DNA of 44,565 nucleotides from Anaerolineae bacterium. GTDB taxonomy: Bacteria > Chloroflexota > Anaerolineae > JAADDB01. The stretch's first letter is position 1. Each line of letters starts with the position of its first letter. This document shows, piece by piece, positions 1-44,565 of this stretch. The notes beneath the pieces were generated by a model. It had not been told where the DNA came from. It saw only the letters and a list, made by a program, of their open reading frames with translations, and ran no database searches. The translations under genes and the position numbers were made by a program. The stretch spans positions 1 to 44,565 of the forward strand of contig WFQT01000412.1 in the NCBI GenBank assembly GCA_015486895.1. Reading direction: 5' to 3'.

Positions 1-125
1 CCTGAGATACGTCCCATCTCATAGAGTCTGCCCAGCGTATAGATGAATACCTGCTTGCGAAAGTCCTCAGGTTCTTCCCGCAAAGCTACCACAACCTCTT
101 CGGGGAAGACAACTTCTACACTCAT
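1..125 (-). CDS. UPF0175-family (antitoxin-like) small protein, N-terminal part; continues beyond the left edge
   Basis: Own translation from ATG at 123-125: MSVEVVFPEEVVVALREEPEDFRKQVFIYTLGRLYEMGRIS... This fits the UPF0175 pattern (..LYE.G+IS). GGAGG (rc of 133-137) lies 7 nt upstream. It is absent from the ORF track because the window edge truncates it. Confidence 0.5.
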   Translation of the reverse strand, partial: MSVEVVFPEEVVVALREEPEDFRKQVFIYTLGRLYEMGRIS

Positions 126-317
126 CCTGGTGCCTCCATTATGCATGCCCAAGCGGCAAGGCTTGACATGCTGACCAACATCCTCCCGCTTGTGTGGAAG
201 GAGAGATGCCCAGTAGTCAAGACCTGACTCTCACGCTCAGAATTCCCGGTCAGTTGACCACTACTAGTGTAGCACATGTCCGGCGACACGTCCAGTCCCC
301 GGGAAAAGGCCAGGGGG

Positions 318-401
318 TCAGAAGTCAGAAGTCAGAAGTCAGAAGTCAGAGGCCAGAGATCAGAGGGCAGAGGGCAGAAGTCAGAAGTCGGAGATCAGGG
401 G
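318..401. repeat. Degenerate heptanucleotide tandem array (TCAGAAG type), about 12 units
   Basis: Read directly: tcagaag x4, then tcagagg, ccagaga, tcagagg, gcagagg, gcagaag, tcagaag, tcggaga, tcagggg. Confidence 0.9.
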
Positions 402-552
402 TTGGGGAGCGGCTGGGGGATTTGAGCATGCTGCCGACCTCTCTGCTGAGGGCGGTCAACTGAGCGTGTTGCTTGTCTGAGATGTAGCCGCAGTCATGCG
501 CAAAGCCCAGTGACGAATCCGTCTCGCTGTTTTCGCCATCACAGTCGGTCAA
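346..552 (-). pseudogene. C-terminal fragment of a four-helix-bundle (23S rRNA IVS-type) protein gene; its tail runs into the heptamer array
   Basis: The translation ..FISKLTDCDGENSETDSSLGFAHDCGYISDKQHAQLTALSREVGSMLKS resembles the C-terminal half of the four-helix-bundle family (F..KL....E..ET...L....GYI). A TGA lies immediately upstream of this stretch, so the N-terminal half is missing. Confidence 0.35.
413..552. repeat. 140-nt direct repeat, copy 1 (partner at 2680-2819)
   Basis: Hand alignment with 2680-2819 is gap-free with about 10 mismatches. Each copy is preceded by a heptamer array. Confidence 0.85.
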
Positions 553-590
553 TTTGCTGATAAAATGCGCTCAGCCTCCCCAGGAATAGA

Positions 591-835
591 ACGCTGATGA
601 CGCTGATTTTCGCTGATCTTCTCTGATTTTATCTGCGGGTATCTGCGTGAAATCTGCGGTATCTGCGTTCGATTTGGTCAAGGCTGAACAGTTACTTCTG
701 ATAAACGGTCAACTCTTGCAACCACAAATTGGCAACCACGAATTACACTAATTACACGAATTTTGCAACTACGAATTGCCCGAACTACACGATCTGACTT
801 CTGGATCTTGTTCTCTGACTTCTGTCCTCTGTCAT
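591..835. repeat. Word-repeat island A (GCTGAT, ATCTGCG, CACGAATT and GACTTCTG words)
   Basis: Successive short runs are visible: gctgat x3-4, atctgcg x4, (c)acgaatt-type x5, and gacttctg x2. The last word is the reverse complement of the 318-401 heptamer. Confidence 0.85.
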
Positions 836-909
836 CCCGCCGCTTCCAGCAAGTGCCATCGCGGCTCTCCCAGGGAAGCCGCGCCTTCGACACAGAAGTA
901 TCATCCACT

Positions 910-1713
910 TTAAGCTAATCCCAGATCGCGCAAGCGCCGCCGTACCGATCGTAAGACCTCAGCCATATAAGGCAAGTCCGACACCTGGACCGCCAGACGG
1001 GATGCCCAGAGCTTGTCGAATGTCCCCGCCTTGTTTCTCAGAGCTTCGCCAAGTCGGGTTGGATCTTGCCCTTTGTGCCGGCACTTGGCGGAGAAGCTGG
1101 CCGACAAGAAGCTCAAATCCACATCGTTCCAATCAAACAGCCGGTAGACATCGTACAGATCACGGGGTTCGGTACGCCCTATCAGAGCACACAGTTTCTC
1201 GGTCAGGATTTCCTCCAGGGTATAGGTAGGTAACCTGACATTCGTCGGATAGTCACTGTAAGGCGCTTGCACCAGTCGCTCGCTCAAGGGATACAGTAAC
1301 AATTCGCCCCGCGTGATGTCCACTTTCAGATGTCGCGCGTCAAGGCGCGCCCTCAATGGCCCCACATAGTTGATCAGCAACGTCGTACTTTCGAAGACGC
1401 TCTGTTCTGCACTCCGCAACGTAAAGATCAGGTTTACTTGCTGGCTCAACCAGGTGAAGAGGGCTTCAAAGGCACTGGTTAAGTCAGCATGGGATCGGTC
1501 AGCACAAAGGGTAAAATCGAGATCCTCTGAAAAGCGGTAGTCGGGATAATAAGCCTTCTTGAGTGCTGTGCCTCCTTTGAAGGCCAGATCATTCCGCAGA
1601 TCACTCTTCGCAATGGCGATCAGCAACTAGCTTAGAACGTAGTCTTTTTCGATCACGCGATCGCCTACGCCAAGGTGGTGAGCTAATCTGGCAATTTCAG
1701 CAGTCGAGATCAT
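910..1713 (-). pseudogene. abiEii: AbiEii/AbiGii-family nucleotidyltransferase toxin (type IV TA) interrupted by an in-frame TAG at 1627-1629
   Basis: ORF 910-1626 carries FKGGTALKK...RFSEDLDF. Own translation upstream gives MISTAEIARLAHHLGVGDRVIEKDYVLS-TAG-LLIAIAKS. The family motif is EKDYVLSW.L, so this looks like TGG changed to TAG. ATG at 1711-1713 lies 4 nt after the abiEi stop. Confidence 0.75.
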
Positions 1714-1717
1714 GACA

Positions 1718-2539
1718 TTATGTCCACACTGTGGCTTTTAACTCTTCAGGATCCAGGTTGATGCGCAATCGCCAACGGGCACGATAGACCCCCACATCGG
1801 GTAGCGTAGGATCCAGCAGTGTGTACCGGCGATTGATGAATGAACGCAAGGCGGAGATCGTCTCCGGACGCCCAAGGCCGTAGGTTTCCAGCAGAAAACC
1901 AATCCGTTTGGCGGCTGCCTTGTGATCCAACCGACGGACGTAGGCTACCAGGCGGTCTTCGTCCAGGTCATCCTTGCGTAGCCACAACCCTCTCGCCAGC
2001 TCGGCCAGCCCACCGCATAACTCCGGGCGAACGACACAGTCAAGCAACGTCTTTTCCAGATCGCTGACCCGCACCTGTTCCTGGTCGGTAGCCCAGATGC
2101 TTTCCCAGCCCCAGAAGGAGCGCCGGTTGGCGTAGACAAAGCGGTACTCGACGCCAGCGATGACCCGCTGGGCGCGTTGCCGAGGCACGGTCACGTACAA
2201 CGTATTTACCGGCTGAGTGGTCATCTGATGCAGTTCCATGGCGCTGTAGTGGGAGATGTAGTAGGGAAGAGGGGTCAACACTTCGCGGGCAATCACGTAT
2301 CGATCGGCCATGGGAATGCCTTCCAATCCGGCCTCCAACGGCACAATTAAGTACTTGCCCGGCACCAACCGCACCAACCACCCTTTATGGGCCAATTGGC
2401 TGAGGAGTGTGGCGGTGGCTTTGTAATCCTTATGGGTGATGGCCTGGGCATCAGCGATGGAGAAAATGGTTTTCCCCTGGGCGCTGAGGCGCAACAAGAG
2501 TTCCGCACTAGCCGGCCCCAATGTTTTCGTAGCCTTCAT
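1718..2539 (-). CDS. abiEi: AbiEi-family antitoxin / transcriptional regulator (type IV TA)
   Basis: The 279-aa ORF has an N-terminal wHTH-like region (..AELLLRLSAQGKTIFSIADAQAIT..) and the length and context of AbiEi directly upstream of AbiEii. The start is set at ATG 2537-2539, which has GGAAGG 8 nt upstream. An alternative ATG lies at 2555-2557. Confidence 0.75.
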   Translation of the reverse strand: MKATKTLGPASAELLLRLSAQGKTIFSIADAQAITHKDYKATATLLSQLAHKGWLVRLVPGKYLIVPLEAGLEGIPMADRYVIAREVLTPLPYYISHYSAMELHQMTTQPVNTLYVTVPRQRAQRVIAGVEYRFVYANRRSFWGWESIWATDQEQVRVSDLEKTLLDCVVRPELCGGLAELARGLWLRKDDLDEDRLVAYVRRLDHKAAAKRIGFLLETYGLGRPETISALRSFINRRYTLLDPTLPDVGVYRARWRLRINLDPEELKATVWT

Positions 2540-2580
2540 AGTCGTTACCTTCCGCATCCGATATTCAATACGTCAAGCGG

Positions 2581-2609
2581 ATTATACCATACAAAAGGTA
2601 ACTCAACAA
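2581..2609 (-). promoter_or_regulatory. Candidate sigma70-type promoter for abiEi-abiEii
   Basis: The minus strand reads TTGTTG (rc of 2604-2609), 17 nt, then TATAAT (rc of 2581-2586), with TG one base upstream of the -10 element. Confidence 0.4.
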
Positions 2610-2633
2610 CCATCGTAAGAGCATCGTAAGAGA

Positions 2634-2675
2634 TCAGAGGACAGAAGTCAGAGGTCAGAGATCAGTGGTCAGGAG
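2634..2675. repeat. Degenerate heptanucleotide array (about 6 units), same family as 318-401
   Basis: Units read: tcagagg, acagaag, tcagagg, tcagaga, tcagtgg, tcaggag. The array is preceded by the 11-mer catcgtaagag x2 (2611-2632). Confidence 0.85.
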
Positions 2676-2966
2676 GCTGCTGGGGGATTTGAGCATGCCG
2701 CCGACCTCTCTGTTGAGAGCGGTCAACTGAGCGTGTTGCTCGTCTGAGATATAGCCGTAGTCATGCGCAAAGTCCGGTGACGAATCCGCCTCGCTGTTTT
2801 CGCCATCACAGCCGGTCAACCCTTCGATGCTCAAGCGGTCGTTGTAGCCGATCTCAGAGTAGCGGTAGTGCGACGCGGGGCTCGTCTGGGTGGTCAGCTT
2901 GCTAGCGTGAGCGATAAAAGCGATGCTATCAACGTCACCCCTACGATACTGAAATTCTAGTCTGTG
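2655..2966 (-). pseudogene. Longer four-helix-bundle protein gene fragment (no start codon, N-terminus missing)
   Basis: Own translation: ..IAHASKLTTQTSPASHYRYSEIGYNDRLSIEGLTGCDGENSEADSSPDFAHDYGYISDEQHAQLTALNREVGGMLKS.. The C-terminal half is paralogous to 346-552. The frame opens only after a stop at 2967-2969 and overlaps the protease gene end. Confidence 0.3.
2680..2819. repeat. 140-nt direct repeat, copy 2
   Basis: See 413-552. Confidence 0.85.
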
Positions 2967-3343
2967 TTAAGTAATTGCGTCCATTCGGCGGGTCCATCCA
3001 ACAAGATTTGTAATCGATTAAGCACATTACGTCCGAGAACAGCCTCTGCACCCAACTCATCACCCACTACGTAGATGCCGGGCAGCGTTATTTCGCTGAT
3101 TTGCAGATCGACCAAATATAAAAAGACGGCCCGGCGTTCACCCCACTGACTACGCAGCCCGACTTCAATAGCCCGACGCGCACCGATCTGTTGCAGATAT
3201 TGGATGGGGATGATCGTAGCGTCAGCGCCGGTGTCAACAATTGCCGTCAATTTCACCTGCTGTCCAGTCGGTTTCGCAGTCAGCGTTACATCACACACGG
3301 GAAGTGCTGGATTATAGGTTGTATCGTACGGGAATTTATTCAT
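2957..3343 (-). CDS. Single-domain retropepsin-like (clan AA) aspartic protease
   Basis: 128 aa with the catalytic signature VDTGADATIIP and a later GRNVL element, typical of small homodimeric bacterial/archaeal retropepsin-like proteins. Its ATG overlaps the upstream stop (ATGA at 3340-3343). Confidence 0.75.
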   Translation of the reverse strand: MNKFPYDTTYNPALPVCDVTLTAKPTGQQVKLTAIVDTGADATIIPIQYLQQIGARRAIEVGLRSQWGERRAVFLYLVDLQISEITLPGIYVVGDELGAEAVLGRNVLNRLQILLDGPAEWTQLLNTD

Positions 3344-3717
3344 GCACTGGTCTCAACCTGATCAATTCGTCCCCCGAGCCAGCGCAGTTCGCGGCGCGAC
3401 TGGGTGTTGACCGCAGCAATAAGAACAGGCAGCAAACCAAATCGTTCTCGAACCCGTTCTTCCAAACGTGATACATCTTTGTCGTGGTCTACTACTTTGC
3501 CTCGATATAAAGCAATATACTCATCCGGATATGTCTTTAGTAAATCATCATGCATCGCCCAAAACATCTGGGTTTCAGAGCGAATGGCCTCTTTTTCCAG
3601 TTCATCAAGATAAGTTTGGACGGCAATCTCAAGTATTTTTTCGGCCGGCCGATCCGTCTCTCGGCCCCACTGTTCGACCTGTCTGACCAACGTAGGTTCC
3701 GCCAGGGCGATTTTCAT
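3340..3717 (-). CDS. DUF5678-like protein with possible N-terminal ribbon-helix-helix segment
   Basis: The C-terminal half, YPDEYIALYRGKVVDHDKDVSRLEERVRERFGLLPVLIAAV, fits the DUF5678 pattern. The N-terminus, KIALAEPTLVRQVEQW..AEKILEIAVQTYLDE, is RHH-like (weak). The start is set at ATG 3715-3717 with GAGGAA upstream. The ORF track extends to ATG 3768. Confidence 0.55.
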   Translation of the reverse strand: MKIALAEPTLVRQVEQWGRETDRPAEKILEIAVQTYLDELEKEAIRSETQMFWAMHDDLLKTYPDEYIALYRGKVVDHDKDVSRLEERVRERFGLLPVLIAAVNTQSRRELRWLGGRIDQVETSA

Positions 3718-3782
3718 TGTTTCCTCGCATCCTTTGTAATCTTTTTTGACGAGCAATCCCGTCGTCATTTTTTCATTCTCTT

Positions 3783-3811
3783 ATTATACCTGCCAGATCT
3801 CCAAAGATCAA
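3783..3811 (-). promoter_or_regulatory. Near-consensus sigma70-type promoter for the DUF5678/protease pair
   Basis: The minus strand reads TTGATC (rc of 3806-3811), exactly 17 nt, then TATAAT (rc of 3783-3788). Confidence 0.5.
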
Positions 3812-3870
3812 TCACTGCTAAGCTGACAAAGATTGACTGCCTACAGTATAGCACCACGCCCAGCAATGTG

Positions 3871-4362
3871 CAACCACGAATTTGCAACCACGAATTGCAC
3901 TAATTACACGAATTGAACCACGGATTTGCAACCACGAATTTGACGAATTGGACGAATTTCACGAATTGCACGAATTCAACCACAGATTGCGCAGATTACA
4001 CAGATTCTTTTCTCTTGTTCTTATCTGTGTGCGTAACCCGCGTTCTTAGAGAATAGGACACAGACCCACACAAAAAAACACAGATTTGCAACCACGAATT
4101 TGAAACCACGAATTGCACGAATTGCACGAATTGCACGAATTCAACCACACATTGCACAGATTACAGAGATTCTTTTCTCTTGTTCTTATCTGTGTGCGTA
4201 GCCTGTGTAAATCTGTGTCCCATATCTTTTTTGTTTTATCTGTGTGCGAAGCCTGCGTTTATCTGTGTCCTATATATTCTTAGAGTTTTATCTGCGTACG
4301 AAGTCTGCGTAAATCTGTGTCCCATATACTTTTTGAGTTTTATCTGTGTGCGAAGCCTGTGG
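3871..4362. repeat. Word-repeat island B (CACGAATT words, a 75-nt direct repeat, and a tandem unit of about 50-52 nt)
   Basis: Segments 3961-4035 and 4126-4200 are 75-nt direct repeats with 3 mismatches. The motif ttatctg(t/c)gt recurs at 4186, 4236, 4288 and 4340. An inverted unit lies around 4045-4085. Confidence 0.85.
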
Positions 4363-5030
4363 GCCGGAACTCGGGGATCAGGCCGCGCAGCTCTGCCAGG
4401 ATCGCATCCCCATCGCCGTCACGGGCTACGGAGGCCAGCGCCTCCACCGCGCCGTCCAGGTCCGCGGGCACGAAGCTGCTGGCGTTGGCTGCAATGAAGA
4501 TCTTCTCGTGCTGCGTGCGCTCGTACCGCTCGCCGGGGATGAACAGTTCTTCGAAGAGTTTTTCGCCGGGCCGCCTGCCGGTGAACTCGATCTCGATGTC
4601 CTCCCCAACCCGCAGGCCGGAAAGCTCGATCAGGTCCCGGGCCAGGTCCACGATTTTCACCGGCTCGCCCATGTCCAGGACGAAGACCTCGCCGCCGTGG
4701 CCCAGCACCGCCGCCTGCAACACCAACTGCACCGCCTCCGGGATGGTCATGAAGAAACGCCTCATCTCCGGGTGGGTGACGGTCACAGGGCCGCCCCTGG
4801 CTATCTGGCGCTGGATGGTGAGCACCACACTGCCCCGGCTGCCCAGCACGTTGCCGAATCGCACCGCAACGTAGGGCCGACCGCTCTCCCGCGCCGCCCG
4901 CAGCACCAGGTACTCCGCCAGGCGCTTGCTGGCACCCATGACGCTGGTGGGGTTAACCGCCTTGTCGGTGGAGATCATGACGAACCGCCCCACACCCACG
5001 GCCAAGCTCACCTCGCGCTGGGTGGATACA
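4340..5030 (-). pseudogene. C-terminal remnant of a CapD/PglF/WbpM-type polysaccharide 4,6-dehydratase (N-terminal half and more are missing)
   Basis: ..[31 protein letters not shown]...[13 protein letters not shown]...[19 protein letters not shown].. is the hallmark C-terminal part of the family. The first roughly 18 codons and the stop of the ORF are derived from flanking repeat words. Confidence 0.8.
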
Positions 5031-5036
5031 GAAGAA

Positions 5037-5262
5037 CGCAGATGACGCTGATAAGCGCTGATTTCCGCTGATCTTTTTTGCAACCACGAATTACACGAAT
5101 TGGGCGAATTGAACCACAGATTCTTTTCTTTGTTTTTATCTGCGTACGAAGTCAGCGTTTATCTGCATCCTATACTTCTTTTTGATCTGTATGCGCAGTC
5201 TGTGTGTATCTGTGTCCTATGTTTGTCTTTTTATCTATGTGCGTAGCCTGTGTCCTATTCCC
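5037..5262. repeat. Word-repeat island C (GCTGAT and CACGAATT words plus about 3 copies of the 47-52-nt unit)
   Basis: It has the same modules and orientation as island B. Unit starts are near 5136, 5184 and 5231. Confidence 0.85.
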
Positions 5263-5407
5263 TTGTCAACCGCCGGTCGGCGGCATCTTGCGCTGCCTGG
5301 AAGATGCGCCGGGCCTTATCCAGCCGTATTCCCGCCTTCTCGGCCAGATCATGCCCAGTGATGATGGTGTCAACGAGCTTTTCCGTCTCGGGATTACGAA
5401 ATGGCAA

Positions 5408-5450
5408 CGCAAACAAAACACCCCTGGTCGCCATTGATGGCCAGGGGTGT
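5408..5450 (-). terminator. Rho-independent terminator ending the operon
   Basis: A 10-bp GC-rich stem (5419-5428 acacccctgg pairs with 5441-5450 ccaggggtgt) has a 12-nt loop. On the minus strand it is followed by TTTTGTTTG. It lies 54 nt downstream of the stop at 5504. Confidence 0.65.
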
Positions 5451-5503
5451 AAGCAGAACTCGATGGGATACCTTTCATTCCACTTTCGATACAGGATGCC
5501 GAA

Positions 5504-6712
5504 TCAATCGGCATTACACTCCGTTTCTGGCACGCGAGCGCTCCTGTCCGAAGTCGACCGCACCGGCTCCTGCCGTCGCCGAAAGAGCAAGCGCAGGCCA
5601 AAAAGGATAAAACGCGGTTGCAACAATGGCAATCGCCACAAACCTCCCGCCATCTCGTCACGGTTGCGATGACTCAGGAACTCCCGCACGGATGGCGTGA
5701 CAGTCCGCACCAGTGCATCATAGCCCGCATTGTCCAACCGCTCCAGCAGCAGGCGCAGGAACCAGTGCACGTCCAGTTCTCGCTTCAAGGGACGCAACTC
5801 CCGGGCGTATGATGTCCCATGCAGAAGAGACCGCGCCGCTGCAGCAGCCCCCCACAACCCCATCACGGTTCCCCCCACCGTGCTCACTTTCACCTGACCG
5901 GCGGCATCCCCCACCAGCAGCACGGGCGCCTTGCCCACACGCCCCCACGGGCGCAGGCGTGGATGGTGCATGGCCACCTGGGCTCCCTGGTAGGCCAGGG
6001 GCACCAGGTCGTGACGCTGCAGGAAACGCTGCAACAGGACGCGAGTTCTGGCCCGGTCGTCCCCCACAAGGCCCACCACGCCACGGCCTGACGACTCCGG
6101 GATGAGCCAGTAGAAGAAACGCGTGTCGTCGACATCAAACCACACTTTCGTGACCTCTGGATCCCATCCCGGGGGCAAGGCCACTTCAGCCTGAAGGATG
6201 GACACAGACGGAGGGCAGTCTATGCCTGCAGCAGCCGCCACCTTGCTGGACACACCGTCCGCGCCGATGATCGCACCGGCATGTACGGTGGTCATCTCAC
6301 CATGGTTGTTACGCAGGAATAGCAAGGCCCCCTCTGGATGTGGTTCCAGCGCCTGAAAGCGATGACCGTAATAGATGACAACACCAGCATCTTCCGCCTC
6401 TCGCTCCAGGTGTTTGGCAAAGCGACGTCGCTCGACGATCAGATCGGGGTCTTGCAACTCAACGCTGACTGTCTCTCGCATAGTGACCACTTCCATCACC
6501 GATATGCGGTGGAGGACAGCATCATCGGGGAGGTATCCCAGCACCCGTTGCCACTGTGGCGTGACAATGAGTGTGCGCCGCGCCGGGGCGAGCTCGTGCT
6601 GGCGTTCAAAAATGGCTACTCGCTTGCCACCGCGCGCTAACTGGATCGCTGCATACAACCCTGCAGACGAAGCACCAACGATGGCCACATCATAGCTCAT
6701 CATCATTATCAC
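5504..6712 (-). CDS. FAD-dependent oxidoreductase, geranylgeranyl-reductase family
   Basis: Dinucleotide-binding N-terminus YDVAIVGASSAGLYAA...FER, then GADG and LLVGDAAGQV motifs; about 400 aa. Confidence 0.7.
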   Translation of the reverse strand: MIMMMSYDVAIVGASSAGLYAAIQLARGGKRVAIFERQHELAPARRTLIVTPQWQRVLGYLPDDAVLHRISVMEVVTMRETVSVELQDPDLIVERRRFAKHLEREAEDAGVVIYYGHRFQALEPHPEGALLFLRNNHGEMTTVHAGAIIGADGVSSKVAAAAGIDCPPSVSILQAEVALPPGWDPEVTKVWFDVDDTRFFYWLIPESSGRGVVGLVGDDRARTRVLLQRFLQRHDLVPLAYQGAQVAMHHPRLRPWGRVGKAPVLLVGDAAGQVKVSTVGGTVMGLWGAAAAARSLLHGTSYARELRPLKRELDVHWFLRLLLERLDNAGYDALVRTVTPSVREFLSHRNRDEMAGGLWRLPLLQPRFILFGLRLLFRRRQEPVRSTSDRSARVPETECNAD

Positions 6713-6768
6713 CTGTTCTTCTTAACATGATATCACGGTTCACATTTCCCAGCCACCGCAGCCACGGT

Positions 6769-8328
6769 TCACCGCCCGCCCAATGTCAGCGTATCCAGGA
6801 TTGTCTTTAGCAAAATCACGATATCCAGCCACGGCGACTGGTGCTTGATGTAGTAGAGGTCATACTGGAGTTTGAGAAGCGCATCTTCTTTGGAGGCACC
6901 ATAGCCCTGCTTGACCAGGCCCCAACCGGCCATGCCGGGCTTGACAGCATGACGCACTCGGTAGAAGGGGATTTCCTGGGCCAGTTCCTCCACGAACTCG
7001 GGCCGCTCGGGGCGGGGACCGACGGCACTCATCTCGCCCTTGAGGATGTTGAGGAACTGGGGGAACTCGTCCACGTGAGTCCGGCGCAAGATACGCCCCA
7101 CCCGAGTCACGCGAGGGTCTTTCTTCTGCGCCCAGACGGCCTTTCCTTTCTCGGCATCGGGTACCATGGAACGGAACTTGTAGACCCGAAAGATGCGGCC
7201 GCCTTTGCCCACCCGCGCCTGACGGTAGAAGATGGGGCCGGGGCAGTCCAGGTAGATGGCGGCGACGATGAAGGGAGTAGCAAAGGCCAGCAGGAACAGG
7301 CCGATGGAGGCCAGGACGACGTCCATCAGCCGTTTGATCATTGGCCATAGGGTACCGCTACCCCGGTGGTGGATGGGCATGGCCACGTACCAGTTGCCAC
7401 CGACGTGCTCCACCGGCACCCGGCCAGTGAGTTGCTCATAGAGCACGGGCATGGGGATGATCTCCACCCCCAGCTCCAGGCAGTCCATCAGGATCTGCAG
7501 CAGTTCGCCGTTGACCTCGTGGGTGATGGCCAGAATCAGCGTAGTGGCCTGATGTTGGGCAATCAGATCCTTGAGAACGTAACGATCACCCAACACCAGA
7601 CAAGGAGAGAGGGAGATGGGGTGAGGGGGAGAATCCCCTTGTCCCCTTGTCCCCTTGTCTCCTTGTTCCCCTGTTACCATTCTTCCCTGTTTCACCGGAT
7701 CGTCGTCTACGAAGCCCAGGATGTGAAAGGTGCCGTCGCCATCCTGGAACAGGGCCTTGAGGATGGTGTGGCCGGCCCAGCCGGCGCCGATGATGAGGGC
7801 GCGGCGCTGAAAGAAGGGCTGAGCCAGGACCAGGACGTAGAGGCCCCGCCCAGCTAAGAGCAGGGCAATGACCAGCAATGGAAAAGCTGCCAGAGCGAAG
7901 CGGCGAACGGGCAGGGCAGGGGTGAGGAAAGGGATCAGCAGGTAGACGAGGGACGTAAATAGCCCGGCCTTGAGCACTGCCAGCGCGGCCGTGGACATCC
8001 GCCCGGCCACGCGCAGGTCGTAGGCATCGAAGGCGTGGGCCAGTGGGAACCACAGAACGCTCAGGAGCAAGAACCAGAGAGGATGGTCAATGAGCAGCCC
8101 CCAGTCCAAGTTATGTCCGGGCCGCAGAGCCAGCGCCAGGAGCAGGGCACCGTTAATCGCCAGCAAGTCGAGACCCATCAAGAGCAGGCGGCGTTCGGAG
8201 ACGCGCAGGGGAAGACGGAAGAGAGAAAATGGACGATGGAAAATAGATAAGAAGGAATGGGGCCACACACTGCTGTGTGAACCAACTTCCGTAATGTTCG
8301 GCATGCTGTCCTTTGAGTGTGCTGTCAT
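6769..8328 (-). CDS. Initiating polyprenyl-phosphate glycosyl-phosphotransferase (WbaP/EpsL-type, large form)
   Basis: The C-terminal bacterial sugar-transferase domain reads ..PIFYRQARVGKGGRIFRVYKFRSM...DEFPQFLNILKGEMSAVGPRPERP...PGMAGWGLV.. The N-terminus has multi-TM helices and a Rossmann-like segment (LIIGAGWAGH). Confidence 0.9.
   Translation of the reverse strand: MTAHSKDSMPNITEVGSHSSVWPHSFLSIFHRPFSLFRLPLRVSERRLLLMGLDLLAINGALLLALALRPGHNLDWGLLIDHPLWFLLLSVLWFPLAHAFDAYDLRVAGRMSTAALAVLKAGLFTSLVYLLIPFLTPALPVRRFALAAFPLLVIALLLAGRGLYVLVLAQPFFQRRALIIGAGWAGHTILKALFQDGDGTFHILGFVDDDPVKQGRMVTGEQGDKGTRGQGDSPPHPISLSPCLVLGDRYVLKDLIAQHQATTLILAITHEVNGELLQILMDCLELGVEIIPMPVLYEQLTGRVPVEHVGGNWYVAMPIHHRGSGTLWPMIKRLMDVVLASIGLFLLAFATPFIVAAIYLDCPGPIFYRQARVGKGGRIFRVYKFRSMVPDAEKGKAVWAQKKDPRVTRVGRILRRTHVDEFPQFLNILKGEMSAVGPRPERPEFVEELAQEIPFYRVRHAVKPGMAGWGLVKQGYGASKEDALLKLQYDLYYIKHQSPWLDIVILLKTILDTLTLGGR
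7635..7674. repeat. Octanucleotide tandem repeat inside the transferase coding sequence
   Basis: Units read: ccccttgt x3 (7635-7658), then ctccttgt and tcccctgt. A purine-rich partial inverse lies at 7598-7632. The region encodes ..GEQGDKGTRGQGDSPPHPISLSPC.. in the inter-domain linker. Confidence 0.9.
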
Positions 8329-8329
8329 A

Positions 8330-8971
8330 CTATGTTTGCTCCAGCAAAATTCTCACAACCCGTTCCACCACGTGGCCGTCGCCATAGAAACTGACCGCCT
8401 GGGCCAGCGTCCTACCGGACCAACCGGCGCCCACCACCAAAGCGGTCTGGTGAAACGCAGGCTGCACGAACACCCTGGCATAGGTCAGGCGCCACACGGC
8501 CACACCTGCCACGGCCATGGCAGGGAAGAGCAGCAGGTTCAAGCGGCGCTCGGGCAAGGGCGGGGTCAGGTAAGGGATAAGGAGGTACAGCCCCGCCGTG
8601 AGGAGAACAGCACCGCTGGCAGACCAGAGGGAGTGCATGGGGCTGGCGGCTTTGGCCAAATCGTAGACGTTCAGGAAAGCTCCTGCCGTGAACCACACCA
8701 ACAACAACGTCACGATCCAGGACACGTGCGTGCCTCCGGTACCATCCCCTACGTGCAGGTAGATCCACAAGGCTGCCGTCAGTATGAGGACGTCTGCAAT
8801 CTCTAGCAGTATCCGGCGTTCAGAGAAACGGAGGGAAAAGGGGGGCATTGTAGAAGGGGAACGCCGCTTCTCTCCGCCGGACTCTACAGATGCGCGTGCA
8901 GACGGCTCAGATGTAGTCCCCGATTGAGAAGCAAGCACTGGCTCCGAATTCTTGAGGGACGCTTGATTCAT
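8330..8971 (-). pseudogene. Truncated paralogue of the N-terminal membrane domain of a polyprenyl glycosyl-phosphotransferase
   Basis: It aligns by eye with the N-terminal roughly 200 aa of 6769-8328 (SERRILL..., LIPYLTPPLPERR, LVVGAGWSGRTLAQAV). It then stops a few residues into the Rossmann-like segment. No catalytic domain is present. Confidence 0.6.
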
Positions 8972-9004
8972 CGTGAGAAAATCCCTCCTGTATGGAGTAG
9001 AACC

Positions 9005-10108
9005 TTAGTATCCACTCCATGGTACCTTTCGCGGTGGTAAAGGGAATGTTAGAACTCCCCAGAGAAAGCCCATGCCCCAACTCAGATGCAGCACAGCGAA
9101 CACGACCACAACCGTTATCGCCAGCCTGATGCATCCCACCACACTAGTGTGTAAGTGGTTACGTTTCGATACTGCAAAAGTAGCCGCGGTCAGTGCTGAG
9201 ATCAAATAGACGGTGAGTATAGATCCCAAGAGAACCATCTGCCCTTTCCACAAACCTGCTATAATGCCTGCAATAATGCTCAGTATGAACAGTGGAGGAA
9301 CTAGCTGCCTTACTTTCAGTGAATCAGGATGTTTTTTTAGGGTCTGAACTTTCCAATAGCCATATTGGAAATATTGTCTCCACAATTTGGATAGGGTAGA
9401 GCGGACGTAGTAAACAGTACGAAGTTCTGGGGTAAGAAATATACGTCCGCCAGCCTTAATTAACCGGTGATTAAACTCATAATCCTGATTTCGTAAGAAG
9501 TTTTCATCAAAAGAACCTATTCGCTCAAATACCTCACGACGATAGGCACCAAAAGCCACGGTATCTACTTGCATGGGGTCTTTGCTCCCTGTACGAAAAC
9601 GGGCATTACCCACACCAAAGGGCGAACTCTGTGCTAAAGCAGTAGCCCTGGCAGTCCACGTCTCTCCAACCGTTTCCAACTGTCCACCAAAGCACTCTGC
9701 GCTATAGTTCTGAAGCCCCTCCACACACCGACCCACATAGTCATGAGGAATCTCACAATGCCCGTCCACGCGAATGATAATGTCTCCGCGGGCATGGCGC
9801 AGGCCAATGTTGAGGGCAGTGGGGACAATGCGAGAGGGATTGTCGAGGAAGCGGATAGGTGGTGGGCGGTAGCTGGTAGCTGATAGCTGATGGCTGGTGG
9901 AAGGTGGCGGGACCTTGGCACCGATTTGTCGAACAAGCTCACGAGTGCCATCGTCCGACATGCCATCCACGACCAGTATCTCCATGCGGTCAGCAGGGTA
10001 GTCCTGAGCCAGTACCGCGCTCAAGCTGCGCTCGATGTACGCGGCTTCGTTGCGGATAGGCATGATAACGGAAACAAAAGGCAATTGCCGGTTAGATTGT
10101 GTAGCCAT
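9005..10108 (-). CDS. Family-2 glycosyltransferase, ExoA-like, with C-terminal TM helices
   Basis: VSVIMPIRNEAAYIERSLSAVLAQDYP...ILVVDGMSDDGT...NPSRIVPTALNIGLRHARGDIIIRVDGH...NQDYEFNHRL...QYGYWKV. It contains a heptamer-derived insert, PPPSTSHQLSATSYRPPP. Confidence 0.85.
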   Translation of the reverse strand: MATQSNRQLPFVSVIMPIRNEAAYIERSLSAVLAQDYPADRMEILVVDGMSDDGTRELVRQIGAKVPPPSTSHQLSATSYRPPPIRFLDNPSRIVPTALNIGLRHARGDIIIRVDGHCEIPHDYVGRCVEGLQNYSAECFGGQLETVGETWTARATALAQSSPFGVGNARFRTGSKDPMQVDTVAFGAYRREVFERIGSFDENFLRNQDYEFNHRLIKAGGRIFLTPELRTVYYVRSTLSKLWRQYFQYGYWKVQTLKKHPDSLKVRQLVPPLFILSIIAGIIAGLWKGQMVLLGSILTVYLISALTAATFAVSKRNHLHTSVVGCIRLAITVVVVFAVLHLSWGMGFLWGVLTFPLPPRKVPWSGY

Positions 10109-10109
10109 G

Positions 10110-10883
10110 TTATTTCCTACAGGATGGTTTGGAGAGCTTGATTAACACCTGCCACGCTTGTCGCCTTAACCCAGGTATCCGGAAGAGCCGAGCATCCAGA
10201 GATTCCAGTGCATCCAGAACCATCGATTGCAATCCTCGAGGTTTGATCAATGCTGCGATTATTGCAGTTAGGTAGAAATATCTGACTTCGACATGATCAA
10301 ATTGATCAGACAAGTGCCTAATATCCTCGTGTAATAACGGATGTTCGTCTGGAGTGCGAATCTGTGGAGTAAAGTAACGGTAAATGTTGATGAAAGGATT
10401 ATGTCCCAAAGGTTCGAGGAAAACGGCAAAGCCGCCTGGATCCAAAACGCGACAAATTTCAGGAAGGGCTTGGCTGAGGTCAAGATGGTGCAATATTCCA
10501 GCACCATATATTATCCCAAAGGAATTATCTCCAAAACCCAGGACCTCACCATCCATCTGGATAAAACAAATGCCACCCCGAAGACCCTCACTTCTCCGCC
10601 TTGCCTGCTGCAAGGCAACCTCTGAAATATCAATCCCAAGAACCCGGCACCTACGTTGTGCCAATCGAAACATGTTGCTACTGCCAATACCACACCCGTA
10701 CTCCAAAGCCATGGTTCCTGGGATACACATAGCCAACTCGGCTCTCAATGCGTCATGTATCGAGCGTGTAATCGAGTAGAATCGTGCCACTTTTCTAGAG
10801 CGCTCGTCCGGGTGTCGGAATCGAAGGTTATGCAGTGAGCGTTCACGTGCGACGCGCTGCTCCTTGCCTATCTCATGCATCAT
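10110..10883 (-). CDS. Class I SAM-dependent methyltransferase
   Basis: SAM motif I ALEYGCGIGSS, LGIDIS, and the Methyltransf_11-like GAGILHHL..RVLDPGGFAVFLEP. The start is set at the ATGATG at 10878-10883, preceded by GGGGGGAGAAT. The ORF track fuses it to the upstream remnant. Confidence 0.8.
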   Translation of the reverse strand: MMHEIGKEQRVARERSLHNLRFRHPDERSRKVARFYSITRSIHDALRAELAMCIPGTMALEYGCGIGSSNMFRLAQRRCRVLGIDISEVALQQARRRSEGLRGGICFIQMDGEVLGFGDNSFGIIYGAGILHHLDLSQALPEICRVLDPGGFAVFLEPLGHNPFINIYRYFTPQIRTPDEHPLLHEDIRHLSDQFDHVEVRYFYLTAIIAALIKPRGLQSMVLDALESLDARLFRIPGLRRQAWQVLIKLSKPSCRK

Positions 10884-11249
10884 ATTCTCCCCCCTATTGC
10901 GGCTACTTTGTCTTCTGGATAACACTAGTAAGATCGGTTCCCTGTGCATGGCGCAGGCCGATCTTGAGTGCGGTGGGGACAATGCGAGAGGGATTATCGA
11001 GGAGGCGGATAGGTGGTGGGCGATAGCTGATAGCTGATGGCTGATGGCTGGTGGCAGGGACCCGGCGGCGATCTGTCGAACAAGCTCGCGCGTGCCATCG
11101 TCCGACATGCCATCTACAACCAAGACCTCCATGCGATCAGCAGGGTAGTCCTGAGCCAGTACCGCGCTCAAGCTGCGCTCGATGTACGCGGCCTCGTTAC
11201 GGATGGGCATGATGATGGTGACGAAGGGATGGTCATACTTTGAACCCAT
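10884..11249 (-). pseudogene. Duplicated 5' fragment of the ExoA-like GT2 gene, frame-broken
   Basis: Residues FVTIIMPIRNEAAYIERSLSAVLAQDYPADRMEVLVVDGMSDDGTRELVRQI differ at 3 of 52 positions from 9005-10108. DNA homology runs about 10940-11249 against 9790-10108. The frame is lost in the heptamer tract. Confidence 0.8.
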
Positions 11250-12019
11250 CAGTGGCTTTCCCTCAATCGCATTCTCTTTTCAAGTTCATCAGCGCGTTGC
11301 CGGATCTCTGCATGACGGGAACGACGGAAATAACTTGCTGCTCGTTCCCACTCGCCTAGTTGTTCTGCCGTAACGCCCGCCCGATAGCAACCGTTGGAAC
11401 CAGGGTCGCCGTTGTAACATGAGTTCTGATAGGCTTCGATAGCGGCTTCAGGATCATGGGCGCGCAGAACATCTCCCAATTCTCGCCAGCGCAAGCCGTC
11501 TCTCGGATTCAGGCTCAGCCCTTTACGAAACAAAAAGGTGATTGCGTCCCGGTTGGCGTCGTTTACTGCACTAGGCATGCCGTTTACGAATCCGGCTTTT
11601 ATCTCAGCAAGCCAAAACCACGATTCGGCATCATCAGGCTGTAGTTCGAGCGCCGTGGTGGCCAGACGCTCGTCTTTCGGGATCACAGAGCGAAGCAGCG
11701 GGACATAAAAGGGGCCACATGCAAGGACTTTAGGAGACAAACCAACATTGTCCTCTCCCAAGGCATATTCAACGCGCAATCGCAACCAGAGGACGTGACA
11801 ACTATGCCACATGTCTTCATCAGAGAGAAACCTGTGAGCGCGATCCAATTGTACAAAGTTACCGTTTATCCCGTGCATAGCAGCCACGGCAGAGCGATTC
11901 AATAACCAGCGATCACCCAGATGTGAGGAATAATTGCCGATCCAGACGATGGCTACAACGAGCAGGGCCAACGAAGTGACGATACCGCGCCAGCCTGTAG
12001 CCCGAAAATTTTCTAACAT
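11249..12019 (-). CDS. Membrane-anchored TPR-like repeat protein, function unknown
   Basis: N-terminal hydrophobic helix (GIVTSLALLVVAIVWIG), then TPR-like helical repeats (..LELQPDDAESWFWLAEI.., ..LSLNPRDGLRWRELGDVL..AIEAYQNS..). Confidence 0.4.
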   Translation of the reverse strand: MLENFRATGWRGIVTSLALLVVAIVWIGNYSSHLGDRWLLNRSAVAAMHGINGNFVQLDRAHRFLSDEDMWHSCHVLWLRLRVEYALGEDNVGLSPKVLACGPFYVPLLRSVIPKDERLATTALELQPDDAESWFWLAEIKAGFVNGMPSAVNDANRDAITFLFRKGLSLNPRDGLRWRELGDVLRAHDPEAAIEAYQNSCYNGDPGSNGCYRAGVTAEQLGEWERAASYFRRSRHAEIRQRADELEKRMRLRESH

Positions 12020-12029
12020 TTTCGATGTA

Positions 12030-12320
12030 TCACTGTGCTTTAAGCGTTCTAATCAACAGGTGACAACCGGCCCGGGCTGCAGAGATAGCAACATCCAGAT
12101 GGAGCGCCGTAGGGTTAGAGACGACTACAGCATCCGGCTTGTAGTGATTCAGGGCAAATTCCAGGTCACGCTCTGCCGGATACCCTGCAAGTTCCGCATC
12201 CGGGAGTACGGAAAGGCCTGAACGCACCAGCACTATGTCCTGTACCCCCAACTTTTCCAGGTTGTGAAGGTGTCTGCGGCCTATGGAATCTAAACCTACT
12301 ACAAGGAATGTACCGGTCAT
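12030..12320 (-). pseudogene. N-terminal Rossmann fragment of a Gfo/Idh/MocA oxidoreductase
   Basis: FLVVGLDSIGRRHLHNL...KPDAVVVSNPTALHLDVAISAARAGCHLLI parallels the first roughly 110 aa of 29838-30893. It ends where EKP would follow. The other roughly 250 aa are absent. Confidence 0.65.
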
Positions 12321-12344
12321 AATCGCAAGGGGGATTGTTCGTGT

Positions 12345-13337
12345 CTAAGCATTCCGAGCATGCCGATGTGAAATTGCAGCATTGTAAACCTCAATCACCT
12401 GCTCCGTAAGCAGTTTCTCGTCCAAGTCACGGACATGTTCACGCCCATTTACTCTCCTCCCTTCCATTGAAAACACTTGCTCTAGTGCCCGAGTGATTGT
12501 CCTGGGATCATCGTCAGCACACACAATGCACCCTTCAATACCCTCGATCCGCTTGCGCACATCACCGACATCCGTTGATACAACGGGGACATTGCATGCA
12601 AGCGCCTCCTTAACCACATTGGGGGAGCCCTCATGACGCGACGTCAAAAGCAAAACATCCGCGGCGTTCATGTAGTAGGGCATTTGGTCGTGCTTGATAC
12701 CACGCGCTACAGGAATGTCCACATCGGGATATTTTTGCCTCACAAGACCGACAGCAGCCTGTGCCAGTTCGTATCTCTTTCTAGCAACCGAAGGATCTCC
12801 ACCAAAGAACACAATTTTCCGTTCCAACGGCAATTTTAATAGGATTCGTGCCTCGTTGCGGTCAGTTGGCCGAAAAAGCGACAAATCAACGCCACTAGGT
12901 ATCACATGATAGCGACGACCAGGCAACTTCCTCCCTAAGTGCTCGGAAACAACGATGATCTCATCGGCCAGTAGTGACACGCTTACAGATATAAACTTCA
13001 AAACCTTCCCCACCAGCAGGTAACGCCCGTTCGGACCGACGATTCCTTCCAAATCGCTGCCACGATACGTCACTACCAGGGGTAGACGTTTGGGCAGAGC
13101 GAGAAGAGCGCTTTGCCCCCACTGAGCATGGACCAAGTCGTAACGGTGTCGGGATAGTTTGCGACGTACCATTCGCCAAGCTTTCAAATAGTTGAGTGGC
13201 TTCTTACCCCCTCGGAAATGAAACACATCCACATCTACCCCGGCTTTCCGCAAGAAATCAACCTGGCGAACAATGAACGGAACTGCGTACGGGTGTTCCG
13301 CGGATGGCCACTCACTGGTGATCATAAGAACGCGCAT
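12345..13337 (-). CDS. GT4-family glycosyltransferase
   Basis: GT-B layout with the C-terminal EX7E region LLTSRHEGSPNVVKEALACNVPVVSTDVGD. Confidence 0.8.
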   Translation of the reverse strand: MRVLMITSEWPSAEHPYAVPFIVRQVDFLRKAGVDVDVFHFRGGKKPLNYLKAWRMVRRKLSRHRYDLVHAQWGQSALLALPKRLPLVVTYRGSDLEGIVGPNGRYLLVGKVLKFISVSVSLLADEIIVVSEHLGRKLPGRRYHVIPSGVDLSLFRPTDRNEARILLKLPLERKIVFFGGDPSVARKRYELAQAAVGLVRQKYPDVDIPVARGIKHDQMPYYMNAADVLLLTSRHEGSPNVVKEALACNVPVVSTDVGDVRKRIEGIEGCIVCADDDPRTITRALEQVFSMEGRRVNGREHVRDLDEKLLTEQVIEVYNAAISHRHARNA

Positions 13338-13347
13338 GATTAGGCCT

Positions 13348-15282
13348 TTATGGGCGAATAAAATGATCCCACCAGATTTGCAAAATAAGGTGTATCCAGA
13401 CCCTGTGCCTTAGCTGATACGCGCTGACAGGCAGGTGAAGGGCTTCAGGATCTTTCAGCAAGATATCCCGTATTTCCACAACCCTTGTGGGATCAAAAAT
13501 CCCTTGTTCCCTTATTCTTTGCTCAGATAGCATATCAACTAGCAAGGACCTCCAGTTTTGCTTTCTGAACCAAGAAGCAAATGGTAGCTCAAATCCATGT
13601 TTTTTGCGATTGAGGATAGAGACTGGCAGCAAATCTCGAAAAGCGTGTTTAAGTACAATTTTCTGCGAGCCGCCCCGCAGTTTGAAGTTGATGGGCATGC
13701 GGATCGCCCACTCGACTACTTGATGATCGAGAAAGGGTGAACGCACCTCCAGAGAGCAAGCCATTGACGCACGATCCACTTTCGTTAACATGCCATCTGC
13801 TAAGTGGTGCATAAAATCCCACGCCATATAACGGGCCAGCCCGTCTCCATCAATCACAGATAGCTGCTCCCGCATCATGGCGTTGGTTGAATACCTCCCG
13901 AGCCTAGAGCGCCACTCGGGACTGTACATGTTAGATTTGGCCCCCTCCTCAAAATATGTAGACATTGCGATAATTCTATCAATCTCATCTAGGCGGCCGA
14001 GAGCAAAAGCCTTTCCTATCCGTCTTAACTTTTCCGCGCCACTAAGCCAAAATGTTTGGACCAAACGCCTTATTATACCAGATATTGTGCCCAACATCCC
14101 TTCAGGCAGAAAAGGAATCCTGGCCAGAAAAGAAACCCAATAAAAATAGCGGTAGATATTATACCCAGCGAAAAGCTCATCCCCCCCATCCCCGGACAAA
14201 GCCACAGCAACATGACGGCGCGCAGCCTGAGCAACCCAGTAAGTGGGAATAAACGAAGAATCTGCGAATGGCTCATCCATATACCAGACAAGATTAATTA
14301 AATCGTCCGGTGTAAAATTGTCTGCATCCACACAGCTATCAATGTGCTGAGTTTGAAATTTCGATGCAACATGCCTTGCATAACCTCTCTCATCAAAACG
14401 AGGATCCGAAAATCCTATACTGAAGGTACGCACTGTGGGCAGGTACTGCGCCATAAGCCCTACTACTACAGAAGAATCGATACCTCCACTTAGAAAAGCA
14501 CCCAATGGCACATCACTGCGGAGTCGTATCCTCACTGCTTCGCGGAGGATCTCTTTAAGCCCGCTAGCATACTCTTCCATACTCCACGATCTATTCACTG
14601 CCAGCAAAGGCTCCCAATAACGCCGAAGCGCGTATGATCCACGCCCAACATCAGCAATCAACATACTTGCCGGTTCCAGTTTGTATATTCCTTCAAAAAT
14701 GCTTTTTGGCGCGGGAATATACAACAACGAGAGATAATCGTGCAAAGCCTCTCTATTAATGTCGCGCGCAAACTCTGGCCACTCAGTAAGAGCCTTTATC
14801 TCGGAAGCAAACGCTAACTGGTTGCCTTTTTGTCCGTAGAATAACGGCTTCTGGCCTACACGATCTCGCACAAGGAACAGCAATTTACGTTTAGAATCCC
14901 ATAATGCAATGACAAACATGCCTCGCAGCTTGTCAACAAAATGTTCCCCGAAAGATTCATAAGCGTGAACGATTACCTCTGTATCTGACCTGGTCACAAA
15001 ATGGTGTCCTTTTGCCTCAAGTTCTCGCCGTAAACCCAAATAATTGTATATCTCCCCATTCAGCATCACCCAAATATCTTTTTTCTCGTTTGATACGGGT
15101 TGGTGTCCAGTTTCCAAGTCAATTATGCTCAACCTTCGAAAACCGAAGGCCACGGGACCATCTACTAAAAAGCCCACATCGTCAGGCCCTCTGTGGACAA
15201 TTTTCGATGCCATCTGCTCCACGGCTGCAGGCTGTTCAATGTGTTTCCCATCTATATTTAAGATACCCACCAGTCCACACAT
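13348..15282 (-). CDS. asnB: Asparagine synthase (glutamine-hydrolysing), EPS-cluster type
   Basis: N-terminal MCGLVGIL (Cys2 nucleophile), RGPDD, and the PP-loop LSGGIDSS; 644 aa. Confidence 0.9.
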   Translation of the reverse strand: MCGLVGILNIDGKHIEQPAAVEQMASKIVHRGPDDVGFLVDGPVAFGFRRLSIIDLETGHQPVSNEKKDIWVMLNGEIYNYLGLRRELEAKGHHFVTRSDTEVIVHAYESFGEHFVDKLRGMFVIALWDSKRKLLFLVRDRVGQKPLFYGQKGNQLAFASEIKALTEWPEFARDINREALHDYLSLLYIPAPKSIFEGIYKLEPASMLIADVGRGSYALRRYWEPLLAVNRSWSMEEYASGLKEILREAVRIRLRSDVPLGAFLSGGIDSSVVVGLMAQYLPTVRTFSIGFSDPRFDERGYARHVASKFQTQHIDSCVDADNFTPDDLINLVWYMDEPFADSSFIPTYWVAQAARRHVAVALSGDGGDELFAGYNIYRYFYWVSFLARIPFLPEGMLGTISGIIRRLVQTFWLSGAEKLRRIGKAFALGRLDEIDRIIAMSTYFEEGAKSNMYSPEWRSRLGRYSTNAMMREQLSVIDGDGLARYMAWDFMHHLADGMLTKVDRASMACSLEVRSPFLDHQVVEWAIRMPINFKLRGGSQKIVLKHAFRDLLPVSILNRKKHGFELPFASWFRKQNWRSLLVDMLSEQRIREQGIFDPTRVVEIRDILLKDPEALHLPVSAYQLRHRVWIHLILQIWWDHFIRP

Positions 15283-15444
15283 CTTCTCTCACCCATTACA
15301 AGTAAGTGGTCCGCTAAGACAATGAAAGTATTAGGAGACTTATTTGTTATCGCCATGATACCAGAATGTGTCATGTCACCCCTTGTGCTTCAAAACCGCA
15401 GAAAGTAGCAAGTGGATACAAGCGACCGCATTCTCCAGTAAAAC

Positions 15445-16605
15445 CTATGAACTTGTACAGTTTCCGGCTACCTCGGGAAGATCAAATGAAGCAGGACACG
15501 ATTCCCTTTTCCCCAACAAATAAAGCATCCACCTCTCGAAAATTCTTGTTACCCTACCCGGGTTGAACAACACCTCCAACCTTGCCCTTGCCCTTGCAGC
15601 TCTTGCTGTAGCCAGAAATGGATCCTGAAGTACCGCTGCTATAGCCGAGCGAAGAGCGTCTACATCTTGAGGTGGCACAATGTATCCGAATTCGTCAGAG
15701 GGTATTAAGTCCCTCATTCCTCCCACATTGGTTGCAATCACCGGAATACCCAGCGCCATGGCCTCCATGACAGCATTAGGTGTGCCTTCCGAATTACTCG
15801 CGTGGACTAACAAATCTGATGCTGCTACAATTCGGAAAACCTTATCAACCCCGACTTCGCCTGTGAATAGGACATATTCCTCTAGTCCTCGTTCAAGAAC
15901 ATTCCTCTCTAGGTCACTGCGGGCTGGCCCCTCACCTACTACTACTAAGCGCACATTGGTGTTTGTAATGGTTGATACTGCATCGATTATTATATCTATA
16001 TTTTTATCTTCATTCAATCTTCCGACAGTAGTGACTATGAATTCGTTGTTATCTCGCCCGTACAATCTCCTCGGGATATCGTTTCTTTCTTCCTCGGATA
16101 TGGGGGGCACCTCAATCATATTACCTACCCATGCGATCGTGCCGGAATATCCTTCACGTTTGAGGTCTTTCAGGCCTTGTGACGAATTCACTACCATTAG
16201 GTCCAGTCCCGACTCACAAAAGCGATACCAAAACCCCATTGACTTACGCGTTGGGCCCAACCCACTCCGCAGCGAGCCTACTTTTTTGACTCGACCCGGC
16301 AAAAAATGGGCATATATGTTAAGAAAATAACTCCATGACCACCAAATATCTACTTCTCTTTTCCGGCACAATTCCCTAATTTTCAACGCACGCCATAAAG
16401 GATTGGACTCTGGTAGCCTCAAAACCTCGACTCTCAATTGCTTGATGCGATCGAGCCACACTCCGTCGGAAGAGAAAACCCATACTTCCGGCTTGAAGAG
16501 CGATCTATCAACATATTTGAGGAAATTATAAAGCTGTCTTTCGCTGCCTCCCACATGGAGTTGTCCAATTGCAAGCACCAAGCGAAAGGGAGAAGAATGC
16601 TGCAT
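15445..16605 (-). CDS. GT4-family glycosyltransferase
   Basis: HVGGSERQ near the N-terminus; C-terminal HASNSEGTPNAVMEAMALGIPVIATNVGG. Confidence 0.8.
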   Translation of the reverse strand: MQHSSPFRLVLAIGQLHVGGSERQLYNFLKYVDRSLFKPEVWVFSSDGVWLDRIKQLRVEVLRLPESNPLWRALKIRELCRKREVDIWWSWSYFLNIYAHFLPGRVKKVGSLRSGLGPTRKSMGFWYRFCESGLDLMVVNSSQGLKDLKREGYSGTIAWVGNMIEVPPISEEERNDIPRRLYGRDNNEFIVTTVGRLNEDKNIDIIIDAVSTITNTNVRLVVVGEGPARSDLERNVLERGLEEYVLFTGEVGVDKVFRIVAASDLLVHASNSEGTPNAVMEAMALGIPVIATNVGGMRDLIPSDEFGYIVPPQDVDALRSAIAAVLQDPFLATARAARARARLEVLFNPGRVTRIFERWMLYLLGKRESCPASFDLPEVAGNCTSS

Positions 16606-18039
16606 CTACCGATCTCCCTCGCGTGAAGTCCAGCTACAACCAGAAAGACTGCCACCAAGACCGATCAACAACCAAAGCAACTTGTTGTACTGATCGTGCT
16701 TAGTGATACCTCCTACCAACAACAGAATAAAAACCAGTGACCAAGTTTGCATTAAGGGAGAGATAACAGCATTGCTGAGGTGCGAAAATCTCCGTAACGA
16801 TCGCCCAGACGCCACCAGCATGGCAATGAAGAAAACCAGCCCTATCAAACCGGTCTCCGCCAGCACCTGCAGGTACATGTTGTGGGCACCATCATGCAAG
16901 TAACGAGGAGCCAACAAATCGGCACCATAGAATGGCAATTGTGCGAAGAACTGGCCAATCCCAATACCTCTGAGAGGATGTGCCAGCCACATACGAAGAC
17001 CGGCGTGCCAGAGTGCATATCGGATTCCCACCGTGTCAGTCCCATGGCGCACTGCAGGTAAGATGGAACCAAGTATTAGCAAAATATTGTCCGCAAAAAT
17101 CCAGATGACCGATGTTACCGCCACAAGCACTACTATAGCCTGCCAGCGCCGTTGCTTCAGGTGCTGAATAGAAAGCAAGCCCATAGCCAGTATAAGTAAC
17201 AATAAGCCCGTACGAGAGACGGTAACTACTGCTCCATAAACCACGACGGCCATGCCTATCACCAACCCTGAATGCAGTAGACGATTTCGGGTTGTGGTCC
17301 AGAGATAGTACATCAAGACCAACGACGTTACGAAGTAACGTGCCGCGCCGTTAGCCCCACCTGCCAAGCCCCCTGAGCGGATGGACTCTTTTATGCTTTG
17401 GCCGACCACGCCCTGATGGATGGCATAAGCGGCAGAAGGTAAAGCGGCGAGTGAGAAAGCCCACATCAGCAAGCGGTGTTTGGCGGGTGTATCAAGCAAC
17501 CTCGAAGCGAGCCAGGCCAGCAGCCAGAGCTGTACAAATGTGGACAACCAAATGCGGTCATGATAGCCGGGGAGCAAGGCTGCTGCTGGGTTGCTGACCA
17601 GTATCCATATCACGAAGAGGCCGCCCCAAAGCAATCCGGGAGGAAGGCGGCCGCTTAGGGCAGTATGGTGCCCCAGGTCGTGCAGAAAGTAACTTGCCAG
17701 AGTAACGCCGCCCAGAAGGGCCACGACGGACGTGGCGTAAGGGACAGGGGGAAGTATTTCCAGCACGGGAAGACTAGAGGCCACGATGACAAGCCCCCAG
17801 TGGGGTTGGCGCAGGATAAGCAGGACCAACATCACAAGGACAGCAGTTACCAATTTCGATACGAACTGGGTATAGGTGGTGCGAGCAACGATGCGCCCTG
17901 CCAGAAAACTAAACAGGAGGGCGAGAAAAGTCCCAACGACAAGCAGGTACTTGTTCGAATATAGTAGTCGAGAAAGGTTCACGTCCACTCCTAGCATCTC
18001 ACGGGAATAAGGCCTATACAAAGCCAGAGTATGGAACAC
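16606..18039 (-). CDS. O-antigen ligase / Wzy-like polymerase family membrane protein
   Basis: At least 10 hydrophobic segments, with the Wzy_C-type region SRTGLLLLILAMG ... AHNMYLQVLAETGLIGLVFF. Confidence 0.7.
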   Translation of the reverse strand: MFHTLALYRPYSREMLGVDVNLSRLLYSNKYLLVVGTFLALLFSFLAGRIVARTTYTQFVSKLVTAVLVMLVLLILRQPHWGLVIVASSLPVLEILPPVPYATSVVALLGGVTLASYFLHDLGHHTALSGRLPPGLLWGGLFVIWILVSNPAAALLPGYHDRIWLSTFVQLWLLAWLASRLLDTPAKHRLLMWAFSLAALPSAAYAIHQGVVGQSIKESIRSGGLAGGANGAARYFVTSLVLMYYLWTTTRNRLLHSGLVIGMAVVVYGAVVTVSRTGLLLLILAMGLLSIQHLKQRRWQAIVVLVAVTSVIWIFADNILLILGSILPAVRHGTDTVGIRYALWHAGLRMWLAHPLRGIGIGQFFAQLPFYGADLLAPRYLHDGAHNMYLQVLAETGLIGLVFFIAMLVASGRSLRRFSHLSNAVISPLMQTWSLVFILLLVGGITKHDQYNKLLWLLIGLGGSLSGCSWTSREGDR

Positions 18040-18044
18040 TTTGG

Positions 18045-19220
18045 TTAATGATCCGAAGTTCCAGATAGCTCTGACATAATCTTCCGTAGATTAAAGGCTA
18101 CTCTGGGGGCATAGAATTGCTTCGCTGCCTTCAAAGCATTACGAACCAAGCGGGCCCGTAGACTTGCGTCACTTCGCAAAATATAGAGACCCTCTTTCAG
18201 GGCGGCAACTGAAGGTCTATCTACAATCAGAGCACACTCATGGCGTTTAAGAAACTCTGCAAGGAAGCAGTCAGATGGAAGATGTGCTAAAATAGGCCTT
18301 CCGCTTATCAAATACTCAATCACTTTGGTTGGGAAAATTGTTTGTATCTCCTCTGGGGCAAGGGAACTAGTGAAACCATGTGGCAATAGCAAAATGTCCG
18401 CACGGCGCAAACGCTGCACCAATTGGTCGCGCGAAACAGTCTCTACAGTCACTTTCGGGCCAACAAACCCTAATCGCTCCAACACAATACGAGAAGTTCC
18501 ACTCAACAGTGTAAGATGAACGTCCTGTACTTCCTGAACCATCTCGGACATACGTCTAGCCGCGTCCGAACAGGAAGCATTAATATTCCCTGCGAAGCAT
18601 AACCGGGTCGGCCGATGCAGCGCTGAGGACGATTCATACTCGGGCACAGGTTCGTTAAAAGTGTGAACCAGAGGAGAACACCTAAGCCTTGGGTACTGAC
18701 GCTGATACAACTTTTGCATTCCCTCACTCATGACGAATACATGTCTGGAGTAATCAAAGACACGGGGCTGTAACCACTGCGCTAGCTTGCTGTGCCGATG
18801 ATTCTCGAGCAAAGTATTATGAAAGTAGGCAAACAAAGGCTTACGAGTAACCCTGGCTATCATGTAGGCAGCTAACAAGTATATCTCATCAGGGTAAATA
18901 GCCAAAATCGCTTCACAGCGTTGAGATAGAAGTACCATAAGAGAGAACAGCACCAGCCAGGGAAACTGAACTTTTCGCAACCAGCGCTCACCGCGCAACC
19001 TGGACGGCCAGATCGTTGCATAGTAAATGCGGGGCCACTCACGGGACCAGGTGACTCTAGGCCTGCCGGGCTCAAAGGCCCCCACTATCACCATCTCATC
19101 CCGCGTGAATTGCTTAGCCAGATTGCCGATAATGACGGCCGAACCAGTCACCGCTGGTGGAACACTGCGACTCAGTACCAGCGTCTTGGGAAATGGCAAG
19201 GTATCGGTACTTGTGCTCAA
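18045..19220 (-). CDS. GT-B (GT4-like) glycosyltransferase
   Basis: C-terminal ..[10 protein letters not shown]....[19 protein letters not shown].. The start is set at TTG 19218-19220 (GGGAGG just upstream), which overlaps the upstream TGA. The ORF track start at 19301 would overlap the epimerase gene by 85 nt. Confidence 0.55.
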
Positions 19221-20287
19221 TTGCCTCCCCCCTTCAACCGCTGTACCCACCCTACATAAATCTCCTCGAAAATCATGGGCAAAGTCTTTGTGATGTCCCA
19301 TCCGGGATAGTGTGCTCTCATCTTGGACAGATCCGAGATATAGCAGATGTGATCACCTTCACGATTCTTGTCAATATACTCCCAACGCATCTTCCGTCCG
19401 CTCAATTGCTCGACGTAGTCAAAGGCCTCTAAAATCGAGCACGAATTGCCACGGCCACCTCCTATGTTATACACTTCGCCAGAACGAGGGCTGTTATAGA
19501 AGAATTCGATGAATCTGGCTACGTCATAAGCATGGATGTTGTCACGAACCTGTTTCCCTTTGTAGCCATAAACATGATAAATACCACCGCTCACATTGAC
19601 CTTGACCAAATAGCTGAGGAAACCATGCAGTTCCACTCCAGAATGATTTGGGCCCGTCAGGCAACCTCCACGCAAGCAGCAAGTCTTCATCCCAAAATAA
19701 CGGCCATATTCTTGCACCATGACATCGGCTGCCACTTTAGATGCGCCAAAGATAGAGTGTTTGGATTGATCTATACGCATGTCTTCCCCGATGCCATTAT
19801 AGTCTTCCGGTCGCGCATAGTCCCACCGAGTGGGAAGTTCTTTCAAAGGTAGCTCGTTGGGAGCATCACCATACACTTTATTGGTAGACATGTACACAAA
19901 CACCGCTTCTGGTGCATATCGTCGAACAGCCTCAAGTAAGTTGAGGGTACCAACTGCATTGACGTCAAAGTCGTCGAACGGGCGCCGAGCTGCCAGGTCA
20001 TGGCTGGGCTGAGCAGCGGCGTGAACGACGAGATCAGGACGCAGTTGTTCGATGCATGCCAATATTCCTGTCCGATCGCGAATGTCCAGTTCGTGGTGCT
20101 GAAAATTGCGGCAGGTGGCCTCCAGACGACGCTGGTTCCAGCGTGTATCGCCCGCCGGGCCGAAGAAATCGGCTCGCATGTTGTTGTCAATTCCATGTAC
20201 TTCCCAGCCCAAGTGATCAAAGTGCACCACAACCTCAGAACCAATCAGGCCGCTAGAGCCAGTGACAAGCAAGGTTTTCCTATTCAT
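19217..20287 (-). CDS. NAD-dependent epimerase/dehydratase, CDP-paratose-2-epimerase-like
   Basis: [29 protein letters not shown] (YxxxK region), [21 protein letters not shown] at 20285-20287 has GGAGGA 9 nt upstream. The 481-aa track ORF is an artefactual extension. Confidence 0.8.
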
Positions 20288-20765
20288 GCCGGTAATCCTC
20301 CATGTAATGTATATTGCAAAGCACAAAGCAACCTCTGGCCGCAAGCAAATTCTCAACACAGAGACGCATACGGCCCCCTTCATAACAGACAAGCCGAACA
20401 GCTTCAAGCAAGTTGAGCGTACCAACAGCGTTGACGTCGAAGTCGTCGAACGCCCGACGGGCCGCCAAATCATGGCTGGGCTGGGCAGCGGTGTGAACGA
20501 CGAGATCAGGATGCAGTTGTTCGATACATGCCAGTATCCCTTGCCGATCCCGGGTATCCAGCTCATGGTGGCGAAAACTGCGACAGGTTGCCTCCAGACG
20601 GCGCTGGTTCCAGCGCTTGTCACCGTCCGGACCGAAGAAGTCGGCCCGCATGTTGTTGTCAATCCCGTGCACTTCCCAGCCCAGGTGATCGAAGTACGTC
20701 ACCACTTCAGAACCGATCAGGCCGCTGGAGCCAGTTACCAGGATTGTGTTTTTGTCCATGTTCAT
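20280..20765 (-). pseudogene. Truncated 5' copy (about 121 codons) of the epimerase gene
   Basis: [44 protein letters not shown]...NLLEAVR has about 15 substitutions against the intact copy. It then continues with unrelated sequence to a stop. Its ATG forms an ATGA overlap with the upstream gene. Confidence 0.8.
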
Positions 20766-22480
20766 TTTTCCCCTCGCAACTGGACTGCATATAAGTGCCA
20801 ATGTGGGAATGGACTTCCTAGATCTGACAAGCCCACTTCCCGGCATTCCCTAGCTACCTCAACTGCTGATTCTAGATGCAAGTCCTCTCCTTCTTTCAGC
20901 AGGACATAGCCAGCTCCTGACTGTTCTATGAATCTGACAAACTCCTCACAAGTTCCGTTAGCGGGACTACTTCCCCAAAATCCTGTAGGAAGACGGTTCG
21001 CATAACGTATCAGATGTGGTGAGCTAGCCCAAACGACGGCTGAAGGCTCAGTCGAGCCGGCGACAAACTTGACTACTGCTTTCCTTTCTATCTGTGTAAA
21101 CCCTGTGTTGGACCACTCAGATACCTTGGCCAGCGCGAACACTGAGGTACCAATTAAAGAGATTACTGTAAGCACCAGACCCAATCGAACAAACGCATTA
21201 CCAAGATCAGCCCTGCGCCCCAACCGGTGCCGGCCTGCGGCGATGTAGCTACGCCATCGTCGGATCAGTTCAGCAAGTAGGACTGCCTGAAGTCCAATCA
21301 AGCCCCAAACGAAGTGCAAGAAATAAGCCATTCTGTAGAACGTAAGCATATACGCCCCCAGAGAAAGCGATAATAAGAACGGTATAACCAAAGCCAATCT
21401 AGTATTGCGGTTCATGTGTATCGACCAGAATTGTTCCCCGCGCAGAAATCTGTCCACCAGAATCGTAACACTTGTCAATAAAAGCCCAGGAACCGCCATG
21501 CCCCCAAAGCCCCTGGACGTTTTGAGCCCTTGCACTGCTGCAAATACTATCCTGTGTAAAAACGCTACTGGTGCCCGTCGCGCGGCCTGAAGTAGACTGT
21601 ACCGGTTCTCCTCAGGAGAACCAAAGACTTGCCGCGCAAACACTCGACCTTCAAAGAAGGGAGAACCTTGGATACGTTCTGGGTAAACAAAGCCGTAACC
21701 TTGCTCAAAAGCCTGATATGTCCGTCGTGTGTTGAGCCAGTTCGGCTTTCCCCCCTCGAGCCAAATCCAAGCAGAAACCAACAGCATAGCAACCATAAGG
21801 GTACCGAGATAGCTAATTGAAAGCTTCCAGCGAACCTGACTGGGTGACAGGACGAACAACCCGATGAAAACCAGCAGCGCAGCAACCAAGCCGTCTGCCC
21901 GCGAAAGCCAGAGCATGATGATTACCATACCAAGCACTACTGCCCATCGCTGCGAGGTTCTTAAAATGGTGCGCAACATTAACATACCAACGCACGCAAA
22001 GAAAGTCATGGCTAACCAGTGCGATGGATTGGCGTTCAAATTGATGATCAAGGCAGGAGACACAAGGAACACAAGGGGCATCAGGTGTGCAGCGTCGTGC
22101 CAACCAGCTTCTCTCAGATACGATGTAGTGAATGCCGCAGTCAGAACCCAACACACACCTATTAGCAACCTCGCACCCCACAAGCCCGGAATACATGTTG
22201 GCAACGTGCACCAAGCGCTGACCAGCAGTTCACTCGCAGCCAAGCTTACGCTGGTCAGGGGAAACCCTGAGATGTTCAAAACAGTACTGCCAGACAATAG
22301 CCTTCGTCCGCTTTCCAAATACGTGGTCTCATCCCCGGTTTGGAGTCCGCGTACTACGAACAAGACTATCAGTCCCAACACAGTGCAGCCTAGTTTCATT
22401 AACCATCTTCTGTTTCTTGTCGCCGATTGGAAAAGGCCTTTCGGCAATTCAATATGAGACTTAGTGAAGCGGTGACTCAT
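20762..22480 (-). CDS. Polytopic GT-C-like (ArnT/PMT-like) membrane glycosyltransferase, putative
   Basis: Many TM segments. The first loop motif [14 protein letters not shown] resembles the ArnT DETRYAEISREML element. A soluble C-terminal domain is present. The start is set at ATG 22478-22480 to avoid overlap with the upstream gene. Confidence 0.4.
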
Positions 22481-22533
22481 GGAGAATACCCTGCAAGGAT
22501 GTATGGTGAAACCCTGCCAATACGCGCAGCCAT

Positions 22534-23913
22534 CTATGTAGAAGAAAAATAATCGACGATTGCCTCTGTAGCTCTGCCTCGATTCGCAAAGACGGACTCC
22601 AAGATAGCCCGACTGTACAGTGGCATCCTCGGTGGCGTTTCTTTCTGTTGTGAACAAAGATCAGCCAAGTACTGAGTCAGTTCATCAGCAGATGTGATAC
22701 GCTGAGCGAGTCCTCGACGCCAATTGTCCGCCAGTTCAGGCCATGACCGGGCATAGAATTGCAAAACAGGCTTCTGAACAAGGAGCGCTTCTATCATTGC
22801 TGTAGAGCAGATGGACCCGACGCAATCTGCCCCCGCAATTGTCTCAAACGCCGATAGCTCCTCTCTGACCAAAACCAATCCGGGCTTGTTGCGATACAGG
22901 CCACCATCCTCGTTTGGATGCAGTCGAACTACGACATGTACTCGATCCCCCAAACGATCCGCAGCCTCCTCCAGCCATGCTGCTGCTTCTTCCAGAACAC
23001 GCTGCCCGTTACGCCTGGGGTCATTACCGTTCGAGAAGAATACGAAAATTGGCAGATCGGTAAGTCCAAGAATGGTCGGTAAGTTTCGTTGTATCACCGT
23101 CGTCGGCTCAGCCACTAACACATCATGCCGAGGGCTGCCTAGAGCAACCAATCGATTGGCCGAAACTCCTATCTTTTCGAGCTGTGCCTTAGCGATATCC
23201 CCCCAGACTATCATCTCATCTGCCGTGAGCGGGAAATTGTAAGGCAGCACTGCTCCGTGCATCAGTACACTAGTTCGAATCTTCATGCGTCGCGCCTCAA
23301 TACAGAGAACAGAGGCTGGTGGGTACTGATCCAGCGTAACAATTACACGGCGCGGCTGGATATGTTCCAGGATACGTTTGAATTCCACACTATATGCATC
23401 TATCATATCGGTAAAACCACGAAAGTAGCTGTATCGCCCTTTGTCAGCTAGATTCGGGTATATCTGCAAGAGTGCTTCCCAGAATTCACGCCATAGCGGC
23501 GATCTGCGTCGTCGATACCGAGCGAACATGGTAATATCCGCGATCTCAGTTCCTTTGGTGAAAAACTCAATGCCTGGCGGGTGCAACAAGCCTACCCGGG
23601 CCCCATGCTGTTGTAGGCCACAGGCTACAGGAGACAGCGTGTCACGAAAGACGCTGCGCTTGGAGTCAAGATAGATCAGATGGTCCAGAGGTCGCGAACT
23701 CAAAACTGTTCGACGGCGATGAAAGAATGGTCGTACCAATCTCTTTATTCGTTCTCCACAACCCAGCGATGGCTCCTGTAGTAGAAAGGTCTTAAAGATC
23801 AACTGACGCATAGGAATAGCATACTCGTATGTCCGATACAAAGATGCGGTTTGATGTACATATTCTAGCCAGAGGTCGTCGAGGTTATTAGCGTGACTAT
23901 CTTCAGATATCAT
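22534..23913 (-). CDS. Large GT-B-like protein with HP motif (capsule-synthesis / sialyl- or Kdo-transferase-like), putative
   Basis: About 460 aa. VHVVVRLHPNEDGG resembles the HP motif of KpsS/KpsC, TagF and bacterial sialyltransferases. The call is not secure without an HMM search. Confidence 0.3.
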   Translation of the reverse strand: MISEDSHANNLDDLWLEYVHQTASLYRTYEYAIPMRQLIFKTFLLQEPSLGCGERIKRLVRPFFHRRRTVLSSRPLDHLIYLDSKRSVFRDTLSPVACGLQQHGARVGLLHPPGIEFFTKGTEIADITMFARYRRRRSPLWREFWEALLQIYPNLADKGRYSYFRGFTDMIDAYSVEFKRILEHIQPRRVIVTLDQYPPASVLCIEARRMKIRTSVLMHGAVLPYNFPLTADEMIVWGDIAKAQLEKIGVSANRLVALGSPRHDVLVAEPTTVIQRNLPTILGLTDLPIFVFFSNGNDPRRNGQRVLEEAAAWLEEAADRLGDRVHVVVRLHPNEDGGLYRNKPGLVLVREELSAFETIAGADCVGSICSTAMIEALLVQKPVLQFYARSWPELADNWRRGLAQRITSADELTQYLADLCSQQKETPPRMPLYSRAILESVFANRGRATEAIVDYFSST

Positions 23914-25355
23914 CAAGGGCGCCCTTCAATCACTCGTGGGAGTAGCATTCTCACCAATTTCGCAATCCGCTCCCCTGCCCGTCCATCTAAAGGCCCGCAC
24001 TCTGTTTCTCGAATACGTCGGCGACCATTTTCATCCATGGCAGGGTCCTCCAAGTACTGGTTGATCAACCTAATGCATTCCTCCGGACTGTGCGCTAGGC
24101 GTACGCCGCCACTTTCTAGAATGGAACGATAGTCTGTCCTCCGGTAAAAGCGGCGAACCGACAGGCCAGCCGGGACCCTTGCAGGCACATCATAATAAAT
24201 GTTGACGATGGGCTTGTCGAAAATGGCCGAGTCCACGGTCATCGTACCGCTTACATTGACCTGTACATCCTGATAGGCTAGAGTCGAGAGATGCATAGGT
24301 TCGTCTTCAAGGATAAGCTTTACGACAACACTCTCGTGTTCGGGACTGTTGTATGCAGCCTGACCAGGAGGTGGATAGACTGCCACCCCAGGATAGATCT
24401 GATGGATCAGCGGATGGCTGGAACCAAAACCGCGCGGATGACCACGCACCAAAAGTTGAGCTCCTCGCGCGAGTTTCCCGTCTCGTACAGCATCGGCCAG
24501 GGACTGAACAATATCAATCTCGTGCCCAATCAACGTCGGGGTAGCGCACGTGTAGACTACGAGCGGCCGCCCTGGATCCAATCCTATGCGTTGGAAGAAC
24601 TCTTTGCGCGGCAATCGATACGCCGGGTTCAGATGATGGTCAAATTGAGGTGACCCAGTAACATGTACTCTCTCAGGAGGAATCTCTGGGTACATGTGCA
24701 ACAAGAATCTTCGGGTTACCTCAGCCCAAACGAAATATGCATCGGCGTCAGGAAGGTGCTGGATCTTGGCGGCCAAGTTGTCTCTAGAACGGATCATTAC
24801 AGCCGTAGGAATGCCAAGGCTATTTGCAGCTTCAATTAGTACCATCTCACGCAAGCCTTCCGGCGAAAAACCAACCACAACCTTTGCTCCCCACTTACGA
24901 AGGAGCTCGCGGTACTGGCCCGCCACCGGATGACGCCGCAATGCTCGAGCGACTTTCTGCCTCAATGGTCGGGCCAAACCTAACCAACCTGCAAACCAAT
25001 GTGCAGCCAGCATCGCTCTAGCCTTTGTCAGACTGGCCACTCGTCGGAATCCGGGTCGAGGATGGCCCCTGTAGCTGCTGGCACGCAGCTTGACCCAAAA
25101 AGTGGTCGGATCGTAATATGACTTGCGGGTATAGTAAGCCTCCATGACCGTTCTGTGGAGTTGTGGATCGTCATGAGGGTCGAAGTCCAGTAATCGCCCT
25201 ATTTGCACACCCTCAGGCTGAGCTTGAAGAGAACCCTCGTACTGGTTCGGATCCACCAGCACAAGAACTTCTTCACCAGCCAGCCGTCGCCCCAATTCGC
25301 CATTGCGCACATTGCGCAAAGAAAGAAAACTATCGCAGCCAATGACGATGCTCAT
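23913..25355 (-). CDS. Second large GT-B-like protein with HP motif, putative surface-carbohydrate transferase
   Basis: About 480 aa. LLVRGHPRGFGSSHP plus the two-lobe layout (..VHVTGSPQFD.., ..VNVSGTMTVDSAIFDKPIVNI..). Confidence 0.3.
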   Translation of the reverse strand: MSIVIGCDSFLSLRNVRNGELGRRLAGEEVLVLVDPNQYEGSLQAQPEGVQIGRLLDFDPHDDPQLHRTVMEAYYTRKSYYDPTTFWVKLRASSYRGHPRPGFRRVASLTKARAMLAAHWFAGWLGLARPLRQKVARALRRHPVAGQYRELLRKWGAKVVVGFSPEGLREMVLIEAANSLGIPTAVMIRSRDNLAAKIQHLPDADAYFVWAEVTRRFLLHMYPEIPPERVHVTGSPQFDHHLNPAYRLPRKEFFQRIGLDPGRPLVVYTCATPTLIGHEIDIVQSLADAVRDGKLARGAQLLVRGHPRGFGSSHPLIHQIYPGVAVYPPPGQAAYNSPEHESVVVKLILEDEPMHLSTLAYQDVQVNVSGTMTVDSAIFDKPIVNIYYDVPARVPAGLSVRRFYRRTDYRSILESGGVRLAHSPEECIRLINQYLEDPAMDENGRRRIRETECGPLDGRAGERIAKLVRMLLPRVIEGRP

Positions 25356-26431
25356 AAAGTCGATCCGAGTCCACTCGTCAGCTCTGCTTCCACTATCTCA
25401 CAAATAGCGTGCCAAGCTAAAAGATGAAGTTCCTGAATGCGTGGCGTAGTTTCGGCGGGGGCGTGAAAACAAACAGACACGTGTTCCTTCATCTCTCCTC
25501 CATCCGCGCCTGTAAAGCCAATGGTCGTCGCTCCAAGCTCTCGACCAGCCTGCAAGCCACGTAGCACATTTGGCGAGCGCCCACTAGTACTGATACCCAC
25601 CACCACATCCCCTGGCCGGGCCAGGGCGCGCACCTGACGGGCAAAAACCTCAGCAAAACCCCAATCGTTACCGACAGCAGTCAGAACGGACGTGTCGGTG
25701 GTTAGAGCAAGGATCGGCCATGGTTCACTCTCCTGCAAAAAGCGGCCAACCAGTTCGCCAGCCACATGCTGAGCGTCGGCCGCACTGCCACCGTTACCAA
25801 ATATCAGAATCTTATGCCCGGTGCGGATGGCTCGGACAAAGGTCTGCGCTACCTGCACAAGTACCGGCAACGACTCATCCAACAGGCGCCTGTGTGAAGC
25901 CAAGCTATCCTCTACGATACGGCGCATATCCTCTTCCAATGCCCCAGCCCGTTCCCCATCTGTCTGTAATCTGCGCAGCAATGCTACTGCTTCTGCCACG
26001 GCTCCAGCGCCGCCGGGGTGAGAAAGAACACGGTGAGCGGCTGCTTTCGCTGCCGATGTCGCATTGGCTGGAGCCAGCCCCAGACCGACTTGTGACAATG
26101 CCGGTGCGTCGCGATCGCTATCGCCGATATAGCAAAATTTGTCAAGGGAAATGCCAATTTGATCGGACAGCGCTGTCAGAGCTAACAGCTTGTCTTTGGC
26201 GTCCCGCACGACGTGCTCAACACCGAAGCGCTTGGCGATCCGGTCAACCATTGTGTTGCTCTCAGCAGTGACGAGCACCACCGTCAGGCCAGATCGACGG
26301 GCCTGTGTAACAGCGTCCAGGTCATGAAAGCTAATCCGCTTTTCTTCTCTTCCAGAACTCTTCAAAAGGGCTATGCCATCTGTCAAGACACCGTCAATAT
26401 CCAGAGCCAACACCCGGATGCCTTTCACCAT
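25352..26431 (-). CDS. Fusion protein: KdsC/YrbI-type HAD sugar-phosphate phosphatase (N) + GmhA-type SIS isomerase (C)
   Basis: N-terminal half: LALDIDGVLTDG...KDK...YIGDSDRDAPAL..APANA. C-terminal half: KILIFGNGGSAADAQHVAGELVGRF...ISTSGRSPNV...TPRIQELHLLAWHAICE. Confidence 0.8.
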   Translation of the reverse strand: MVKGIRVLALDIDGVLTDGIALLKSSGREEKRISFHDLDAVTQARRSGLTVVLVTAESNTMVDRIAKRFGVEHVVRDAKDKLLALTALSDQIGISLDKFCYIGDSDRDAPALSQVGLGLAPANATSAAKAAAHRVLSHPGGAGAVAEAVALLRRLQTDGERAGALEEDMRRIVEDSLASHRRLLDESLPVLVQVAQTFVRAIRTGHKILIFGNGGSAADAQHVAGELVGRFLQESEPWPILALTTDTSVLTAVGNDWGFAEVFARQVRALARPGDVVVGISTSGRSPNVLRGLQAGRELGATTIGFTGADGGEMKEHVSVCFHAPAETTPRIQELHLLAWHAICEIVEAELTSGLGSTL

Positions 26432-27270
26432 GCCGTGCGCCCCCCATCTACTACCAGATTGGCACCGGTCATGTAAGATGAGGCGTCCGAGACCAAGAAG
26501 ACTACAGCCGCTTTATACTCATCAACACGCGCCATCCGTCCCAAAGGAATGAGATTAGTCAAACGCCGCACAAAAGCTTCGTCCTGCCCGGCGTACACGC
26601 CGCCGGGCGATAGTGCATTGACCCGCACCCCCTTATCCGCCCAATAGGTAGCCAGGTAGCGTGTCAGGCCAATCAAGCCGTGCTTGACCACGGAATAGCT
26701 GACTGGCTTGACAGGCTGTTGATCATCAGGCAACCCCGGCTGACGGTAGATGCGCTGGTCAGGAGCGATCACGCCCAGATCAGAGGCAATGTTCAAGATA
26801 ACGCCTTTGCCCCGCCGGGCCATCTCTGTACCAATTACTTGACTGCACAGAAAAGCCCCCGTCAGGCCAACAGCAATATCTTGATTCCATACGTCCAGGG
26901 GAAAATGCTCCAGCCGGGTCCAGGGAACATCACTATGTGCCTCCATCTTGGGATTACGTGCAGCGTTGTTGATCAAAATATCGACTCTCCCAAAAGAACT
27001 AAGAATTTGGTCAAGCATGTCACGAACCGCTGCTGGTTGTGTGATATCCGTGTGGATGCCCGTTGCTCGAACGCCAAAGATCTTTCCGATTTCCGCCGCT
27101 AGCGACCGCGCCTTTTCGCCGTTGATATCAACCAGTACGGGAATTCCACCCATCTCGGCGATGGCCTCAGCGTGACGCACCCCTAACAGGCCAGCCCCGC
27201 CCGTGATCACCGCCACACGACCAGTAAGGTCGAATTGACTACGTACACTTACTGCCCGCTCGCCTCTCAT
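26425..27270 (-). CDS. SDR-family oxidoreductase
   Basis: VITGGAGLLG, NNAA, YSVVKHG (YxxxK). Confidence 0.85.
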   Translation of the reverse strand: MRGERAVSVRSQFDLTGRVAVITGGAGLLGVRHAEAIAEMGGIPVLVDINGEKARSLAAEIGKIFGVRATGIHTDITQPAAVRDMLDQILSSFGRVDILINNAARNPKMEAHSDVPWTRLEHFPLDVWNQDIAVGLTGAFLCSQVIGTEMARRGKGVILNIASDLGVIAPDQRIYRQPGLPDDQQPVKPVSYSVVKHGLIGLTRYLATYWADKGVRVNALSPGGVYAGQDEAFVRRLTNLIPLGRMARVDEYKAAVVFLVSDASSYMTGANLVVDGGRTAW

Positions 27271-28139
27271 AGACCAACTCGACGAAGTTTTTTCATTATC
27301 GGGATTTCACTGGGCCAGACACGTTTTACCCCGTCGCCCATCGCCTTCTCGACAGCCCGGATATCCTTGACTAACCGTCGGAAGCCTTGCGGTTCTACAG
27401 ACGCCGCCTGGTCACTACCCCACATAGCCCTGTCCAGGGTGATGTGCCGCTCAACCATACACGCTCCTAAAGCAACGGCTGCCACCGATGTAGCGAGCCC
27501 AACCTCGTGCCCAGAGTAGCCCACAGGCACACCGTAGCGTTTTCGCAGACTCTGTATCGTGCGAAGATTGAGTTCCTCAGCTTTGGATGGATATGTGCTG
27601 GTGCAGTGCAGTATAACCAGATCGTCTTTGCCCAACACTTCAACAGCATGATCGATCTGCTCGAGTGTGCTCATGCCGGTGGATAAAATAATGGGACGGC
27701 CGTACTTACGATGATGTCGCAGTAAATTATCATCTGTCAGCGACGCCGAGGCTATTTTGTAGCATGGTGGGTCGAACTGTTCGATGAAGTCCACAGATCC
27801 CTCATCCCAGCAGGAAGCATACCACATGATACCCTTTTCGCGACAGTAGCGGTCAATTTCCTCGTACTCTTGCTGTCCAAATTCCAACCCTCGTTTCAGG
27901 TCCCCGTTGGTAGTACCAAAGGGGCTCTCGCGAGGGCGAGCCAGATCCCCAGGAGTATACACTACTTCAACCGTACGCTTTTGGAACTTGACCGCGTTAC
28001 AGCCAGCTTCCGCCGCAGCGTCGATCAATTTCTTGGCAATCTGCAAATCGCCATTGTGGTTGATGCCAATCTCGGCAACGATGAAAGCTGGTTGTCCATC
28101 ACCGACGAGATAATCACCGATCCGCACTACGTTGCTCAT
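27267..28139 (-). CDS. NeuB-family ulosonic acid synthase lacking the C-terminal SAF domain
   Basis: FIVAEIGINHNGDL..A..LIDAAAEAGCNAVKFQKR...KIASASL...ILSTGMS...LHCTSTYP...GYSGHE...ERHITLD. It ends at 290 aa, just after the TIM-barrel part. Confidence 0.8.
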   Translation of the reverse strand: MSNVVRIGDYLVGDGQPAFIVAEIGINHNGDLQIAKKLIDAAAEAGCNAVKFQKRTVEVVYTPGDLARPRESPFGTTNGDLKRGLEFGQQEYEEIDRYCREKGIMWYASCWDEGSVDFIEQFDPPCYKIASASLTDDNLLRHHRKYGRPIILSTGMSTLEQIDHAVEVLGKDDLVILHCTSTYPSKAEELNLRTIQSLRKRYGVPVGYSGHEVGLATSVAAVALGACMVERHITLDRAMWGSDQAASVEPQGFRRLVKDIRAVEKAMGDGVKRVWPSEIPIMKKLRRVGL

Positions 28140-28157
28140 GATCTTTCCTCCTAGATC

Positions 28158-28931
28158 TCAGACTGGATAACGGCCGGGGGTGCGGCTTTCCTCTAACGGC
28201 AAGCCGCTTTCCAGACGTCCTAAGGCCTCTTCAATAGCTGGAATATCCTCAGGGTAATCCAATTCGAAGAGCGGATCATCCACGACAAAAGGAATGGCAC
28301 GATCACCCCACATGGAATTCTTTTCCAGGACGGCACGCGGCCGAACGACGTCTACGTAACCATTCTGCCAATAGACCAACGGTAATTGCTGACGCGGCAA
28401 TGACTGACAATCAGGTATCCCTTCGATACGTAGCAATGGTTCCAAGTAGCCTTCTGACGTAATCCGCCACATCTTGTAAGGCGTTTGCAATGCCAGGCTG
28501 ACCGACCGCACGGCATCAGCTTCGGGATGCATAGCCAATAGCTCAATCGCCCGCTCAATCAACTCCACCCGGCGTACTGGCTGGGTGGGGCGCAAGTGAA
28601 CGACTAAATCGGGCACGTAGCTTTCATGGTCCCGCAGCCAGGTCAGAGCATGGCTGAAAACGTCGATGTCGGGCGATAGGTCCTGGGCGTATTCAGCCGG
28701 GCGCATGAAAGGCACCTCCGCTCCCCACTGCCGGGCCACCTCAGCAATCTCCTCGTCGTCAGTGGAGACAATCACGCGGTCAATGCGCTCCGAAGCCTGA
28801 GCCTGTAAGATGGAATAAGCAATCAGCGGCTTGCCAGCAATGGGTAAGATGTTCTTGCGCAGAATGCCCTTGGACCCGCCGCGAGCGGGGATAAGAGCAA
28901 GGACAGAAAAAAGCTTGAACTTGTTATTCAC
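28158..28931 (-). CDS. Acylneuraminate (CMP-ulosonic acid) cytidylyltransferase family
   Basis: ALIPARGGSKGILRKN..IAGKPLIAYSI...VIVSTDDEEIA...HLRPTQP. Confidence 0.85.
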   Translation of the reverse strand: MNNKFKLFSVLALIPARGGSKGILRKNILPIAGKPLIAYSILQAQASERIDRVIVSTDDEEIAEVARQWGAEVPFMRPAEYAQDLSPDIDVFSHALTWLRDHESYVPDLVVHLRPTQPVRRVELIERAIELLAMHPEADAVRSVSLALQTPYKMWRITSEGYLEPLLRIEGIPDCQSLPRQQLPLVYWQNGYVDVVRPRAVLEKNSMWGDRAIPFVVDDPLFELDYPEDIPAIEEALGRLESGLPLEESRTPGRYPV

Positions 28932-28933
28932 AG

Positions 28934-29786
28934 TTACGTACCTCGAAAACTCGTCACGAACTCCTCAATGCTATAGATCTGCGGAAACTGTTCGAGTGGC
29001 AACTTGCTCCGACTGCAAATGCAATGCTTGTAACTTATCTGATGCACCATAAAGCCGTACTCTTTCAACAGTAACTCCGCCAATTCCGAGAGAGAACTGT
29101 CAACCTGCCCGAGTTTCCTTCCGTGAACTTCCAGAAGTAAGACCAGTCGTGGATTCTTGGGTACCAGCCTTTCCATGCCTTTCAGAACCTCGACCTCGTA
29201 TCCTTCGCAGTCCACCTTAATTGCATCAACCCGATCTAGCTCATCATCCAGACGGATCACAGGCACTTCTGCTGTCCCCCCCCCCGATCTTCCTGCCAGG
29301 TTGGGCAATGCTTCCGGTCAGCATTCCGCGCGGTATTATTGCCTTTCCAGGAACCGAACCGACGACTGCACATTTAGCCACGACATTTGTGAGATGATTA
29401 GCCTGTACACTCTTCTCCAAAAGGTCAAAATAATGCGGAACGGCCTCATAAGCAAATACTCTTCCTTCATTCCCTACCAGCGACGCCATTTCTATCGTGT
29501 AGTCACCCACATGGGCGCCTACATCACAGCAAAACCACCCCGGTTCAAGAAGAGGAAGAAAAACTCGGCGCACTGGCATTTCCGTTCCCTCACGTAACCG
29601 CTTCCGCATTCCAGGGCCATCCGCAAGGCGCATCCAGAGCTTGTAGGGACCAGTTATCTCATTGTAGGAAACCGTATACTCTCTGGGGCGATTATAAAAA
29701 GCGCGATAATACCACTCTTTAGCCTTCCGCATCCTATAACCACCGAAAAGCCTCTGGCGAAAACCTCTCACATAATGCCTCAACAT
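28934..29786 (-). pseudogene. FkbM-family methyltransferase split by a frameshift in a G10 (C10 on plus strand) tract
   Basis: ORF 29244-29786 has CDVGAHVGDYTIEMA...VFAYEAVP. ORF 28934-29308 has VIRLDDEL..VDAIKVDCEGYEVEVLKG. Both read through 29276-29285 in different frames. G9 or G12 would join them into about 283 aa. Confidence 0.8.
29276..29285. repeat. Homopolymeric C10/G10 tract
   Basis: Read directly: gctgt cccccccccc gatc. Confidence 0.95.
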
Positions 29787-29837
29787 GTCTCCACTCTCCT
29801 ATGTTCACTCCTACGTTCAGACGAGAGCCCACCTTAG

Positions 29838-30893
29838 TTACTCGCCTGCTATCTCCACAGCATGCCCCGACCGGAGCGAAGCCTCGGCCGCCAGCGAGAT
29901 TTTCAGGCTGCGAACTCCTTCGCGCAGATCCACCAGTGGTTGTTCCTCGCCGCGCAAGCAAGCCAGAAAATGCTCAAGTTCGTCCATGAACATCCGATTA
30001 CGGTCGAACCCTTCGAATCGCTGGATTTGCACGATGCGTGTAGCCCGTTCGTAGAATGCGGTCTGGTTGGCGTAATAGTCGTAGCGCACTTTGCCCGCAT
30101 CGCCAATGACCTCGCATACCCGCTGGGGCGGCCGTTGCAGGTAATCCAGGTGAACATGCACTGGCAAGGGGCGACCATCGTATTCACACTGCAAGAGTAC
30201 GCTCACCGAGTCCTCCACATCAACTTCCAATTCGCTCAGGTGTCCACCCACCGCAAACACTCGCCTGGGCATCCCAAACAGCCACAGGACGTAATCAATC
30301 TCGTGCGTCTGGATGTGCAAGCACCCACCTCCCAAATCCCGCCGGGCAGGGTGGGTTTTTCGGTAATCTTCGTAGGGATGCCAATCGGGCAAATACTCAC
30401 CATTCACGATGTGGGCGGCAACCAGTCGCCCCAGACGTCCCTCGTCAATCAGCGATTTGACCCATCGTAAACCCGGATGAAAGCGGAACTGGTAGGCCAC
30501 AAACGCCACCAGTCCCTTGTGTTCCACGAGTTCGACCAGTTCATCAACGCCCTCCAACGAATGAGAAAGGGGCTTCTCGATGAAGAGATGACAACCCGCT
30601 CGTGCCGCAGCCAGGGCGACCGGCAGGTGCAGGGCGTTGGGATTGGTCACAAAGACAGCATCGGGCTGTTCTGACAGCGCGTCCTCCAGATTGCTAAAGG
30701 AACGGATGTTGTATGTCGTTTCCAGGTCGGTCCCCGGTCTCACTGTCATATCCGGGTTGAGCACCGGGCTCTGGCCCCGGCTGCGATAGGCCAGGATTTC
30801 CACATTGTCACCCAACAGCGCCCGCAGGTTGCGTACGTGGCGCTGGCCGATGGAACCAAGGCCAGCAAAGAGCACCTTGAGATGATACTTCAT
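29838..30893 (-). CDS. Gfo/Idh/MocA-family oxidoreductase
   Basis: N-terminal Rossmann FAGLGSIGQRH, and the EKP motif (CHLFIEKPL). Confidence 0.8.
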   Translation of the reverse strand: MKYHLKVLFAGLGSIGQRHVRNLRALLGDNVEILAYRSRGQSPVLNPDMTVRPGTDLETTYNIRSFSNLEDALSEQPDAVFVTNPNALHLPVALAAARAGCHLFIEKPLSHSLEGVDELVELVEHKGLVAFVAYQFRFHPGLRWVKSLIDEGRLGRLVAAHIVNGEYLPDWHPYEDYRKTHPARRDLGGGCLHIQTHEIDYVLWLFGMPRRVFAVGGHLSELEVDVEDSVSVLLQCEYDGRPLPVHVHLDYLQRPPQRVCEVIGDAGKVRYDYYANQTAFYERATRIVQIQRFEGFDRNRMFMDELEHFLACLRGEEQPLVDLREGVRSLKISLAAEASLRSGHAVEIAGE

Positions 30894-31639
30894 AAATTTT
30901 CTCCGCTTTTGGGAAGCCCAGGGGCTCCTGCGCCGTTCTTTCGCCTATCCAAAAGCCAAGCTGCCAGCTCCAGATCAAAGTAAGTATCTATGTCTATCGA
31001 GTCAGCAGGATCCATCATGTACGGCACCACTTGCGAACCGTAGAAAGTCTCTTGCTCCACAATCACGTCTGCCCGAGTGACCAACACGGCCGGGCCATTG
31101 CGTGCATACAGAACAGGAACTTCCTGCCGCCTATAGCGGTCGAAAGGCACAGACACCTGCCAGAAATCTTCAAGACATCCATCCACAAGACGCATGACGG
31201 AGTACGGACTGTAACGATGCGGCACTTGCACAACACTGACTACGGTCTCAGCACCACTCCGCAGCAACAGGTCTACAGCCTCATCAATATGCTGCGCCCG
31301 GCGTAACGGCGAGGTGGGTTGTAGTAAGACCAGTACGTCCGCCTGCCACCCCTCGTGCTCAATTAGCCAGCGGATGGCATGTTGGGCTACAGCCAGGCTG
31401 GGTGTGTCGTCACGCGCCAGTTCACTCGGTCGCACGAATGGTACTTCCACGCCACAGTCACGCCCCACTTCAGCGATGACCTCGTCGTCCGTGGAGAGGA
31501 TAACGCGAGTCAAATACTGGCTTTGCAAAGCCGCCTCGCATGTATAAGCCAGGAGCGGCCGTCCAGCCAACCTAGCGATATTTTTGTGCGGGATACTTTT
31601 CGATCCCCCTCGCGCAGGGATCAAGCCGAGAATTTTCAT
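30890..31639 (-). CDS. neuA: Acylneuraminate cytidylyltransferase (second copy)
   Basis: MKILGLIPARGGSKSIPHKN...GRPLLAYT...ILSTDDEVIA...LLQPTSPLR. The start is set at ATG 31637-31639 (TGATG overlap with neuC). An alternative GTG lies at 31669. Confidence 0.8.
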   Translation of the reverse strand: MKILGLIPARGGSKSIPHKNIARLAGRPLLAYTCEAALQSQYLTRVILSTDDEVIAEVGRDCGVEVPFVRPSELARDDTPSLAVAQHAIRWLIEHEGWQADVLVLLQPTSPLRRAQHIDEAVDLLLRSGAETVVSVVQVPHRYSPYSVMRLVDGCLEDFWQVSVPFDRYRRQEVPVLYARNGPAVLVTRADVIVEQETFYGSQVVPYMMDPADSIDIDTYFDLELAAWLLDRRKNGAGAPGLPKSGENL

Positions 31640-32808
31640 CAATACGTCATCCGTTTCTGCACTTCCCACGAACAGGTAGATAAAATGTCGGCGATGCGCT
31701 CGCCAGCATGACCATCTCCATAGATATGCTCAGAGGGATAACGTCCGTGATCTAATTGCCGTTGGATGGCCTCGATAATCTGTTCGCGATCGTAATCCAC
31801 GTCGATGACGTTGCTGCCCCGCTCCCGTCCCATCTGGCGTGTACCGATGTTTACAGCAGGTAGGCCCAGGAATGCTCCCTCACGAATGGCGGAACTGGAA
31901 TTGCCTACCATGCAAGCACTGCGCATCATCAAGCGAATGAAAGTTTCAACAGGAAAGTTTTTGTAGAATCGAATATAGTCGTGACGATAGTGCTCACGGA
32001 ACTTACGCATCCCTCTGGCGATATCTTCGGCACCAGCATCTACATTAGGCCAAAGCATGACGGTCGGCACCTGCAATTCATGGAGAGCCATCAAGGTTTC
32101 GGTGATCTGATGCTCCCCTTGACCATATTCGGTGGTAACGGGGTATTGAGCCACAAGCAAAAATGGTTCATCCAAATTGATATGACCTCCGACACCCTCA
32201 TACTCCAACCAGGCTCGTTCCGGCAGCCGGCCATCATTGCTAACGACCTCCGCTATCAAATCAATACGAGGGCAACCTACCACGTGTACCGTAGCCGGAT
32301 CTTCGCCCATGCGGATAATTCGCTCGGCGGCAGACCGGTTGGCAGGAAAATGAATATGAGCCAGTTTGGTTACCGCATGACGCACACTCTCGTCAATAGT
32401 CCCGGTAACCTCCCCACCCATTGTGTGCGCCAAAGGGATATTCATGTAAACAGCCGCAATGGCAGTGGCCATTGTCTCAAAGCGGTCTCCCACAGTTAGC
32501 ACTACATCCGGCTTGAGTCTATCGAAAATTGTGGGTAACTCCAAAAGCCCCAGGCCTGTTGATTTGGCCATCGTCGCAGGTGTCTCGCCCTCGATGATCA
32601 TATGCACTCTGGCATCTGGCTTGAAGCCATCAGCCTCGATGACTTCTACAACCGAGCCAAACCGGTCCAGCAATGCAGAAGCCCCAACAACCAACTGTAG
32701 CTCCAGATCAGGGTGAGCCTGAATGGCGCGCATAGCGCTCTTGATGCTTCCATAATTTGCCCGACTGCCGACTACAACACATACTTTGCGCACAAACCCC
32801 TCCGTCAC
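31639..32808 (-). CDS. neuC: UDP-N-acetylglucosamine 2-epimerase (hydrolysing), NeuC type
   Basis: VVVGSRANYG...GDRFE..A.A.AA....PLAHTMGGEVTGTIDESVRHA.TKLAH.HF.. Confidence 0.85.
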   Translation of the reverse strand: MTEGFVRKVCVVVGSRANYGSIKSAMRAIQAHPDLELQLVVGASALLDRFGSVVEVIEADGFKPDARVHMIIEGETPATMAKSTGLGLLELPTIFDRLKPDVVLTVGDRFETMATAIAAVYMNIPLAHTMGGEVTGTIDESVRHAVTKLAHIHFPANRSAAERIIRMGEDPATVHVVGCPRIDLIAEVVSNDGRLPERAWLEYEGVGGHINLDEPFLLVAQYPVTTEYGQGEHQITETLMALHELQVPTVMLWPNVDAGAEDIARGMRKFREHYRHDYIRFYKNFPVETFIRLMMRSACMVGNSSSAIREGAFLGLPAVNIGTRQMGRERGSNVIDVDYDREQIIEAIQRQLDHGRYPSEHIYGDGHAGERIADILSTCSWEVQKRMTY

Positions 32809-32838
32809 ATTTGCACAGATTGGGTAGACGTACCCGCT

Positions 32839-33858
32839 TCACATATCAAAGAGATCTTCTTCCCGGATAAGACTATCCTTTGGTATCCTTCGTTTGGTGC
32901 GCTTGCCTAACACATCTTTGATTCGGCTGGCGGGTATCCCCGTTCCTGGTTTTTTGATTCCTATCATGTCGGCGGTAACCACAGCGCCTTGAGGAATTTC
33001 CACCAACGAGACGACACTCTTCTCAAAAATCTTCTTCATCTCCTTCAACCTAAGGGCATTGGCATCCTTATCCACACGTGAGGACAACATCGTCTCGATA
33101 GCACGGATCCCTTGAACAAGTTCTTCGAATTCTTTCGGTTCCAATGAGTGGCGTGCATCACTACCGTACATCAAACGACTGAACGTCAGGTGCTTCTCGA
33201 TAACAGACGCACCCAAAACGACCGCCGCCAGCGAGGCATAAGGCGTCAGCGTATGGTCAGAAAGCCCCACAGGCAGTTTGTACCGTCCTCGCATCTCCAG
33301 CATCACGTTTAACCCTGCTTCCTCATACGGGCAAGGGTACTCTGATGTACATTGCAGCACCGTCAGTCGGTCGTGGTAACGCAGTATGGTGTTGACAGCC
33401 TCGTCCAGTTCGGCCCATGAGCTCATGCCTGATGAGAGCAACACTGGTTTACCTGTCTGGGCAATCACCTCCAAAAGGGGCAGGTTACTCACTTCACCTG
33501 ATGGTATCTTGTAGCGGCCTACACCCACATCCTCTAACAGTTCGACAGCTTCAATCGAGAAGGGCGACGAGAGGAATTCAACACCATGGGCCTCACAATG
33601 CGCTTTCAGAGTCTTCCATTGATCTCGATTAAAAGCCGTACGCTCGAAATAATCATAACGCGGCTCACCTTTGAAATAAGGTGGCATGGGAGCATCACGC
33701 AACGTTTCCGCGGCAGCGATATGGGTTTGGAATTTGACAGCGTCTACGCCACAGCTTGCAGCCACTTCGATTAGCTTTTTGGCATTACCAAAGCTGCCGT
33801 CATGGACGGAGCCAACCTCGGCAACGACAGAAACTTGATTCAAGTTCTCGTCATTCAT
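32839..33858 (-). CDS. neuB: N-acetylneuraminate-type synthase with SAF domain
   Basis: VVAEVGSVHDGS...GVDAVKFQTH...KIPSGEV...LLSSGMS...LQCTSEYP...GLSDHT...EKHLT, plus a C-terminal SAF-like IPQGAVVTADMIGIKKPGTGIP. Confidence 0.85.
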   Translation of the reverse strand: MNDENLNQVSVVAEVGSVHDGSFGNAKKLIEVAASCGVDAVKFQTHIAAAETLRDAPMPPYFKGEPRYDYFERTAFNRDQWKTLKAHCEAHGVEFLSSPFSIEAVELLEDVGVGRYKIPSGEVSNLPLLEVIAQTGKPVLLSSGMSSWAELDEAVNTILRYHDRLTVLQCTSEYPCPYEEAGLNVMLEMRGRYKLPVGLSDHTLTPYASLAAVVLGASVIEKHLTFSRLMYGSDARHSLEPKEFEELVQGIRAIETMLSSRVDKDANALRLKEMKKIFEKSVVSLVEIPQGAVVTADMIGIKKPGTGIPASRIKDVLGKRTKRRIPKDSLIREEDLFDM

Positions 33859-34922
33859 AGGCCACCTTCGATCTGCTCAATCAACTGCATCGTCTTGACA
33901 GCATCATTGAGATCAGAGGCTGGATACGGCAGTGTTTCCCCCAAAGCCAGTGCCTTGACAAAGGTCTGGTCCTGAACATAGAGTCCAGGCTTATATTGTC
34001 GATCAATCGGATCCACAGGTATAGAAAACCTCCTCTTTCCCCGGTAAATTTCACCGCTTGTATTGCCAGCGAGCGAGATTTCAACGCGAACGCCATCCCC
34101 GTATAACTTGATACTCCAGCTACCACCTGCGTGCCAGTGCGCGACAAAAGTACCCAGGCAGCCACTGCTCAAGCGCATGATCGCTGTAAAACTATCGCCA
34201 TTGCGTTCCTCCCAAGAATTCTTGAAGCCGCAGAATCCGTCGACTTCACCTCCTATACAGCGGAAGAGGTCAATACAATGGATGCTGTTTCCAACAAACC
34301 ACAGATCATAGAGTCGCGGATCAAAGCGTCCCTCCGTCCGAATCCGGCGAATCGCCTCCGGTGCTTCTATAACAATTCCGATCAACGGACCTTCTTGTAA
34401 AATGGCAGACAACCCTTGATGGAGTACAGACAAAAAGCGCCGGTTGACACCAACCATATTGAGGCAATGATTCTCGTTAGCCAAGGTGGCCAAACGAGCG
34501 GTCTTGTCTGAGGTAAAACCAGCAGGTTTCTCAATCAAACAGGGAATGCGCCGTGTCAAGCATTCGGCGGCAACCGACACAGTCTCAAAATGGCTGACCG
34601 CCACAATAACGCCATCTGGTCGTGTAACGTCCAACATAATGCGGTAATCATCAAATGTCTGAGCGACGCGATACTGCTGCGCCAACGCGGTAATATCGGA
34701 GTTACCGCGATTACATATGCCAACCAGATCGACGTTTGCCATCGCCGATAGCACTTCCAAATGTCGCCGTGCATGTCTGCCAGCGCCAGCAACAGCAATG
34801 CGTACCTGAGGCAATCGTTCACTAAGCGAGCGGTATTGAGCGAGAATGGCTTCCGTATGATCTCGTACATTCAAGAAGCGACGCACAAACCGTCGGCCCT
34901 GACCAAGATACTTTCTAATCAC
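33855..34922 (-). CDS. Gfo/Idh/MocA-family oxidoreductase
   Basis: IAVAGAGRHARRH...CLIEKP. GTGA overlap with the upstream gene. Confidence 0.75.
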   Translation of the reverse strand: MIRKYLGQGRRFVRRFLNVRDHTEAILAQYRSLSERLPQVRIAVAGAGRHARRHLEVLSAMANVDLVGICNRGNSDITALAQQYRVAQTFDDYRIMLDVTRPDGVIVAVSHFETVSVAAECLTRRIPCLIEKPAGFTSDKTARLATLANENHCLNMVGVNRRFLSVLHQGLSAILQEGPLIGIVIEAPEAIRRIRTEGRFDPRLYDLWFVGNSIHCIDLFRCIGGEVDGFCGFKNSWEERNGDSFTAIMRLSSGCLGTFVAHWHAGGSWSIKLYGDGVRVEISLAGNTSGEIYRGKRRFSIPVDPIDRQYKPGLYVQDQTFVKALALGETLPYPASDLNDAVKTMQLIEQIEGGL

Positions 34923-36076
34923 GGGAAAGGCAACTCCAGTTCGGCATCTGCGCCCTGTAGCGGTAGGGAAACTTGCTCATGTTGACGTTCATCGGATAGA
35001 TGTATCGCCATCACCGCTTCCAACGCCGCCACACCTTCTTCCGCACCACAAGAGGGCACTCGGTCTGATAACATTTCAGTTGCAACTTTTGCAAACAAAC
35101 CTGCAGGCTTCATCTCATCTGAGAAGCGAAAAGTCTGACGGCTGAACACCGCATTGATCAAGTGCCACTCTCCTTGTCTCTCATCTACCTCGATACGGCC
35201 AGCAGTACCTCGCAAGACCAAGAACTTGCCTCTTCGGTTCAAGTCATCAGACACATCCAAATAACCACGTACACCATTTTCCAGGCCAATCAAGGCGTAA
35301 CCGCCAGGATCTTGAAATTGGGGGCCACGCTTGTTAGGCCTGTGTACTTTGTCCAGAAATCCGATAACCCATGCAATCCTGCTATCCGCCAGATAAGCGA
35401 TCAAATCCAGGAAATGAACCCCCACCATCGCCAGACCACCTGGCCCAGGTACCACGTACACCTGACGCAGCGTTCCTACATAACCGTGCTCAACACAACG
35501 CCTGATGGCAGCATAGTCATTAGACCAACGCCGACTATGATTGACAGCGATTTTGACTCCTCTCTCGCGGCACAAGTCAGCTAACTGACGTGCCGCGAGC
35601 ACCTGGTTGCCGATCGGCTTTTCCACAATCAACCGCTTCACACCTGCTTCGATAGCGAGATTGGCAATCTCTACGTGAGACGTCGTGTTGGTGGCTACGC
35701 AGATTAAATCTACTTCTTCAGCATGCAATAACTCGCGAGTATCTCTGTAGAATCTTGTTTTCGGCAAATCCACCTGTTGACGCAGTCTTATTATAGCGTC
35801 CGGGTTACGATCCGCCACAGCTACAATCTCGGCTTGGCGTATTCTCTGAAGTCCCAAACACTGATCACGTCCCATTGCGCCGGCGCCTATCACTGCGACA
35901 CGATACTGAGAACCTGAATCTTTCAATGAAATCACATCGGATGCTGCCTGCGACCGAACAATAGTTGCCAGTTTCCGCTTGTGCCTGATCTGTCTAGCGT
36001 GGAAAATCAACGTCCTGATTCTTTGCTTCACCTGACATCCTCGCCTTTGTTTTCGAACAAGTTGCCAACTGCACAT
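34919..36076 (-). CDS. Gfo/Idh/MocA-family oxidoreductase
   Basis: VAVIGAGAMGRDQ...RLIVEKP. The N-terminal roughly 55 aa are basic and low-complexity, so the true start is uncertain. Confidence 0.7.
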   Translation of the reverse strand: MCSWQLVRKQRRGCQVKQRIRTLIFHARQIRHKRKLATIVRSQAASDVISLKDSGSQYRVAVIGAGAMGRDQCLGLQRIRQAEIVAVADRNPDAIIRLRQQVDLPKTRFYRDTRELLHAEEVDLICVATNTTSHVEIANLAIEAGVKRLIVEKPIGNQVLAARQLADLCRERGVKIAVNHSRRWSNDYAAIRRCVEHGYVGTLRQVYVVPGPGGLAMVGVHFLDLIAYLADSRIAWVIGFLDKVHRPNKRGPQFQDPGGYALIGLENGVRGYLDVSDDLNRRGKFLVLRGTAGRIEVDERQGEWHLINAVFSRQTFRFSDEMKPAGLFAKVATEMLSDRVPSCGAEEGVAALEAVMAIHLSDERQHEQVSLPLQGADAELELPFP

Positions 36077-36080
36077 TTAC

Positions 36081-37382
36081 CTAAAAAACTTGAGTTGCTG
36101 AATGTTGGACAGCAATCTGCTCTAGCTCTGAAACAATGCGTCCGCAAACCTTGGCTGCATCCAGCTTCGTCTCGTACGTTTCACGAGCACGGCGTCCTAA
36201 TCTACGTCGCAGATCTGTATCGCGCAAGGCCCGCACAACCTGTCTGGCCAGATCAGCGCCATTGTCAGCTAACAAGGCATTATCCTCGTGAACGAGCTCC
36301 GGCATCCCCAGGGCATTTGACGTGTGGGAAACAACACAGCAGCCGTAAGAGAACCCTTCGGCCACGCGGGTTCGGAAACCCAATGCGTCTGGGGTGGGTA
36401 CAAGCAGCACGTCGCTTCCAAGGAATTCCGCTGGCGCATCTTCAACAAAGCCACGTATCCGCACAGAAGGACGGGTCAACTTATCCTTAACGGCAGGAAG
36501 CAGTTCACCCGTACCGACAATATCTAATTGAAAACCCTCCACCCCTAGTTCCTGCTCAAGTATAGGTAAAATCTCAAATGCCAACAGATTAAGGGCAGGA
36601 CGGTTAATTAAGCTATCTAAACGCCCAATGAACAAAATAACGGGCTTCTTCTTGTCTAGCTGATAAGCCTGGCGCATTTCCTGCCACCGCGAACCGATGT
36701 GATCCACAACAGGGTTCGGCAGGTAAAAACATTGCTTGACACCTTGCTGGCGTAGCCAGGTTGCATGGTGAGCAGCATGTTCAACAACCCGCTCCGACGT
36801 GCGAATAACCTCAAGTTCTATCCGCTCCAACGATCGATCAGACAACTGCACAAGCACGGTATTCACCCACGCGCGCCAACCGTTCGTCTGAGTGGATCGC
36901 CGCCTCACAGCATTGTGCAAATGGTTCAAATTCACCAATGCGGTTAGCCTGGGTGGTGCTGAAGGCAGCTCCGCCACAACCGCTGCAGCCGGAAAGTCGT
37001 AAACATAAAGTGCATCCGGCCGTTCCATCGCAATGACGTCTGCGAGGAAGGGTGCAACGGCAACTTGGGGGAAATAGTCGCTCGCGCGCGGTAGGAAAGC
37101 CCGCCGAAATGCCAGCGCGTATTTCTCAAGCCGAGACATAGGCCGTTTTCTCGATAGTGGTGGCGCTTGCTCATCCAGATCGTACACACGAATCCCCAAT
37201 TGTTCAAGAAACGTCCGTGCCTCATCGCGATAAAGGTCATAACGCCACCGGTGAAACGTACAGACAGAAACGTCATGTCCCCGGTCCAATAGCGCCTTCA
37301 CGACAGCCCATGCTATCACCGGATTACCCGAGCTGGCTTTGGGGTATGGTAAGATGCCTGAAACAACTACAAGTGCTCGCAT
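36081..37382 (-). CDS. GT4-family glycosyltransferase
   Basis: GT-B layout with C-terminal ..LLVPTPDALGFRTRVAEGFSYGCCVVSHTSNALGMPELV.. Confidence 0.7.
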   Translation of the reverse strand: MRALVVVSGILPYPKASSGNPVIAWAVVKALLDRGHDVSVCTFHRWRYDLYRDEARTFLEQLGIRVYDLDEQAPPLSRKRPMSRLEKYALAFRRAFLPRASDYFPQVAVAPFLADVIAMERPDALYVYDFPAAAVVAELPSAPPRLTALVNLNHLHNAVRRRSTQTNGWRAWVNTVLVQLSDRSLERIELEVIRTSERVVEHAAHHATWLRQQGVKQCFYLPNPVVDHIGSRWQEMRQAYQLDKKKPVILFIGRLDSLINRPALNLLAFEILPILEQELGVEGFQLDIVGTGELLPAVKDKLTRPSVRIRGFVEDAPAEFLGSDVLLVPTPDALGFRTRVAEGFSYGCCVVSHTSNALGMPELVHEDNALLADNGADLARQVVRALRDTDLRRRLGRRARETYETKLDAAKVCGRIVSELEQIAVQHSATQVF

Positions 37383-37428
37383 ATTCAGATTCTCACGTTG
37401 ATATTTTCTCGGTCAATATTTGCCGATT

Positions 37429-39093
37429 CTAGAGGAGAGCTGTTTCCAATACTATTGATTCCTGCTCCATAATTTTGATGAGATGATAGAGGTGGATTTC
37501 CTGCATAGGATATTCATACCTTGATTCAATAACACCCAACTTTGCACGAAGACCTAAAATGCGCTGACCTAAATCGTCATGTTCTAATTGATCGAAGAAA
37601 GGCGATCGAAACCAACGCTGGTAATTCGAAGGGTCTTTTATATTCCATTTTATACGAGTAGGGTCAAATTCAGAAAATCGATGCCGTAATGGAGCCTTGA
37701 TATCGAAATAATCGCGCCTCTTTATGTGGCTATTTACATGAAGCGCAAGAGGTGAGATATAGGGAAGCATCCCCTTTATCGAGAAGTACCTGGCAGAAAT
37801 GACCCACGCCATTGTTTCCCCGGATGTACAATAATTCACGTAGCGTTGGAGAACAAACTTCTTATATGGAAAAGCTTGCATACAATCAAATTCCGGCCCA
37901 AAATACCGCGTAAATCTATCTAAATATTTAAATCTCTCTCTTTCAAATGAATGAATCATCACAAATCTAGTCAAATATTTACCGATAGTTCGTCGAACTC
38001 TGGTTCTAAAACTAACAGGCGATGATTGAACAAGATGAGCAATGTCATCTATTACACGAGTGCTATGAGAGCCTTTCCTCAGAAAAAATATTTGATGAAG
38101 ACCCCAATCCCACATATTATCAGCACTTTGTCCACTTAGTAGCACTTGCGCATCCGAGTGACTCGCTAACGAATAACAAAATATAGCAAAGAAGGCACTA
38201 AACGGATTATAGTCAACAAAGTGCCGATAATAACGATTGAAACCATCCACATCTGAAAAATCTAACGTAACATTGGGATATTTCTTTTTTAATTGCTGCG
38301 CCGCTTTTGCGCCCGCCACGCGTTCTCGTTTTCGCTGAAGGTCAGCATAGGGCTCTTTGTAGTCCACGGTAAGCAGTTGGCTTACTTTTTCATTATACAA
38401 AGATGCCAAGCCATGACTGTCAGGCCCACCAGAATACGCCACATCAAAGGAATTATAATGGTCTTTATAACAAGCAACTGCCTTTAAGTAGTCATCTATA
38501 TCATACTGTGGGGGGTTAGCGGAATCTATCGTATGAAATCCAGGAAACGCCTGCATTATCAGAGTGATCCCCTCTGGACGAAATGCATAAAGTGCATATG
38601 GTTTAAGATGCCAGAGGTTCTGAAAAAGCGTCTTGGGATATTGACAGGAGCCGCGCCGAAGAAAATATTCTAAGTTATCTCGAGAGAGCTCCACCTGATC
38701 TAGCTTTTTCAGGATCGCTTGCCAGGATGTATCAATTACAATTCCTCTTGAATTCCGCCCACAATAGACAGGAACGTCAATCTCACCAGAAGTATAGATA
38801 TATGACACTACCCCACCTTGTTCAACTATCACTATATATGAGCCGATTAATTCGGTCAGCCGGTGAACTTCCTCTACCAAATCCTGTGAAGTGCAGAACT
38901 TCCTAATTACATCAATCATTTGGGCATCTATAGGTACAAAAACACCAAGGCTTCTATAATCCGCCATGAAATCGATGCTTCCAAGGATAGTAACTGCAAT
39001 AGAGTCGCATACAGTCTTCAGTAATGGAGTAGAACAAGATGTTATAACACCCTCATTGTTTATTTGGACATGAAACTTCGATTCATTCGCCAT
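37429..39093 (-). CDS. Asparagine-synthetase-like PP-loop ATP-pyrophosphatase lacking the N-terminal Cys nucleophile
   Basis: PP-loop FDVAYSGGPDSHGL. A degenerate N-terminal Ntn-like region (..GSYIVIVEQGGVVSYIYTSGEIDVPVYCG..). The protein starts MANESK, not MCG. Own SD (GAGGAGTAGGAAGCA) before the ATG. The DNA is markedly AT-rich. Confidence 0.5.
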   Translation of the reverse strand: MANESKFHVQINNEGVITSCSTPLLKTVCDSIAVTILGSIDFMADYRSLGVFVPIDAQMIDVIRKFCTSQDLVEEVHRLTELIGSYIVIVEQGGVVSYIYTSGEIDVPVYCGRNSRGIVIDTSWQAILKKLDQVELSRDNLEYFLRRGSCQYPKTLFQNLWHLKPYALYAFRPEGITLIMQAFPGFHTIDSANPPQYDIDDYLKAVACYKDHYNSFDVAYSGGPDSHGLASLYNEKVSQLLTVDYKEPYADLQRKRERVAGAKAAQQLKKKYPNVTLDFSDVDGFNRYYRHFVDYNPFSAFFAIFCYSLASHSDAQVLLSGQSADNMWDWGLHQIFFLRKGSHSTRVIDDIAHLVQSSPVSFRTRVRRTIGKYLTRFVMIHSFERERFKYLDRFTRYFGPEFDCMQAFPYKKFVLQRYVNYCTSGETMAWVISARYFSIKGMLPYISPLALHVNSHIKRRDYFDIKAPLRHRFSEFDPTRIKWNIKDPSNYQRWFRSPFFDQLEHDDLGQRILGLRAKLGVIESRYEYPMQEIHLYHLIKIMEQESIVLETALL

Positions 39094-39176
39094 TGCTTCC
39101 TACTCCTCGAACATCGTTTGATTTGTATCAGTTCAGGATTGAACATAGAATCTGATGAACACTCTCGGAATACCTC

Positions 39177-39533
39177 TCAATAGAATAATTCTCGCGCGCC
39201 ACACGCCAGCCAGGGATCGCCCTTACGGATGACGGCCACACTACCACAAGTGCTACCGCCGTCTATGTCTATAACGATGTATTCCAAGTTTGGGTACCCT
39301 TGCAACAACACCGAGCGGATAGTTTCCTCGATGAACTGCGCCTGATTGTACGACGGCGTGACGATGCTCACCCGCAGCCGGGGGCGGCCACCTGCCCTGA
39401 GCAGAGCCGAAGGGTCGGGCATCGTAACCGGCAACTGCGGGCTCTCCCCCGTCCACGGCCAGCCGGTTTTGCCCGGCGGCGGGGGTGGGAGTTCATTCAG
39501 AGTTGGACAGCGCATGGCCCCTTTCCTTTCCAA
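39177..39533 (-). pseudogene. 5' fragment of a GT2 glycosyltransferase gene
   Basis: [36 protein letters not shown](ID)[17 protein letters not shown], then an abrupt end. The probable original start is M at 39422. A 6-nt tandem duplication (gtctat x2) lies inside. Confidence 0.7.
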
Positions 39534-39786
39534 GTTCCCACTCTTCCAGGATCTCTTGATACCAATGCAAATACTTGTTCACTTGCTGCTCCAGGTTGAA
39601 ACGCATACGAGCAGCCTTGGCCGCCTGAGCGCCCATTTCCCTACGCGGTTTATCGTCAGAAAGCATTTGCTCAATCCGAGAAGCCATCGCTTCCGCATTC
39701 CCCGGTGGTACCAGGAACCCAGTCACTCCATGTTCGACCTGCTCTGGGATGCCTCCAACCGCTGTTGCTACCACTGGCGTGCGCAA
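39493..39786 (-). pseudogene. 3' fragment of a GT4 glycosyltransferase gene
   Basis: ..[40 protein letters not shown].. is the EX7E C-terminal lobe only. It begins 15 nt after the hldA-like stop, with no N-terminal lobe. Confidence 0.75.
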
Positions 39787-39801
39787 GCAAGGGTTCGAGA
39801 A

Positions 39802-40797
39802 CTACACGGACGAAGAGTCAATGAACTCACCGTTCATCAGTTCTTCGCCGGTGACTGTAGCCGTTCCCACCTTTCCCACTACAATACCGGCAGCCTGATT
39901 CGCCAAGCGCGCGGCCTGTTCCAAAGTGGCGCCCGATGCCAAAGCCATCGCTAGTGTGCTGACGACAGTATCGCCAGCTCCCGTAACATCGAAAACGTTT
40001 CGGGCTACAGCCGGGATGTCTATAGTAGTCCGACCCCCGTCCAGGAACAAGGACATGCCTTGCGCTCCACGGGTGATTAGTAGTGCGCTTCCCTCAAGAA
40101 TGACGCACAGTCGTCGGCCAACTTCCAGCAGGTCGGCCTCGCTATGGATTTCGCGGTTCAATGCTTGCTCTGCTTCATGTACGTTGGGCGTGACCACGGT
40201 AGCACCGCGGTACTTAGCATAGTCCGTGCCTTTAGGATCCACAATCATCGGCTTACCAGCGTCCTTCGCCAACTGGATGAAGCGCTCAGCAAGCCTGGAC
40301 GAAATAACCCCCTTAGCATAATCAGAGAGAACACAGGCATCGGCTTCGGCTATCCGTCTCTCGGCCCATTGAAGCAGCATGTCCTCTAGATCAGCCCGCA
40401 AAGGCACCCGCTGCTCAGAGTCCACGCGAACGACGTGTTGGTTGTGGGCAACTATACGGGTTTTAGTTGTGGTGGAACGCTGGTCATCAACAACCAAGCC
40501 GTCGAACTCCACGCCGATTTGCGTAAGTGCGTTGCGAAGTTCTTCGGCCTGATGATCCCGGCCAACCACGCCACCCAGCATCGCTCGACCACCTAGGCCG
40601 ACCACATTGGCGGCTGTGTTAGCTGCTCCACCTGGCAGATAAACCCGGCGGCGGATCTCGACCACAGGTACCGGGGCCTCGGGCGAGATGCGCCGCACTT
40701 CACCCCAGATGTACTCATCCAACATCACATCACCAACGATGAGAACACGCTTGCCGGGGAAGGCAGTTACTATATCGCGTAACGCTTTTTCTCTCAT
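39802..40797 (-). CDS. hldA: D-glycero-beta-D-manno-heptose-7-phosphate kinase (RfaE domain I, PfkB family), stand-alone
   Basis: VLIVGDVMLDEYIWGEVRRISPEAPVPVV...GGAANTAANV...DVTGAGDTV. The start is set at ATG 40795-40797 (ATGA overlap with gmhB). Confidence 0.8.
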   Translation of the reverse strand: MREKALRDIVTAFPGKRVLIVGDVMLDEYIWGEVRRISPEAPVPVVEIRRRVYLPGGAANTAANVVGLGGRAMLGGVVGRDHQAEELRNALTQIGVEFDGLVVDDQRSTTTKTRIVAHNQHVVRVDSEQRVPLRADLEDMLLQWAERRIAEADACVLSDYAKGVISSRLAERFIQLAKDAGKPMIVDPKGTDYAKYRGATVVTPNVHEAEQALNREIHSEADLLEVGRRLCVILEGSALLITRGAQGMSLFLDGGRTTIDIPAVARNVFDVTGAGDTVVSTLAMALASGATLEQAARLANQAAGIVVGKVGTATVTGEELMNGEFIDSSSV

Positions 40798-41363
40798 CCT
40801 CGCGCTCCAGAGCGGCCTAAAATGCACTGTACAACCTCCGGCCAGCTGCCGGCTACTTCATCAGGCATCGGGTCGAGTTCATCAAGCACTGGCTTGGTCG
40901 AGAGCAGAACCGTCTGACAACCAGCCCGTTTGCCTGCTTCAACGTCGCTGGCCTTGTCTCCAACCATAAAGGATCGAGTCAGGTCAAGATCCAATTCCTT
41001 AGCTGCCTGTAGGAGCATCGCCGGTGAGGGCTTGCGGCAACGGTTCTGTTCCCCAGGCGCATGAGGGCAATAGTAGACTGCATCGAGCTGTACTCCGTAT
41101 CGCTCCAACTGCGAAAGAAATTCCTGGTGAACTTGCTCCGCCTGCTCTGCTGTCACCAAGCCCCTTCCTATCCCCGACTGATTGCTGACCAGAACCAACA
41201 GGAATCCTTGTTCCTTTAGCTTCTTCAACGCCTGCCCCGCGCCAGGAAGTAACTGAACCTGTCGGGGGTCTCGGGGATAACCCACATCGTAAATGAGCGT
41301 GCCATCTCGATCAAGAAACACAGCCCGCCTCTTCTTTTTCGTCCATTCCATCTTCCCTTTCAC
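40794..41363 (-). CDS. gmhB: D,D-heptose 1,7-bisphosphate phosphatase (HAD)
   Basis: AVFLDRDGTLI...VSNQSGIGRG...YYCPH.P......CRKP.P.ML...MVGDK.SD. The more likely start is ATG 41349-41351. Confidence 0.8.
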   Translation of the reverse strand: MKGKMEWTKKKRRAVFLDRDGTLIYDVGYPRDPRQVQLLPGAGQALKKLKEQGFLLVLVSNQSGIGRGLVTAEQAEQVHQEFLSQLERYGVQLDAVYYCPHAPGEQNRCRKPSPAMLLQAAKELDLDLTRSFMVGDKASDVEAGKRAGCQTVLLSTKPVLDELDPMPDEVAGSWPEVVQCILGRSGARG

Positions 41364-42457
41364 TAACTCATTTCTCTTAACCGTCGGATAAGTTCAGAGG
41401 TTGAGGCGAACGGCACTAAGGGAAGAAACTTTATCCGCCCCCCGTATGATCTGACCACGCTCGCCTCAGGGATTGGCTTCCCATCGGGTGGAGCATAATC
41501 GGCACCCTTGCAATGAATATCAGGTTTCAAACGGGAGAGCGCAACCTCCGGGGTAAGTTCATCGAAAACAATCACGTAGTCCACACTTTCCAAACTCGCC
41601 AGGACTTCGACGCGCTCATGAACAGGGACAATGGGACGTCCAGGGCCCTTCAGTTGACGGACCGATTCGTCGCTGTCTACCCCCACCACCAGGACATCTC
41701 CCAGAGCTTTGGCCATCCGGAGGCTTCGCACGTGTCCAACATGAAGTAAGTCAAAGCAACCGTTTGTCCAGACGACGGTCTTTCTCTCAGCCCGCCACTG
41801 CTCACGCAAGGCTAAAAGCGCATCCCACTCCACGACCTTAACGTTGGAAGACCGGACGTTGCCACGTGCGCTTTCGGCAAAAAGCAGCCTCTCAACGATC
41901 TCGCAAAACAGGTGCCCAATAGTGATATGACATTCCTGAATCCGGGCTGTATTAGTCGAGGGGACCACGATCGAGACATCTACGATTCCAGCCAGCCGTC
42001 CCCCGTCGCCCCCTGCCAGGCCAACGCTGGTGAGACCCTGCGCGTTCGCGGCCCTTACCCCTTCCAATACGTTTGGCGAATTACCACTCGTGCTGATAGC
42101 TATCGCAACATCCCCAGGCTTACCAAGTGCCTCTACCTGACGGGCAAAGACTTGTTCAAAGCCGTAATCATTGGCGATAGCGGTAAGGATCGATGTATCC
42201 GTAGTCAACGCAATGGCGGGTAGAGGAATACGCTCCCTTATGAAGCGCCCAACAAATTCAGCAGCGATGTGCTGAGCATCAGCAGCACTGCCGCCGTTAC
42301 CGAAGAGCAGAATTTTTCCCCCGCGCCGAAAGCAACCCCAGATTGCCTCTGTGGCCTGGACGATGGCACCCGTGTACCTCTCAATCGCCTCAAGGCACAG
42401 TTGGGAGTTTTCACGCAAGGAGCGGATCACTTGTTCTCGAATGACATCAGTCTGCAT
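41363..42457 (-). CDS. Fusion protein: GmhA-type phosphoheptose isomerase (N) + HldC-type heptose-1-phosphate adenylyltransferase (C)
   Basis: N-terminal half: KILLFGNGGSAADAQHIAAEFVGRF...ISTSGNSPNV...ARIQECHITIGHLFCE. C-terminal half: VVWTNGCFDLLHVGHVRSL..AKALGDVLVVGVDSDESV. Confidence 0.85.
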   Translation of the reverse strand: MQTDVIREQVIRSLRENSQLCLEAIERYTGAIVQATEAIWGCFRRGGKILLFGNGGSAADAQHIAAEFVGRFIRERIPLPAIALTTDTSILTAIANDYGFEQVFARQVEALGKPGDVAIAISTSGNSPNVLEGVRAANAQGLTSVGLAGGDGGRLAGIVDVSIVVPSTNTARIQECHITIGHLFCEIVERLLFAESARGNVRSSNVKVVEWDALLALREQWRAERKTVVWTNGCFDLLHVGHVRSLRMAKALGDVLVVGVDSDESVRQLKGPGRPIVPVHERVEVLASLESVDYVIVFDELTPEVALSRLKPDIHCKGADYAPPDGKPIPEASVVRSYGGRIKFLPLVPFASTSELIRRLREMS

Positions 42458-43724
42458 GTTTCGATACCCACCTCTGGAGCACAGGGCGGCTTTGCGAGAG
42501 CAGCGGCATGATAGCCTCTTTCACCTGTCCAACCGTAATGCTAAGGATGCAATGGGCTTGGGTAGCATTACACGCCTTGGAACAAGGGGCAATAGCTTTT
42601 TCTGGCTGAAGTACAATGTGCGGAACCCCCCAGGGTCCAAACCGGACGGGTGAGTTTGGGTGCGACGGTGAACCATCCAGCGGATGACACGAGATTTCGA
42701 CCACAGGGATCCCTGCAGCAGCCGCCAAATGCATCGGTCCTGCGTCATTGCCTACATAGAGGTGACAGCGTTTCAGCAAGGCGCTGGTCTGCCGCAGCGT
42801 TGTCTGAGCTACTGCATTGATCACGGTATCGCCGATTTTTTGCTGGAGTTCTCGGCCCAGCCGTTCTTCGCCCCGCCCACCCACCACCACCAAATGGGCC
42901 GCATACTGACTCTTTAGCCAGGTTCCCAGTTCGATAAAGTTACCTAACGGCCACATCCGTTTTGGAACACCTGCACCTGGCGCGAACGCAATCAGCAAGT
43001 TGTCGGGACCGACCCCGTGAGATTTCAGCATTTGCTCTGTGAAAGTCTCGTCCTCTTCACTCAGCCAAAGTTCTAACCGCTCGTCCTGTACCTGCCCACC
43101 CAGGAAGCGAATCACGTCCAGGTTGTGCTCTACCTCATGCTTCACCGTACTATCATTGAGCACATGAGTAAACAGGCGGTCGTATCCGCCATTGAGTCGC
43201 CGTTTGTGGCTAATGACGCCCTCCGAATACCCAACCCGCCAGGGCGCGCCGCTGAAGTAGACCAGGAAGGTGCCATGATAGTAGTGGTCAGCGTCCCAGC
43301 GGGGGAGGACAGCAAGATCGAATTTTCGCTTCCAGAGATGTTGGGCCGCCAATTTGATTGCTCCCACGTGCCGCCGCAATTCGCCAGAACGTCCCTTTTC
43401 CCCCCAATCATAAGTCAGCACCTCGTTCACATAAGGGCAGAGTTCCACCAGATTGTAAACCTGTGGCTTCACCACCAGCGTAACCCACGCATTCGGAAGA
43501 TTTCGCCGCAATTCCCGCAAGAATGGCGTGGTTAGCACCACATCGCCAATTTCATCCAACCGCACCACCAGCACCCGTTTGACCTGTGACAAATCAATCT
43601 TCTGCCCCTTGCGGCGCATGCCCGTGAGCCAGAAGAAAGGCTCGCCAACTACCCGAGCGGCCCGGGGCGTTGCAAGCCAGGACAATAGCCAGTCGATTGG
43701 AACTTTAATAAGGCTCAAGATCAT
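42447..43724 (-). CDS. GT9-family glycosyltransferase (heptosyltransferase-like)
   Basis: VLVVRLDEIGDVVLTTPFLRELR...FAPGAGVPKRMWP...YVGNDAGPMHLAAAAGIPVVEI. Confidence 0.85.
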   Translation of the reverse strand: MILSLIKVPIDWLLSWLATPRAARVVGEPFFWLTGMRRKGQKIDLSQVKRVLVVRLDEIGDVVLTTPFLRELRRNLPNAWVTLVVKPQVYNLVELCPYVNEVLTYDWGEKGRSGELRRHVGAIKLAAQHLWKRKFDLAVLPRWDADHYYHGTFLVYFSGAPWRVGYSEGVISHKRRLNGGYDRLFTHVLNDSTVKHEVEHNLDVIRFLGGQVQDERLELWLSEEDETFTEQMLKSHGVGPDNLLIAFAPGAGVPKRMWPLGNFIELGTWLKSQYAAHLVVVGGRGEERLGRELQQKIGDTVINAVAQTTLRQTSALLKRCHLYVGNDAGPMHLAAAAGIPVVEISCHPLDGSPSHPNSPVRFGPWGVPHIVLQPEKAIAPCSKACNATQAHCILSITVGQVKEAIMPLLSQSRPVLQRWVSKHAD

Positions 43725-44428
43725 CCACCATTAGTGGGATAATATATCACCCGTTCCCATTCAATGGCAGCCTGTTCAACCGCCTCCCGCAGGAATGCTT
43801 CATCGGCTTCCGAGAACACATTCCGCCAATCTCCTATGATCCCTTTGCGCGGCAAAATAGATGGCGCGTCATTCAAACCTATTGGCCGGGTTCGTAACCT
43901 CAACCGCAATCCGAGAAAACTTGCCACCTCCTTCAAGACGGGCTTGTATTCCTTATACAATTCCTCGTAGCGCACCACTAACACATTGGGATCAGAGTCG
44001 GCTGCCTTTAGCCAGCCGCTGACATGAGAAGCCCACCGCTCCGCCACATTCGAAAAATCGCCATGTAATGAATAGCTATACTTCAGGAAAGGTGATACAG
44101 GCCTCCGGAGGAATTCCGAAAAGGACTTGCAGCGGTGATCTGGCACTTGAGAATTGTATTTATAATATTCGTCTCTATTCAGGTAGTGGAACCAAGAAGT
44201 CATGGTGTCTCTTGGGTCACGAAGCACATAAATCACTTTGGCCTTTCTATATCTGGCCTCAAACAAATCCCGATCACAGTGGCTCTTGATCACTGCCGCC
44301 TGTCTATCCGCTAAATCCCATGCGCTATTAAAAGCATCAATGTGTGCAAACCTGTTAGTAGGATCATCATAAGGGCCGAACCATTCGCCAATATTATGCC
44401 AACCTTGTCTAATATCTTTGGCTACAAG
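43721..44428 (-). CDS. Sulfotransferase-domain protein; the 5' part is probably frame-shifted and runs to the window edge
   Basis: 3'-PB-like VIYVLRDPRDTMTSWFHY. The frame stays open upstream of the track start to a TAA at 44429-44431. A different frame is open from 44432 almost to the window end (..GFSTFLVPMVFSFILQLYAEPALKQMRWPEFDKTLDP). Confidence 0.55.
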   Translation of the reverse strand, partial: LVAKDIRQGWHNIGEWFGPYDDPTNRFAHIDAFNSAWDLADRQAAVIKSHCDRDLFEARYRKAKVIYVLRDPRDTMTSWFHYLNRDEYYKYNSQVPDHRCKSFSEFLRRPVSPFLKYSYSLHGDFSNVAERWASHVSGWLKAADSDPNVLVVRYEELYKEYKPVLKEVASFLGLRLRLRTRPIGLNDAPSILPRKGIIGDWRNVFSEADEAFLREAVEQAAIEWERVIYYPTNGG

Positions 44429-44565
44429 TTAAGGGATCAAGCGTCTTGTCAAATTCAGGCCAGCGCATTTGTTTCAGTGCTGGTTCGGCGTACAATTGAA
44501 GTATGAATGAGAAAACCATTGGGACCAAAAAAGTGGAGAAACCGAGCTCTGTACGTCACACACGC

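What the first reader, a model, noticed from the sequence alone, without database searches (positions are those of the whole stretch)
25352..36076. Two parallel CMP-ulosonic-acid branches in one operon, with no Pse/Leg-type amino-sugar enzymes
Seen in sequence: two NeuB-family synthases (27267-28139 without SAF domain, 32839-33858 with SAF) and two NeuA-family cytidylyltransferases. There is one hydrolysing NeuC, a HAD-SIS fusion, an SDR, three Gfo/Idh/MocA oxidoreductases and an FkbM methyltransferase. Established knowledge: NeuC+NeuB+NeuA suffice for CMP-Neu5Ac. Pseudaminic and legionaminic routes need a PseB/PglF dehydratase, a DegT aminotransferase and an acetyltransferase. None of these is intact here; the only trace is a CapD remnant at 4340-5030. 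KDN- and Kdo-type routes use an aldose phosphate plus PEP, followed by a YrbI/KdsC-family phosphatase. Inference: branch A (neuC-neuB-neuA plus flanking oxidoreductases) makes a Neu5Ac-derived sugar. Branch B (SIS/HAD fusion, SDR, SAF-less synthase, second cytidylyltransferase, methyltransferase) makes a different ulosonic acid through phosphorylated intermediates.
Basis: partly seen in the sequence, partly recalled or inferred. Interest (0 to 1): 0.72.

Follow-up and report, generated by a model that had tools for sequence, protein, structure and literature searches.

The report
Two sialic-acid-like sugar pathways, one unusual
One operon of a cell-surface polysaccharide locus carries two separate gene sets for making activated sialic-acid-like sugars: one looks ordinary, while the other is a widespread but unstudied cassette that builds its sugar from a phosphorylated precursor and may be the first genetic route to a ten-carbon relative of sialic acid.

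Summary
All the genes lie on the minus strand at the stated coordinates, tightly packed. The FkbM methyltransferase, however, is broken by a frameshift inside a G10 run.

Module A (NeuB+SAF, hydrolysing NeuC, cytidylyltransferase) looks like a free-sugar, Neu5Ac-type route.

Module B is Gfo/Idh/MocA, cytidylyltransferase, SAF-less NeuB', SDR, and a KdsC-like HAD fused to a GmhA-like SIS domain. It is a conserved cassette in uncultured Acidobacteriota, Chloroflexota and Nitrospirota.

- In 80 metagenomic loci, a KdsC-like phosphatase lies within 1.5 kb of NeuB' in 73% of those with enough flank.
- SIS, HAD and cytidylyltransferase domains are fused pairwise in different loci.
- NeuB' shares diagnostic motifs with the characterised, SAF-less Prymnesium Kdn-9-P synthase.
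- Every linked HAD has the Glu that marks the Bacteroides KDN-9-P phosphatase.

Module B therefore runs aldose-phosphate + PEP, then ulosonate-phosphate, then ulosonate, then CMP-ulosonate.

The aldose phosphate is unresolved. GmhA linkage favours heptose-7-P, giving a C10 ulosonic acid (about 0.5). The enzyme signatures equally fit Man-6-P, giving KDN (about 0.33).

The same two-module block recurs in at least five other loci. I rate it a new variant of a known kind, with interest about 0.68.

The parts
34919..36076 (-). Gfo/Idh/MocA oxidoreductase 1 (385 aa, roughly 58-aa N-terminal extension). Role unknown; not conserved in the syntenic loci.
   Evidence: Pfam PF01408/PF22725. Absent upstream of NeuB+SAF in L003, L165, L167 and L168.
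33855..34922 (-). Gfo/Idh/MocA oxidoreductase 2 (355 aa). Role unknown; specific to this window.
   Evidence: Pfam PF01408/PF22725.
32839..33858 (-). Module A synthase: NeuB TIM barrel plus SAF domain (339 aa). It groups with N. meningitidis NeuB. Its clade has Lys at the Arg314 position.
   Evidence: Pfam NeuB 260 bits plus SAF. TIGR03569 scores 358 bits, below the 399.65 cutoff. Best PDB match is 1XUZ/4IPJ. NJ tree. KKPG motif in 120 of 120 homologs.
31639..32808 (-). Module A hydrolysing UDP-GlcNAc 2-epimerase (NeuC type).
   Evidence: TIGR03568 scores 404 bits, above the 235.9 cutoff; wecB scores only 80 bits.
30890..31669 (-). Module A CMP-ulosonate synthetase (CTP_transf_3).
   Evidence: Pfam PF02348. 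42% identical to the module-B paralog.
29838..30893 (-). Module B Gfo/Idh/MocA oxidoreductase (351 aa). Conserved first gene of the cassette.
   Evidence: Pfam. 72-73% identical orthologs lie directly upstream of the cytidylyltransferase in L001 and L003, and orthologs are present in L090, L099, L164-L168.
28934..29786 (-). FkbM-type methyltransferase, interrupted by a frameshift in a G10 tract (29276-29285). Nine Gs would give a 283-aa ORF. It occupies a variable 'tailoring slot'.
   Evidence: Pfam PF05050 on both halves. Sequence and translations. It is the only homopolymer of 8 or more bases in the window. The same slot holds Methyltransf_23 (L003), a sulfotransferase (L167) or Acetyltransf_6 (L168).
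28158..28931 (-). Module B CMP-ulosonate synthetase (CTP_transf_3).
   Evidence: Pfam. Orthologs are fused to a KdsC-like HAD in 7 loci and to a GmhA-like SIS in L091.
27267..28139 (-). Module B synthase NeuB': NeuB barrel only (290 aa), of the Kdn-9-P-synthase-like (sugar-phosphate) type.
   Evidence: Pfam NeuB 283 bits, no SAF. About 80% identical homologs occur across phyla. 36% identity / 164 bits to the P. parvum Kdn-9-P synthetase, with shared KFQKR, W, Ser-for-E134 and SGH motifs. NJ tree.
26425..27270 (-). Module B classical SDR (281 aa). Conserved partner; the step it catalyses is unknown.
   Evidence: NCBIfam SDR hits, all below cutoffs. Present next to NeuB' in A1, A2 and A3 loci.
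25352..26431 (-). Module B bifunctional protein. Residues 1-156 are a KdsC/YrbI-type HAD phosphatase carrying the KDN-9-P-phosphatase marker Glu. Residues 166-352 are a GmhA-type sedoheptulose-7-P isomerase domain.
   Evidence: Pfam and NCBIfam. PDB alignments to KdsC, BT1713 and B. pseudomallei GmhA. Motifs DxD and GDxxxD are visible in the sequence. Marker residues. At least 120 fusion homologs.
23913..25355 (-). Candidate ulosonic-acid transferase 1 (480 aa).
   Evidence: Weak match to the NCBIfam BFO_1060 glycosyltransferase family, which is the T. forsythia putative Pse/Leg transferase family. 71% identical ortholog after HAD/SIS in L003.
22534..23916 (-). Candidate ulosonic-acid transferase 2 (460 aa, TagB/TagF-like).
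   Evidence: Pfam Glyphos_transf. TIGR04396 surface carbohydrate biosynthesis protein, 61 bits. Orthologs follow HAD/SIS in L001 and L003.
39802..42457 (-). Context: a separate ADP-heptose module. It comprises HldA kinase (39802-40827), GmhB (40794-41363) and a GmhA-HldC fusion (41363-42457).
   Evidence: Pfam. NCBIfam: rfaE_dom_I 392 bits (above cutoff), gmhA 197 bits, rfaE_dom_II 172 bits, GmhB 160 bits.

Best explanation
The operon encodes two independent routes to CMP-activated 3-deoxy-2-ulosonic acids. Both products are probably added to a Wzy-dependent surface polysaccharide by the two GT-B-like proteins immediately downstream.

Module A is the free-sugar route. NeuC hydrolyses and epimerises UDP-GlcNAc to ManNAc. 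The SAF-containing NeuB condenses ManNAc with PEP, and the first cytidylyltransferase makes the CMP-sugar, probably CMP-Neu5Ac. This is inferred.

Module B follows the logic of the Kdo pathway, but with different enzyme families.
1. The GmhA-type SIS domain isomerises a ketose phosphate to a manno-configured aldose phosphate.
2. The SAF-less NeuB' condenses that aldose phosphate with PEP to give an ulosonate phosphate.
3. The KdsC-type HAD domain removes the phosphate.
4. The second cytidylyltransferase activates the product with CMP.
5. The conserved Gfo/Idh/MocA and SDR pair tailor the sugar or its precursor by oxidation and reduction. Which step they act on is unknown.
6. A variable accessory enzyme decorates the sugar. 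Here it is an FkbM methyltransferase that is switched off by a G10 frameshift.

My committed reading of steps 1-2 is that the substrate is sedoheptulose-7-P, converted to D-glycero-D-manno-heptose-7-P. The product would then be a ten-carbon homologue of KDN, a 3-deoxy-dec-2-ulosonic acid.

What is shown is the order SIS, NeuB', HAD, CTP as one pathway, and the use of a phosphorylated substrate. What is inferred is the identity of the aldose phosphate, the roles of Gfo and SDR, and the transferases.
For: One pathway:
- A KdsC-like HAD lies within 1.5 kb of NeuB' in 22 of 30 loci. Within 5 kb the counts are HAD 12/15, SIS 7/15, CTP 7/15, GFO 6/15 and SDR 8/15.
- Fusions occur as HAD-SIS (window, L099, L001-3, and at least 120 database homologs), CTP-HAD (7 loci) and CTP-SIS (L091).

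Phosphorylated substrate:
- NeuB' is 36% identical over its full length to the characterised P. parvum Kdn-9-P synthetase. That enzyme needs Man-6-P, does not accept Man, and also lacks SAF.
- Only these two groups share KFQKR, Trp for F112, Ser for catalytic E134, SGH, and a basic C-terminal tail.
- All 35 linked HADs have Glu at the BT1713 Glu56 position, whereas Kdo-8-P phosphatases have Arg.
- The HAD catalytic motifs are intact.

Heptose-7-P specifically:
- The SIS domain aligns to B. pseudomallei GmhA at E = 6e-50 over about 170 residues with a single one-residue gap. All four Zn/catalytic residues and the STSGxSPN phosphate loop are present.
- It keeps 56 of 65 positions conserved in 90 canonical GmhAs.
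- Stand-alone GmhA genes with fully canonical residues sit directly beside NeuB' in 7 other loci, one of them fused to the cytidylyltransferase.
- No PMI/ManC was seen among the immediate neighbours sampled.
- Mass-spectrometry hints of ulosonic acids longer than C9 exist, with no known pathway (PMC8157484; SugarBase preprint).

Module A:
- NeuC scores above its equivalog cutoff, and the synthase groups with N. meningitidis NeuB.
- No aminotransferase is present in the window or in 4 of 5 syntenic loci.
Against: - No enzyme of the NeuB' clade has been assayed.
- The nearest characterised synthase and phosphatase both act on the C9 sugar KDN-9-P. The Glu56/Lys67-type marker argues for a KDN-like rather than a longer substrate.
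- The HAD-fused SIS clade has five consistent replacements at positions invariant in canonical GmhA: R78S, L81W, Y100W, V167A and S169A. These could mean a changed substrate, for example fructose-6-P to Man-6-P.
- The window already has a second, canonical GmhA fused to HldC. A redundant copy is a hint of divergence.
- About half of the NeuB' loci have no SIS gene nearby.
- NeuC accompanies a lone NeuB' in L001 and L138, which no version of this model explains.
- The module A synthase is below the NCBIfam cutoff and has Lys for Arg314, so Neu5Ac is not certain.
Confidence: 0.5

Rival explanations
1. Module B makes KDN (C9). NeuB' is a Kdn-9-P synthase using Man-6-P, the HAD domain is a KDN-9-P phosphatase, and the second cytidylyltransferase is a CMP-KDN synthetase. 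The GmhA-like domain has shifted to fructose-6-P to Man-6-P isomerisation, or is accessory.
For: - The closest characterised relatives are the P. parvum Kdn-9-P synthetase, with shared diagnostic motifs.
- The HAD carries the Glu/Lys markers of the B. thetaiotaomicron KDN-9-P phosphatase in 35 of 35 cases.
- The fused SIS clade carries five clade-specific substitutions at otherwise invariant GmhA positions.
- About half of the NeuB' loci need no dedicated isomerase.
- KDN is found frequently in environmental microbes (PMC8157484).
Against: - Stand-alone GmhA genes next to NeuB' are canonical at those five positions.
- No indels or catalytic changes were seen that would shorten the GmhA pocket.
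- Man-6-P is a housekeeping metabolite, so a dedicated, fused isomerase conserved in at least 120 homologs is hard to justify.
- Identity to the Kdn-9-P synthase is only 36%.
Confidence: 0.33
2. Module B is an animal-like Neu5Ac-9-P route that shares NeuC with module A. In this reading ManNAc is phosphorylated to ManNAc-6-P, NeuB' makes Neu5Ac-9-P, the HAD domain dephosphorylates it, and CMP-Neu5Ac is formed. The two modules would then be redundant, or would make the same backbone with different decoration.
For: - NeuC is the only epimerase next to a lone NeuB' cassette in L001 and L138.
- A comparable idea was proposed for a divergent Leptospira synthase (PMC3438082).
- The best PDB hit of NeuB' is the SAF-less Leptospira protein 6NCS.
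Against: - No ManNAc kinase is present in the window or in the syntenic loci.
- NeuC is within 5 kb of NeuB' in only 1 of 15 loci.
- This reading gives no role to the GmhA-type domain.
- 6NCS lacks the KFQKR, W, Ser and SGH motifs.
Confidence: 0.07
3. Module B is a relic or variant of a legionaminic-acid (ptm-type) pathway. The Gfo and SDR proteins would correspond to PtmF and PtmA and would build an amino-sugar phosphate precursor. The remaining Leg enzymes would be encoded elsewhere.
For: - The order Gfo, cytidylyltransferase, SDR resembles ptmF-legF-ptmA in Plesiomonas, Vibrio and Campylobacter (PMC4481668, Table 5).
- The second-best NCBIfam hit of the SDR is PRK09186, which I recall as the PtmA family.
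- JGI labels many relatives of the module A synthase as diacetyllegionaminate synthase.
Against: - There is no PtmE, LegB, LegC or LegH in the window.
- The KdsC-type phosphatase and the Kdn-9-P-synthase-like motifs have no place in the Leg route.
- Homology of Gfo and SDR to PtmF and PtmA was not tested directly.
Confidence: 0.05

Closest known systems
KDN pathway of Bacteroides thetaiotaomicron (BT1713/BT1714) and Prymnesium parvum (Kdn-9-P synthetase, CMP-Kdn synthetase)
   Same: Both use PEP plus an aldose phosphate to make an ulosonate phosphate, then a KdsC-family phosphatase, then CMP activation. The synthase is SAF-less with KFQKR, W, Ser and SGH motifs (P. parvum). The phosphatase carries the Glu56/Lys67-type markers (BT1713).
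   Different: Identity to the P. parvum synthase is only 36%. A GmhA-type isomerase is fused to the phosphatase or sits adjacent. A conserved Gfo/Idh/MocA plus SDR pair is part of the cassette. The substrate may be heptose-7-P rather than Man-6-P.
Kdo pathway (KdsD, KdsA, KdsC, KdsB)
   Same: The four-step logic is identical: a SIS-domain ketose-P to aldose-P isomerase, PEP condensation, a KdsC-type phosphatase, and a CMP-transferase of the CTP_transf_3 family.
   Different: The isomerase is GmhA-type (SIS_2), not KdsD. The synthase is NeuB-type, not KdsA/DAHP-synthase-type. The phosphatase has Glu where Kdo-8-P phosphatases have Arg.
Canonical bacterial CMP-Neu5Ac pathway (NeuC, NeuB, NeuA; N. 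meningitidis / E. coli K1)
   Same: Module A has all three enzyme types. NeuC is above its equivalog cutoff. The synthase has a SAF domain and the E25/E134/E234 equivalents.
   Different: The synthase is below the TIGR03569 cutoff. It has Lys for Arg314, invariantly within its clade. It is only 36% identical to NmNeuB across the aligned barrel region.
Leptospira interrogans NulO locus (several synthases and CMP-synthetases in one cluster; SAF-less synthase, PDB 6NCS)
   Same: One locus holds more than one NulO synthase and more than one cytidylyltransferase. A SAF-less NeuB homolog is present, and a phospho-route has been proposed (PMC3438082).
   Different: The Leptospira locus also encodes aminotransferases for di-N-acetylated NulOs. 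6NCS is only about 35% identical to NeuB' and lacks its signature motifs.
Vertebrate Neu5Ac-9-P route (NANS, NANP, CMAS with a C-terminal KdsC-like domain)
   Same: It uses a phosphorylated aldose substrate. The CTP_transf_3 plus KdsC-like domain architecture recurs in the A3-type loci.
   Different: NANS keeps a SAF/AFP domain. No ManNAc kinase is present here.

Membership tests
NeuB / sialic acid synthase family (PF03102) | NeuB TIM-barrel domain | tested here: met
   Both synthases match: 260 and 283 bits.
NeuB / sialic acid synthase family (PF03102) | C-terminal SAF/antifreeze-like domain with Arg314 | tested here: not met
   NeuB' has no SAF domain. The module A synthase has SAF, but with Lys at the Arg314 position in 120 of 120 clade members.
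NeuB / sialic acid synthase family (PF03102) | Catalytic Glu25, Glu134, Glu234 and the metal-binding His pair | tested here: inconclusive
   The module A synthase keeps all of them. NeuB' keeps E25, E234 and both His, but has Ser at E134, as does the active P. parvum Kdn-9-P synthetase.
N-acetylneuraminate synthase equivalog (TIGR03569) | Score above the curated cutoff of 399.65 bits | tested here: not met
   358 bits for the module A synthase and 278 bits for NeuB'.
Kdn-9-P synthase (sugar-phosphate-dependent, SAF-less type; P. parvum) | SAF-less architecture plus shared motifs (KFQKR, Trp for F112, Ser for E134, SGH, basic C-terminal tail) | tested here: met
   Alignment A3, Pfam, BLAST 36% / 164 bits.
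Kdn-9-P synthase (sugar-phosphate-dependent, SAF-less type; P. parvum) | Activity with Man-6-P + PEP and none with Man | not testable with these tools
   This needs an enzyme assay.
KdsC/YrbI C0-type HAD phosphatases | HAD motifs I-IV and homology to KdsC | tested here: met
   DIDGV and GDSDRD are present. PDB matches to KdsC score 97 bits. TIGR01670 scores 85.5 bits, below its cutoff of 106.95.
KDN-9-P phosphatase (BT1713 type) | Glu at position 56 and a basic residue at position 67 (Kdo-8-P phosphatases have Arg at 56). That these are the specificity markers is my recollection of Lu et al. 2009. | tested here: met
   35 of 35 NeuB'-linked HADs have Glu; 3 of 3 KdsC have Arg. NF058599 scores 85.9 bits, below its cutoff of 180.
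GmhA sedoheptulose-7-P isomerase | Zn/catalytic His, Glu, Gln, His and the Ser/Thr phosphate loop | tested here: met
   All are present.
GmhA sedoheptulose-7-P isomerase | Equivalog cutoffs, and all positions that are invariant in canonical GmhA | tested here: inconclusive
   TIGR00441 scores 173.8, below the 209.45 cutoff. However, the window's bona fide GmhA-HldC also fails it at 197. Five invariant positions are replaced in the fused clade.
Legionaminic / pseudaminic acid pathways | 4,6-dehydratase, DegT aminotransferase and N-acetyltransferase acting on an NDP-HexNAc | tested here: not met
   None is intact in the 44.5-kb window. Only a truncated CapD is present at 4340-5083.
Hydrolysing UDP-GlcNAc 2-epimerase (NeuC, TIGR03568) | Score above the curated cutoff of 235.9 bits | tested here: met
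   404 bits.

The most novel reading that the evidence does not exclude
Module B is the first genetically defined route to a ten-carbon ulosonic acid. A GmhA-type isomerase converts sedoheptulose-7-P to D-glycero-D-manno-heptose-7-P. A SAF-less NeuB-type synthase condenses this with PEP to a 3-deoxy-dec-2-ulosonate 10-phosphate, which is then dephosphorylated and CMP-activated.

This would extend the series DAHP (C7), Kdo (C8), KDN/Neu (C9) to C10. It would also explain the unassigned 'higher-carbon ulosonic acid' mass-spectrometry signals reported from microbes.
Probability: 0.45. Interest if true: 0.88.

Novelty: new variant of a known kind. Interest (0 to 1): 0.68.

Why it matters
Sialic-acid-like sugars shape how microbial surfaces are recognised, and they give extracellular polymers their charge. 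Almost all of the known biochemistry comes from pathogens.

This cassette is abundant in uncultured soil, sediment and sludge bacteria. It is annotated everywhere as 'N-acetylneuraminate synthase' and 'SIS domain protein', and no member has been studied.

If it makes KDN, it defines the main bacterial KDN route and supplies sequence markers for sugar-phosphate-dependent synthases: KFQKR, Trp, Ser-for-Glu134, SGH, and no SAF domain. Those markers would correct thousands of annotations.

If it makes a C10 acid, it adds a new class of monosaccharide and gives a testable genetic explanation for the unassigned higher-carbon ulosonic acids seen by mass spectrometry. It would also provide enzymes for making such sugars.

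Tried and rejected
- The genome-contig scan with the HAD-SIS protein returned only ordinary GmhA genes, matching residues about 165-351. It found no fusion orthologs. These genes were reused later as a canonical GmhA reference set.
- Literature searches for deculosonic, decanulosonic or ten-carbon sugars found nothing relevant.
- My first recollection that PtmF is a SIS protein was wrong. PMC4481668 lists it as a 326-aa oxidoreductase, so the SIS domain has no Leg-pathway counterpart. Schoenhofen 2009 could not be retrieved.
- The bradyrhizose literature gave no link to NeuB-type genes.
- The P. parvum CMP-Kdn synthetase does not discriminate between the two cytidylyltransferases: 88.6 against 63.2 bits, both remote.
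- NCBIfam cutoffs for GmhA do not discriminate either. The locus's genuine GmhA also falls below them.
- A suspected GmhA-NeuB' fusion in L138 turned out to be two adjacent ORFs in different frames.
- Promoter and terminator scans are at the chance level.
- Structure prediction was not run. The tool returns no coordinates, so it could not distinguish C6-P from C7-P substrates.

Full report

Yes. ORF listing and Pfam/NCBIfam scans show an unbroken run of minus-strand genes:

| Coordinates | Assignment |
|---|---|
| 34919-36076 | Gfo/Idh/MocA |
| 33855-34922 | Gfo/Idh/MocA |
| 32839-33858 | NeuB+SAF |
| 31639-32808 | NeuC (TIGR03568, 404 bits, above cutoff) |
| 30890-31669 | CTP_transf_3 |
| 29838-30893 | Gfo/Idh/MocA |
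| 28934-29786 | FkbM methyltransferase |
| 28158-28931 | CTP_transf_3 |
| 27267-28139 | NeuB domain only |
| 26425-27270 | SDR |
| 25352-26431 | HAD+SIS |

Neighbouring genes overlap by a few bases or are at most 51 nt apart. Promoter-like and terminator-like sites are no more frequent than in shuffled sequence. A single operon is therefore the simplest reading.

The rest of the window is a Wzy-dependent polysaccharide locus. It contains an initiating transferase, glycosyltransferases, Wzy_C, AsnB-like amidotransferases and a sulfotransferase. It also contains a complete ADP-heptose module: HldA, GmhB and a GmhA-HldC fusion at 39802-42457, followed by a GT9 at 42447-43724.

No DegT aminotransferase, intact 4,6-dehydratase of the PseB/PglF type or hexapeptide acetyltransferase was found. 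ORF 4340-5083 is a CapD fragment covering profile positions 113-291 only.

One correction applies. The methyltransferase is split into two ORFs by a frameshift inside a run of ten G at 29276-29285 (window coordinates). This is the only homopolymer of eight or more bases in 44.5 kb. Nine Gs would restore a 283-residue protein.

**2. The two synthases are different kinds of enzyme.**

They share 36% identity, and the two cytidylyltransferases share 42%.

Against solved structures, the SAF-containing protein is closest to N. meningitidis NeuB (about 176 bits). The SAF-less protein, NeuB', is closest to a 290-residue SAF-less Leptospira protein, 6NCS (158 bits), and farthest from N. meningitidis NeuB.

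A neighbour-joining tree of the barrel domain puts NeuB' orthologs in a tight clade of their own. The SAF-containing protein groups with N. meningitidis NeuB.

**3. Module B is a conserved, widespread cassette.**

NeuB' has about 80% identical homologs in MAGs labelled Acidobacteriota, Chloroflexota and Verrucomicrobiota. The HAD-SIS fusion has at least 120 homolog clusters at 64-82% identity, in Acidobacteriota, Nitrospirota and Chloroflexota. All are annotated only as 'SIS domain-containing protein' or 'D-sedoheptulose 7-phosphate isomerase'.

A metagenome scan returned 80 loci with NeuB' orthologs of 62-83% identity. I mapped the window's proteins onto them.

- A KdsC-like HAD lies within 1.5 kb of NeuB' in 22 of 30 loci with enough flank.
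- Within 5 kb the counts are HAD 12/15, GmhA-like SIS 7/15, CTP_transf_3 7/15, Gfo/Idh/MocA 6/15 and SDR 8/15.
- NeuC appears in only 1/15, and a second (SAF-type) NeuB in 0/15.

Domain fusions link the components pairwise. HAD-SIS occurs in the window, L099 and L001-3. CTP_transf_3-HAD occurs in seven loci. CTP_transf_3-SIS occurs in L091. These were detected by BLAST and confirmed by Pfam.

The isomerase, synthase, phosphatase and cytidylyltransferase therefore belong to one pathway. Its logic is that of the Kdo pathway (KdsD, KdsA, KdsC, KdsB). The difference is that a GmhA-type isomerase and a NeuB-type synthase fill the first two roles.

**4. The substrate is phosphorylated.**

The supplement of PMC6200933 gives the coding sequence of the Prymnesium parvum Kdn-9-P synthetase. 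That enzyme was shown to use Man-6-P plus PEP and not to convert Man.

Once translated, it is 312 residues long and has a NeuB domain only. It is 36% identical to NeuB' over the whole length (164 bits), against 26.5% (87 bits) to the SAF-containing synthase.

In the alignment, NeuB' orthologs and this enzyme share several features. All of the other references lack them: N. meningitidis NeuB, C. jejuni PseI, B. subtilis SpsE, Leptospira 6NCS and the module A synthase. The shared features are:

- KFQKR after the substrate-binding Gln;
- Trp in place of Phe112;
- Ser in place of catalytic Glu134;
- SGH instead of SDH at the metal-binding His;
- AAS(L/V)EP;
- a short basic C-terminal tail where the others have either a SAF domain or nothing.

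The HAD half of the fusion has intact catalytic motifs. It is about equally similar to KdsC and to the B. thetaiotaomicron KDN-9-P phosphatase BT1713.

At the BT1713 Glu56 position, all 35 NeuB'-linked HAD domains have Glu, and nearly all have Lys or Arg at the Lys67 position. Three Kdo-8-P phosphatases have Arg at position 56. That these residues are specificity markers is my recollection of Lu et al. 2009 and was not checked here.

**5. Which aldose phosphate?**

This is the open point.

For heptose-7-P:
- The SIS domain aligns with B. pseudomallei GmhA at E = 6e-50 over about 170 residues with a single one-residue gap. It keeps the four Zn/catalytic residues and the STSGxSPN phosphate loop.
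- The fused clade retains 56 of 65 positions that are at least 90% conserved in 90 canonical GmhA sequences.
- Stand-alone GmhA genes lie directly next to NeuB' in L114, L133, L138, L091, L144, L110 and L124. All of them keep the catalytic His/Glu/Gln/His residues and Arg78, and most are canonical at the other clade-specific positions as well (L110 and L124 differ at a few). The L091 copy is fused to the cytidylyltransferase.
- No mannose-6-P isomerase turned up among the sampled immediate neighbours.

For Man-6-P (KDN):
- Both characterised relatives act on KDN-9-P.
- The fused SIS clade has five consistent replacements at otherwise invariant positions: R78S, L81W, Y100W, V167A and S169A.
- The window already has a canonical GmhA fused to HldC.
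- About half of the NeuB' loci have no SIS gene nearby.

NCBIfam cutoffs do not help, because the locus's bona fide GmhA also falls below them.

I put about 0.85 on the phospho-route as such. Within the whole, I put about 0.5 on heptose-7-P (a C10 homologue of KDN), 0.33 on KDN, and the rest on other options.

Mass-spectrometric hints of ulosonic acids longer than C9 have been published without a pathway (PMC8157484; SugarBase preprint). The Magnetospirillum compound described there is a diamino sugar, however, and may be unrelated.

**6. The redox pair and the accessory slot.**

Gfo/Idh/MocA 29838-30893 and the SDR are conserved members of module B. The Gfo gene sits directly upstream of the module-B cytidylyltransferase in loci that have no module A (L001, L090, L099, L166). 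It should therefore not be counted with module A.

The step these two enzymes catalyse is unknown. With no aminotransferase present, the obvious options are epimerisation by oxidation and reduction, or formation of a keto or carboxyl group.

The order Gfo, cytidylyltransferase, SDR recalls ptmF-legF-ptmA of legionaminic-acid loci (PMC4481668). I could not test that homology.

Between the Gfo gene and the cytidylyltransferase lies a slot whose content varies between loci: FkbM methyltransferase here, Methyltransf_23 in L003, a sulfotransferase in L167, Acetyltransf_6 in L168, and nothing in L001. Here the slot gene is out of frame because of the G10 tract. This is either an assembly error or an OFF state of a phase-variable gene.

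**7. Module A.**

NeuC is clearly of the hydrolysing type. The synthase keeps the Glu25, Glu134 and Glu234 equivalents and has a SAF domain.

No aminotransferase lies in the window or within 10 kb in L003, L164, L165 or L167. L168 has one 3.3 kb upstream. Neu5Ac is the simplest product.

Three cautions apply. The synthase scores below the NCBIfam NeuB cutoff (358 against 399.65 bits). Its clade has Lys at the position of SAF-domain Arg314 in 120 of 120 homologs. JGI's automatic names for the clade are split between Neu5Ac synthase and diacetyllegionaminate synthase.

The two Gfo/Idh/MocA genes upstream (33855-36076) are not present in the syntenic loci, and their role is unknown.

**8. The pairing of the two modules is itself conserved.**

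The conserved block is: NeuB+SAF, NeuC, CTP, Gfo, [variable modifier], CTP, NeuB', SDR, HAD/SIS, a ~480-aa protein, a ~470-aa protein.

It recurs in L003, L165, L167 (Acidobacteriota MAG GCA_016199695.1) and L168, and in rearranged form in L164.

Module B also occurs alone and in two other architectures.
- A2: NeuB', HAD, a ~600-aa TPP enzyme, a xylose-isomerase-like barrel, Gfo, SDR, FkbM and GT2, with no cytidylyltransferase.
- A3: Gfo, SDR, a CTP-HAD fusion, a radical-SAM/SPASM protein, NeuB' and a KpsS/KpsC-like protein.

**9. The likely transferases.**

The two proteins downstream of HAD-SIS have only weak matches. For 23913-25355 it is the NCBIfam BFO_1060 glycosyltransferase family. For 22534-23916 it is Glyphos_transf/TIGR04396.

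BFO_1060 is the Tannerella forsythia ortholog of the proposed pseudaminic/legionaminic acid transferases, which have a TagB/GT-B domain (PMC5420450). L001, which has one module, has only the second protein. L003, L165 and L168, like the window, have two ~470-500-aa proteins after HAD/SIS, and in L003 they match these two. The correlation is suggestive but thin.

**10. Comparison with what is known, and verdict.**

The closest known systems are the KDN pathway of B. thetaiotaomicron and P. parvum, and, in logic, the Kdo pathway. Leptospira and Campylobacter provide precedents for several NulO routes in one locus.

Three features are not described anywhere I could find:
- the GmhA-type isomerase as a pathway member, fused to the phosphatase or to the cytidylyltransferase;
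- the obligatory Gfo/SDR pair;
- the conserved coupling to a second, NeuC-dependent module.

I class the finding as a new variant of a known kind. If the sugar proves to be ten-carbon, it would be categorically new chemistry. Interest is 0.68.

Noticed in passing
window 29276-29285 (inside 28934-29786, minus strand): A run of ten G (C10 on the plus strand) frameshifts the FkbM methyltransferase, and nine Gs would restore a 283-aa ORF. It is the only homopolymer of 8 or more bases in the window. It could be a phase-variable OFF state, as in Campylobacter glycan loci, or an assembly error.
   Followed up: partly
between the Gfo gene and the module-B cytidylyltransferase: window 28934-29786; L003 8604-9170; L167 14214-15137; L168 14497-15423: The same intergenic position holds a different tailoring enzyme in each locus: FkbM methyltransferase, Methyltransf_23, a sulfotransferase or Acetyltransf_6. 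It is empty in L001. This looks like a diversification hot spot for the module-B sugar.
   Followed up: partly
L097, L102, L124, L093, L119, L094, L117, L132, L134 (e.g. L124 10001-16000): A second architecture of NeuB' loci runs NeuB', KdsC-like HAD, a ~600-aa TPP enzyme, a xylose-isomerase-like TIM barrel, Gfo/Idh/MocA, SDR, FkbM and GT2. It is often preceded by RfbF-like, dehydratase and ~450-aa DegT (E1-like) genes, and it has no cytidylyltransferase. The ulosonate may be decarboxylated or used as a TPP donor for a higher-carbon or branched sugar there.
   Followed up: partly
L146, L149, L151, L153, L156, L157, L159, L161: A third architecture runs Gfo, SDR, a CTP_transf_3-HAD fusion (~410 aa, like vertebrate CMAS), a radical-SAM/SPASM protein, NeuB' and a ~530-aa KpsS/KpsC-like (Capsule_synth) protein. 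No SIS gene lies nearby.
   Followed up: partly
window 32839-33858 and 120 homologs (P0241-P0360): The SAF-containing synthase clade has Lys (motif KKPG) where N. meningitidis NeuB has Arg314. Arg314 is described as the one conserved catalytic residue of the SAF domain. The replacement is invariant in 120 of 120 homologs.
   Followed up: partly
window 39802-43724: This is a complete ADP-heptose module in the same operon direction. It has HldA kinase, GmhB and an unusual GmhA-HldC fusion, followed by a GT9 heptosyltransferase-like gene. The locus thus has two GmhA domains, each fused to an enzyme of a different downstream pathway.
   Followed up: partly
window 43721-44293; L167 14214-15137 and 19026-20000; L168 8078-9022; L149 10965-11810; L109 6983-7957: Sulfotransferase genes recur next to the ulosonic-acid cassette. 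This echoes reports that sialylation and sulfation co-occur in sludge EPS (PMC10483923).
   Followed up: no
window 37001-39000 (ORF 37429-39093, 554 aa): G+C drops to 42-45%, against about 52% elsewhere. The ORF has only a weak Asn_synthase/PP-loop match and no NCBIfam hit. It may be a recent insertion.
   Followed up: no
window 910-2557 and 2957-3768: An AbiEii/AbiEi type IV toxin-antitoxin pair lies at the end of the polysaccharide locus. Next to it is a small two-gene pair: a DUF5678 protein and a retropepsin-like aspartyl protease.
   Followed up: no
L001 6856-8004 and L138: A NeuC-type epimerase accompanies a module-B cassette that has no SAF-type synthase nearby. None of the pathway models explains this.
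   Followed up: no
window 20762-22657: A 631-aa ORF downstream of the two candidate transferases has no Pfam or NCBIfam match.
   Followed up: no

Follow-up and report, generated by a model that had tools for sequence, protein, structure and literature searches.

A widespread fusion of a KdsC-type phosphatase and a GmhA-type isomerase, possibly serving the synthesis of a ten-carbon sialic-acid-like sugar

Why would a phosphatase of the KdsC type and an isomerase of the GmhA type be joined in one polypeptide, and what sugar would such an enzyme help to make? The question is raised by one gene in a 44,565-nucleotide contig of an Anaerolineae bacterium (Chloroflexota; WFQT01000412.1), the whole of which is referred to here as the window. 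The gene and its parts are as follows.

25352..26431, minus strand: HAD::SIS fusion gene, 359 aa, predicted bifunctional phosphatase-isomerase (open reading frame, domain matches, AlphaFold model)
25964..26425, minus strand: N-terminal KdsC/KDN9P-type C0 HAD phosphatase domain, residues 3-156 (NCBIfam KdsC and KDN-9-P phosphatase, TIGR01670)
25874..26002, minus strand: continuous connector helix of 43 residues (144-186), in which the final helix of the HAD half runs on into the opening helix of the GmhA half (DSSP assignment from the AlphaFold model)
25376..25936, minus strand: C-terminal GmhA-type SIS isomerase domain, residues 166-352 (NCBIfam PRK13936, 191 bits; TIGR00441, 174 bits)

The initial annotation had read both domain types in this one polypeptide, and matches in Pfam, NCBIfam and the PDB agree. 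Pfam placed Hydrolase_3/HAD at residues 39-146 (E = 2.8e-13) and SIS_2 at residues 179-308 (E = 1.4e-24). The NCBIfam models of KdsC and KDN-9-P phosphatase matched residues 3-156 with 86 bits each, and the two GmhA models matched residues 166-352. The PDB sequences matched were B. pseudomallei GmhA (E = 5.8e-50) and M. catarrhalis KdsC (E = 1.7e-26). All of the HAD and SIS motifs quoted earlier were located in the protein: DIDGVLTDG (residues 11-19), GDSDRD (103-108), FGNGGSAADAQH and STSGRSPNV. The reading frame starts with ATG, and no stop or frameshift is present at the domain junction. The sequence confirms a single unbroken protein in which both domains have intact catalytic residues. 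In the AlphaFold model (pLDDT 95.9, pTM 0.80) the two halves are joined by a rigid helix, with a pLDDT of 92-98 along residues 144-186. No PDB chain found with Foldseek spans both halves (best query-normalized TM 0.53), and a HAD(KdsC)::SIS(GmhA) fusion is nowhere described or characterized in the literature, as far as searched.

Relatives of equal length and domain content, at least 64% identical, form more than 120 clusters at the 90% identity level, and the full set of full-length fusions assembled here numbers 289, the most distant of which are about 31% identical. Clustering at 50% gave 46 HAD>SIS and 4 SIS>HAD representatives; the reverse order is a small clade, one locus of which shares the usual gene context. 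The architecture occurs in at least seven lineages; its carriers include Lachnospiraceae that are common in the gut, Clostridium botulinum Group II, Actinobacteria and Chloroflexota. An assembly or frameshift artefact of two separate genes, a concern attached to the original description, is ruled out by the uninterrupted reading frame and by these hundreds of homologues of the same architecture.

The SIS half and B. pseudomallei GmhA share 48% identity, compared with 41% between the E. coli and B. pseudomallei enzymes. It superimposed on the GmhA structures 1x92, 2xbl and 2x3y over about 186-191 residues (Foldseek; target-normalized TM 0.92-0.95, rmsd 0.9-1.0 Å); 1x92 and 2xbl are product complexes. 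The GmhA residues S55, H61, E65, R69, D94, S119, T120, S121, S124, Q172 and H180 (E. coli numbering) are invariant or nearly so in 120 close homologues, and a large majority of the 51 divergent fusions keep them. Seven of these residues (Ser55, Arg69, Asp94, Ser119, Thr120, Ser121 and Ser124) bind the phosphate and the sugar. The zinc and catalytic residues His61, Glu65, Gln172 and His180 (H64, E68, Q175 and H183 in B. pseudomallei, from the PDB alignment) are invariant in the close homologues and present in 41-46 of the 51 divergent representatives, the remainder of which look like fragments. Loss of catalytic residues from the SIS half, raised earlier as a possible objection, is not seen, all catalytic and binding residues of GmhA being kept. 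Comparison with 66 stand-alone GmhA representatives revealed no specificity-determining position that sets the SIS domains of the fusions apart. The SIS half scored below the GmhA equivalog cut-offs (191 versus 276 bits for PRK13936; 174 versus 209 bits for TIGR00441). A GmhA::HldC protein encoded elsewhere in the window likewise scored below them (226 and 197 bits), indicating that this test discriminates poorly.

The HAD half was assigned to the KdsC/8KDOP subfamily and not to the GmhB or sugar-phosphatase subfamilies. Its cap-less fold aligned with KdsC (4um5; Foldseek TM 0.87, rmsd 1.3 Å, 156 residues), and HAD motifs I-IV (D11xD13, T55, K81, G103D104xxxD108) are invariant or nearly so across the 289 fusions. 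The marker pair of KDN-9-P phosphatase is kept, with E57 and R/K68 of the fusion corresponding to E56 and K67 of BT1713, residues that reportedly have roles in that enzyme. Among the 289 fusions Glu57 is invariant and most have Arg or Lys at position 68, whereas position 57 is Arg in three of the four KdsC-type structures compared, with Ala in the Legionella homologue 3n1u. Arg64 of BT1713 is said to be a key intersubunit residue for sugar-acid binding. Its position is occupied by Arg in five of five solved KdsC/KDN9PP homologues, by Ile65 in the window protein and by hydrophobic residues (I/V/F/L) throughout the fusion family, indicating that the phosphatase substrate is not bound exactly as in known ulosonate phosphatases. 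The HAD half also scored below the curated cut-offs of NF058599 (85.9 versus 180 bits), PRK09484 (KdsC; 86.2 versus 208) and TIGR01670 (85.5 versus 107).

These properties bear on the possibility that the product is Kdo or a Kdo-like C8 acid, with the SIS domain acting as an arabinose-5-P isomerase and a neighboring NeuB-family enzyme as a non-orthologous Kdo-8-P synthase. The order of steps would be that of KdsD-KdsA-KdsC-KdsB, and the HAD half scores alike on KdsC and KDN9PP models. However, the SIS domain is of the GmhA type (SIS_2, no CBS domains) with GmhA-specific residues and not of the KdsD type, the HAD half has Glu at position 57 where KdsC enzymes have Arg, and the NeuB-family enzyme of P. 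parvum rejects arabinose-5-P. A Kdo-like product is therefore very improbable.

The surrounding genes of the window are listed below.

22534..25355, minus strand: two large proteins, 480 and 460 aa (weak matches to BFO_1060 glycosyltransferase, TIGR04396 surface-carbohydrate and Glyphos_transf models)
26425..27270, minus strand: classical SDR oxidoreductase of 281 aa that often accompanies the module (adh_short_C2, E = 1.1e-43)
27267..28139, minus strand: NeuB', a SAF-less NeuB-family synthase, 290 aa, proposed ulosonate-phosphate synthase (Pfam NeuB domain only)
28158..28931, minus strand: CMP-ulosonate synthetase of the module, CTP_transf_3, 257 aa (PF02348; PseF-like, 135 bits)
29838..30893, minus strand: conserved Gfo/Idh/MocA oxidoreductase at the head of the window-type cassette (Pfam)
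30890..33858, minus strand: canonical second nonulosonate module with SAF-containing NeuB, NeuC and CMP-transferase (NCBIfam)
30890-31669, minus strand: CMP-transferase of the second module (PseF-like, 152 bits)
31639-32808, minus strand: NeuC (NeuC_NnaA, 404 bits)
32839-33858, minus strand: SAF-containing NeuB (NeuB_NnaB, 358 bits)
39802..43724, minus strand: separate ADP-heptose module of HldA kinase, GmhB, GmhA::HldC and heptosyltransferase (TIGR02198, PRK08942, PRK13936, TIGR02199, heptosyltransferase models)

The ATG of the fusion gene overlaps the stop codon of the SDR gene and its TGA overlaps the ATG of the next gene, indicating translational coupling with both neighbors; the SDR gene overlaps the NeuB' and fusion genes by a few bases each. 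The initial annotation had placed a SAF-less NeuB homologue directly beside the fusion. The homologue is present, but it lies one gene away because the SDR gene intervenes. A second GmhA-like domain, reported as fused to HldC (41363-42457), was recovered as SIS_2 at residues 19-148 and rfaE_dom_II at residues 217-361 of that protein, the fusion partner being an adenylyltransferase of the HldC type. The ADP-heptose module containing it lies outside the ulosonate module and was used as the comparison set. The two large proteins encoded after the fusion are probably the transferases for the CMP-activated sugar.

NeuB' (PF03102) keeps the catalytic residues of its family and lacks the SAF domain, with nothing aligned to R314, the SAF residue that helps free-sugar binding in bacterial NeuB. 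The β2-α2 loop, which is linked to phosphate binding in the human enzyme (PMC8208679), carries the invariant family-specific basic residues K56, R57 and R68 (N. meningitidis numbering). Near the sugar site, NeuB' departs from NeuB at E134 (M/S) and F112 (W). The window protein is 52-55% identical to NeuB' of Firmicutes fusion loci. Its identity to human NANS is 42% over 279 nearly gap-free residues, higher than the 29-36% found with bacterial NeuB.

Fusions commonly unite consecutive pathway steps, and the isomerase might accordingly be followed at once by the HAD domain, giving a free aldose (heptose or mannose) that NeuB' would join to PEP. The characterized bacterial enzymes of the family, NeuB, PseI and LegI, do take unphosphorylated sugars, and the hydrophobic residue at the R64 position of every fusion would fit a substrate bound unlike ulosonate phosphates. 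This order is nevertheless improbable. The HAD half retains the E56/K67-type markers of an ulosonate-9-phosphate phosphatase and falls in the KdsC/8KDOP rather than the GmhB or sugar-phosphatase group, and NeuB', without SAF and R314 and with invariant basic residues in the phosphate-linked loop, is nearest to the phosphate-using NANS type.

In 12 independent genomic contexts of the fusion, NeuB' lay beside it in 11, a CTP_transf_3 CMP-transferase was within the flank in 10 and an SDR adjoined it in 7. The unrelated, non-glycan contexts allowed for in the initial annotation are thus not what was observed. The window SDR has a close orthologue in a Firmicutes locus (L093, E = 4e-107). Several fusion loci are flagellin-glycosylation loci without amino-sugar genes. 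Two of them (L087 and L092) have the order flagellin, Maf, CTP_transf_3, pyruvyltransferase, NeuB', HAD::SIS, and in both NeuC, dehydratase, aminotransferase and kinase are all absent. Minimal fusion loci never contain a heptose kinase, GmhB or nucleotidyltransferase. In sub-variant loci with a TPP enzyme instead of the CMP-transferase, the keto acid may be converted to other higher-carbon sugars. In three loci with the window-type cassette (L001, L003 and L094), the Gfo/Idh/MocA gene has the same head position as in the window, orthologues of the two large proteins come after the fusion gene, and the pairing with a canonical NeuB/NeuC module recurs. As a control, 80 stand-alone GmhA loci were searched, and none had NeuB', a KdsC-like HAD or CTP_transf_3 within 8 kb.

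LPS core synthesis is the usual role of both parent families, and LPS-type heptose genes are present in the window, which would fit a fusion that only co-expresses an unrelated GmhA (for heptose) and KdsC (for Kdo) without a common pathway. This explanation is close to refuted. The fusion is present in Clostridium, Lachnospiraceae, Actinobacteria and Chloroflexota, all of which are without LPS, its neighbors are NeuB' and the CMP-transferase, often at flagellin loci, the window has its own complete ADP-heptose set, and the context is absent from 80 of 80 ordinary GmhA loci.

We propose that the fusion is the enzyme for steps one and three of a compact, self-contained four-step route to a CMP-activated, non-aminated 3-deoxy-2-ulosonic acid. 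The GmhA-type domain would convert a ketose phosphate of central metabolism to a manno-configured aldose phosphate, which the SAF-less, NANS-like NeuB' would condense with PEP to an ulosonate ω-phosphate. The KDN9P-phosphatase-like HAD domain would then strip the phosphate, and the neighboring CTP_transf_3 enzyme would form the CMP-sugar, to be used by downstream transferases for an EPS/O-antigen-type polymer (window) or flagellin (Firmicutes). This sequence of isomerase, synthase, phosphatase and CMP activation is highly probable. The HAD marker pair, together with the loop and NANS likeness of NeuB', gives indirect computational support to an order in which the isomerase supplies the synthase and the phosphatase acts on what the synthase makes. 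The domain identities, intact catalytic residues, rigid fusion and conserved gene association were observed directly, and from them we infer which substrate is used, how the steps follow one another and what is made.

The starting ketose would most likely be sedoheptulose-7-P, since all GmhA substrate-binding residues are kept without a specificity switch. The product would be a 10-carbon Kdn homologue, by analogy 3-deoxy-D-erythro-D-galacto-dec-2-ulosonic acid. In the window, further modification of this acid by the Gfo/Idh/MocA oxidoreductase and the SDR is probable. The residue conservation tilts the choice toward this heptose branch over Kdn or Kdo. Moreover, heptose-7-P is not readily available in Firmicutes, Actinobacteria and Chloroflexi, whereas mannose-6-P is, and a dedicated isomerase is sensible only if the aldose phosphate is otherwise unavailable, which fits the former and not the latter. 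Loss of the R64-type Arg and NCBIfam scores that are all under the equivalog cut-offs count against the C10 reading. In the window organism a GmhA is already present in GmhA::HldC, which means that heptose-7-P could be supplied here without the fused copy. The full route from sedoheptulose-7-P to a C10 product thus has a little less than an even chance of being correct. No 10-carbon non-aminated 2-ulosonic acid turned up when the literature was searched for names of this kind, and the sole report of a "higher-carbon ulosonic acid" concerns a di-N-acetylated compound of Magnetospirillum with genes unassigned.

The same module would yield the C9 acid Kdn, as CMP-Kdn, if the GmhA-type domain converted fructose-6-P to mannose-6-P. 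The fusion would then be a GmhA-family phosphomannose isomerase, itself a new specificity, and the product would be a known sugar, made also by Bacteroides thetaiotaomicron and Prymnesium parvum. The route from Man-6-P and PEP via Kdn-9-P and Kdn to CMP-Kdn is established, the HAD half has the KDN9P-phosphatase markers, NeuB' resembles NANS, which takes Man-6-P, and GmhA chemistry gives the manno configuration at C2 that Kdn synthesis requires. SAF-less NeuB is also known in Streptomyces, the walls of which carry Kdn or Kdn polymers; should they belong to the NeuB' type, this would favor a C9 product. However, mannose-6-P is common and characterized Kdn pathways are described without an isomerase, leaving an isomerase that is always fused unexplained. 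Every GmhA residue positioning the seven-carbon substrate is kept and none is switched, the model fits the heptose-7-P product complexes at 0.9-1.0 Å, and NeuB' has changed near the sugar site (E134, F112). We consider Kdn an unlikely product, although it is the principal alternative.

Sialic-acid-like sugars shape the recognition of bacteria by hosts, phages and immune systems, and few biosynthetic routes to them are known. The fusion and its two neighbors would constitute a widespread, unstudied kit for making such a surface sugar from central metabolism, possibly with 10 carbons. Three genes, for HAD::SIS, a NeuB' bearing the motif KFQKR and a CMP-transferase, make up a compact signature that occurs in many phyla; C. 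botulinum Group II and Lachnospiraceae abundant in the gut are among the carriers. Its present annotation goes no further than "SIS domain-containing protein" or "phosphoheptose isomerase". A C10 product, if true, would give 10-carbon ulosonic acids their first biosynthetic route; Kdn, if true, would mean a GmhA-family enzyme turned phosphomannose isomerase and dedicated to Kdn. The two differ by 30.011 Da (predicted C10 acid, 298.09 Da; Kdn, 268.08 Da), which provides a handle for mass spectrometry. Surveys by this method recently began reporting "higher-carbon ulosonic acids", and a gene set and a predicted mass are now available. Tentatively, and with not quite even confidence in the joint claim, a CMP-activated C10 3-deoxy-2-ulosonic acid from sedoheptulose-7-P and PEP may represent an undescribed class of sugar that decorates surface polymers and flagellins in environmental bacteria of wide distribution, in Firmicutes common in the human gut and in C. 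botulinum Group II.

By analogy, the module is best read as a counterpart of the CMP-Kdo and CMP-Kdn pathways that follows their logic with different parts. Like the CMP-Kdn pathway (B. thetaiotaomicron BT1714 synthase and BT1713 phosphatase; P. parvum), it would use NeuB-family condensation of a phosphorylated aldose with PEP, then an 8KDOP-subfamily C0 HAD with Glu56/Lys67-type markers and a CMP-transferase, without amino-sugar steps. It differs in its built-in isomerase, which is physically joined to the phosphatase and of the heptose (GmhA) type, so that the product may be one carbon longer, and in a phosphatase without the conserved intersubunit Arg (BT1713 R64). With the CMP-Kdo pathway (KdsD, KdsA, KdsC, KdsB) it shares a SIS-fold isomerase, a PEP-dependent synthase, a KdsC-family phosphatase and a cytidylyltransferase. 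However, the isomerase is GmhA-type (SIS_2, no CBS) rather than KdsD-type (SIS+CBS), the synthase belongs to the NeuB family (PF03102) and not the KdsA family, the first and third enzymes are fused, and the module occurs in bacteria without LPS. The isomerase resembles GmhA of the ADP- and GDP-heptose pathways in fold, in zinc, catalytic and phosphate-binding residues and in sequence (48% identity, B. pseudomallei), but it is fused to a KdsC-type phosphatase and accompanied by NeuB' and a CMP-transferase. As in the animal NANS/NANP/CMAS route, a phosphorylated ulosonate would be the intermediate, and NeuB' aligns with NANS, including the β2-α2 loop; unlike in that route, the synthase lacks the C-terminal antifreeze-like (SAF) domain, the phosphatase is KdsC-type and the upstream supply is an isomerase, not GNE. 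Bacterial NeuB, PseI and LegI differ from NeuB' in having the C-terminal SAF domain that contributes Arg314. The parent domains are found in other fusions, namely GmhA::HldC of the window and the KdsC-like domain joined to CMP-sialate synthetase (mouse CMAS C-terminal domain, PDB 3ewi), and in these, too, they are fused to partners of their own pathway.

The HAD::SIS gene (25352-26431, minus strand) was called as an uninterrupted ORF of 359 residues with an ATG start, and the DNA is open throughout the domain junction. Its start codon shares bases with the stop codon of the upstream SDR gene (ATGGTGA) and its stop codon with the start codon of the next gene (ATGA), indicating a translationally coupled operon. 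Pfam HAD-type hydrolase models matched residues 39-146 and SIS_2/SIS models residues 179-329. The NCBIfam models for KdsC, KDN-9-P phosphatase and YrbI matched residues 3-156 at about 86 bits each, and GmhA models matched residues 166-352 at 191 and 174 bits, all below the equivalog cut-offs. In a PDB sequence search, the C-terminal half matched Burkholderia pseudomallei GmhA (E 5.8e-50) and the N-terminal half Moraxella KdsC (E 1.7e-26). The initial annotation of one polypeptide with a HAD domain followed by a GmhA-like SIS domain is thus confirmed.

The fusion is neither an artefact nor rare. More than 120 clusters with 64-82% identity to the window protein were detected in a search of 5.8 billion proteins; all members have 350-370 residues and an identical Pfam set, and they come from sources labelled as Acidobacteria, Nitrospirae or Chloroflexi. 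When 1.84 billion representatives clustered at 50% identity were searched exhaustively, the top 150 matches contained 46 HAD>SIS and 4 SIS>HAD fusions. The same architecture was found in homologues with identities as low as 31%, which argues against the possibility that two separate genes had been joined by misassembly or a frameshift. When a 31%-identical member served as the query of a second search, a further large set was returned, including Clostridium, Lachnospiraceae and Actinobacteria proteins. Cultured carriers in the cluster look-up were Clostridium botulinum Group II Eklund 17B (ACD23292.1, CDH91240.1), C. cagae and several other Clostridium species, and Polyangiaceae and Chloroflexota MAGs were also retrieved. 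One gut-derived variant is on record in more than 300 contigs. In every source, the fusion is annotated only as "SIS domain-containing protein" or "phosphoheptose isomerase".

Both halves of the fusion look catalytically competent from their residues. The SIS halves were aligned with B. pseudomallei GmhA (sequence from the PDB search) and E. coli GmhA (unverified sequence). The zinc, catalytic and phosphate residues of GmhA (S55, H61, E65, R69, D94, S119, T120, S121, S124, Q172 and H180 in E. coli numbering) were invariant or near-invariant in 120 close homologues and kept in a large majority of the 51 more divergent fusion representatives, so the concern that the SIS half might lack catalytic residues was not substantiated. 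Identity between the SIS half and B. pseudomallei GmhA is 48%, higher than the 41% between the E. coli and B. pseudomallei enzymes. The HAD motifs I-IV (D11xD13, T55, K81 and G103-D104-x-x-x-D108) were invariant across 289 fusions, and D39 and K79 are invariant residues peculiar to the fusion HAD halves.

An AlphaFold2 model was built from a 91-sequence alignment (mean pLDDT 95.9, pTM 0.80). A single continuous helix (residues 144-186) joins the two domains in the model, and the connector is predicted to be rigid, not a flexible linker. With Foldseek, the C-terminal half superimposed on the GmhA product complexes 1x92 and 2xbl at 0.9-1.0 Å (TM 0.93-0.95) and the N-terminal half on KdsC 4um5 at 1.3 Å, and no PDB chain spanning both halves was found. 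The parent enzymes GmhA and KdsC are both homotetramers, and a single particle holding both types of tetramer is therefore plausible.

The genomic context is the strongest evidence. Twelve independent contexts were compared (L numbers denote homologous loci): the window; L001, L003 and L094, which have the window cassette; L085 and L090; L087 and L092; L088; L093; and the reverse-order L095 and L096. A SAF-less NeuB of 274-293 residues, here called NeuB', is located no more than two genes from the fusion in 11 of the 12, and in the remaining one the contig stops 1 kb past the fusion gene. A CTP_transf_3 cytidylyltransferase is present in 10 contexts and an SDR in 7. As a control, 80 plain stand-alone GmhA loci, mostly from Desulfobacterales and containing no fusions, were retrieved through a SIS-only peptide pattern in a contig scan. 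NeuB', a KdsC-like HAD or CTP_transf_3 was found within 8 kb of these closely related GmhA genes in none of the 80 loci. This distribution speaks against homologous fusions sitting in unrelated contexts, and unrelated LPS co-expression as an explanation of the fusion is considered extremely improbable. In the window, the initial annotation had described the NeuB homologue as SAF-less and adjacent to the fusion. The gene (27267-28139, minus strand) does encode a NeuB domain only, but it is not adjacent, as the SDR gene lies between.

The gene order in L087 and L092 is flagellin, Maf/MptE-like transferase, CTP_transf_3, pyruvyltransferase, NeuB' and HAD::SIS, and a methyltransferase gene is close by. 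Neither locus has a NeuC, a dehydratase, an aminotransferase or a sugar kinase. By gene content, these two loci have all that is needed to make a non-aminated CMP-ulosonic acid, as a minimal kit. The view of the fusion as a GmhA/GmhB-like pair was rejected on two grounds: its HAD half is of the KdsC type, and no heptose kinase occurs in the minimal loci. Between the window and Firmicutes, identity was 52-55% for NeuB' and about 31-38% for the fusion, and NeuB' is thus better conserved across these phyla.

Several loci vary in arrangement. The reverse order SIS>HAD forms a small clade of about eight clusters, found at L095 8001-9092 and L096 8001-9074 (proteins P0127, P0393). In L096 the gene is located after CTP_transf_3, NeuB' and two SDRs, and therefore both domain orders occur in like loci. 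A sub-variant was detected in L085/L086 (Clostridium, GCA_900290265.1 and GCA_023845975.1; about 8170-11940) and L090/L091 (Lachnospiraceae MAG GCA_910576945.1; about 7175-10840), where a TPP-dependent enzyme of approximately 590-600 aa comes immediately after NeuB' and HAD::SIS, and several FkbM-type methyltransferases and radical-SAM/SPASM proteins come next. CTP_transf_3 is absent within 8-9 kb of these loci. The alpha-keto acid may be decarboxylated or carboligated there to another higher-carbon sugar. The Clostridium cluster of this sub-variant includes C. botulinum Group II Eklund 17B and has a CsxA spore-protein gene close by. L093 (about 9830-14910) and L095 (about 1300-7930) contain an aminotransferase (Aminotran_4 or DegT), a TIM-barrel protein of the AP_endonuc_2/xylose-isomerase-like kind, methyltransferases and one or two oxidoreductases (SDR or Gfo-type). 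These additions hint that the ulosonic acid is oxidized and aminated at a late stage. The L093 SDR is a close orthologue of the window SDR (E 4e-107).

In NeuB', the Mn/PEP catalytic residues (E25, K53, Q55, K129, H215, E234, H236 and D247 in N. meningitidis numbering) are retained and the SAF domain, whose Arg314 touches the free sugar in NeuB, is missing. Invariant extra basic residues are located right after beta2, in a KFQ-KR motif and as a further Arg in the beta2-alpha2 loop, and the C-terminal tail is basic. In a review of how NeuB evolved, the beta2-alpha2 loop is credited with the use of a phosphate sugar by the human enzyme (PMC8208679). NeuB' shares 36% identity with the SAF-type NeuB of the window, 29% with N. 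meningitidis NeuB and 42% over 279 residues with human NANS (unverified sequence). Among SAF-less NeuBs, only 6ncs (Leptospira borgpetersenii, 290 aa) has a solved structure; it was rejected as a proxy, being without K56, R57, R68, K83 and others specific to NeuB'. The absence of all these basic residues from 6ncs shows that SAF-less NeuBs fall into at least two different groups.

The module would provide four activities, an isomerase, a PEP-dependent synthase, a phosphatase and a cytidylyltransferase, of which the first three would act in this order. The order is favored because NeuB' is without SAF/Arg314 and has extra basic loop residues, and because the HAD half carries a marker pair like that of BT1713, the KDN-9-P phosphatase of Bacteroides thetaiotaomicron. 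Glu57 is invariant and Arg/Lys68 conserved in the fusion HAD halves, and a gap-free alignment places them at Glu56 and Lys67 of BT1713. The Glu56 position is Arg in three of the four KdsC-type structures compared and Ala in the fourth. Lu and co-workers reportedly proposed Glu56 and Lys67 in 2009 as annotation markers of KDN-9-P phosphatases; R64 of BT1713 is reportedly a key sugar-binding residue in that study. The R64 position is Arg in all five solved homologues (KdsC enzymes and BT1713), whereas it is always hydrophobic in the fusions. The sugar-acid end of a longer substrate could be held elsewhere. Alternatively, the HAD half could act on the aldose phosphate, so that the order would be one of consecutive steps, with either sugar. 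The Glu57 and Arg/Lys68 markers and the phosphate-sugar-like features of NeuB' argue against this order, which is considered quite improbable.

With the synthase acting before the phosphatase, sedoheptulose-7-P would be converted to D-glycero-D-manno-heptose-7-P and then to a 10-carbon 3-deoxy-2-ulosonic acid. This C10 product is the reading that we tentatively favor. The acid would be C10H18O10 with a mass of 298.09 Da (378.06 Da as its phosphate), as against 268.08 Da for Kdn and 348.05 Da for the Kdn phosphate. The isomerase half gave no sign of changed specificity in residue conservation, in Foldseek or in the comparison with 66 stand-alone GmhA representatives, where no specificity-determining positions were found. 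Mannose-6-P is already made by cells, and to our knowledge heptose-7-P is not otherwise available in Firmicutes, Actinobacteria or Chloroflexi. There would be little reason to maintain a dedicated isomerase, fused in every case, for mannose-6-P; sedoheptulose-7-P is favored on this account, which also weighs against Kdn formed from fructose-6-P. The Kdn alternative, rather unlikely overall, draws support from the SAF-less NeuBs also found in Streptomyces (PMC8208679), producers of Kdn polymers. No match to any dec-2-ulosonic acid name was found in the literature, which counts against C10. A Kdo-like C8 acid as the product is thought very improbable, and other readings take up the remainder.

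The module lies in a large EPS/O-antigen-type locus with a priming glycosylphosphotransferase, a Wzy-type polymerase or ligase, many glycosyltransferases and an AsnB-type amidotransferase. The cassette consists of Gfo/Idh/MocA, CTP_transf_3, NeuB', SDR and HAD::SIS, followed by two large putative transferases; L001, L003 (a Chloroflexota MAG) and L094 have it as well. Tailoring of the acid is the probable role of its SDR and Gfo-type oxidoreductase. The cassette is adjoined by a second, canonical module (NeuC/NeuB(SAF)/CMP-transferase), and the window cell therefore probably makes two different CMP-ulosonic acids. Other features of the window are as follows.

910-2557, minus strand: AbiEii toxin/AbiEi antitoxin pair at the edge of the glycan locus
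2957-3768, minus strand: small retropepsin-like aspartyl protease and DUF5678 protein
4340-5083, minus strand: Polysacc_synt_2 (CapD/PseB-like) dehydratase ORF, covering profile positions 113-291 of 293 only
28934-29786, minus strand: FkbM-family methyltransferase in two overlapping ORFs (N-terminal part 29244-29786, C-terminal part 28934-29308)
41363-42457, minus strand: GmhA fused to an HldC-type adenylyltransferase (Pfam/NCBIfam), with GmhB, HldA kinase and a heptosyltransferase
43721-44293: sulfotransferase fragment adjoining the heptosyltransferase

The genes at 910-3768 look like mobile or defense-type genes, and horizontal movement of the region would fit with this. The Polysacc_synt_2 ORF has no N-terminal Rossmann part, is overlapped by long opposite-strand ORFs and is probably a 5'-truncated remnant. 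The split FkbM ORFs probably reflect a frameshift, either a pseudogene or a sequencing error. The second GmhA-like domain was correctly recognized at the outset as joined to HldC. In these ADP-heptose genes (39802-42457, minus strand) the HldA kinase is separate; the usual arrangement is HldE (kinase and adenylyltransferase) with a free GmhA.

No description of the HAD::SIS fusion, or of GmhA together with NeuB, was found in the literature. Neither the protein families of the parts nor the logic of the pathway are new; the new elements are the fusion, the NeuB' subclade and their obligatory pairing, and there is a substantial chance that the product represents a new sugar class. The Campylobacter Ptm genes (Gfo/Idh-type oxidoreductase, CMP-transferase, SDR) resemble the module only loosely in gene order. 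PtmF, considered as a SIS protein partnering the SDR PtmA, was rejected as a parallel, as the Plesiomonas paper lists it as an oxidoreductase. Characterized Kdn pathways, as described, have no isomerase, and the CMP-Kdn pathway of B. thetaiotaomicron and Prymnesium parvum comprises the steps of the module minus this one. The CMP-Kdo pathway (KdsD, KdsA, KdsC and KdsB) has exactly the four steps proposed for the module.

Follow-up and report, generated by a model that had tools for sequence, protein, structure and literature searches.

A Mid-Gene G Tract in an FkbM-Type Methyltransferase Gene of an Uncultured Deep-Sea Anaerolineae Bacterium: A Possible Contingency Locus

We found that the gene for an FkbM-type methyltransferase in an uncultured Anaerolineae bacterium of deep-sea hydrothermal deposits is split by a run of ten G's (G10) at positions 29276-29285 of the window, the whole 44.5-kb stretch of DNA analyzed here. 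The run lies on the coding (−) strand and reads as C10 on the + strand. We propose that this is a slippage-prone tract that toggles FkbM off and on, as at contingency-type loci, and that the copy in the window is OFF, a reading whose truth we regard as an even call. The reading of the tract as hypermutable is made more likely by an orthologous tract that is out of frame in the opposite direction, by purifying selection on both halves of the gene with no other lesion, and by the reproduction of G10 in NCBI, ENA, and Logan assemblies.

Results

A G10 Tract Places the Two Halves of the Gene in Different Frames

The FkbM span (positions 28934-29786) is 853 nt long, one more than a multiple of three, and the tract occupies nt 502-511 of these, in the middle of the gene and away from its 5′ end; on the coding strand the surrounding sequence is ...CCTGGCAGGAAGATC-GGGGGGGGGG-ACAGCAGAAGTGCCTGTGATCCGTCTGGATGATGAG.... 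As encoded with G10, the ORF for the whole domain is interrupted, and a stop is reached after 180 aa. The N-terminal half holds the SAM-binding motif region CCDVGAHVGDY, and the C-terminal half, whose frame runs from the tract to a TAA at 28934-28936, holds the conserved K-[IVM]-D-C-E-G-Y-E motif. Editing the tract in silico to G9 produced a 283-aa ORF reading ...PGRKIGGGTAEVPVIRLDDEL..., and editing it to G12 produced a 284-aa ORF with one extra Gly compared to the G9 form, giving a repaired junction of ...PGRKIGGG(G)TAEVPVIRLDDEL...; a G6 tract would also be in frame. With G8, G10, or G11, a stop was reached within 6-11 codons. Changes in repeat length thus switch, in silico, between a full-length product (G9 and G12) and a truncated one (G8, G10, and G11). 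The ORFs and the frame arithmetic bear out a preliminary description of this DNA, which had placed the halves of FkbM in different frames with their junction at the tract, named nine or twelve G's as the lengths that give a coherent FkbM sequence, and read the gene as OFF in the form presented.

No other homopolymer in the 44.5-kb window reaches 8 nt. Runs of C or G with lengths of 4 to 10 number 181, 50, 13, 1, 0, 0, and 1, respectively, and shuffled sequences yield an expected 0.10 runs of at least 10 nt. GGG accounts for 23% of Gly codons (three consecutive GGG codons, p∼0.012), and the one further Gly-Gly-Gly of the window uses the codons GGAGGTGGG.

Table 1. Positions of the G tracts, the FkbM gene, the surrounding surface-polysaccharide genes, and gene remnants (window coordinates unless a contig is named).
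Feature	Position	Strand	Remark
G10 homopolymer	29276-29285	-	frameshift site
FkbM, N-terminal half	29244-29786	-	180 aa with G10, last 11 frameshifted
FkbM, C-terminal half	28934-29275	-	G9 frame, TAEVPVIRLDDEL...FRGT*
Shine-Dalgarno-like AGGAGAG	29794-29800	-	ends 7 nt upstream of ATG at 29786
Orthologous G8 tract	L001 629-636; L086 731-738		same codons as window tract
Module 1, whole (nonulosonic-acid)	30890-33858	-
Module 1, NeuB with SAF domain	32839-33858	-
Module 1, NeuC	31639-32808	-
Module 1, cytidylyltransferase	30890-31669	-
Module 2, GFO/IDH/MocA oxidoreductase (first gene)	29838-30893	-	gene order as in L084
Module 2, CMP-sugar (PseF/KdsB-like) cytidylyltransferase	28158-28931	-	GTG start
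Module 2, NeuB-family ulosonic-acid synthase without SAF domain	27267-28139	-
Module 2, short-chain dehydrogenase	26425-27270	-	neighbors overlapped by 4-7 nt
Module 2, KdsC-like HAD phosphatase + GmhA-like SIS isomerase fusion	25352-26431	-
Priming Bac_transf enzyme	6769-8328	-
Wzy-type polymerase/ligase protein	16606-18039	-
Heptose-activation genes	39802-42457	-
Remnant, 5′-truncated Polysacc_synt_2	4340-5083	-
Remnant, epimerase N-fragment	20280-20846	-	duplicates 19923-20222
Remnants, GT2 + GT1 fragments	39177-39786	-
Remnant, truncated sulfotransferase	43721-44293	-

The Repaired Protein Is Predicted to Carry the Tract in a Surface Loop

The G9-repaired protein matches PF05050 (FkbM) with 72.1 bits against a cut-off of 22.7 (8e-20, residues 88-245) and TIGR01444 with 84.2 bits against a cut-off of 37.7 (1.2e-23), and the PF05050 match crosses the junction at residues 167-169. 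With both scores above the curated cut-offs, the earlier assignment of the gene to the FkbM-type methyltransferases is confirmed; the repaired protein resembles the FkbM O-methyltransferases of these families, from which the window copy differs in being interrupted. A search of 5.8 billion proteins returned 19 intact homologues of 249-311 aa that are 48-71% identical to the repaired protein.

The AlphaFold model of the G9 form (pLDDT 93.1, pTM 0.88) has as its top Foldseek PDB matches class I methyltransferases throughout (E∼1e-7, TM∼0.4), and on the strength of this model the G9 form is a class I SAM-dependent methyltransferase with a Rossmann-like fold. A sequence search of the PDB found no solved FkbM-type structure, and the Foldseek matches were to generic class I methyltransferases only. 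In the model, the three glycines at residues 167-169 lie in an irregular segment (residues 153-170) directly before the strand formed by residues 171-177, and nowhere in the core is model confidence lower than in this segment (mean pLDDT 86). The tract is thus predicted to code for a permissive surface loop. Among the 19 homologues the corresponding PGR-AEVPV segment varies in both sequence and length, the window protein being 7-8 residues shorter, and in-frame changes of the tract should therefore be tolerated. As judged from the same model, the OFF product should comprise no more of the Rossmann core than its first three or four strands and is presumed inactive. We also considered that the two halves might work together as a split enzyme of separate polypeptides and rejected this, given that the break falls within the Rossmann core and that 19/19 intact homologues are single-chain proteins.

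FkbM Belongs to the Second of Two Ulosonic-Acid Modules

The genes of the window are all encoded on the − strand and together make up a single large surface-polysaccharide locus, which, besides the genes listed in Table 1, contains several GT1, GT2, and GT9 transferases and an AsnB-type amidotransferase. Two ulosonic-acid modules can be identified in it, and the parts of a nonulosonic-acid cluster that are present comprise two NeuB proteins (PF03102), two cytidylyltransferases (PF02348), and a NeuC (TIGR03568, 404 bits) that scores above its cut-off, while the NeuB and PseF equivalog scores fall below theirs. The GTG start of the module 2 cytidylyltransferase lies 2 nt beyond the FkbM stop, genes downstream of FkbM are spaced by −7 to +18 nt, and after the module come two genes whose products (480 and 459 aa) lack a Pfam match. 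A scan of positions 27000-31000 found no promoter-like or terminator-like sites above chance, and no tRNA or Rfam matches were found within the window. In tblastn searches against plasmids, AbiEii and AsnB gave matches below 41% identity.

The order of the genes in module 2 is repeated on NCBI contig CDHSCS010000382.1 (L084) around the nearest intact homologue, P0001, a protein of 285 aa that is 71% identical to the repaired protein and has no G tract. This conserved order argues that module 2 normally includes FkbM as an integral and intact gene; in 19/19 other homologues it is unbroken and a constant member of the module.

FkbM would transfer a methyl group to the module 2 sugar, a substrate that we infer solely from the gene neighborhood, and in the OFF state this sugar would be left unmethylated. 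The position of FkbM between the oxidoreductase and the cytidylyltransferase suggests that it may act before sugar activation, and its loss could block the pathway, beyond leaving the sugar unmethylated. Furthermore, early termination would leave ∼310 nt untranslated ahead of the packed genes, possibly lowering downstream expression, such that premature termination in FkbM could also reduce expression of the rest of the module, the cytidylyltransferase included. The phenotype proposed in the preliminary description, a change in methylation only, is therefore possibly too narrow for a gene that stands 2 nt upstream of a packed gene chain.

The Orthologous Tract of a Second Lineage Has Eight G's

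The sole close relative of the repaired protein is P0017 (82% aa identity), encoded on a Logan contig of 1018 bp (L001, from ERR13325278) whose DNA is 80% identical to that of the window. Comparing tract length with relatives, as the preliminary description had proposed, we found G8 in this contig (CTC-GGGGGGGG-ATGGCGGAAGTA) at the codons homologous to those of the G10 tract in the window. The gene on L001 is split too, into products of 171 aa and 113 aa, and would be repaired by G9 to read ...RILGGGMAEVPVVRLDDEL.... A further contig (L086, ENA ERZ24794672 NODE_804861, cov 1.9) has the same G8, with the same split and the same repair by G9, and differs from L001 by 2 SNPs (99.8% identity); this second lineage is represented by ∼1 kb contigs only. 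Two lineages thus carry a pure G tract at one site, with the window at +1 and its relative at −1 from G9.

The tract length among assembled contigs was G10 in 4/4 of the window lineage and G8 in 2/2 of the other lineage, and searches of the protein collections turned up no ON (in-frame) allele for either lineage. A query with the C-terminal half alone returned just the two known C-terminal halves, and metagenome contigs scanned with a DNA pattern that covered the tract plus the flank on either side gave no match. Scanning genome contigs with the family alignment yielded relatives of 25-38% identity, none of them close, among the matches listed.

Both Halves of the Gene Appear to Be under Purifying Selection

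We compared the window allele with that of L001 by the Nei-Gojobori method, with both repaired to G9, and obtained a dN/dS of 0.133 overall, 0.159 for the N-terminal half, and 0.102 for the C-terminal half, at a dS of ∼0.9. Besides the tract, neither allele has any other stop or frameshift, and of the alignment columns in which the 19 intact homologues show 90% conservation or more, the window keeps 43/43 residues in the N-terminal half and 25/25 in the C-terminal half. A decaying pseudogene would be marked by several lesions and a dN/dS near 1, as opposed to the single lesion and the values of 0.10-0.16 found here. By this sequence comparison, the gene is otherwise maintained by purifying selection in both of its halves. 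The low dN/dS and the lack of an extra lesion imply that the C-terminal half has been read in the G9 frame nearly all the time since the lineages split, and, by the same evidence, that neither allele is an old pseudogene and that each frameshift is recent, reversible, or spurious. The preliminary description had allowed for a plain pseudogene, to be recognized by a uniform G10 together with further disabling mutations; we looked for such mutations, and none are present. As for the tract itself, we estimate a chance of ∼0.1 that its three four-fold sites would stay G in both lineages at a dS of ∼0.9, and the retention of three GGG codons is therefore modest evidence for selection on the tract.

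Gene loss could still account for the data if it were recent and one-way, with G9 as a fragile site at which the two lineages suffered independent losses and with the OFF alleles now fixed and decaying. The alleles found are all OFF (G10 on four contigs and G8 on two), and although the window species occurs in two samples (S014 and S016) with microdiversity in the flanking sequence, every long contig that bears the gene has G10. The same locus also contains true gene remnants (Table 1), so decay does occur there. However, neither lineage has acquired a second lesion despite a dS of ∼0.9, the low dN/dS is accompanied by the retention of conserved residues, and FkbM is constant and intact in the module of all the other homologues. 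Moreover, two independent hits at one tract imply a rate that would make reversion equally easy for as long as the tract stays pure. We consider one-way loss less likely than not, yet a serious rival to the switch.

The maintenance of both out-of-frame alleles, perfect in all other respects, would also be compatible with recoding during expression, in which RNA polymerase slips, or ribosomes shift frame, on the G run in a fraction of transcripts or translation events, which would yield a constitutive, low-level product at any tract length in the DNA. Eight to ten G's form a possible slippery sequence, and in some bacteria long homopolymers are known to allow the rescue of frameshifted genes by transcriptional slippage. 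Such bacterial slippage is documented mainly on A/T runs, however, and the two lineages would need opposite shifts (+1 versus −1). Recoding is, in our judgment, a highly improbable explanation.

The G10 Length Recurs across Assemblies

Positions 19244-39786 of the window (20.5 kb) are 100% identical to NCBI contig JALTDZ010000729.1 (GCA_027008045.1), with G10 included. Identical copies of the frameshifted 180-aa product are encoded on four contigs of 20-50 kb, as are those of the 110-aa C-terminal half, and the former is found in NCBI, ENA, and Logan assemblies, the G10 of the ENA contig being deduced from an exact-protein look-up. ENA scaffold REYS20-1_SAMN12239303, which belongs to the same species as the window, differs from it solely by ten clustered transitions at positions 5822-6130. 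Its sample (S014) is traceable to a Lower Cone deposit of Brothers volcano at a depth of 1315 m, run SRR10312495, according to the supplement of PMC9793634, and the Brothers volcano metagenomes were obtained from Nextera libraries on an Illumina HiSeq 3000 with 2×150 bp reads (PMC7768687). The window species was also found in S016 (SAMN12239305).

The window is tiled by 27 other long ORFs, all of them intact and none broken at a homopolymer, and the genes containing a C7 run (14181-14187) and a T7 run (9332-9338) are likewise intact. A poor overall quality of the assembly was rejected on these grounds.

The preliminary description had named homopolymer sequencing error as its main alternative, under which both lineages would in truth have an unbroken gene with a G9 tract. 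Homopolymers are classic sites of indel error, both observed lengths are exactly one step off the in-frame length, and the second lineage has very low coverage, as the label of its ENA contig indicates. Against this, the same G10 was obtained by different pipelines (NCBI, ENA, and Logan), and this agreement, together with the absence of any other homopolymer-broken gene in the window, makes an assembler artefact unlikely. The traceable scaffold comes from an Illumina instrument rather than a long-read platform, and the G8 is repeated in two assemblies that are 2 SNPs apart. In an Illumina test, reads of false length made up ∼0.7% at control SSRs versus 4.5% at truly variable SSRs (PMC5084427), and at the control rate it is improbable that the consensus is wrong in both lineages. 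We regard sequencing or assembly error as very unlikely.

Discussion

The proposed switch would operate as follows. The pure G tract would code for a surface loop, with nine G's keeping FkbM in frame, and slipped-strand mispairing at replication would gain or lose one G. The resulting frameshift would truncate the enzyme after ∼170-180 residues, with the loss of most of the Rossmann core; the window lineage, with G10, would be OFF by +1, and the 80% identical lineage, with G8, OFF by −1. In this way the tract may act as a mutational ON/OFF switch for the modification of the ulosonic-acid sugar. We infer the slippage mechanism and its rate, as well as its reversibility, the phenotype, and a possible adaptive value, for instance in the evasion of phage or grazers.

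The stochastic switching put forward in the preliminary description has fared unevenly. Its hypermutable tract is made more likely by the G8 and G10 alleles and by the signature of selection, whereas the stochastic component has against it the lack of an ON allele of either lineage in the databases and the uniform length among the contigs of each lineage, with no variation within a lineage. It also speaks against a switch that these 44.5 kb of surface-glycan genes contain no other long homopolymer and that the tract lies mid-gene. Were G10 found to be fixed, the finding would shrink to an ordinary recent frameshift.

A further-reaching form of the proposal holds that the tract is selected and that FkbM, which heads a packed gene chain, in its OFF state lowers expression of the whole second ulosonic-acid module, such that cells stochastically show one of two surface polysaccharides. 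This would amount to bet-hedging against phage or grazers by a free-living bacterium of deep-sea hydrothermal deposits. We consider this form improbable.

To our knowledge, phase variation of surface-glycan enzymes through homopolymers has been studied almost wholly in pathogens adapted to a host, among them Campylobacter, Neisseria, and Haemophilus. The proposed switch is of a known kind, and its unusual feature is the setting, an uncultured bacterium from hydrothermal deposits in the deep sea. It most resembles the poly-G contingency genes of Campylobacter, where several SAM-dependent methyltransferases contain G(7-13) tracts (PMC6321876), one-base indels shift the frame, and tract length varies by strain (PMC6321876; PMC7677240). 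Especially close is Cj1325 (Cj1325/6) of C. jejuni, a methyltransferase gene described as lying in the island for O-linked flagellar glycosylation with legionaminic or pseudaminic acid (PMC6321876; PMC7677240). The likeness consists of an intragenic G tract, a SAM-dependent methyltransferase, and a nonulosonic-acid glycan locus, and is drawn at the level of SAM-dependent methyltransferases. Campylobacter is, however, a gut pathogen with dozens of tracts per genome and demonstrated switching, whereas the window species is uncultured and we describe a single tract in 44.5 kb from its sequence alone.

In Neisseria, lgtA, lgtC, lgtD, and pgtA contain a G run within the ORF and are turned ON and OFF by slipped-strand mispairing (PMC2192423; PMC2193922). 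These are glycosyltransferases of host-adapted pathogens with experimentally verified phase variation, in contrast to the methyltransferase of the window. Outside the classical systems, Orsi et al. argue for homopolymeric tracts as a general device of gene inactivation in prokaryotes and document the poly-A frameshifts of Listeria inlA as independent and reverting (PMC2831843), and the poly-C tract of Mycobacterium tuberculosis glpK undergoes repeated, reversible frameshifts in a non-classical case (bioRxiv 10.1101/717272; PMC10334774). Both resemble the FkbM gene in that one homopolymer lies in a gene conserved in other respects; they differ in the genes and phenotypes concerned, and in that ON as well as OFF alleles are on record.

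For annotation, the FkbM gene carries a warning that split genes of this type in MAGs should be neither called pseudogenes nor silently repaired. If its tract does act as a switch, free-living microbes would use the same bet-hedging device as host-adapted pathogens, presumably under pressure from phage or grazers, and if cells do show two polysaccharides, SSR phase variation of nonulosonic-acid glycans would reach well past host-associated pathogens.

Short repeats in transferase genes and a cluster of transitions

We found an octanucleotide repeat within the coding sequence of a priming transferase gene (Bac_transf, 6769-8328), and because its period is not a multiple of three, the reading frame of this transferase would shift if a copy were added or lost. 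Copy number was the same in the window and in the scaffold of this species from Brothers volcano sample S014 in ENA (0 gaps). Over the 6.4 kb compared, the sole differences between the two were ten transitions, which cluster inside an FAD-binding oxidoreductase gene in a stretch of ~300 nt (5822-6130). Such clustering suggests either microdiversity among local strains or a patch of recombination.

Imperfect heptanucleotide repeats occupy two further segments, the first in the 5' part of a GT2 gene (9005-10108) and the second at the junction within a gene that joins a GT2 fragment to a methyltransferase (10110-11249). Both segments are taken in by a partial duplication (9785-10081 versus 10939-11228, 85-89% identical).

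Features of the window
Feature	Position	Strand	Details
7-nt tandem arrays	317-389, 2629-2672		GTCAGAA x10 and AGAGGTC x6
Retropepsin-like aspartyl protease (128 aa) overlapping DUF5678 protein (142 aa)	2957-3768		Adjoins AbiE pair
Dense repeat arrays flanking Polysacc_synt_2 fragment	3865-4359 and 5062-5253		9- and 14-nt (CACGAATTG); ~50-nt (TTATCTGTGTGCG...)
Polysacc_synt_2 fragment, 5'-truncated	4340-5083		Pfam positions 113-291 of 293
Octanucleotide repeat	7634-7672	-	(ACAAGGGG)x3 perfect, two imperfect copies; coding
Imperfect heptanucleotide repeats	9868-9898 and 11022-11055	-	CAGC[CT]A[TC] x4
Module 2, conserved	25352-30893; 8958-14685 in L084, a contig with an intact FkbM homologue		MocA, FkbM, cytidylyltransferase, NeuB without SAF domain, SDR, HAD-SIS fusion
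554-aa protein	37429-39093		Matches Asn_synthase (PP-loop) weakly and in part, E = 0.005, under Pfam cut-off
GT2 N-terminal fragment, decayed	39177-39533		Pfam positions 1-47 of 168
GT1 C-terminal fragment	39493-39786		Pfam positions 116-171 of 172
Sulfotransferase ORF	43721-44293, within 43721-44565		Pfam match limited to positions 73-183 of 255

Duplications, gene fragments and a putative cassette

A direct repeat of 300 nt (19923-20222 and 20395-20694) is 84% identical between its copies, and the ORF at 20280-20846 is an N-terminal fragment duplicated from the adjoining epimerase gene (19217-20287). The stretch 39177-39786 contains the remnants of two glycosyltransferases, placed back to back. 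The 554-aa protein is encoded between the glycosyltransferase genes. Near the contig end, the sulfotransferase ORF is probably truncated, since its Pfam match is partial and the N-terminal PAPS-loop region was absent when all frames were searched as far as position 44565.

At the other end of the window, 191-nt direct repeats (362-552 and 2629-2819, 89% identical) bracket the AbiEi/AbiEii toxin-antitoxin pair (910-2557), which gives this pair the look of a cassette that was inserted. The adjoining pair of aspartyl protease and DUF5678 genes recurs on a 1.2-kb scaffold (L091, 99.2% identical) from S016, a second sample with this species.

The second ulosonic-acid module

The fusion protein of module 2, the second ulosonic-acid module of the surface-polysaccharide locus, consists of a KdsC-like HAD phosphatase and a GmhA-like SIS isomerase. 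The isomerase/synthase/phosphatase/CMP-transferase logic of the module resembles that of the Kdo and Kdn routes, and every equivalog score in the module falls under its cut-off. An unusual, methylated ulosonic acid could be the sugar that module 2 makes.

Follow-up and report, generated by a model that had tools for sequence, protein, structure and literature searches.

A rare cysteine-less clade of the AsnB superfamily is linked to NeuB in bacterial glycan loci and may modify a nonulosonic acid

Adenylation of a carboxylate is established for the asparagine synthetase AsnB, beta-lactam synthetase (beta-LS), CarA, and the lasso cyclases, and other PP-loop enzymes (GMP synthetase, argininosuccinate synthetase, and TilS) adenylate amide or ureido oxygens. 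Beta-LS and CarA, which belong to antibiotic gene clusters, combine the two-domain AsnB fold with a Cys-less, glutaminase-dead N-terminal domain; their catalytic Tyr-Glu dyad is Y348/E382 in beta-LS and Y345/E380 in CarA. Lasso and macrolactam cyclases of the McjC type are also Cys-less AsnB homologues and form amides with nitrogen from a source other than glutamine. PseA, PtmG, and WbpG, encoded beside nonulosonic-acid genes, are PP-loop enzymes of a different family without an Ntn-like domain; they act on an amide carbonyl and add nitrogen in the form of acetamidino groups. All characterized enzymes of the AsnB superfamily form an acyl-AMP from a carboxylate, with amidation, lactam formation, or nitrile formation as the outcome (PMC13060819). 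In surface-glycan loci, mutant evidence indicates that the AsnB-family proteins WbpS, WbqG, and PGN_1234 convert sugar uronic acids to uronamides (PMC7468200); these proteins have an N-terminal Cys and a GATase domain, use glutamine, and take hexuronic acids as substrates.

The window analyzed here, a 44,565-nucleotide stretch of DNA from an Anaerolineae bacterium, carries a Cys-less gene of this type on the minus strand (37429..39093). It is the one intact ORF of a low-G+C block (37383..39190, ~41% G+C) that otherwise consists of a 46-nt downstream and an 83-nt upstream spacer, and it encodes 554 aa beginning with MANESK. The start is the first start codon past an in-frame stop, so that an upstream extension supplying Met-Cys is impossible. 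A Shine-Dalgarno-like GAGGAG lies at -15..-10 and AGGAAG at -8..-3 from the ATG, in keeping with the original prediction, made from the sequence, of a single 554-aa gene with its own Shine-Dalgarno site; promoter- and terminator-like sites around the block are no more numerous than expected from shuffled sequence. Residues ~1-200 correspond to an Ntn-like domain without its nucleophile and residues ~215-554 to a PP-loop synthetase domain, marked by SGGPDS (221-226), GQSAD (321-325), and K466. The gene is not a pseudogene: its ORF is intact and identical across independent assemblies, and the catalytic motifs are invariant. The window matches the MAG GCA_027008045.1, and its GmhA-HldE fusion has best matches of just 60% identity, scattered among MAGs of Verrucomicrobia and Myxococcota.

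Family models place the protein under their thresholds, with 16.9 bits against PF00733 (Asn_synthase; gathering threshold 21 bits, passed by a few relatives, namely P0003, P0009, and the L009 paralogue, from a locus with two tandem paralogues) and 13.4 bits against TIGR01536 (cut-off 267), and a PDB sequence search with the protein and a 7-sequence profile returned no match. Profile-profile comparison (hhalign) matches a 20-sequence family alignment to canonical AsnBs with 97.6% probability and an E-value of 1.5e-11. An AlphaFold2 model built from a 25-sequence alignment, the only one that gave a usable model (pLDDT 91.1, pTM 0.92, compared with a pLDDT of 52 from 7 sequences), is matched by Foldseek over its full length to CarA (1q19, E 2.5e-13), beta-LS (1mc1, E 3e-12), TsnB9 (7ylz, E 5e-12), E. 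coli AsnB (1ct9, E 2.5e-10, TM ~0.5), and also human ASNS. E-values from 1e-8 to 2.5e-13 and a probability of 1.00 for 1ct9, 8sue, 1q19, 1mc1, and 7ylz support the two-domain AsnB fold, and the remote-homology and structural check proposed with the original prediction recovered CarA, beta-LS, and AsnB (E 2.5e-13 to 2.5e-10). On the strength of its sequence and predicted structure, the protein is a member of the AsnB superfamily; its first description as an AsnB-like enzyme with an intact PP-loop and no glutaminase cysteine is supported by the alignments, Foldseek, and hhalign alike.

The first ~40 residues of AsnB, including the Cys nucleophile, are absent, and residue 1 aligns to AsnB position ~40-48. 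Every family member has Met followed by a residue other than Cys (Cys2 occurs in 0 of 24 family sequences), and the only MCG start in the alignment is that of P0033, a true AsnB; the claim that a protein starting with MANESK instead of MCG lacks Cys2 therefore holds. The AsnB glutamine-binding residues R49, N74, E76, and D98 are also missing. The positions of N74, E76, and D98 are not conserved in the family; the columns aligned to the glutamine-binding residues contain L37, S39, and a variable position, and from the N-G-E of AsnB the Gly alone is retained, as G38. Because neither the first strand of the Ntn domain, which bears the Cys, nor the glutamine-binding residues remain, the enzyme is predicted not to draw ammonia from glutamine. 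The N-terminal domain has nonetheless kept strong conservation, and it probably now serves to bind substrate.

The synthetase domain, by comparison, retains its signature. Across 25 sequences there is no variation at S221, G223, S226, G321, D325, P444, or K466, and hardly any at D225. SGGPDS corresponds to SGGLDS of AsnB and GQSADN to GEGSDE, with the PP-loop and the Mg-binding Asp motif (GxxxD) aligning to AsnB 235-240 and 347-351; degeneracy of these sites, envisaged as a refutation of the enzyme assignment, is not seen, as SGGxDS and D325 are conserved in the family. K466 may match either K429 or K449 of AsnB; aligned globally by hhalign, the C-terminal 200 residues gave an unreliable correspondence to AsnB. 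The position of AsnB Glu348, which we take to be the Tyr site of the beta-LS and CarA dyad, is Gln322 here and varies across the family (Q, T, M, F, or E), so the Tyr-Glu dyad is not conserved. E426, a position that is acidic (E or D) throughout the 13 core members, may be the counterpart of the dyad Glu, according to a low-confidence alignment.

These features set the protein apart from each of the described systems. It shares the fold and the SGGxDS and GxxxD motifs with E. coli AsnB and human ASNS but is only ~10-13% identical to them, without their E348, their first ~40 residues with Cys1, or their glutamine-binding residues. Beta-LS (1jgt, 1mc1) and CarA (1q19) are the best structural matches (E 2.5e-13 to 1e-11) and resemble it in the glutaminase-dead N-terminal domain and in carboxylate adenylation by the PP-loop, here a prediction; identity is nevertheless 10-12%, the dyad differs, and an extra helical segment, roughly residues 330-440, is present in the family. 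Whereas beta-LS and CarA function in antibiotic clusters, all core-clade contexts are glycan loci, and none is a clavam or carbapenem cluster. The lasso and macrolactam cyclase models NF033561 and NF033535 match weakly (NF033561 at E 0.018-0.04), and a lasso cyclase, although it too would use a non-glutamine nitrogen, is ruled out by the lack of a precursor peptide, leader peptidase (B protein), or RiPP genes at any locus. With WbpS, WbqG, and PGN_1234 the family has in common the superfamily, the surface-glycan setting, and, we infer, the ATP-driven conversion of a sugar carboxylate to an amide; unlike them, it has no Cys and is linked to NeuB, not to uronic-acid genes. It also falls outside TIGR03108 (eps_aminotran_1), for which the best E-value among 7 members is 2.4e-4 (cut-off 816.9 bits). 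The window does encode a true TIGR03108-class member, a canonical Cys-containing AsnB with a GATase_7 domain (13348-15282; 582.8 bits).

The family is tiny, with 29 representatives among 1.84 billion proteins, none of them named. A profile search of a 5.8-billion-protein index returned 7 proteins and no additional member. Two family motifs run against 185,579 species-representative genomes gave no relative, and neither did a search of plasmid and phage collections. We propose a clade defined by a length of ~530-575 aa, the motifs PYALY, FPGxH, YSGGxDS, GQxAD, LPYxSPLxLHVxSHxKR, and DxKxPxR, the absence of the Cys, and linkage to NeuB; the window protein has this length and these motifs and is encoded within 5 genes of NeuB. 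As judged by sequence, the gene belongs to an unnamed and very rare AsnB-superfamily clade. The most distant relatives, P0019 and P0024 (18-22% identical in the family alignment), are not encoded beside NeuB, P0024 being in a housekeeping context, and the NeuB link is therefore limited to the core clade.

Within the core clade, a gene for a NeuB nonulosonic-acid synthase lies at most 5 genes from the family gene in the window and in 9 further distinct loci with readable flanks (L001/L002, L003-L005, L007, L008, L010, L012, L013, L015, and L016). For 8 of these 9, NeuB shares 66-80% identity with that of the window and represents one subtype, the L016 enzyme being the exception (36%); the AsnB-like proteins, by comparison, share just 22-65% identity with P0001, and the loci span 35-64% G+C. 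The gap to NeuB is 13-51 nt in L001, L003, and L012. NeuC, NeuA, GT2, or Wzm/Wzt genes often adjoin the family gene, and in three loci it is the first gene after wzm-wzt, with a Wzt that has a terminal-cap-binding C-terminal domain. The L008 homologue, among the closest with a readable context, is 64% identical over residues 1-354 and is accompanied by NeuB and NeuC that are 80% and 86% identical to those of the window. The examination of homologue neighborhoods suggested with the original prediction thus gave a uniform answer, as core-clade homologues with readable flanks are all in glycan loci.

In the window, the AsnB-like gene is followed directly on the minus strand by an intact GT4 glycosyltransferase gene of host-like composition (36081..37382, 53% G+C), for which similarity to the L001, L008, or L016 GT4 genes could not be detected. 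Two genes for Gfo/Idh/MocA-family oxidoreductases (33855..36076, minus strand) separate it from NeuB (32839..33858, minus strand; NeuB and SAF domains), beyond which lies a NeuC/NeuA pair (30890..32808) that encodes a NeuC-type hydrolyzing UDP-GlcNAc 2-epimerase (31639-32808, minus strand) and a CMP-nonulosonate cytidylyltransferase (30890-31669, minus strand).

The composition of the block departs sharply from that of its surroundings. G+C of the ORF is 40.8% (GC1 49.9, GC2 35.9, GC3 36.8), compared with 52.5% for the window and 50-60% for neighboring genes (GC3 49-70%); 37429-39093 is the minimum among all 1665-bp windows (mean 52.6%, sd 3.7, z = -3.2), and in 100-bp steps the borders at ~37400 and ~39190 are abrupt. 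The strikingly AT-rich block that had been picked out by eye is confirmed as atypical by computation, and the two hand counts behind it were exact (35% G+C for 38041-38100, 65% for 40561-40620). At the upstream border lies a GT2 remnant on the minus strand (39189..39515, ATG at 39515), which PF00535 matches on residues 56-104 only and which shares 64% identity with residues 1-99 of an intact 317-aa GT2 encoded two genes upstream of the family member in L001. Its homology ends at 39189 (blastp/tblastn), exactly where G+C drops (39189/39190); the remnant is real but spans the N-terminal ~109 codons instead of the ~80 first estimated. Farther upstream, an additional remnant that had escaped the first reading comprises the C-terminal ~80 codons of a GT4 (39541..39780, minus strand; Glycos_transf_1 positions 116-171 of 172); it abuts the stop of a heptose kinase gene and is 35% identical to residues 355-434 of the L001 GT4.

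The C-terminal half of the GT2 is absent beyond the block, and the junction is therefore a replacement or a deletion; the simple single-gene insertion originally envisaged does not fit this missing half. A low-G+C block at a junction with two glycosyltransferase remnants fits acquisition or reshuffling by recombination, which is usual for the variable genes of glycan loci. Horizontal acquisition of the AsnB-like gene is plausible: the atypical composition and the recombination scar favor this part of the original prediction, which is weakened by the generally low G+C of family genes. In 12 of 14 locus records (12 distinct loci) they are 3-14 G+C points under their flanks, and low G+C is therefore partly a family trait. 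Accordingly, the gene could instead be an old resident, with no recent foreign insertion and a composition proper to the family or to variable glycan-locus genes. L008 has the same contrast (41.9% vs. 55.6%) beside its closely similar NeuB and NeuC, and the block is flanked by no mobile-element genes, no tRNA, and only short direct or inverted repeats at chance level. We regard long residence as possible but rather doubtful, since amino-acid composition cannot account for a GC3 of 37% next to 49-70% in the neighbors, G+C drops at the very base where GT2 homology is lost, next to two gene remnants, and the family gene lies to one side of NeuB/NeuC in the window but to the other in L008, which argues for independent placement.

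Turning to function, we consider the chances about even that the enzyme adenylates the carboxylate of a NeuB-made sugar and then forms an amide with a non-glutamine nitrogen; we infer the substrate, the donor, and the stage. In the first step a carboxylate would be adenylated, as the C-terminal PP-loop domain appears to retain all that is needed for the conversion of ATP to AMP and PPi. The most plausible carboxylate would be C1 of the product of the adjacent NeuB/NeuC/NeuA genes, a sialic-acid-like sugar presented in free form, as the CMP-sugar, or in a lipid-linked glycan. In the second step the acyl-AMP would be captured by free ammonia, an amine, or an amino acid, giving an amide and depriving the sugar of its negative charge. 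Because sialyltransferases and CMP-synthetases normally require a free carboxylate, the timing of such an amidation is awkward. Natural bacterial nonulosonic acids with an amide at C1 were looked for in the literature and not found. As the family gene follows wzm-wzt in three loci with a cap-binding Wzt, the modified sugar could be a chain-terminating cap read by the ABC transporter.

Only tentatively do we extend this proposal to the chemical outcome that the carboxylate of a nonulosonic acid is neutralized, whether through conversion to a C1 amide, with nitrogen from ammonia or an amino compound, or through intramolecular lactam formation. Such neutralization in bacterial glycans was not reported in the literature we searched, and to our knowledge no enzyme that carries it out is known in any organism; we likewise know of none that makes sialic acid 1,5-lactams.

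The carboxylate could belong to another molecule, either a uronic acid of the same glycan or an amino acid that is loaded onto an amino sugar. FdtA and DegT, also encoded in L003 and L012, make an amino sugar that could accept an acyl group, L001, L003, and L012 each have a GT2 gene upstream of the family gene (a remnant in the window), and uronic acids are the substrates of the AsnB-type WbpS and WbqG (PMC7468200). We nevertheless judge this reading unlikely. NeuB is the sole partner conserved across the family loci, the UDP-sugar dehydrogenase required for uronic acids is lacking among their annotated neighbors, and the canonical AsnB of the window (13348-15282) already fits a WbpS-type role. 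The original prediction left the target as a uronic or an ulosonic acid; the conserved NeuB subtype with NeuC and NeuA favors the ulosonic half, and a uronic-acid pathway is not the partner.

A similarly improbable alternative is acetamidino formation, in which the N-acetyl carbonyl oxygen of the nonulosonic acid would be activated and swapped for ammonia, in analogy to PseA, PtmG, and WbpG. Acetamidino and N-methyl-acetamidino nonulosonic acids are common, and the adenylation of amide or ureido oxygens by GMP synthetase, argininosuccinate synthetase, and TilS provides a precedent. Methyltransferase genes near the family genes of L001, L014, and L016 and in the window (29244-29786) recall the amidotransferase and methyltransferase pair of the Campylobacter legionaminic-acid pathway. 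The N-acetyl sugar amidotransferase NCBIfam model, which we take to be TIGR03573, the family of WbpG and PseA, matches 0 of 7 members at E ≤ 10, a result that argues against this reading and rules out membership of the WbpG/PseA family. An AsnB homologue has been proposed for pseudaminic-acid modification, the formation of Pse5Am, in Tannerella forsythia (PMC6120980), but the proposal is an annotation-based guess, and all characterized AsnB-superfamily members activate carboxylates, none an amide carbonyl.

An intramolecular lactam synthetase, in which the acyl-AMP is attacked by the sugar's own amino group (for example the C5 amine of a de-N-acetylated sialic acid, yielding a 1,5-lactam), has in its favor the intramolecular amides made by the known Cys-less homologues (beta-LS, CarA, and the lasso cyclases), the top structural rank of CarA and beta-LS, deacetylase genes near the family genes of L001 (Polysacc_deac_1) and L010 (PIG-L), and the natural occurrence of sialic acid 1,5-lactams (PMC7663150), but we think it very unlikely, given that neither the window nor most other loci showed a deacetylase close to the gene, that the Glu348 position is the family-variable Gln322, and that CarA and beta-LS may rank first only through the shared degenerate N-terminal domain.

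We return to the proposed amidation of a NeuB-made sugar. The original prediction called its chemistry one not assigned to this type of protein, which is overstated, since the AsnB-family WbpS, WbqG, and PGN_1234 already make uronamides (PMC7468200). With the amidation of sugar carboxylates by such enzymes already known, the linkage to NeuB is the new result, and it provides a compact candidate: a single gene whose product has a clear scaffold for ATP-dependent amide formation and whose partner, NeuB, is fixed. When they stand at the tips of bacterial glycans, nonulosonic acids (sialic, legionaminic, and pseudaminic acids) influence how immune systems recognize the cell, how phages adsorb, and motility, and much of their variety comes from small substituents, many of them without a known enzyme. 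If the product is an ordinary amide formed with free ammonia, the finding would be a modest extension of the WbpS precedent. If the proposal is true, bacterial glycobiology would gain a new substituent or a charge-neutral sialic acid, and the reactions of the AsnB superfamily, so far those of amino acids, beta-lactams, and peptides, would come to include nine-carbon sugars.

The gene under study (37429-39093, minus strand) encodes a 554-aa protein that belongs to an extremely rare family of homologs of asparagine synthetase B (AsnB) lacking the catalytic cysteine. Its match to Pfam Asn_synthase (16.9 bits) lies under the 21-bit threshold, an NCBIfam scan returned nothing at E <= 0.01, and a PDB sequence search gave no match. 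Six relatives are found in an index of 5.8 billion proteins, and an exhaustive HMMER search of 1.84 billion cluster representatives yielded 29 matches at E <= 1e-3, the weakest being a true, MCG-starting AsnB; none of the relatives found carries a name. A family-motif scan of 185,579 reference genomes and searches of plasmid and phage collections recovered no relative. The predicted AsnB-superfamily fold is settled by comparing a profile of 20 family members with a small profile of canonical AsnBs (97.6% probability, E 1.5e-11) and by an AlphaFold2 model from 25 sequences (pLDDT 91.1, pTM 0.92), which matches over its full length carbapenam synthetase (CarA), beta-lactam synthetase (beta-LS), the hydroxyamidotransferase TsnB9, human ASNS, and E. 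coli AsnB (E 1e-8 to 2.5e-13), in agreement with the superfamily placement in the original prediction.

Residue 1 of the protein aligns with AsnB residue ~40-48, the strand bearing the cysteine nucleophile is missing, and the AsnB glutamine-binding positions N74, E76, and D98 are unconserved in the family. The ORF begins at the first start codon past an in-frame stop, so a hidden Met-Cys start is impossible; a Shine-Dalgarno-like GAGGAG motif is present 10-15 nt upstream of the ATG. Judged by these alignments, no member retains a live glutaminase site, as the original prediction had it for the canonical Cys2 mechanism. The ATP-pyrophosphatase machinery, in turn, looks intact, because the motif residues of the synthetase domain are invariant in 25/25 sequences (S221, G223, S226, G321, D325, P444, and K466) or nearly so (D225). 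SGGPDS (residues 221-226) aligns with AsnB SGGLDS and GQSADN with GEGSDE; neither the PP-loop nor the Mg-type Asp motif is degenerate. Where AsnB has Glu348, and beta-LS and CarA have the Tyr of their dyad, this protein has Gln322, at a position that varies across the family, so it follows neither established catalytic arrangement. Of the 46 core positions that are invariant or nearly so, 15 fall in the N-domain (residues 1-200), including the PYALY and FPGxH motifs, an unusual conservation for a vestigial domain that suggests reuse for binding.

All core-clade members on contigs with readable flanks lie in a surface-glycan locus, close to a NeuB-type nonulosonic-acid synthase, which supports the glycan setting of the original prediction. 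NeuB is encoded by the next gene in locus records L001/L002, L003-L005, L007, L012, L013, and L015, and is no more than five genes away in L008, L010, L016, and the window. The window NeuB is 66-80% identical to that of eight of the NeuB-linked loci, forming one subtype; L016 alone has a different NeuB (36% identity). Across these loci, by contrast, the AsnB-like proteins share only 22-65% identity with that of the window, and G+C content spans 35-64%. A UDP-GlcNAc 2-epimerase (NeuC) gene follows in the window, L001, L008, and L013, and a cytidylyltransferase gene in the window and L001. A GT2 gene lies upstream of the family gene in L001, L003, and L012. Methyltransferases are encoded nearby in L001, L014, L016, and the window, and deacetylases in L001 and L010. 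In L009, NeuC directly precedes tandem Cys-less paralogues (1216-2958 and 3001-4674; 42% identical), each nearer to a different clade member, which may form a hetero-oligomer or perform two successive steps.

In L010 and L016, wzm-wzt immediately precede the family gene; in L007, a C-terminal Wzt fragment does. All three Wzt proteins have a C-terminal carbohydrate-binding domain, by which Wzt recognizes the cap at the non-reducing end of O-polysaccharides exported by ABC transporters. In these loci, and perhaps in L014, the sugar that the enzyme modifies may serve as such a cap. Two of the most distant relatives (18-22% identical in the family alignment) break the pattern: P0019 (L014, 1797-3440) is in a glycan-type locus where no NeuB is visible, and P0024 (L100, 8539-10143) sits among the housekeeping genes rplM, rpsI, argC-like, truA, and mutL. 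NeuB linkage thus holds within the core clade alone, and the outer clade probably serves another function.

The block containing the gene (37383-39190) is AT-rich, as originally described. The ORF has 40.8% G+C (GC3 36.8%), compared with 50-60% (GC3 49-70%) in the genes around it and 52.5% in the whole window, and no other 1665-bp stretch of the window is lower (z = -3.2); earlier hand counts of 35% and 65% proved exact. At the upstream border (39189/39190), the G+C step falls on the very base where homology ends between a GT2 remnant and residues 1-99 of its orthologue, the intact 317-aa GT2 in L001 (64% identity). The predicted truncation is thus real, but the remnant extends to ~109 rather than ~80 codons. 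Just upstream, directly past the stop of the heptose kinase gene, are the final ~80 codons of a GT4. The C-terminal half of the GT2 is absent throughout the window, and neither repeats, tRNA genes, nor mobile-element genes flank the block. The block does hold a single gene; instead of the clean insertion proposed, its junction marks a replacement or a deletion. Low GC3, the base-exact junction beside two gene remnants, and a different placement relative to NeuB/NeuC in L008 (NeuB 80%, NeuC 86% identical to the window counterparts) argue for acquisition or reshuffling by recombination. Low G+C as such weakens as evidence for horizontal acquisition: it is common among variable glycan-locus genes and partly a family trait, since in 12 of 14 locus records (12 distinct loci) the family genes have lower G+C than the sequence around them, including L008, which shows the same contrast (14 points).

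Elsewhere in the window, a second GT2 gene is cut short past its first motif, with ~50 N-terminal residues fused to a class I methyltransferase domain (10110-11249, minus strand), which points to a mosaic, much recombined locus. The 900-5300 region looks like a further insertion or deletion scar at the glycan-locus edge: an AbiEii/AbiEi toxin-antitoxin pair (910-2557) is followed by a stretch of 46-48% G+C with two small ORFs (2957-3768), tandem repeats (periods 9, 14, 44, and 52 at 3865-4359; period 48 at 5160-5253), and a 5'-truncated Polysacc_synt_2 dehydratase gene (4340-5083; profile positions 113-291 only). A second ulosonic-acid module, unlike the first (25352-28931, minus strand), encodes a cytidylyltransferase (28158-28931), a NeuB without SAF domain only ~35% identical to the first (27267-28139), a short-chain dehydrogenase, and a protein (25352-26431) in which a KdsC/Kdn-9-P-type phosphatase is fused to a GmhA-type sedoheptulose-7-P isomerase. 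The product of this module may be a heptose-derived or Kdn-like sugar. A 480-aa protein (23913-25355, minus strand) has no Pfam match and a weak, below-cut-off match (E 1.4e-11) to the BFO_1060 glycosyltransferase family, whose name comes from the Tannerella nonulosonic-acid transferase, and is a candidate for transferring one of the two ulosonic acids. A complete ADP- or GDP-heptose block (39802-43724, minus strand) comprises a GmhA-cytidylyltransferase-like fusion (closest genome matches only 60% identical, spread over Verrucomicrobia and Myxococcota MAGs), GmhB phosphatase, and RfaE-type kinase with a GT9 heptosyltransferase, followed by a sulfotransferase (43721-44293).

Sugar-carboxylate amidation, originally thought unassigned for this protein type, is already known in the superfamily: mutant evidence backs uronamide formation by the AsnB-type enzymes WbpS, WbqG, and PGN_1234 (PMC7468200), and a role in modifying pseudaminic acid has been suggested for an AsnB homolog (PMC6120980). 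The window also encodes a canonical, MCG-starting AsnB-family protein (13348-15282, minus strand; 644 aa) with GATase_7 and Asn_synthase domains, scoring 582.8 bits against TIGR03108, the XrtA/PEP-CTERM amidotransferase model, and 491 bits against asn_synth_AEB. It belongs to the WbpS-like class of uronic-acid-amidating enzymes; the locus thus holds two very different AsnB relatives. In contrast to WbpS, WbqG, and PGN_1234, the clade described here is Cys-less, very rare, and tied to a nonulosonic-acid synthase, and this combination is what is new.

To our knowledge, every characterized AsnB-superfamily enzyme, including AsnB, beta-LS, CarA, and the lasso cyclases, first turns a carboxylate into an acyl-AMP. 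This intermediate goes on to give an amide, a lactam, or, in a further round, a nitrile (PMC13060819). We therefore rank adenylation of the C1 carboxylate of the NeuB product, the sole carboxylate-bearing metabolite common to all core contexts, as likeliest. With about even odds, the enzyme converts C1 of a sialic-acid-like sugar to acyl-AMP, which would then form an amide with a nitrogen not from glutamine; we infer both substrate and donor. Another target carboxylate, such as a uronic acid or amino acid, seems improbable, as does acetamidino formation on an N-acetyl group. An intramolecular lactam following de-N-acetylation is quite unlikely here. Sialic 1,5-lactams occur in nature (PMC7663150). 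We know of no enzyme that forms them. The boldest reading, tentative and less likely than not, is that the product would be a charge-neutralized sialic-type sugar, which may end the chain as a cap recognized by Wzt.
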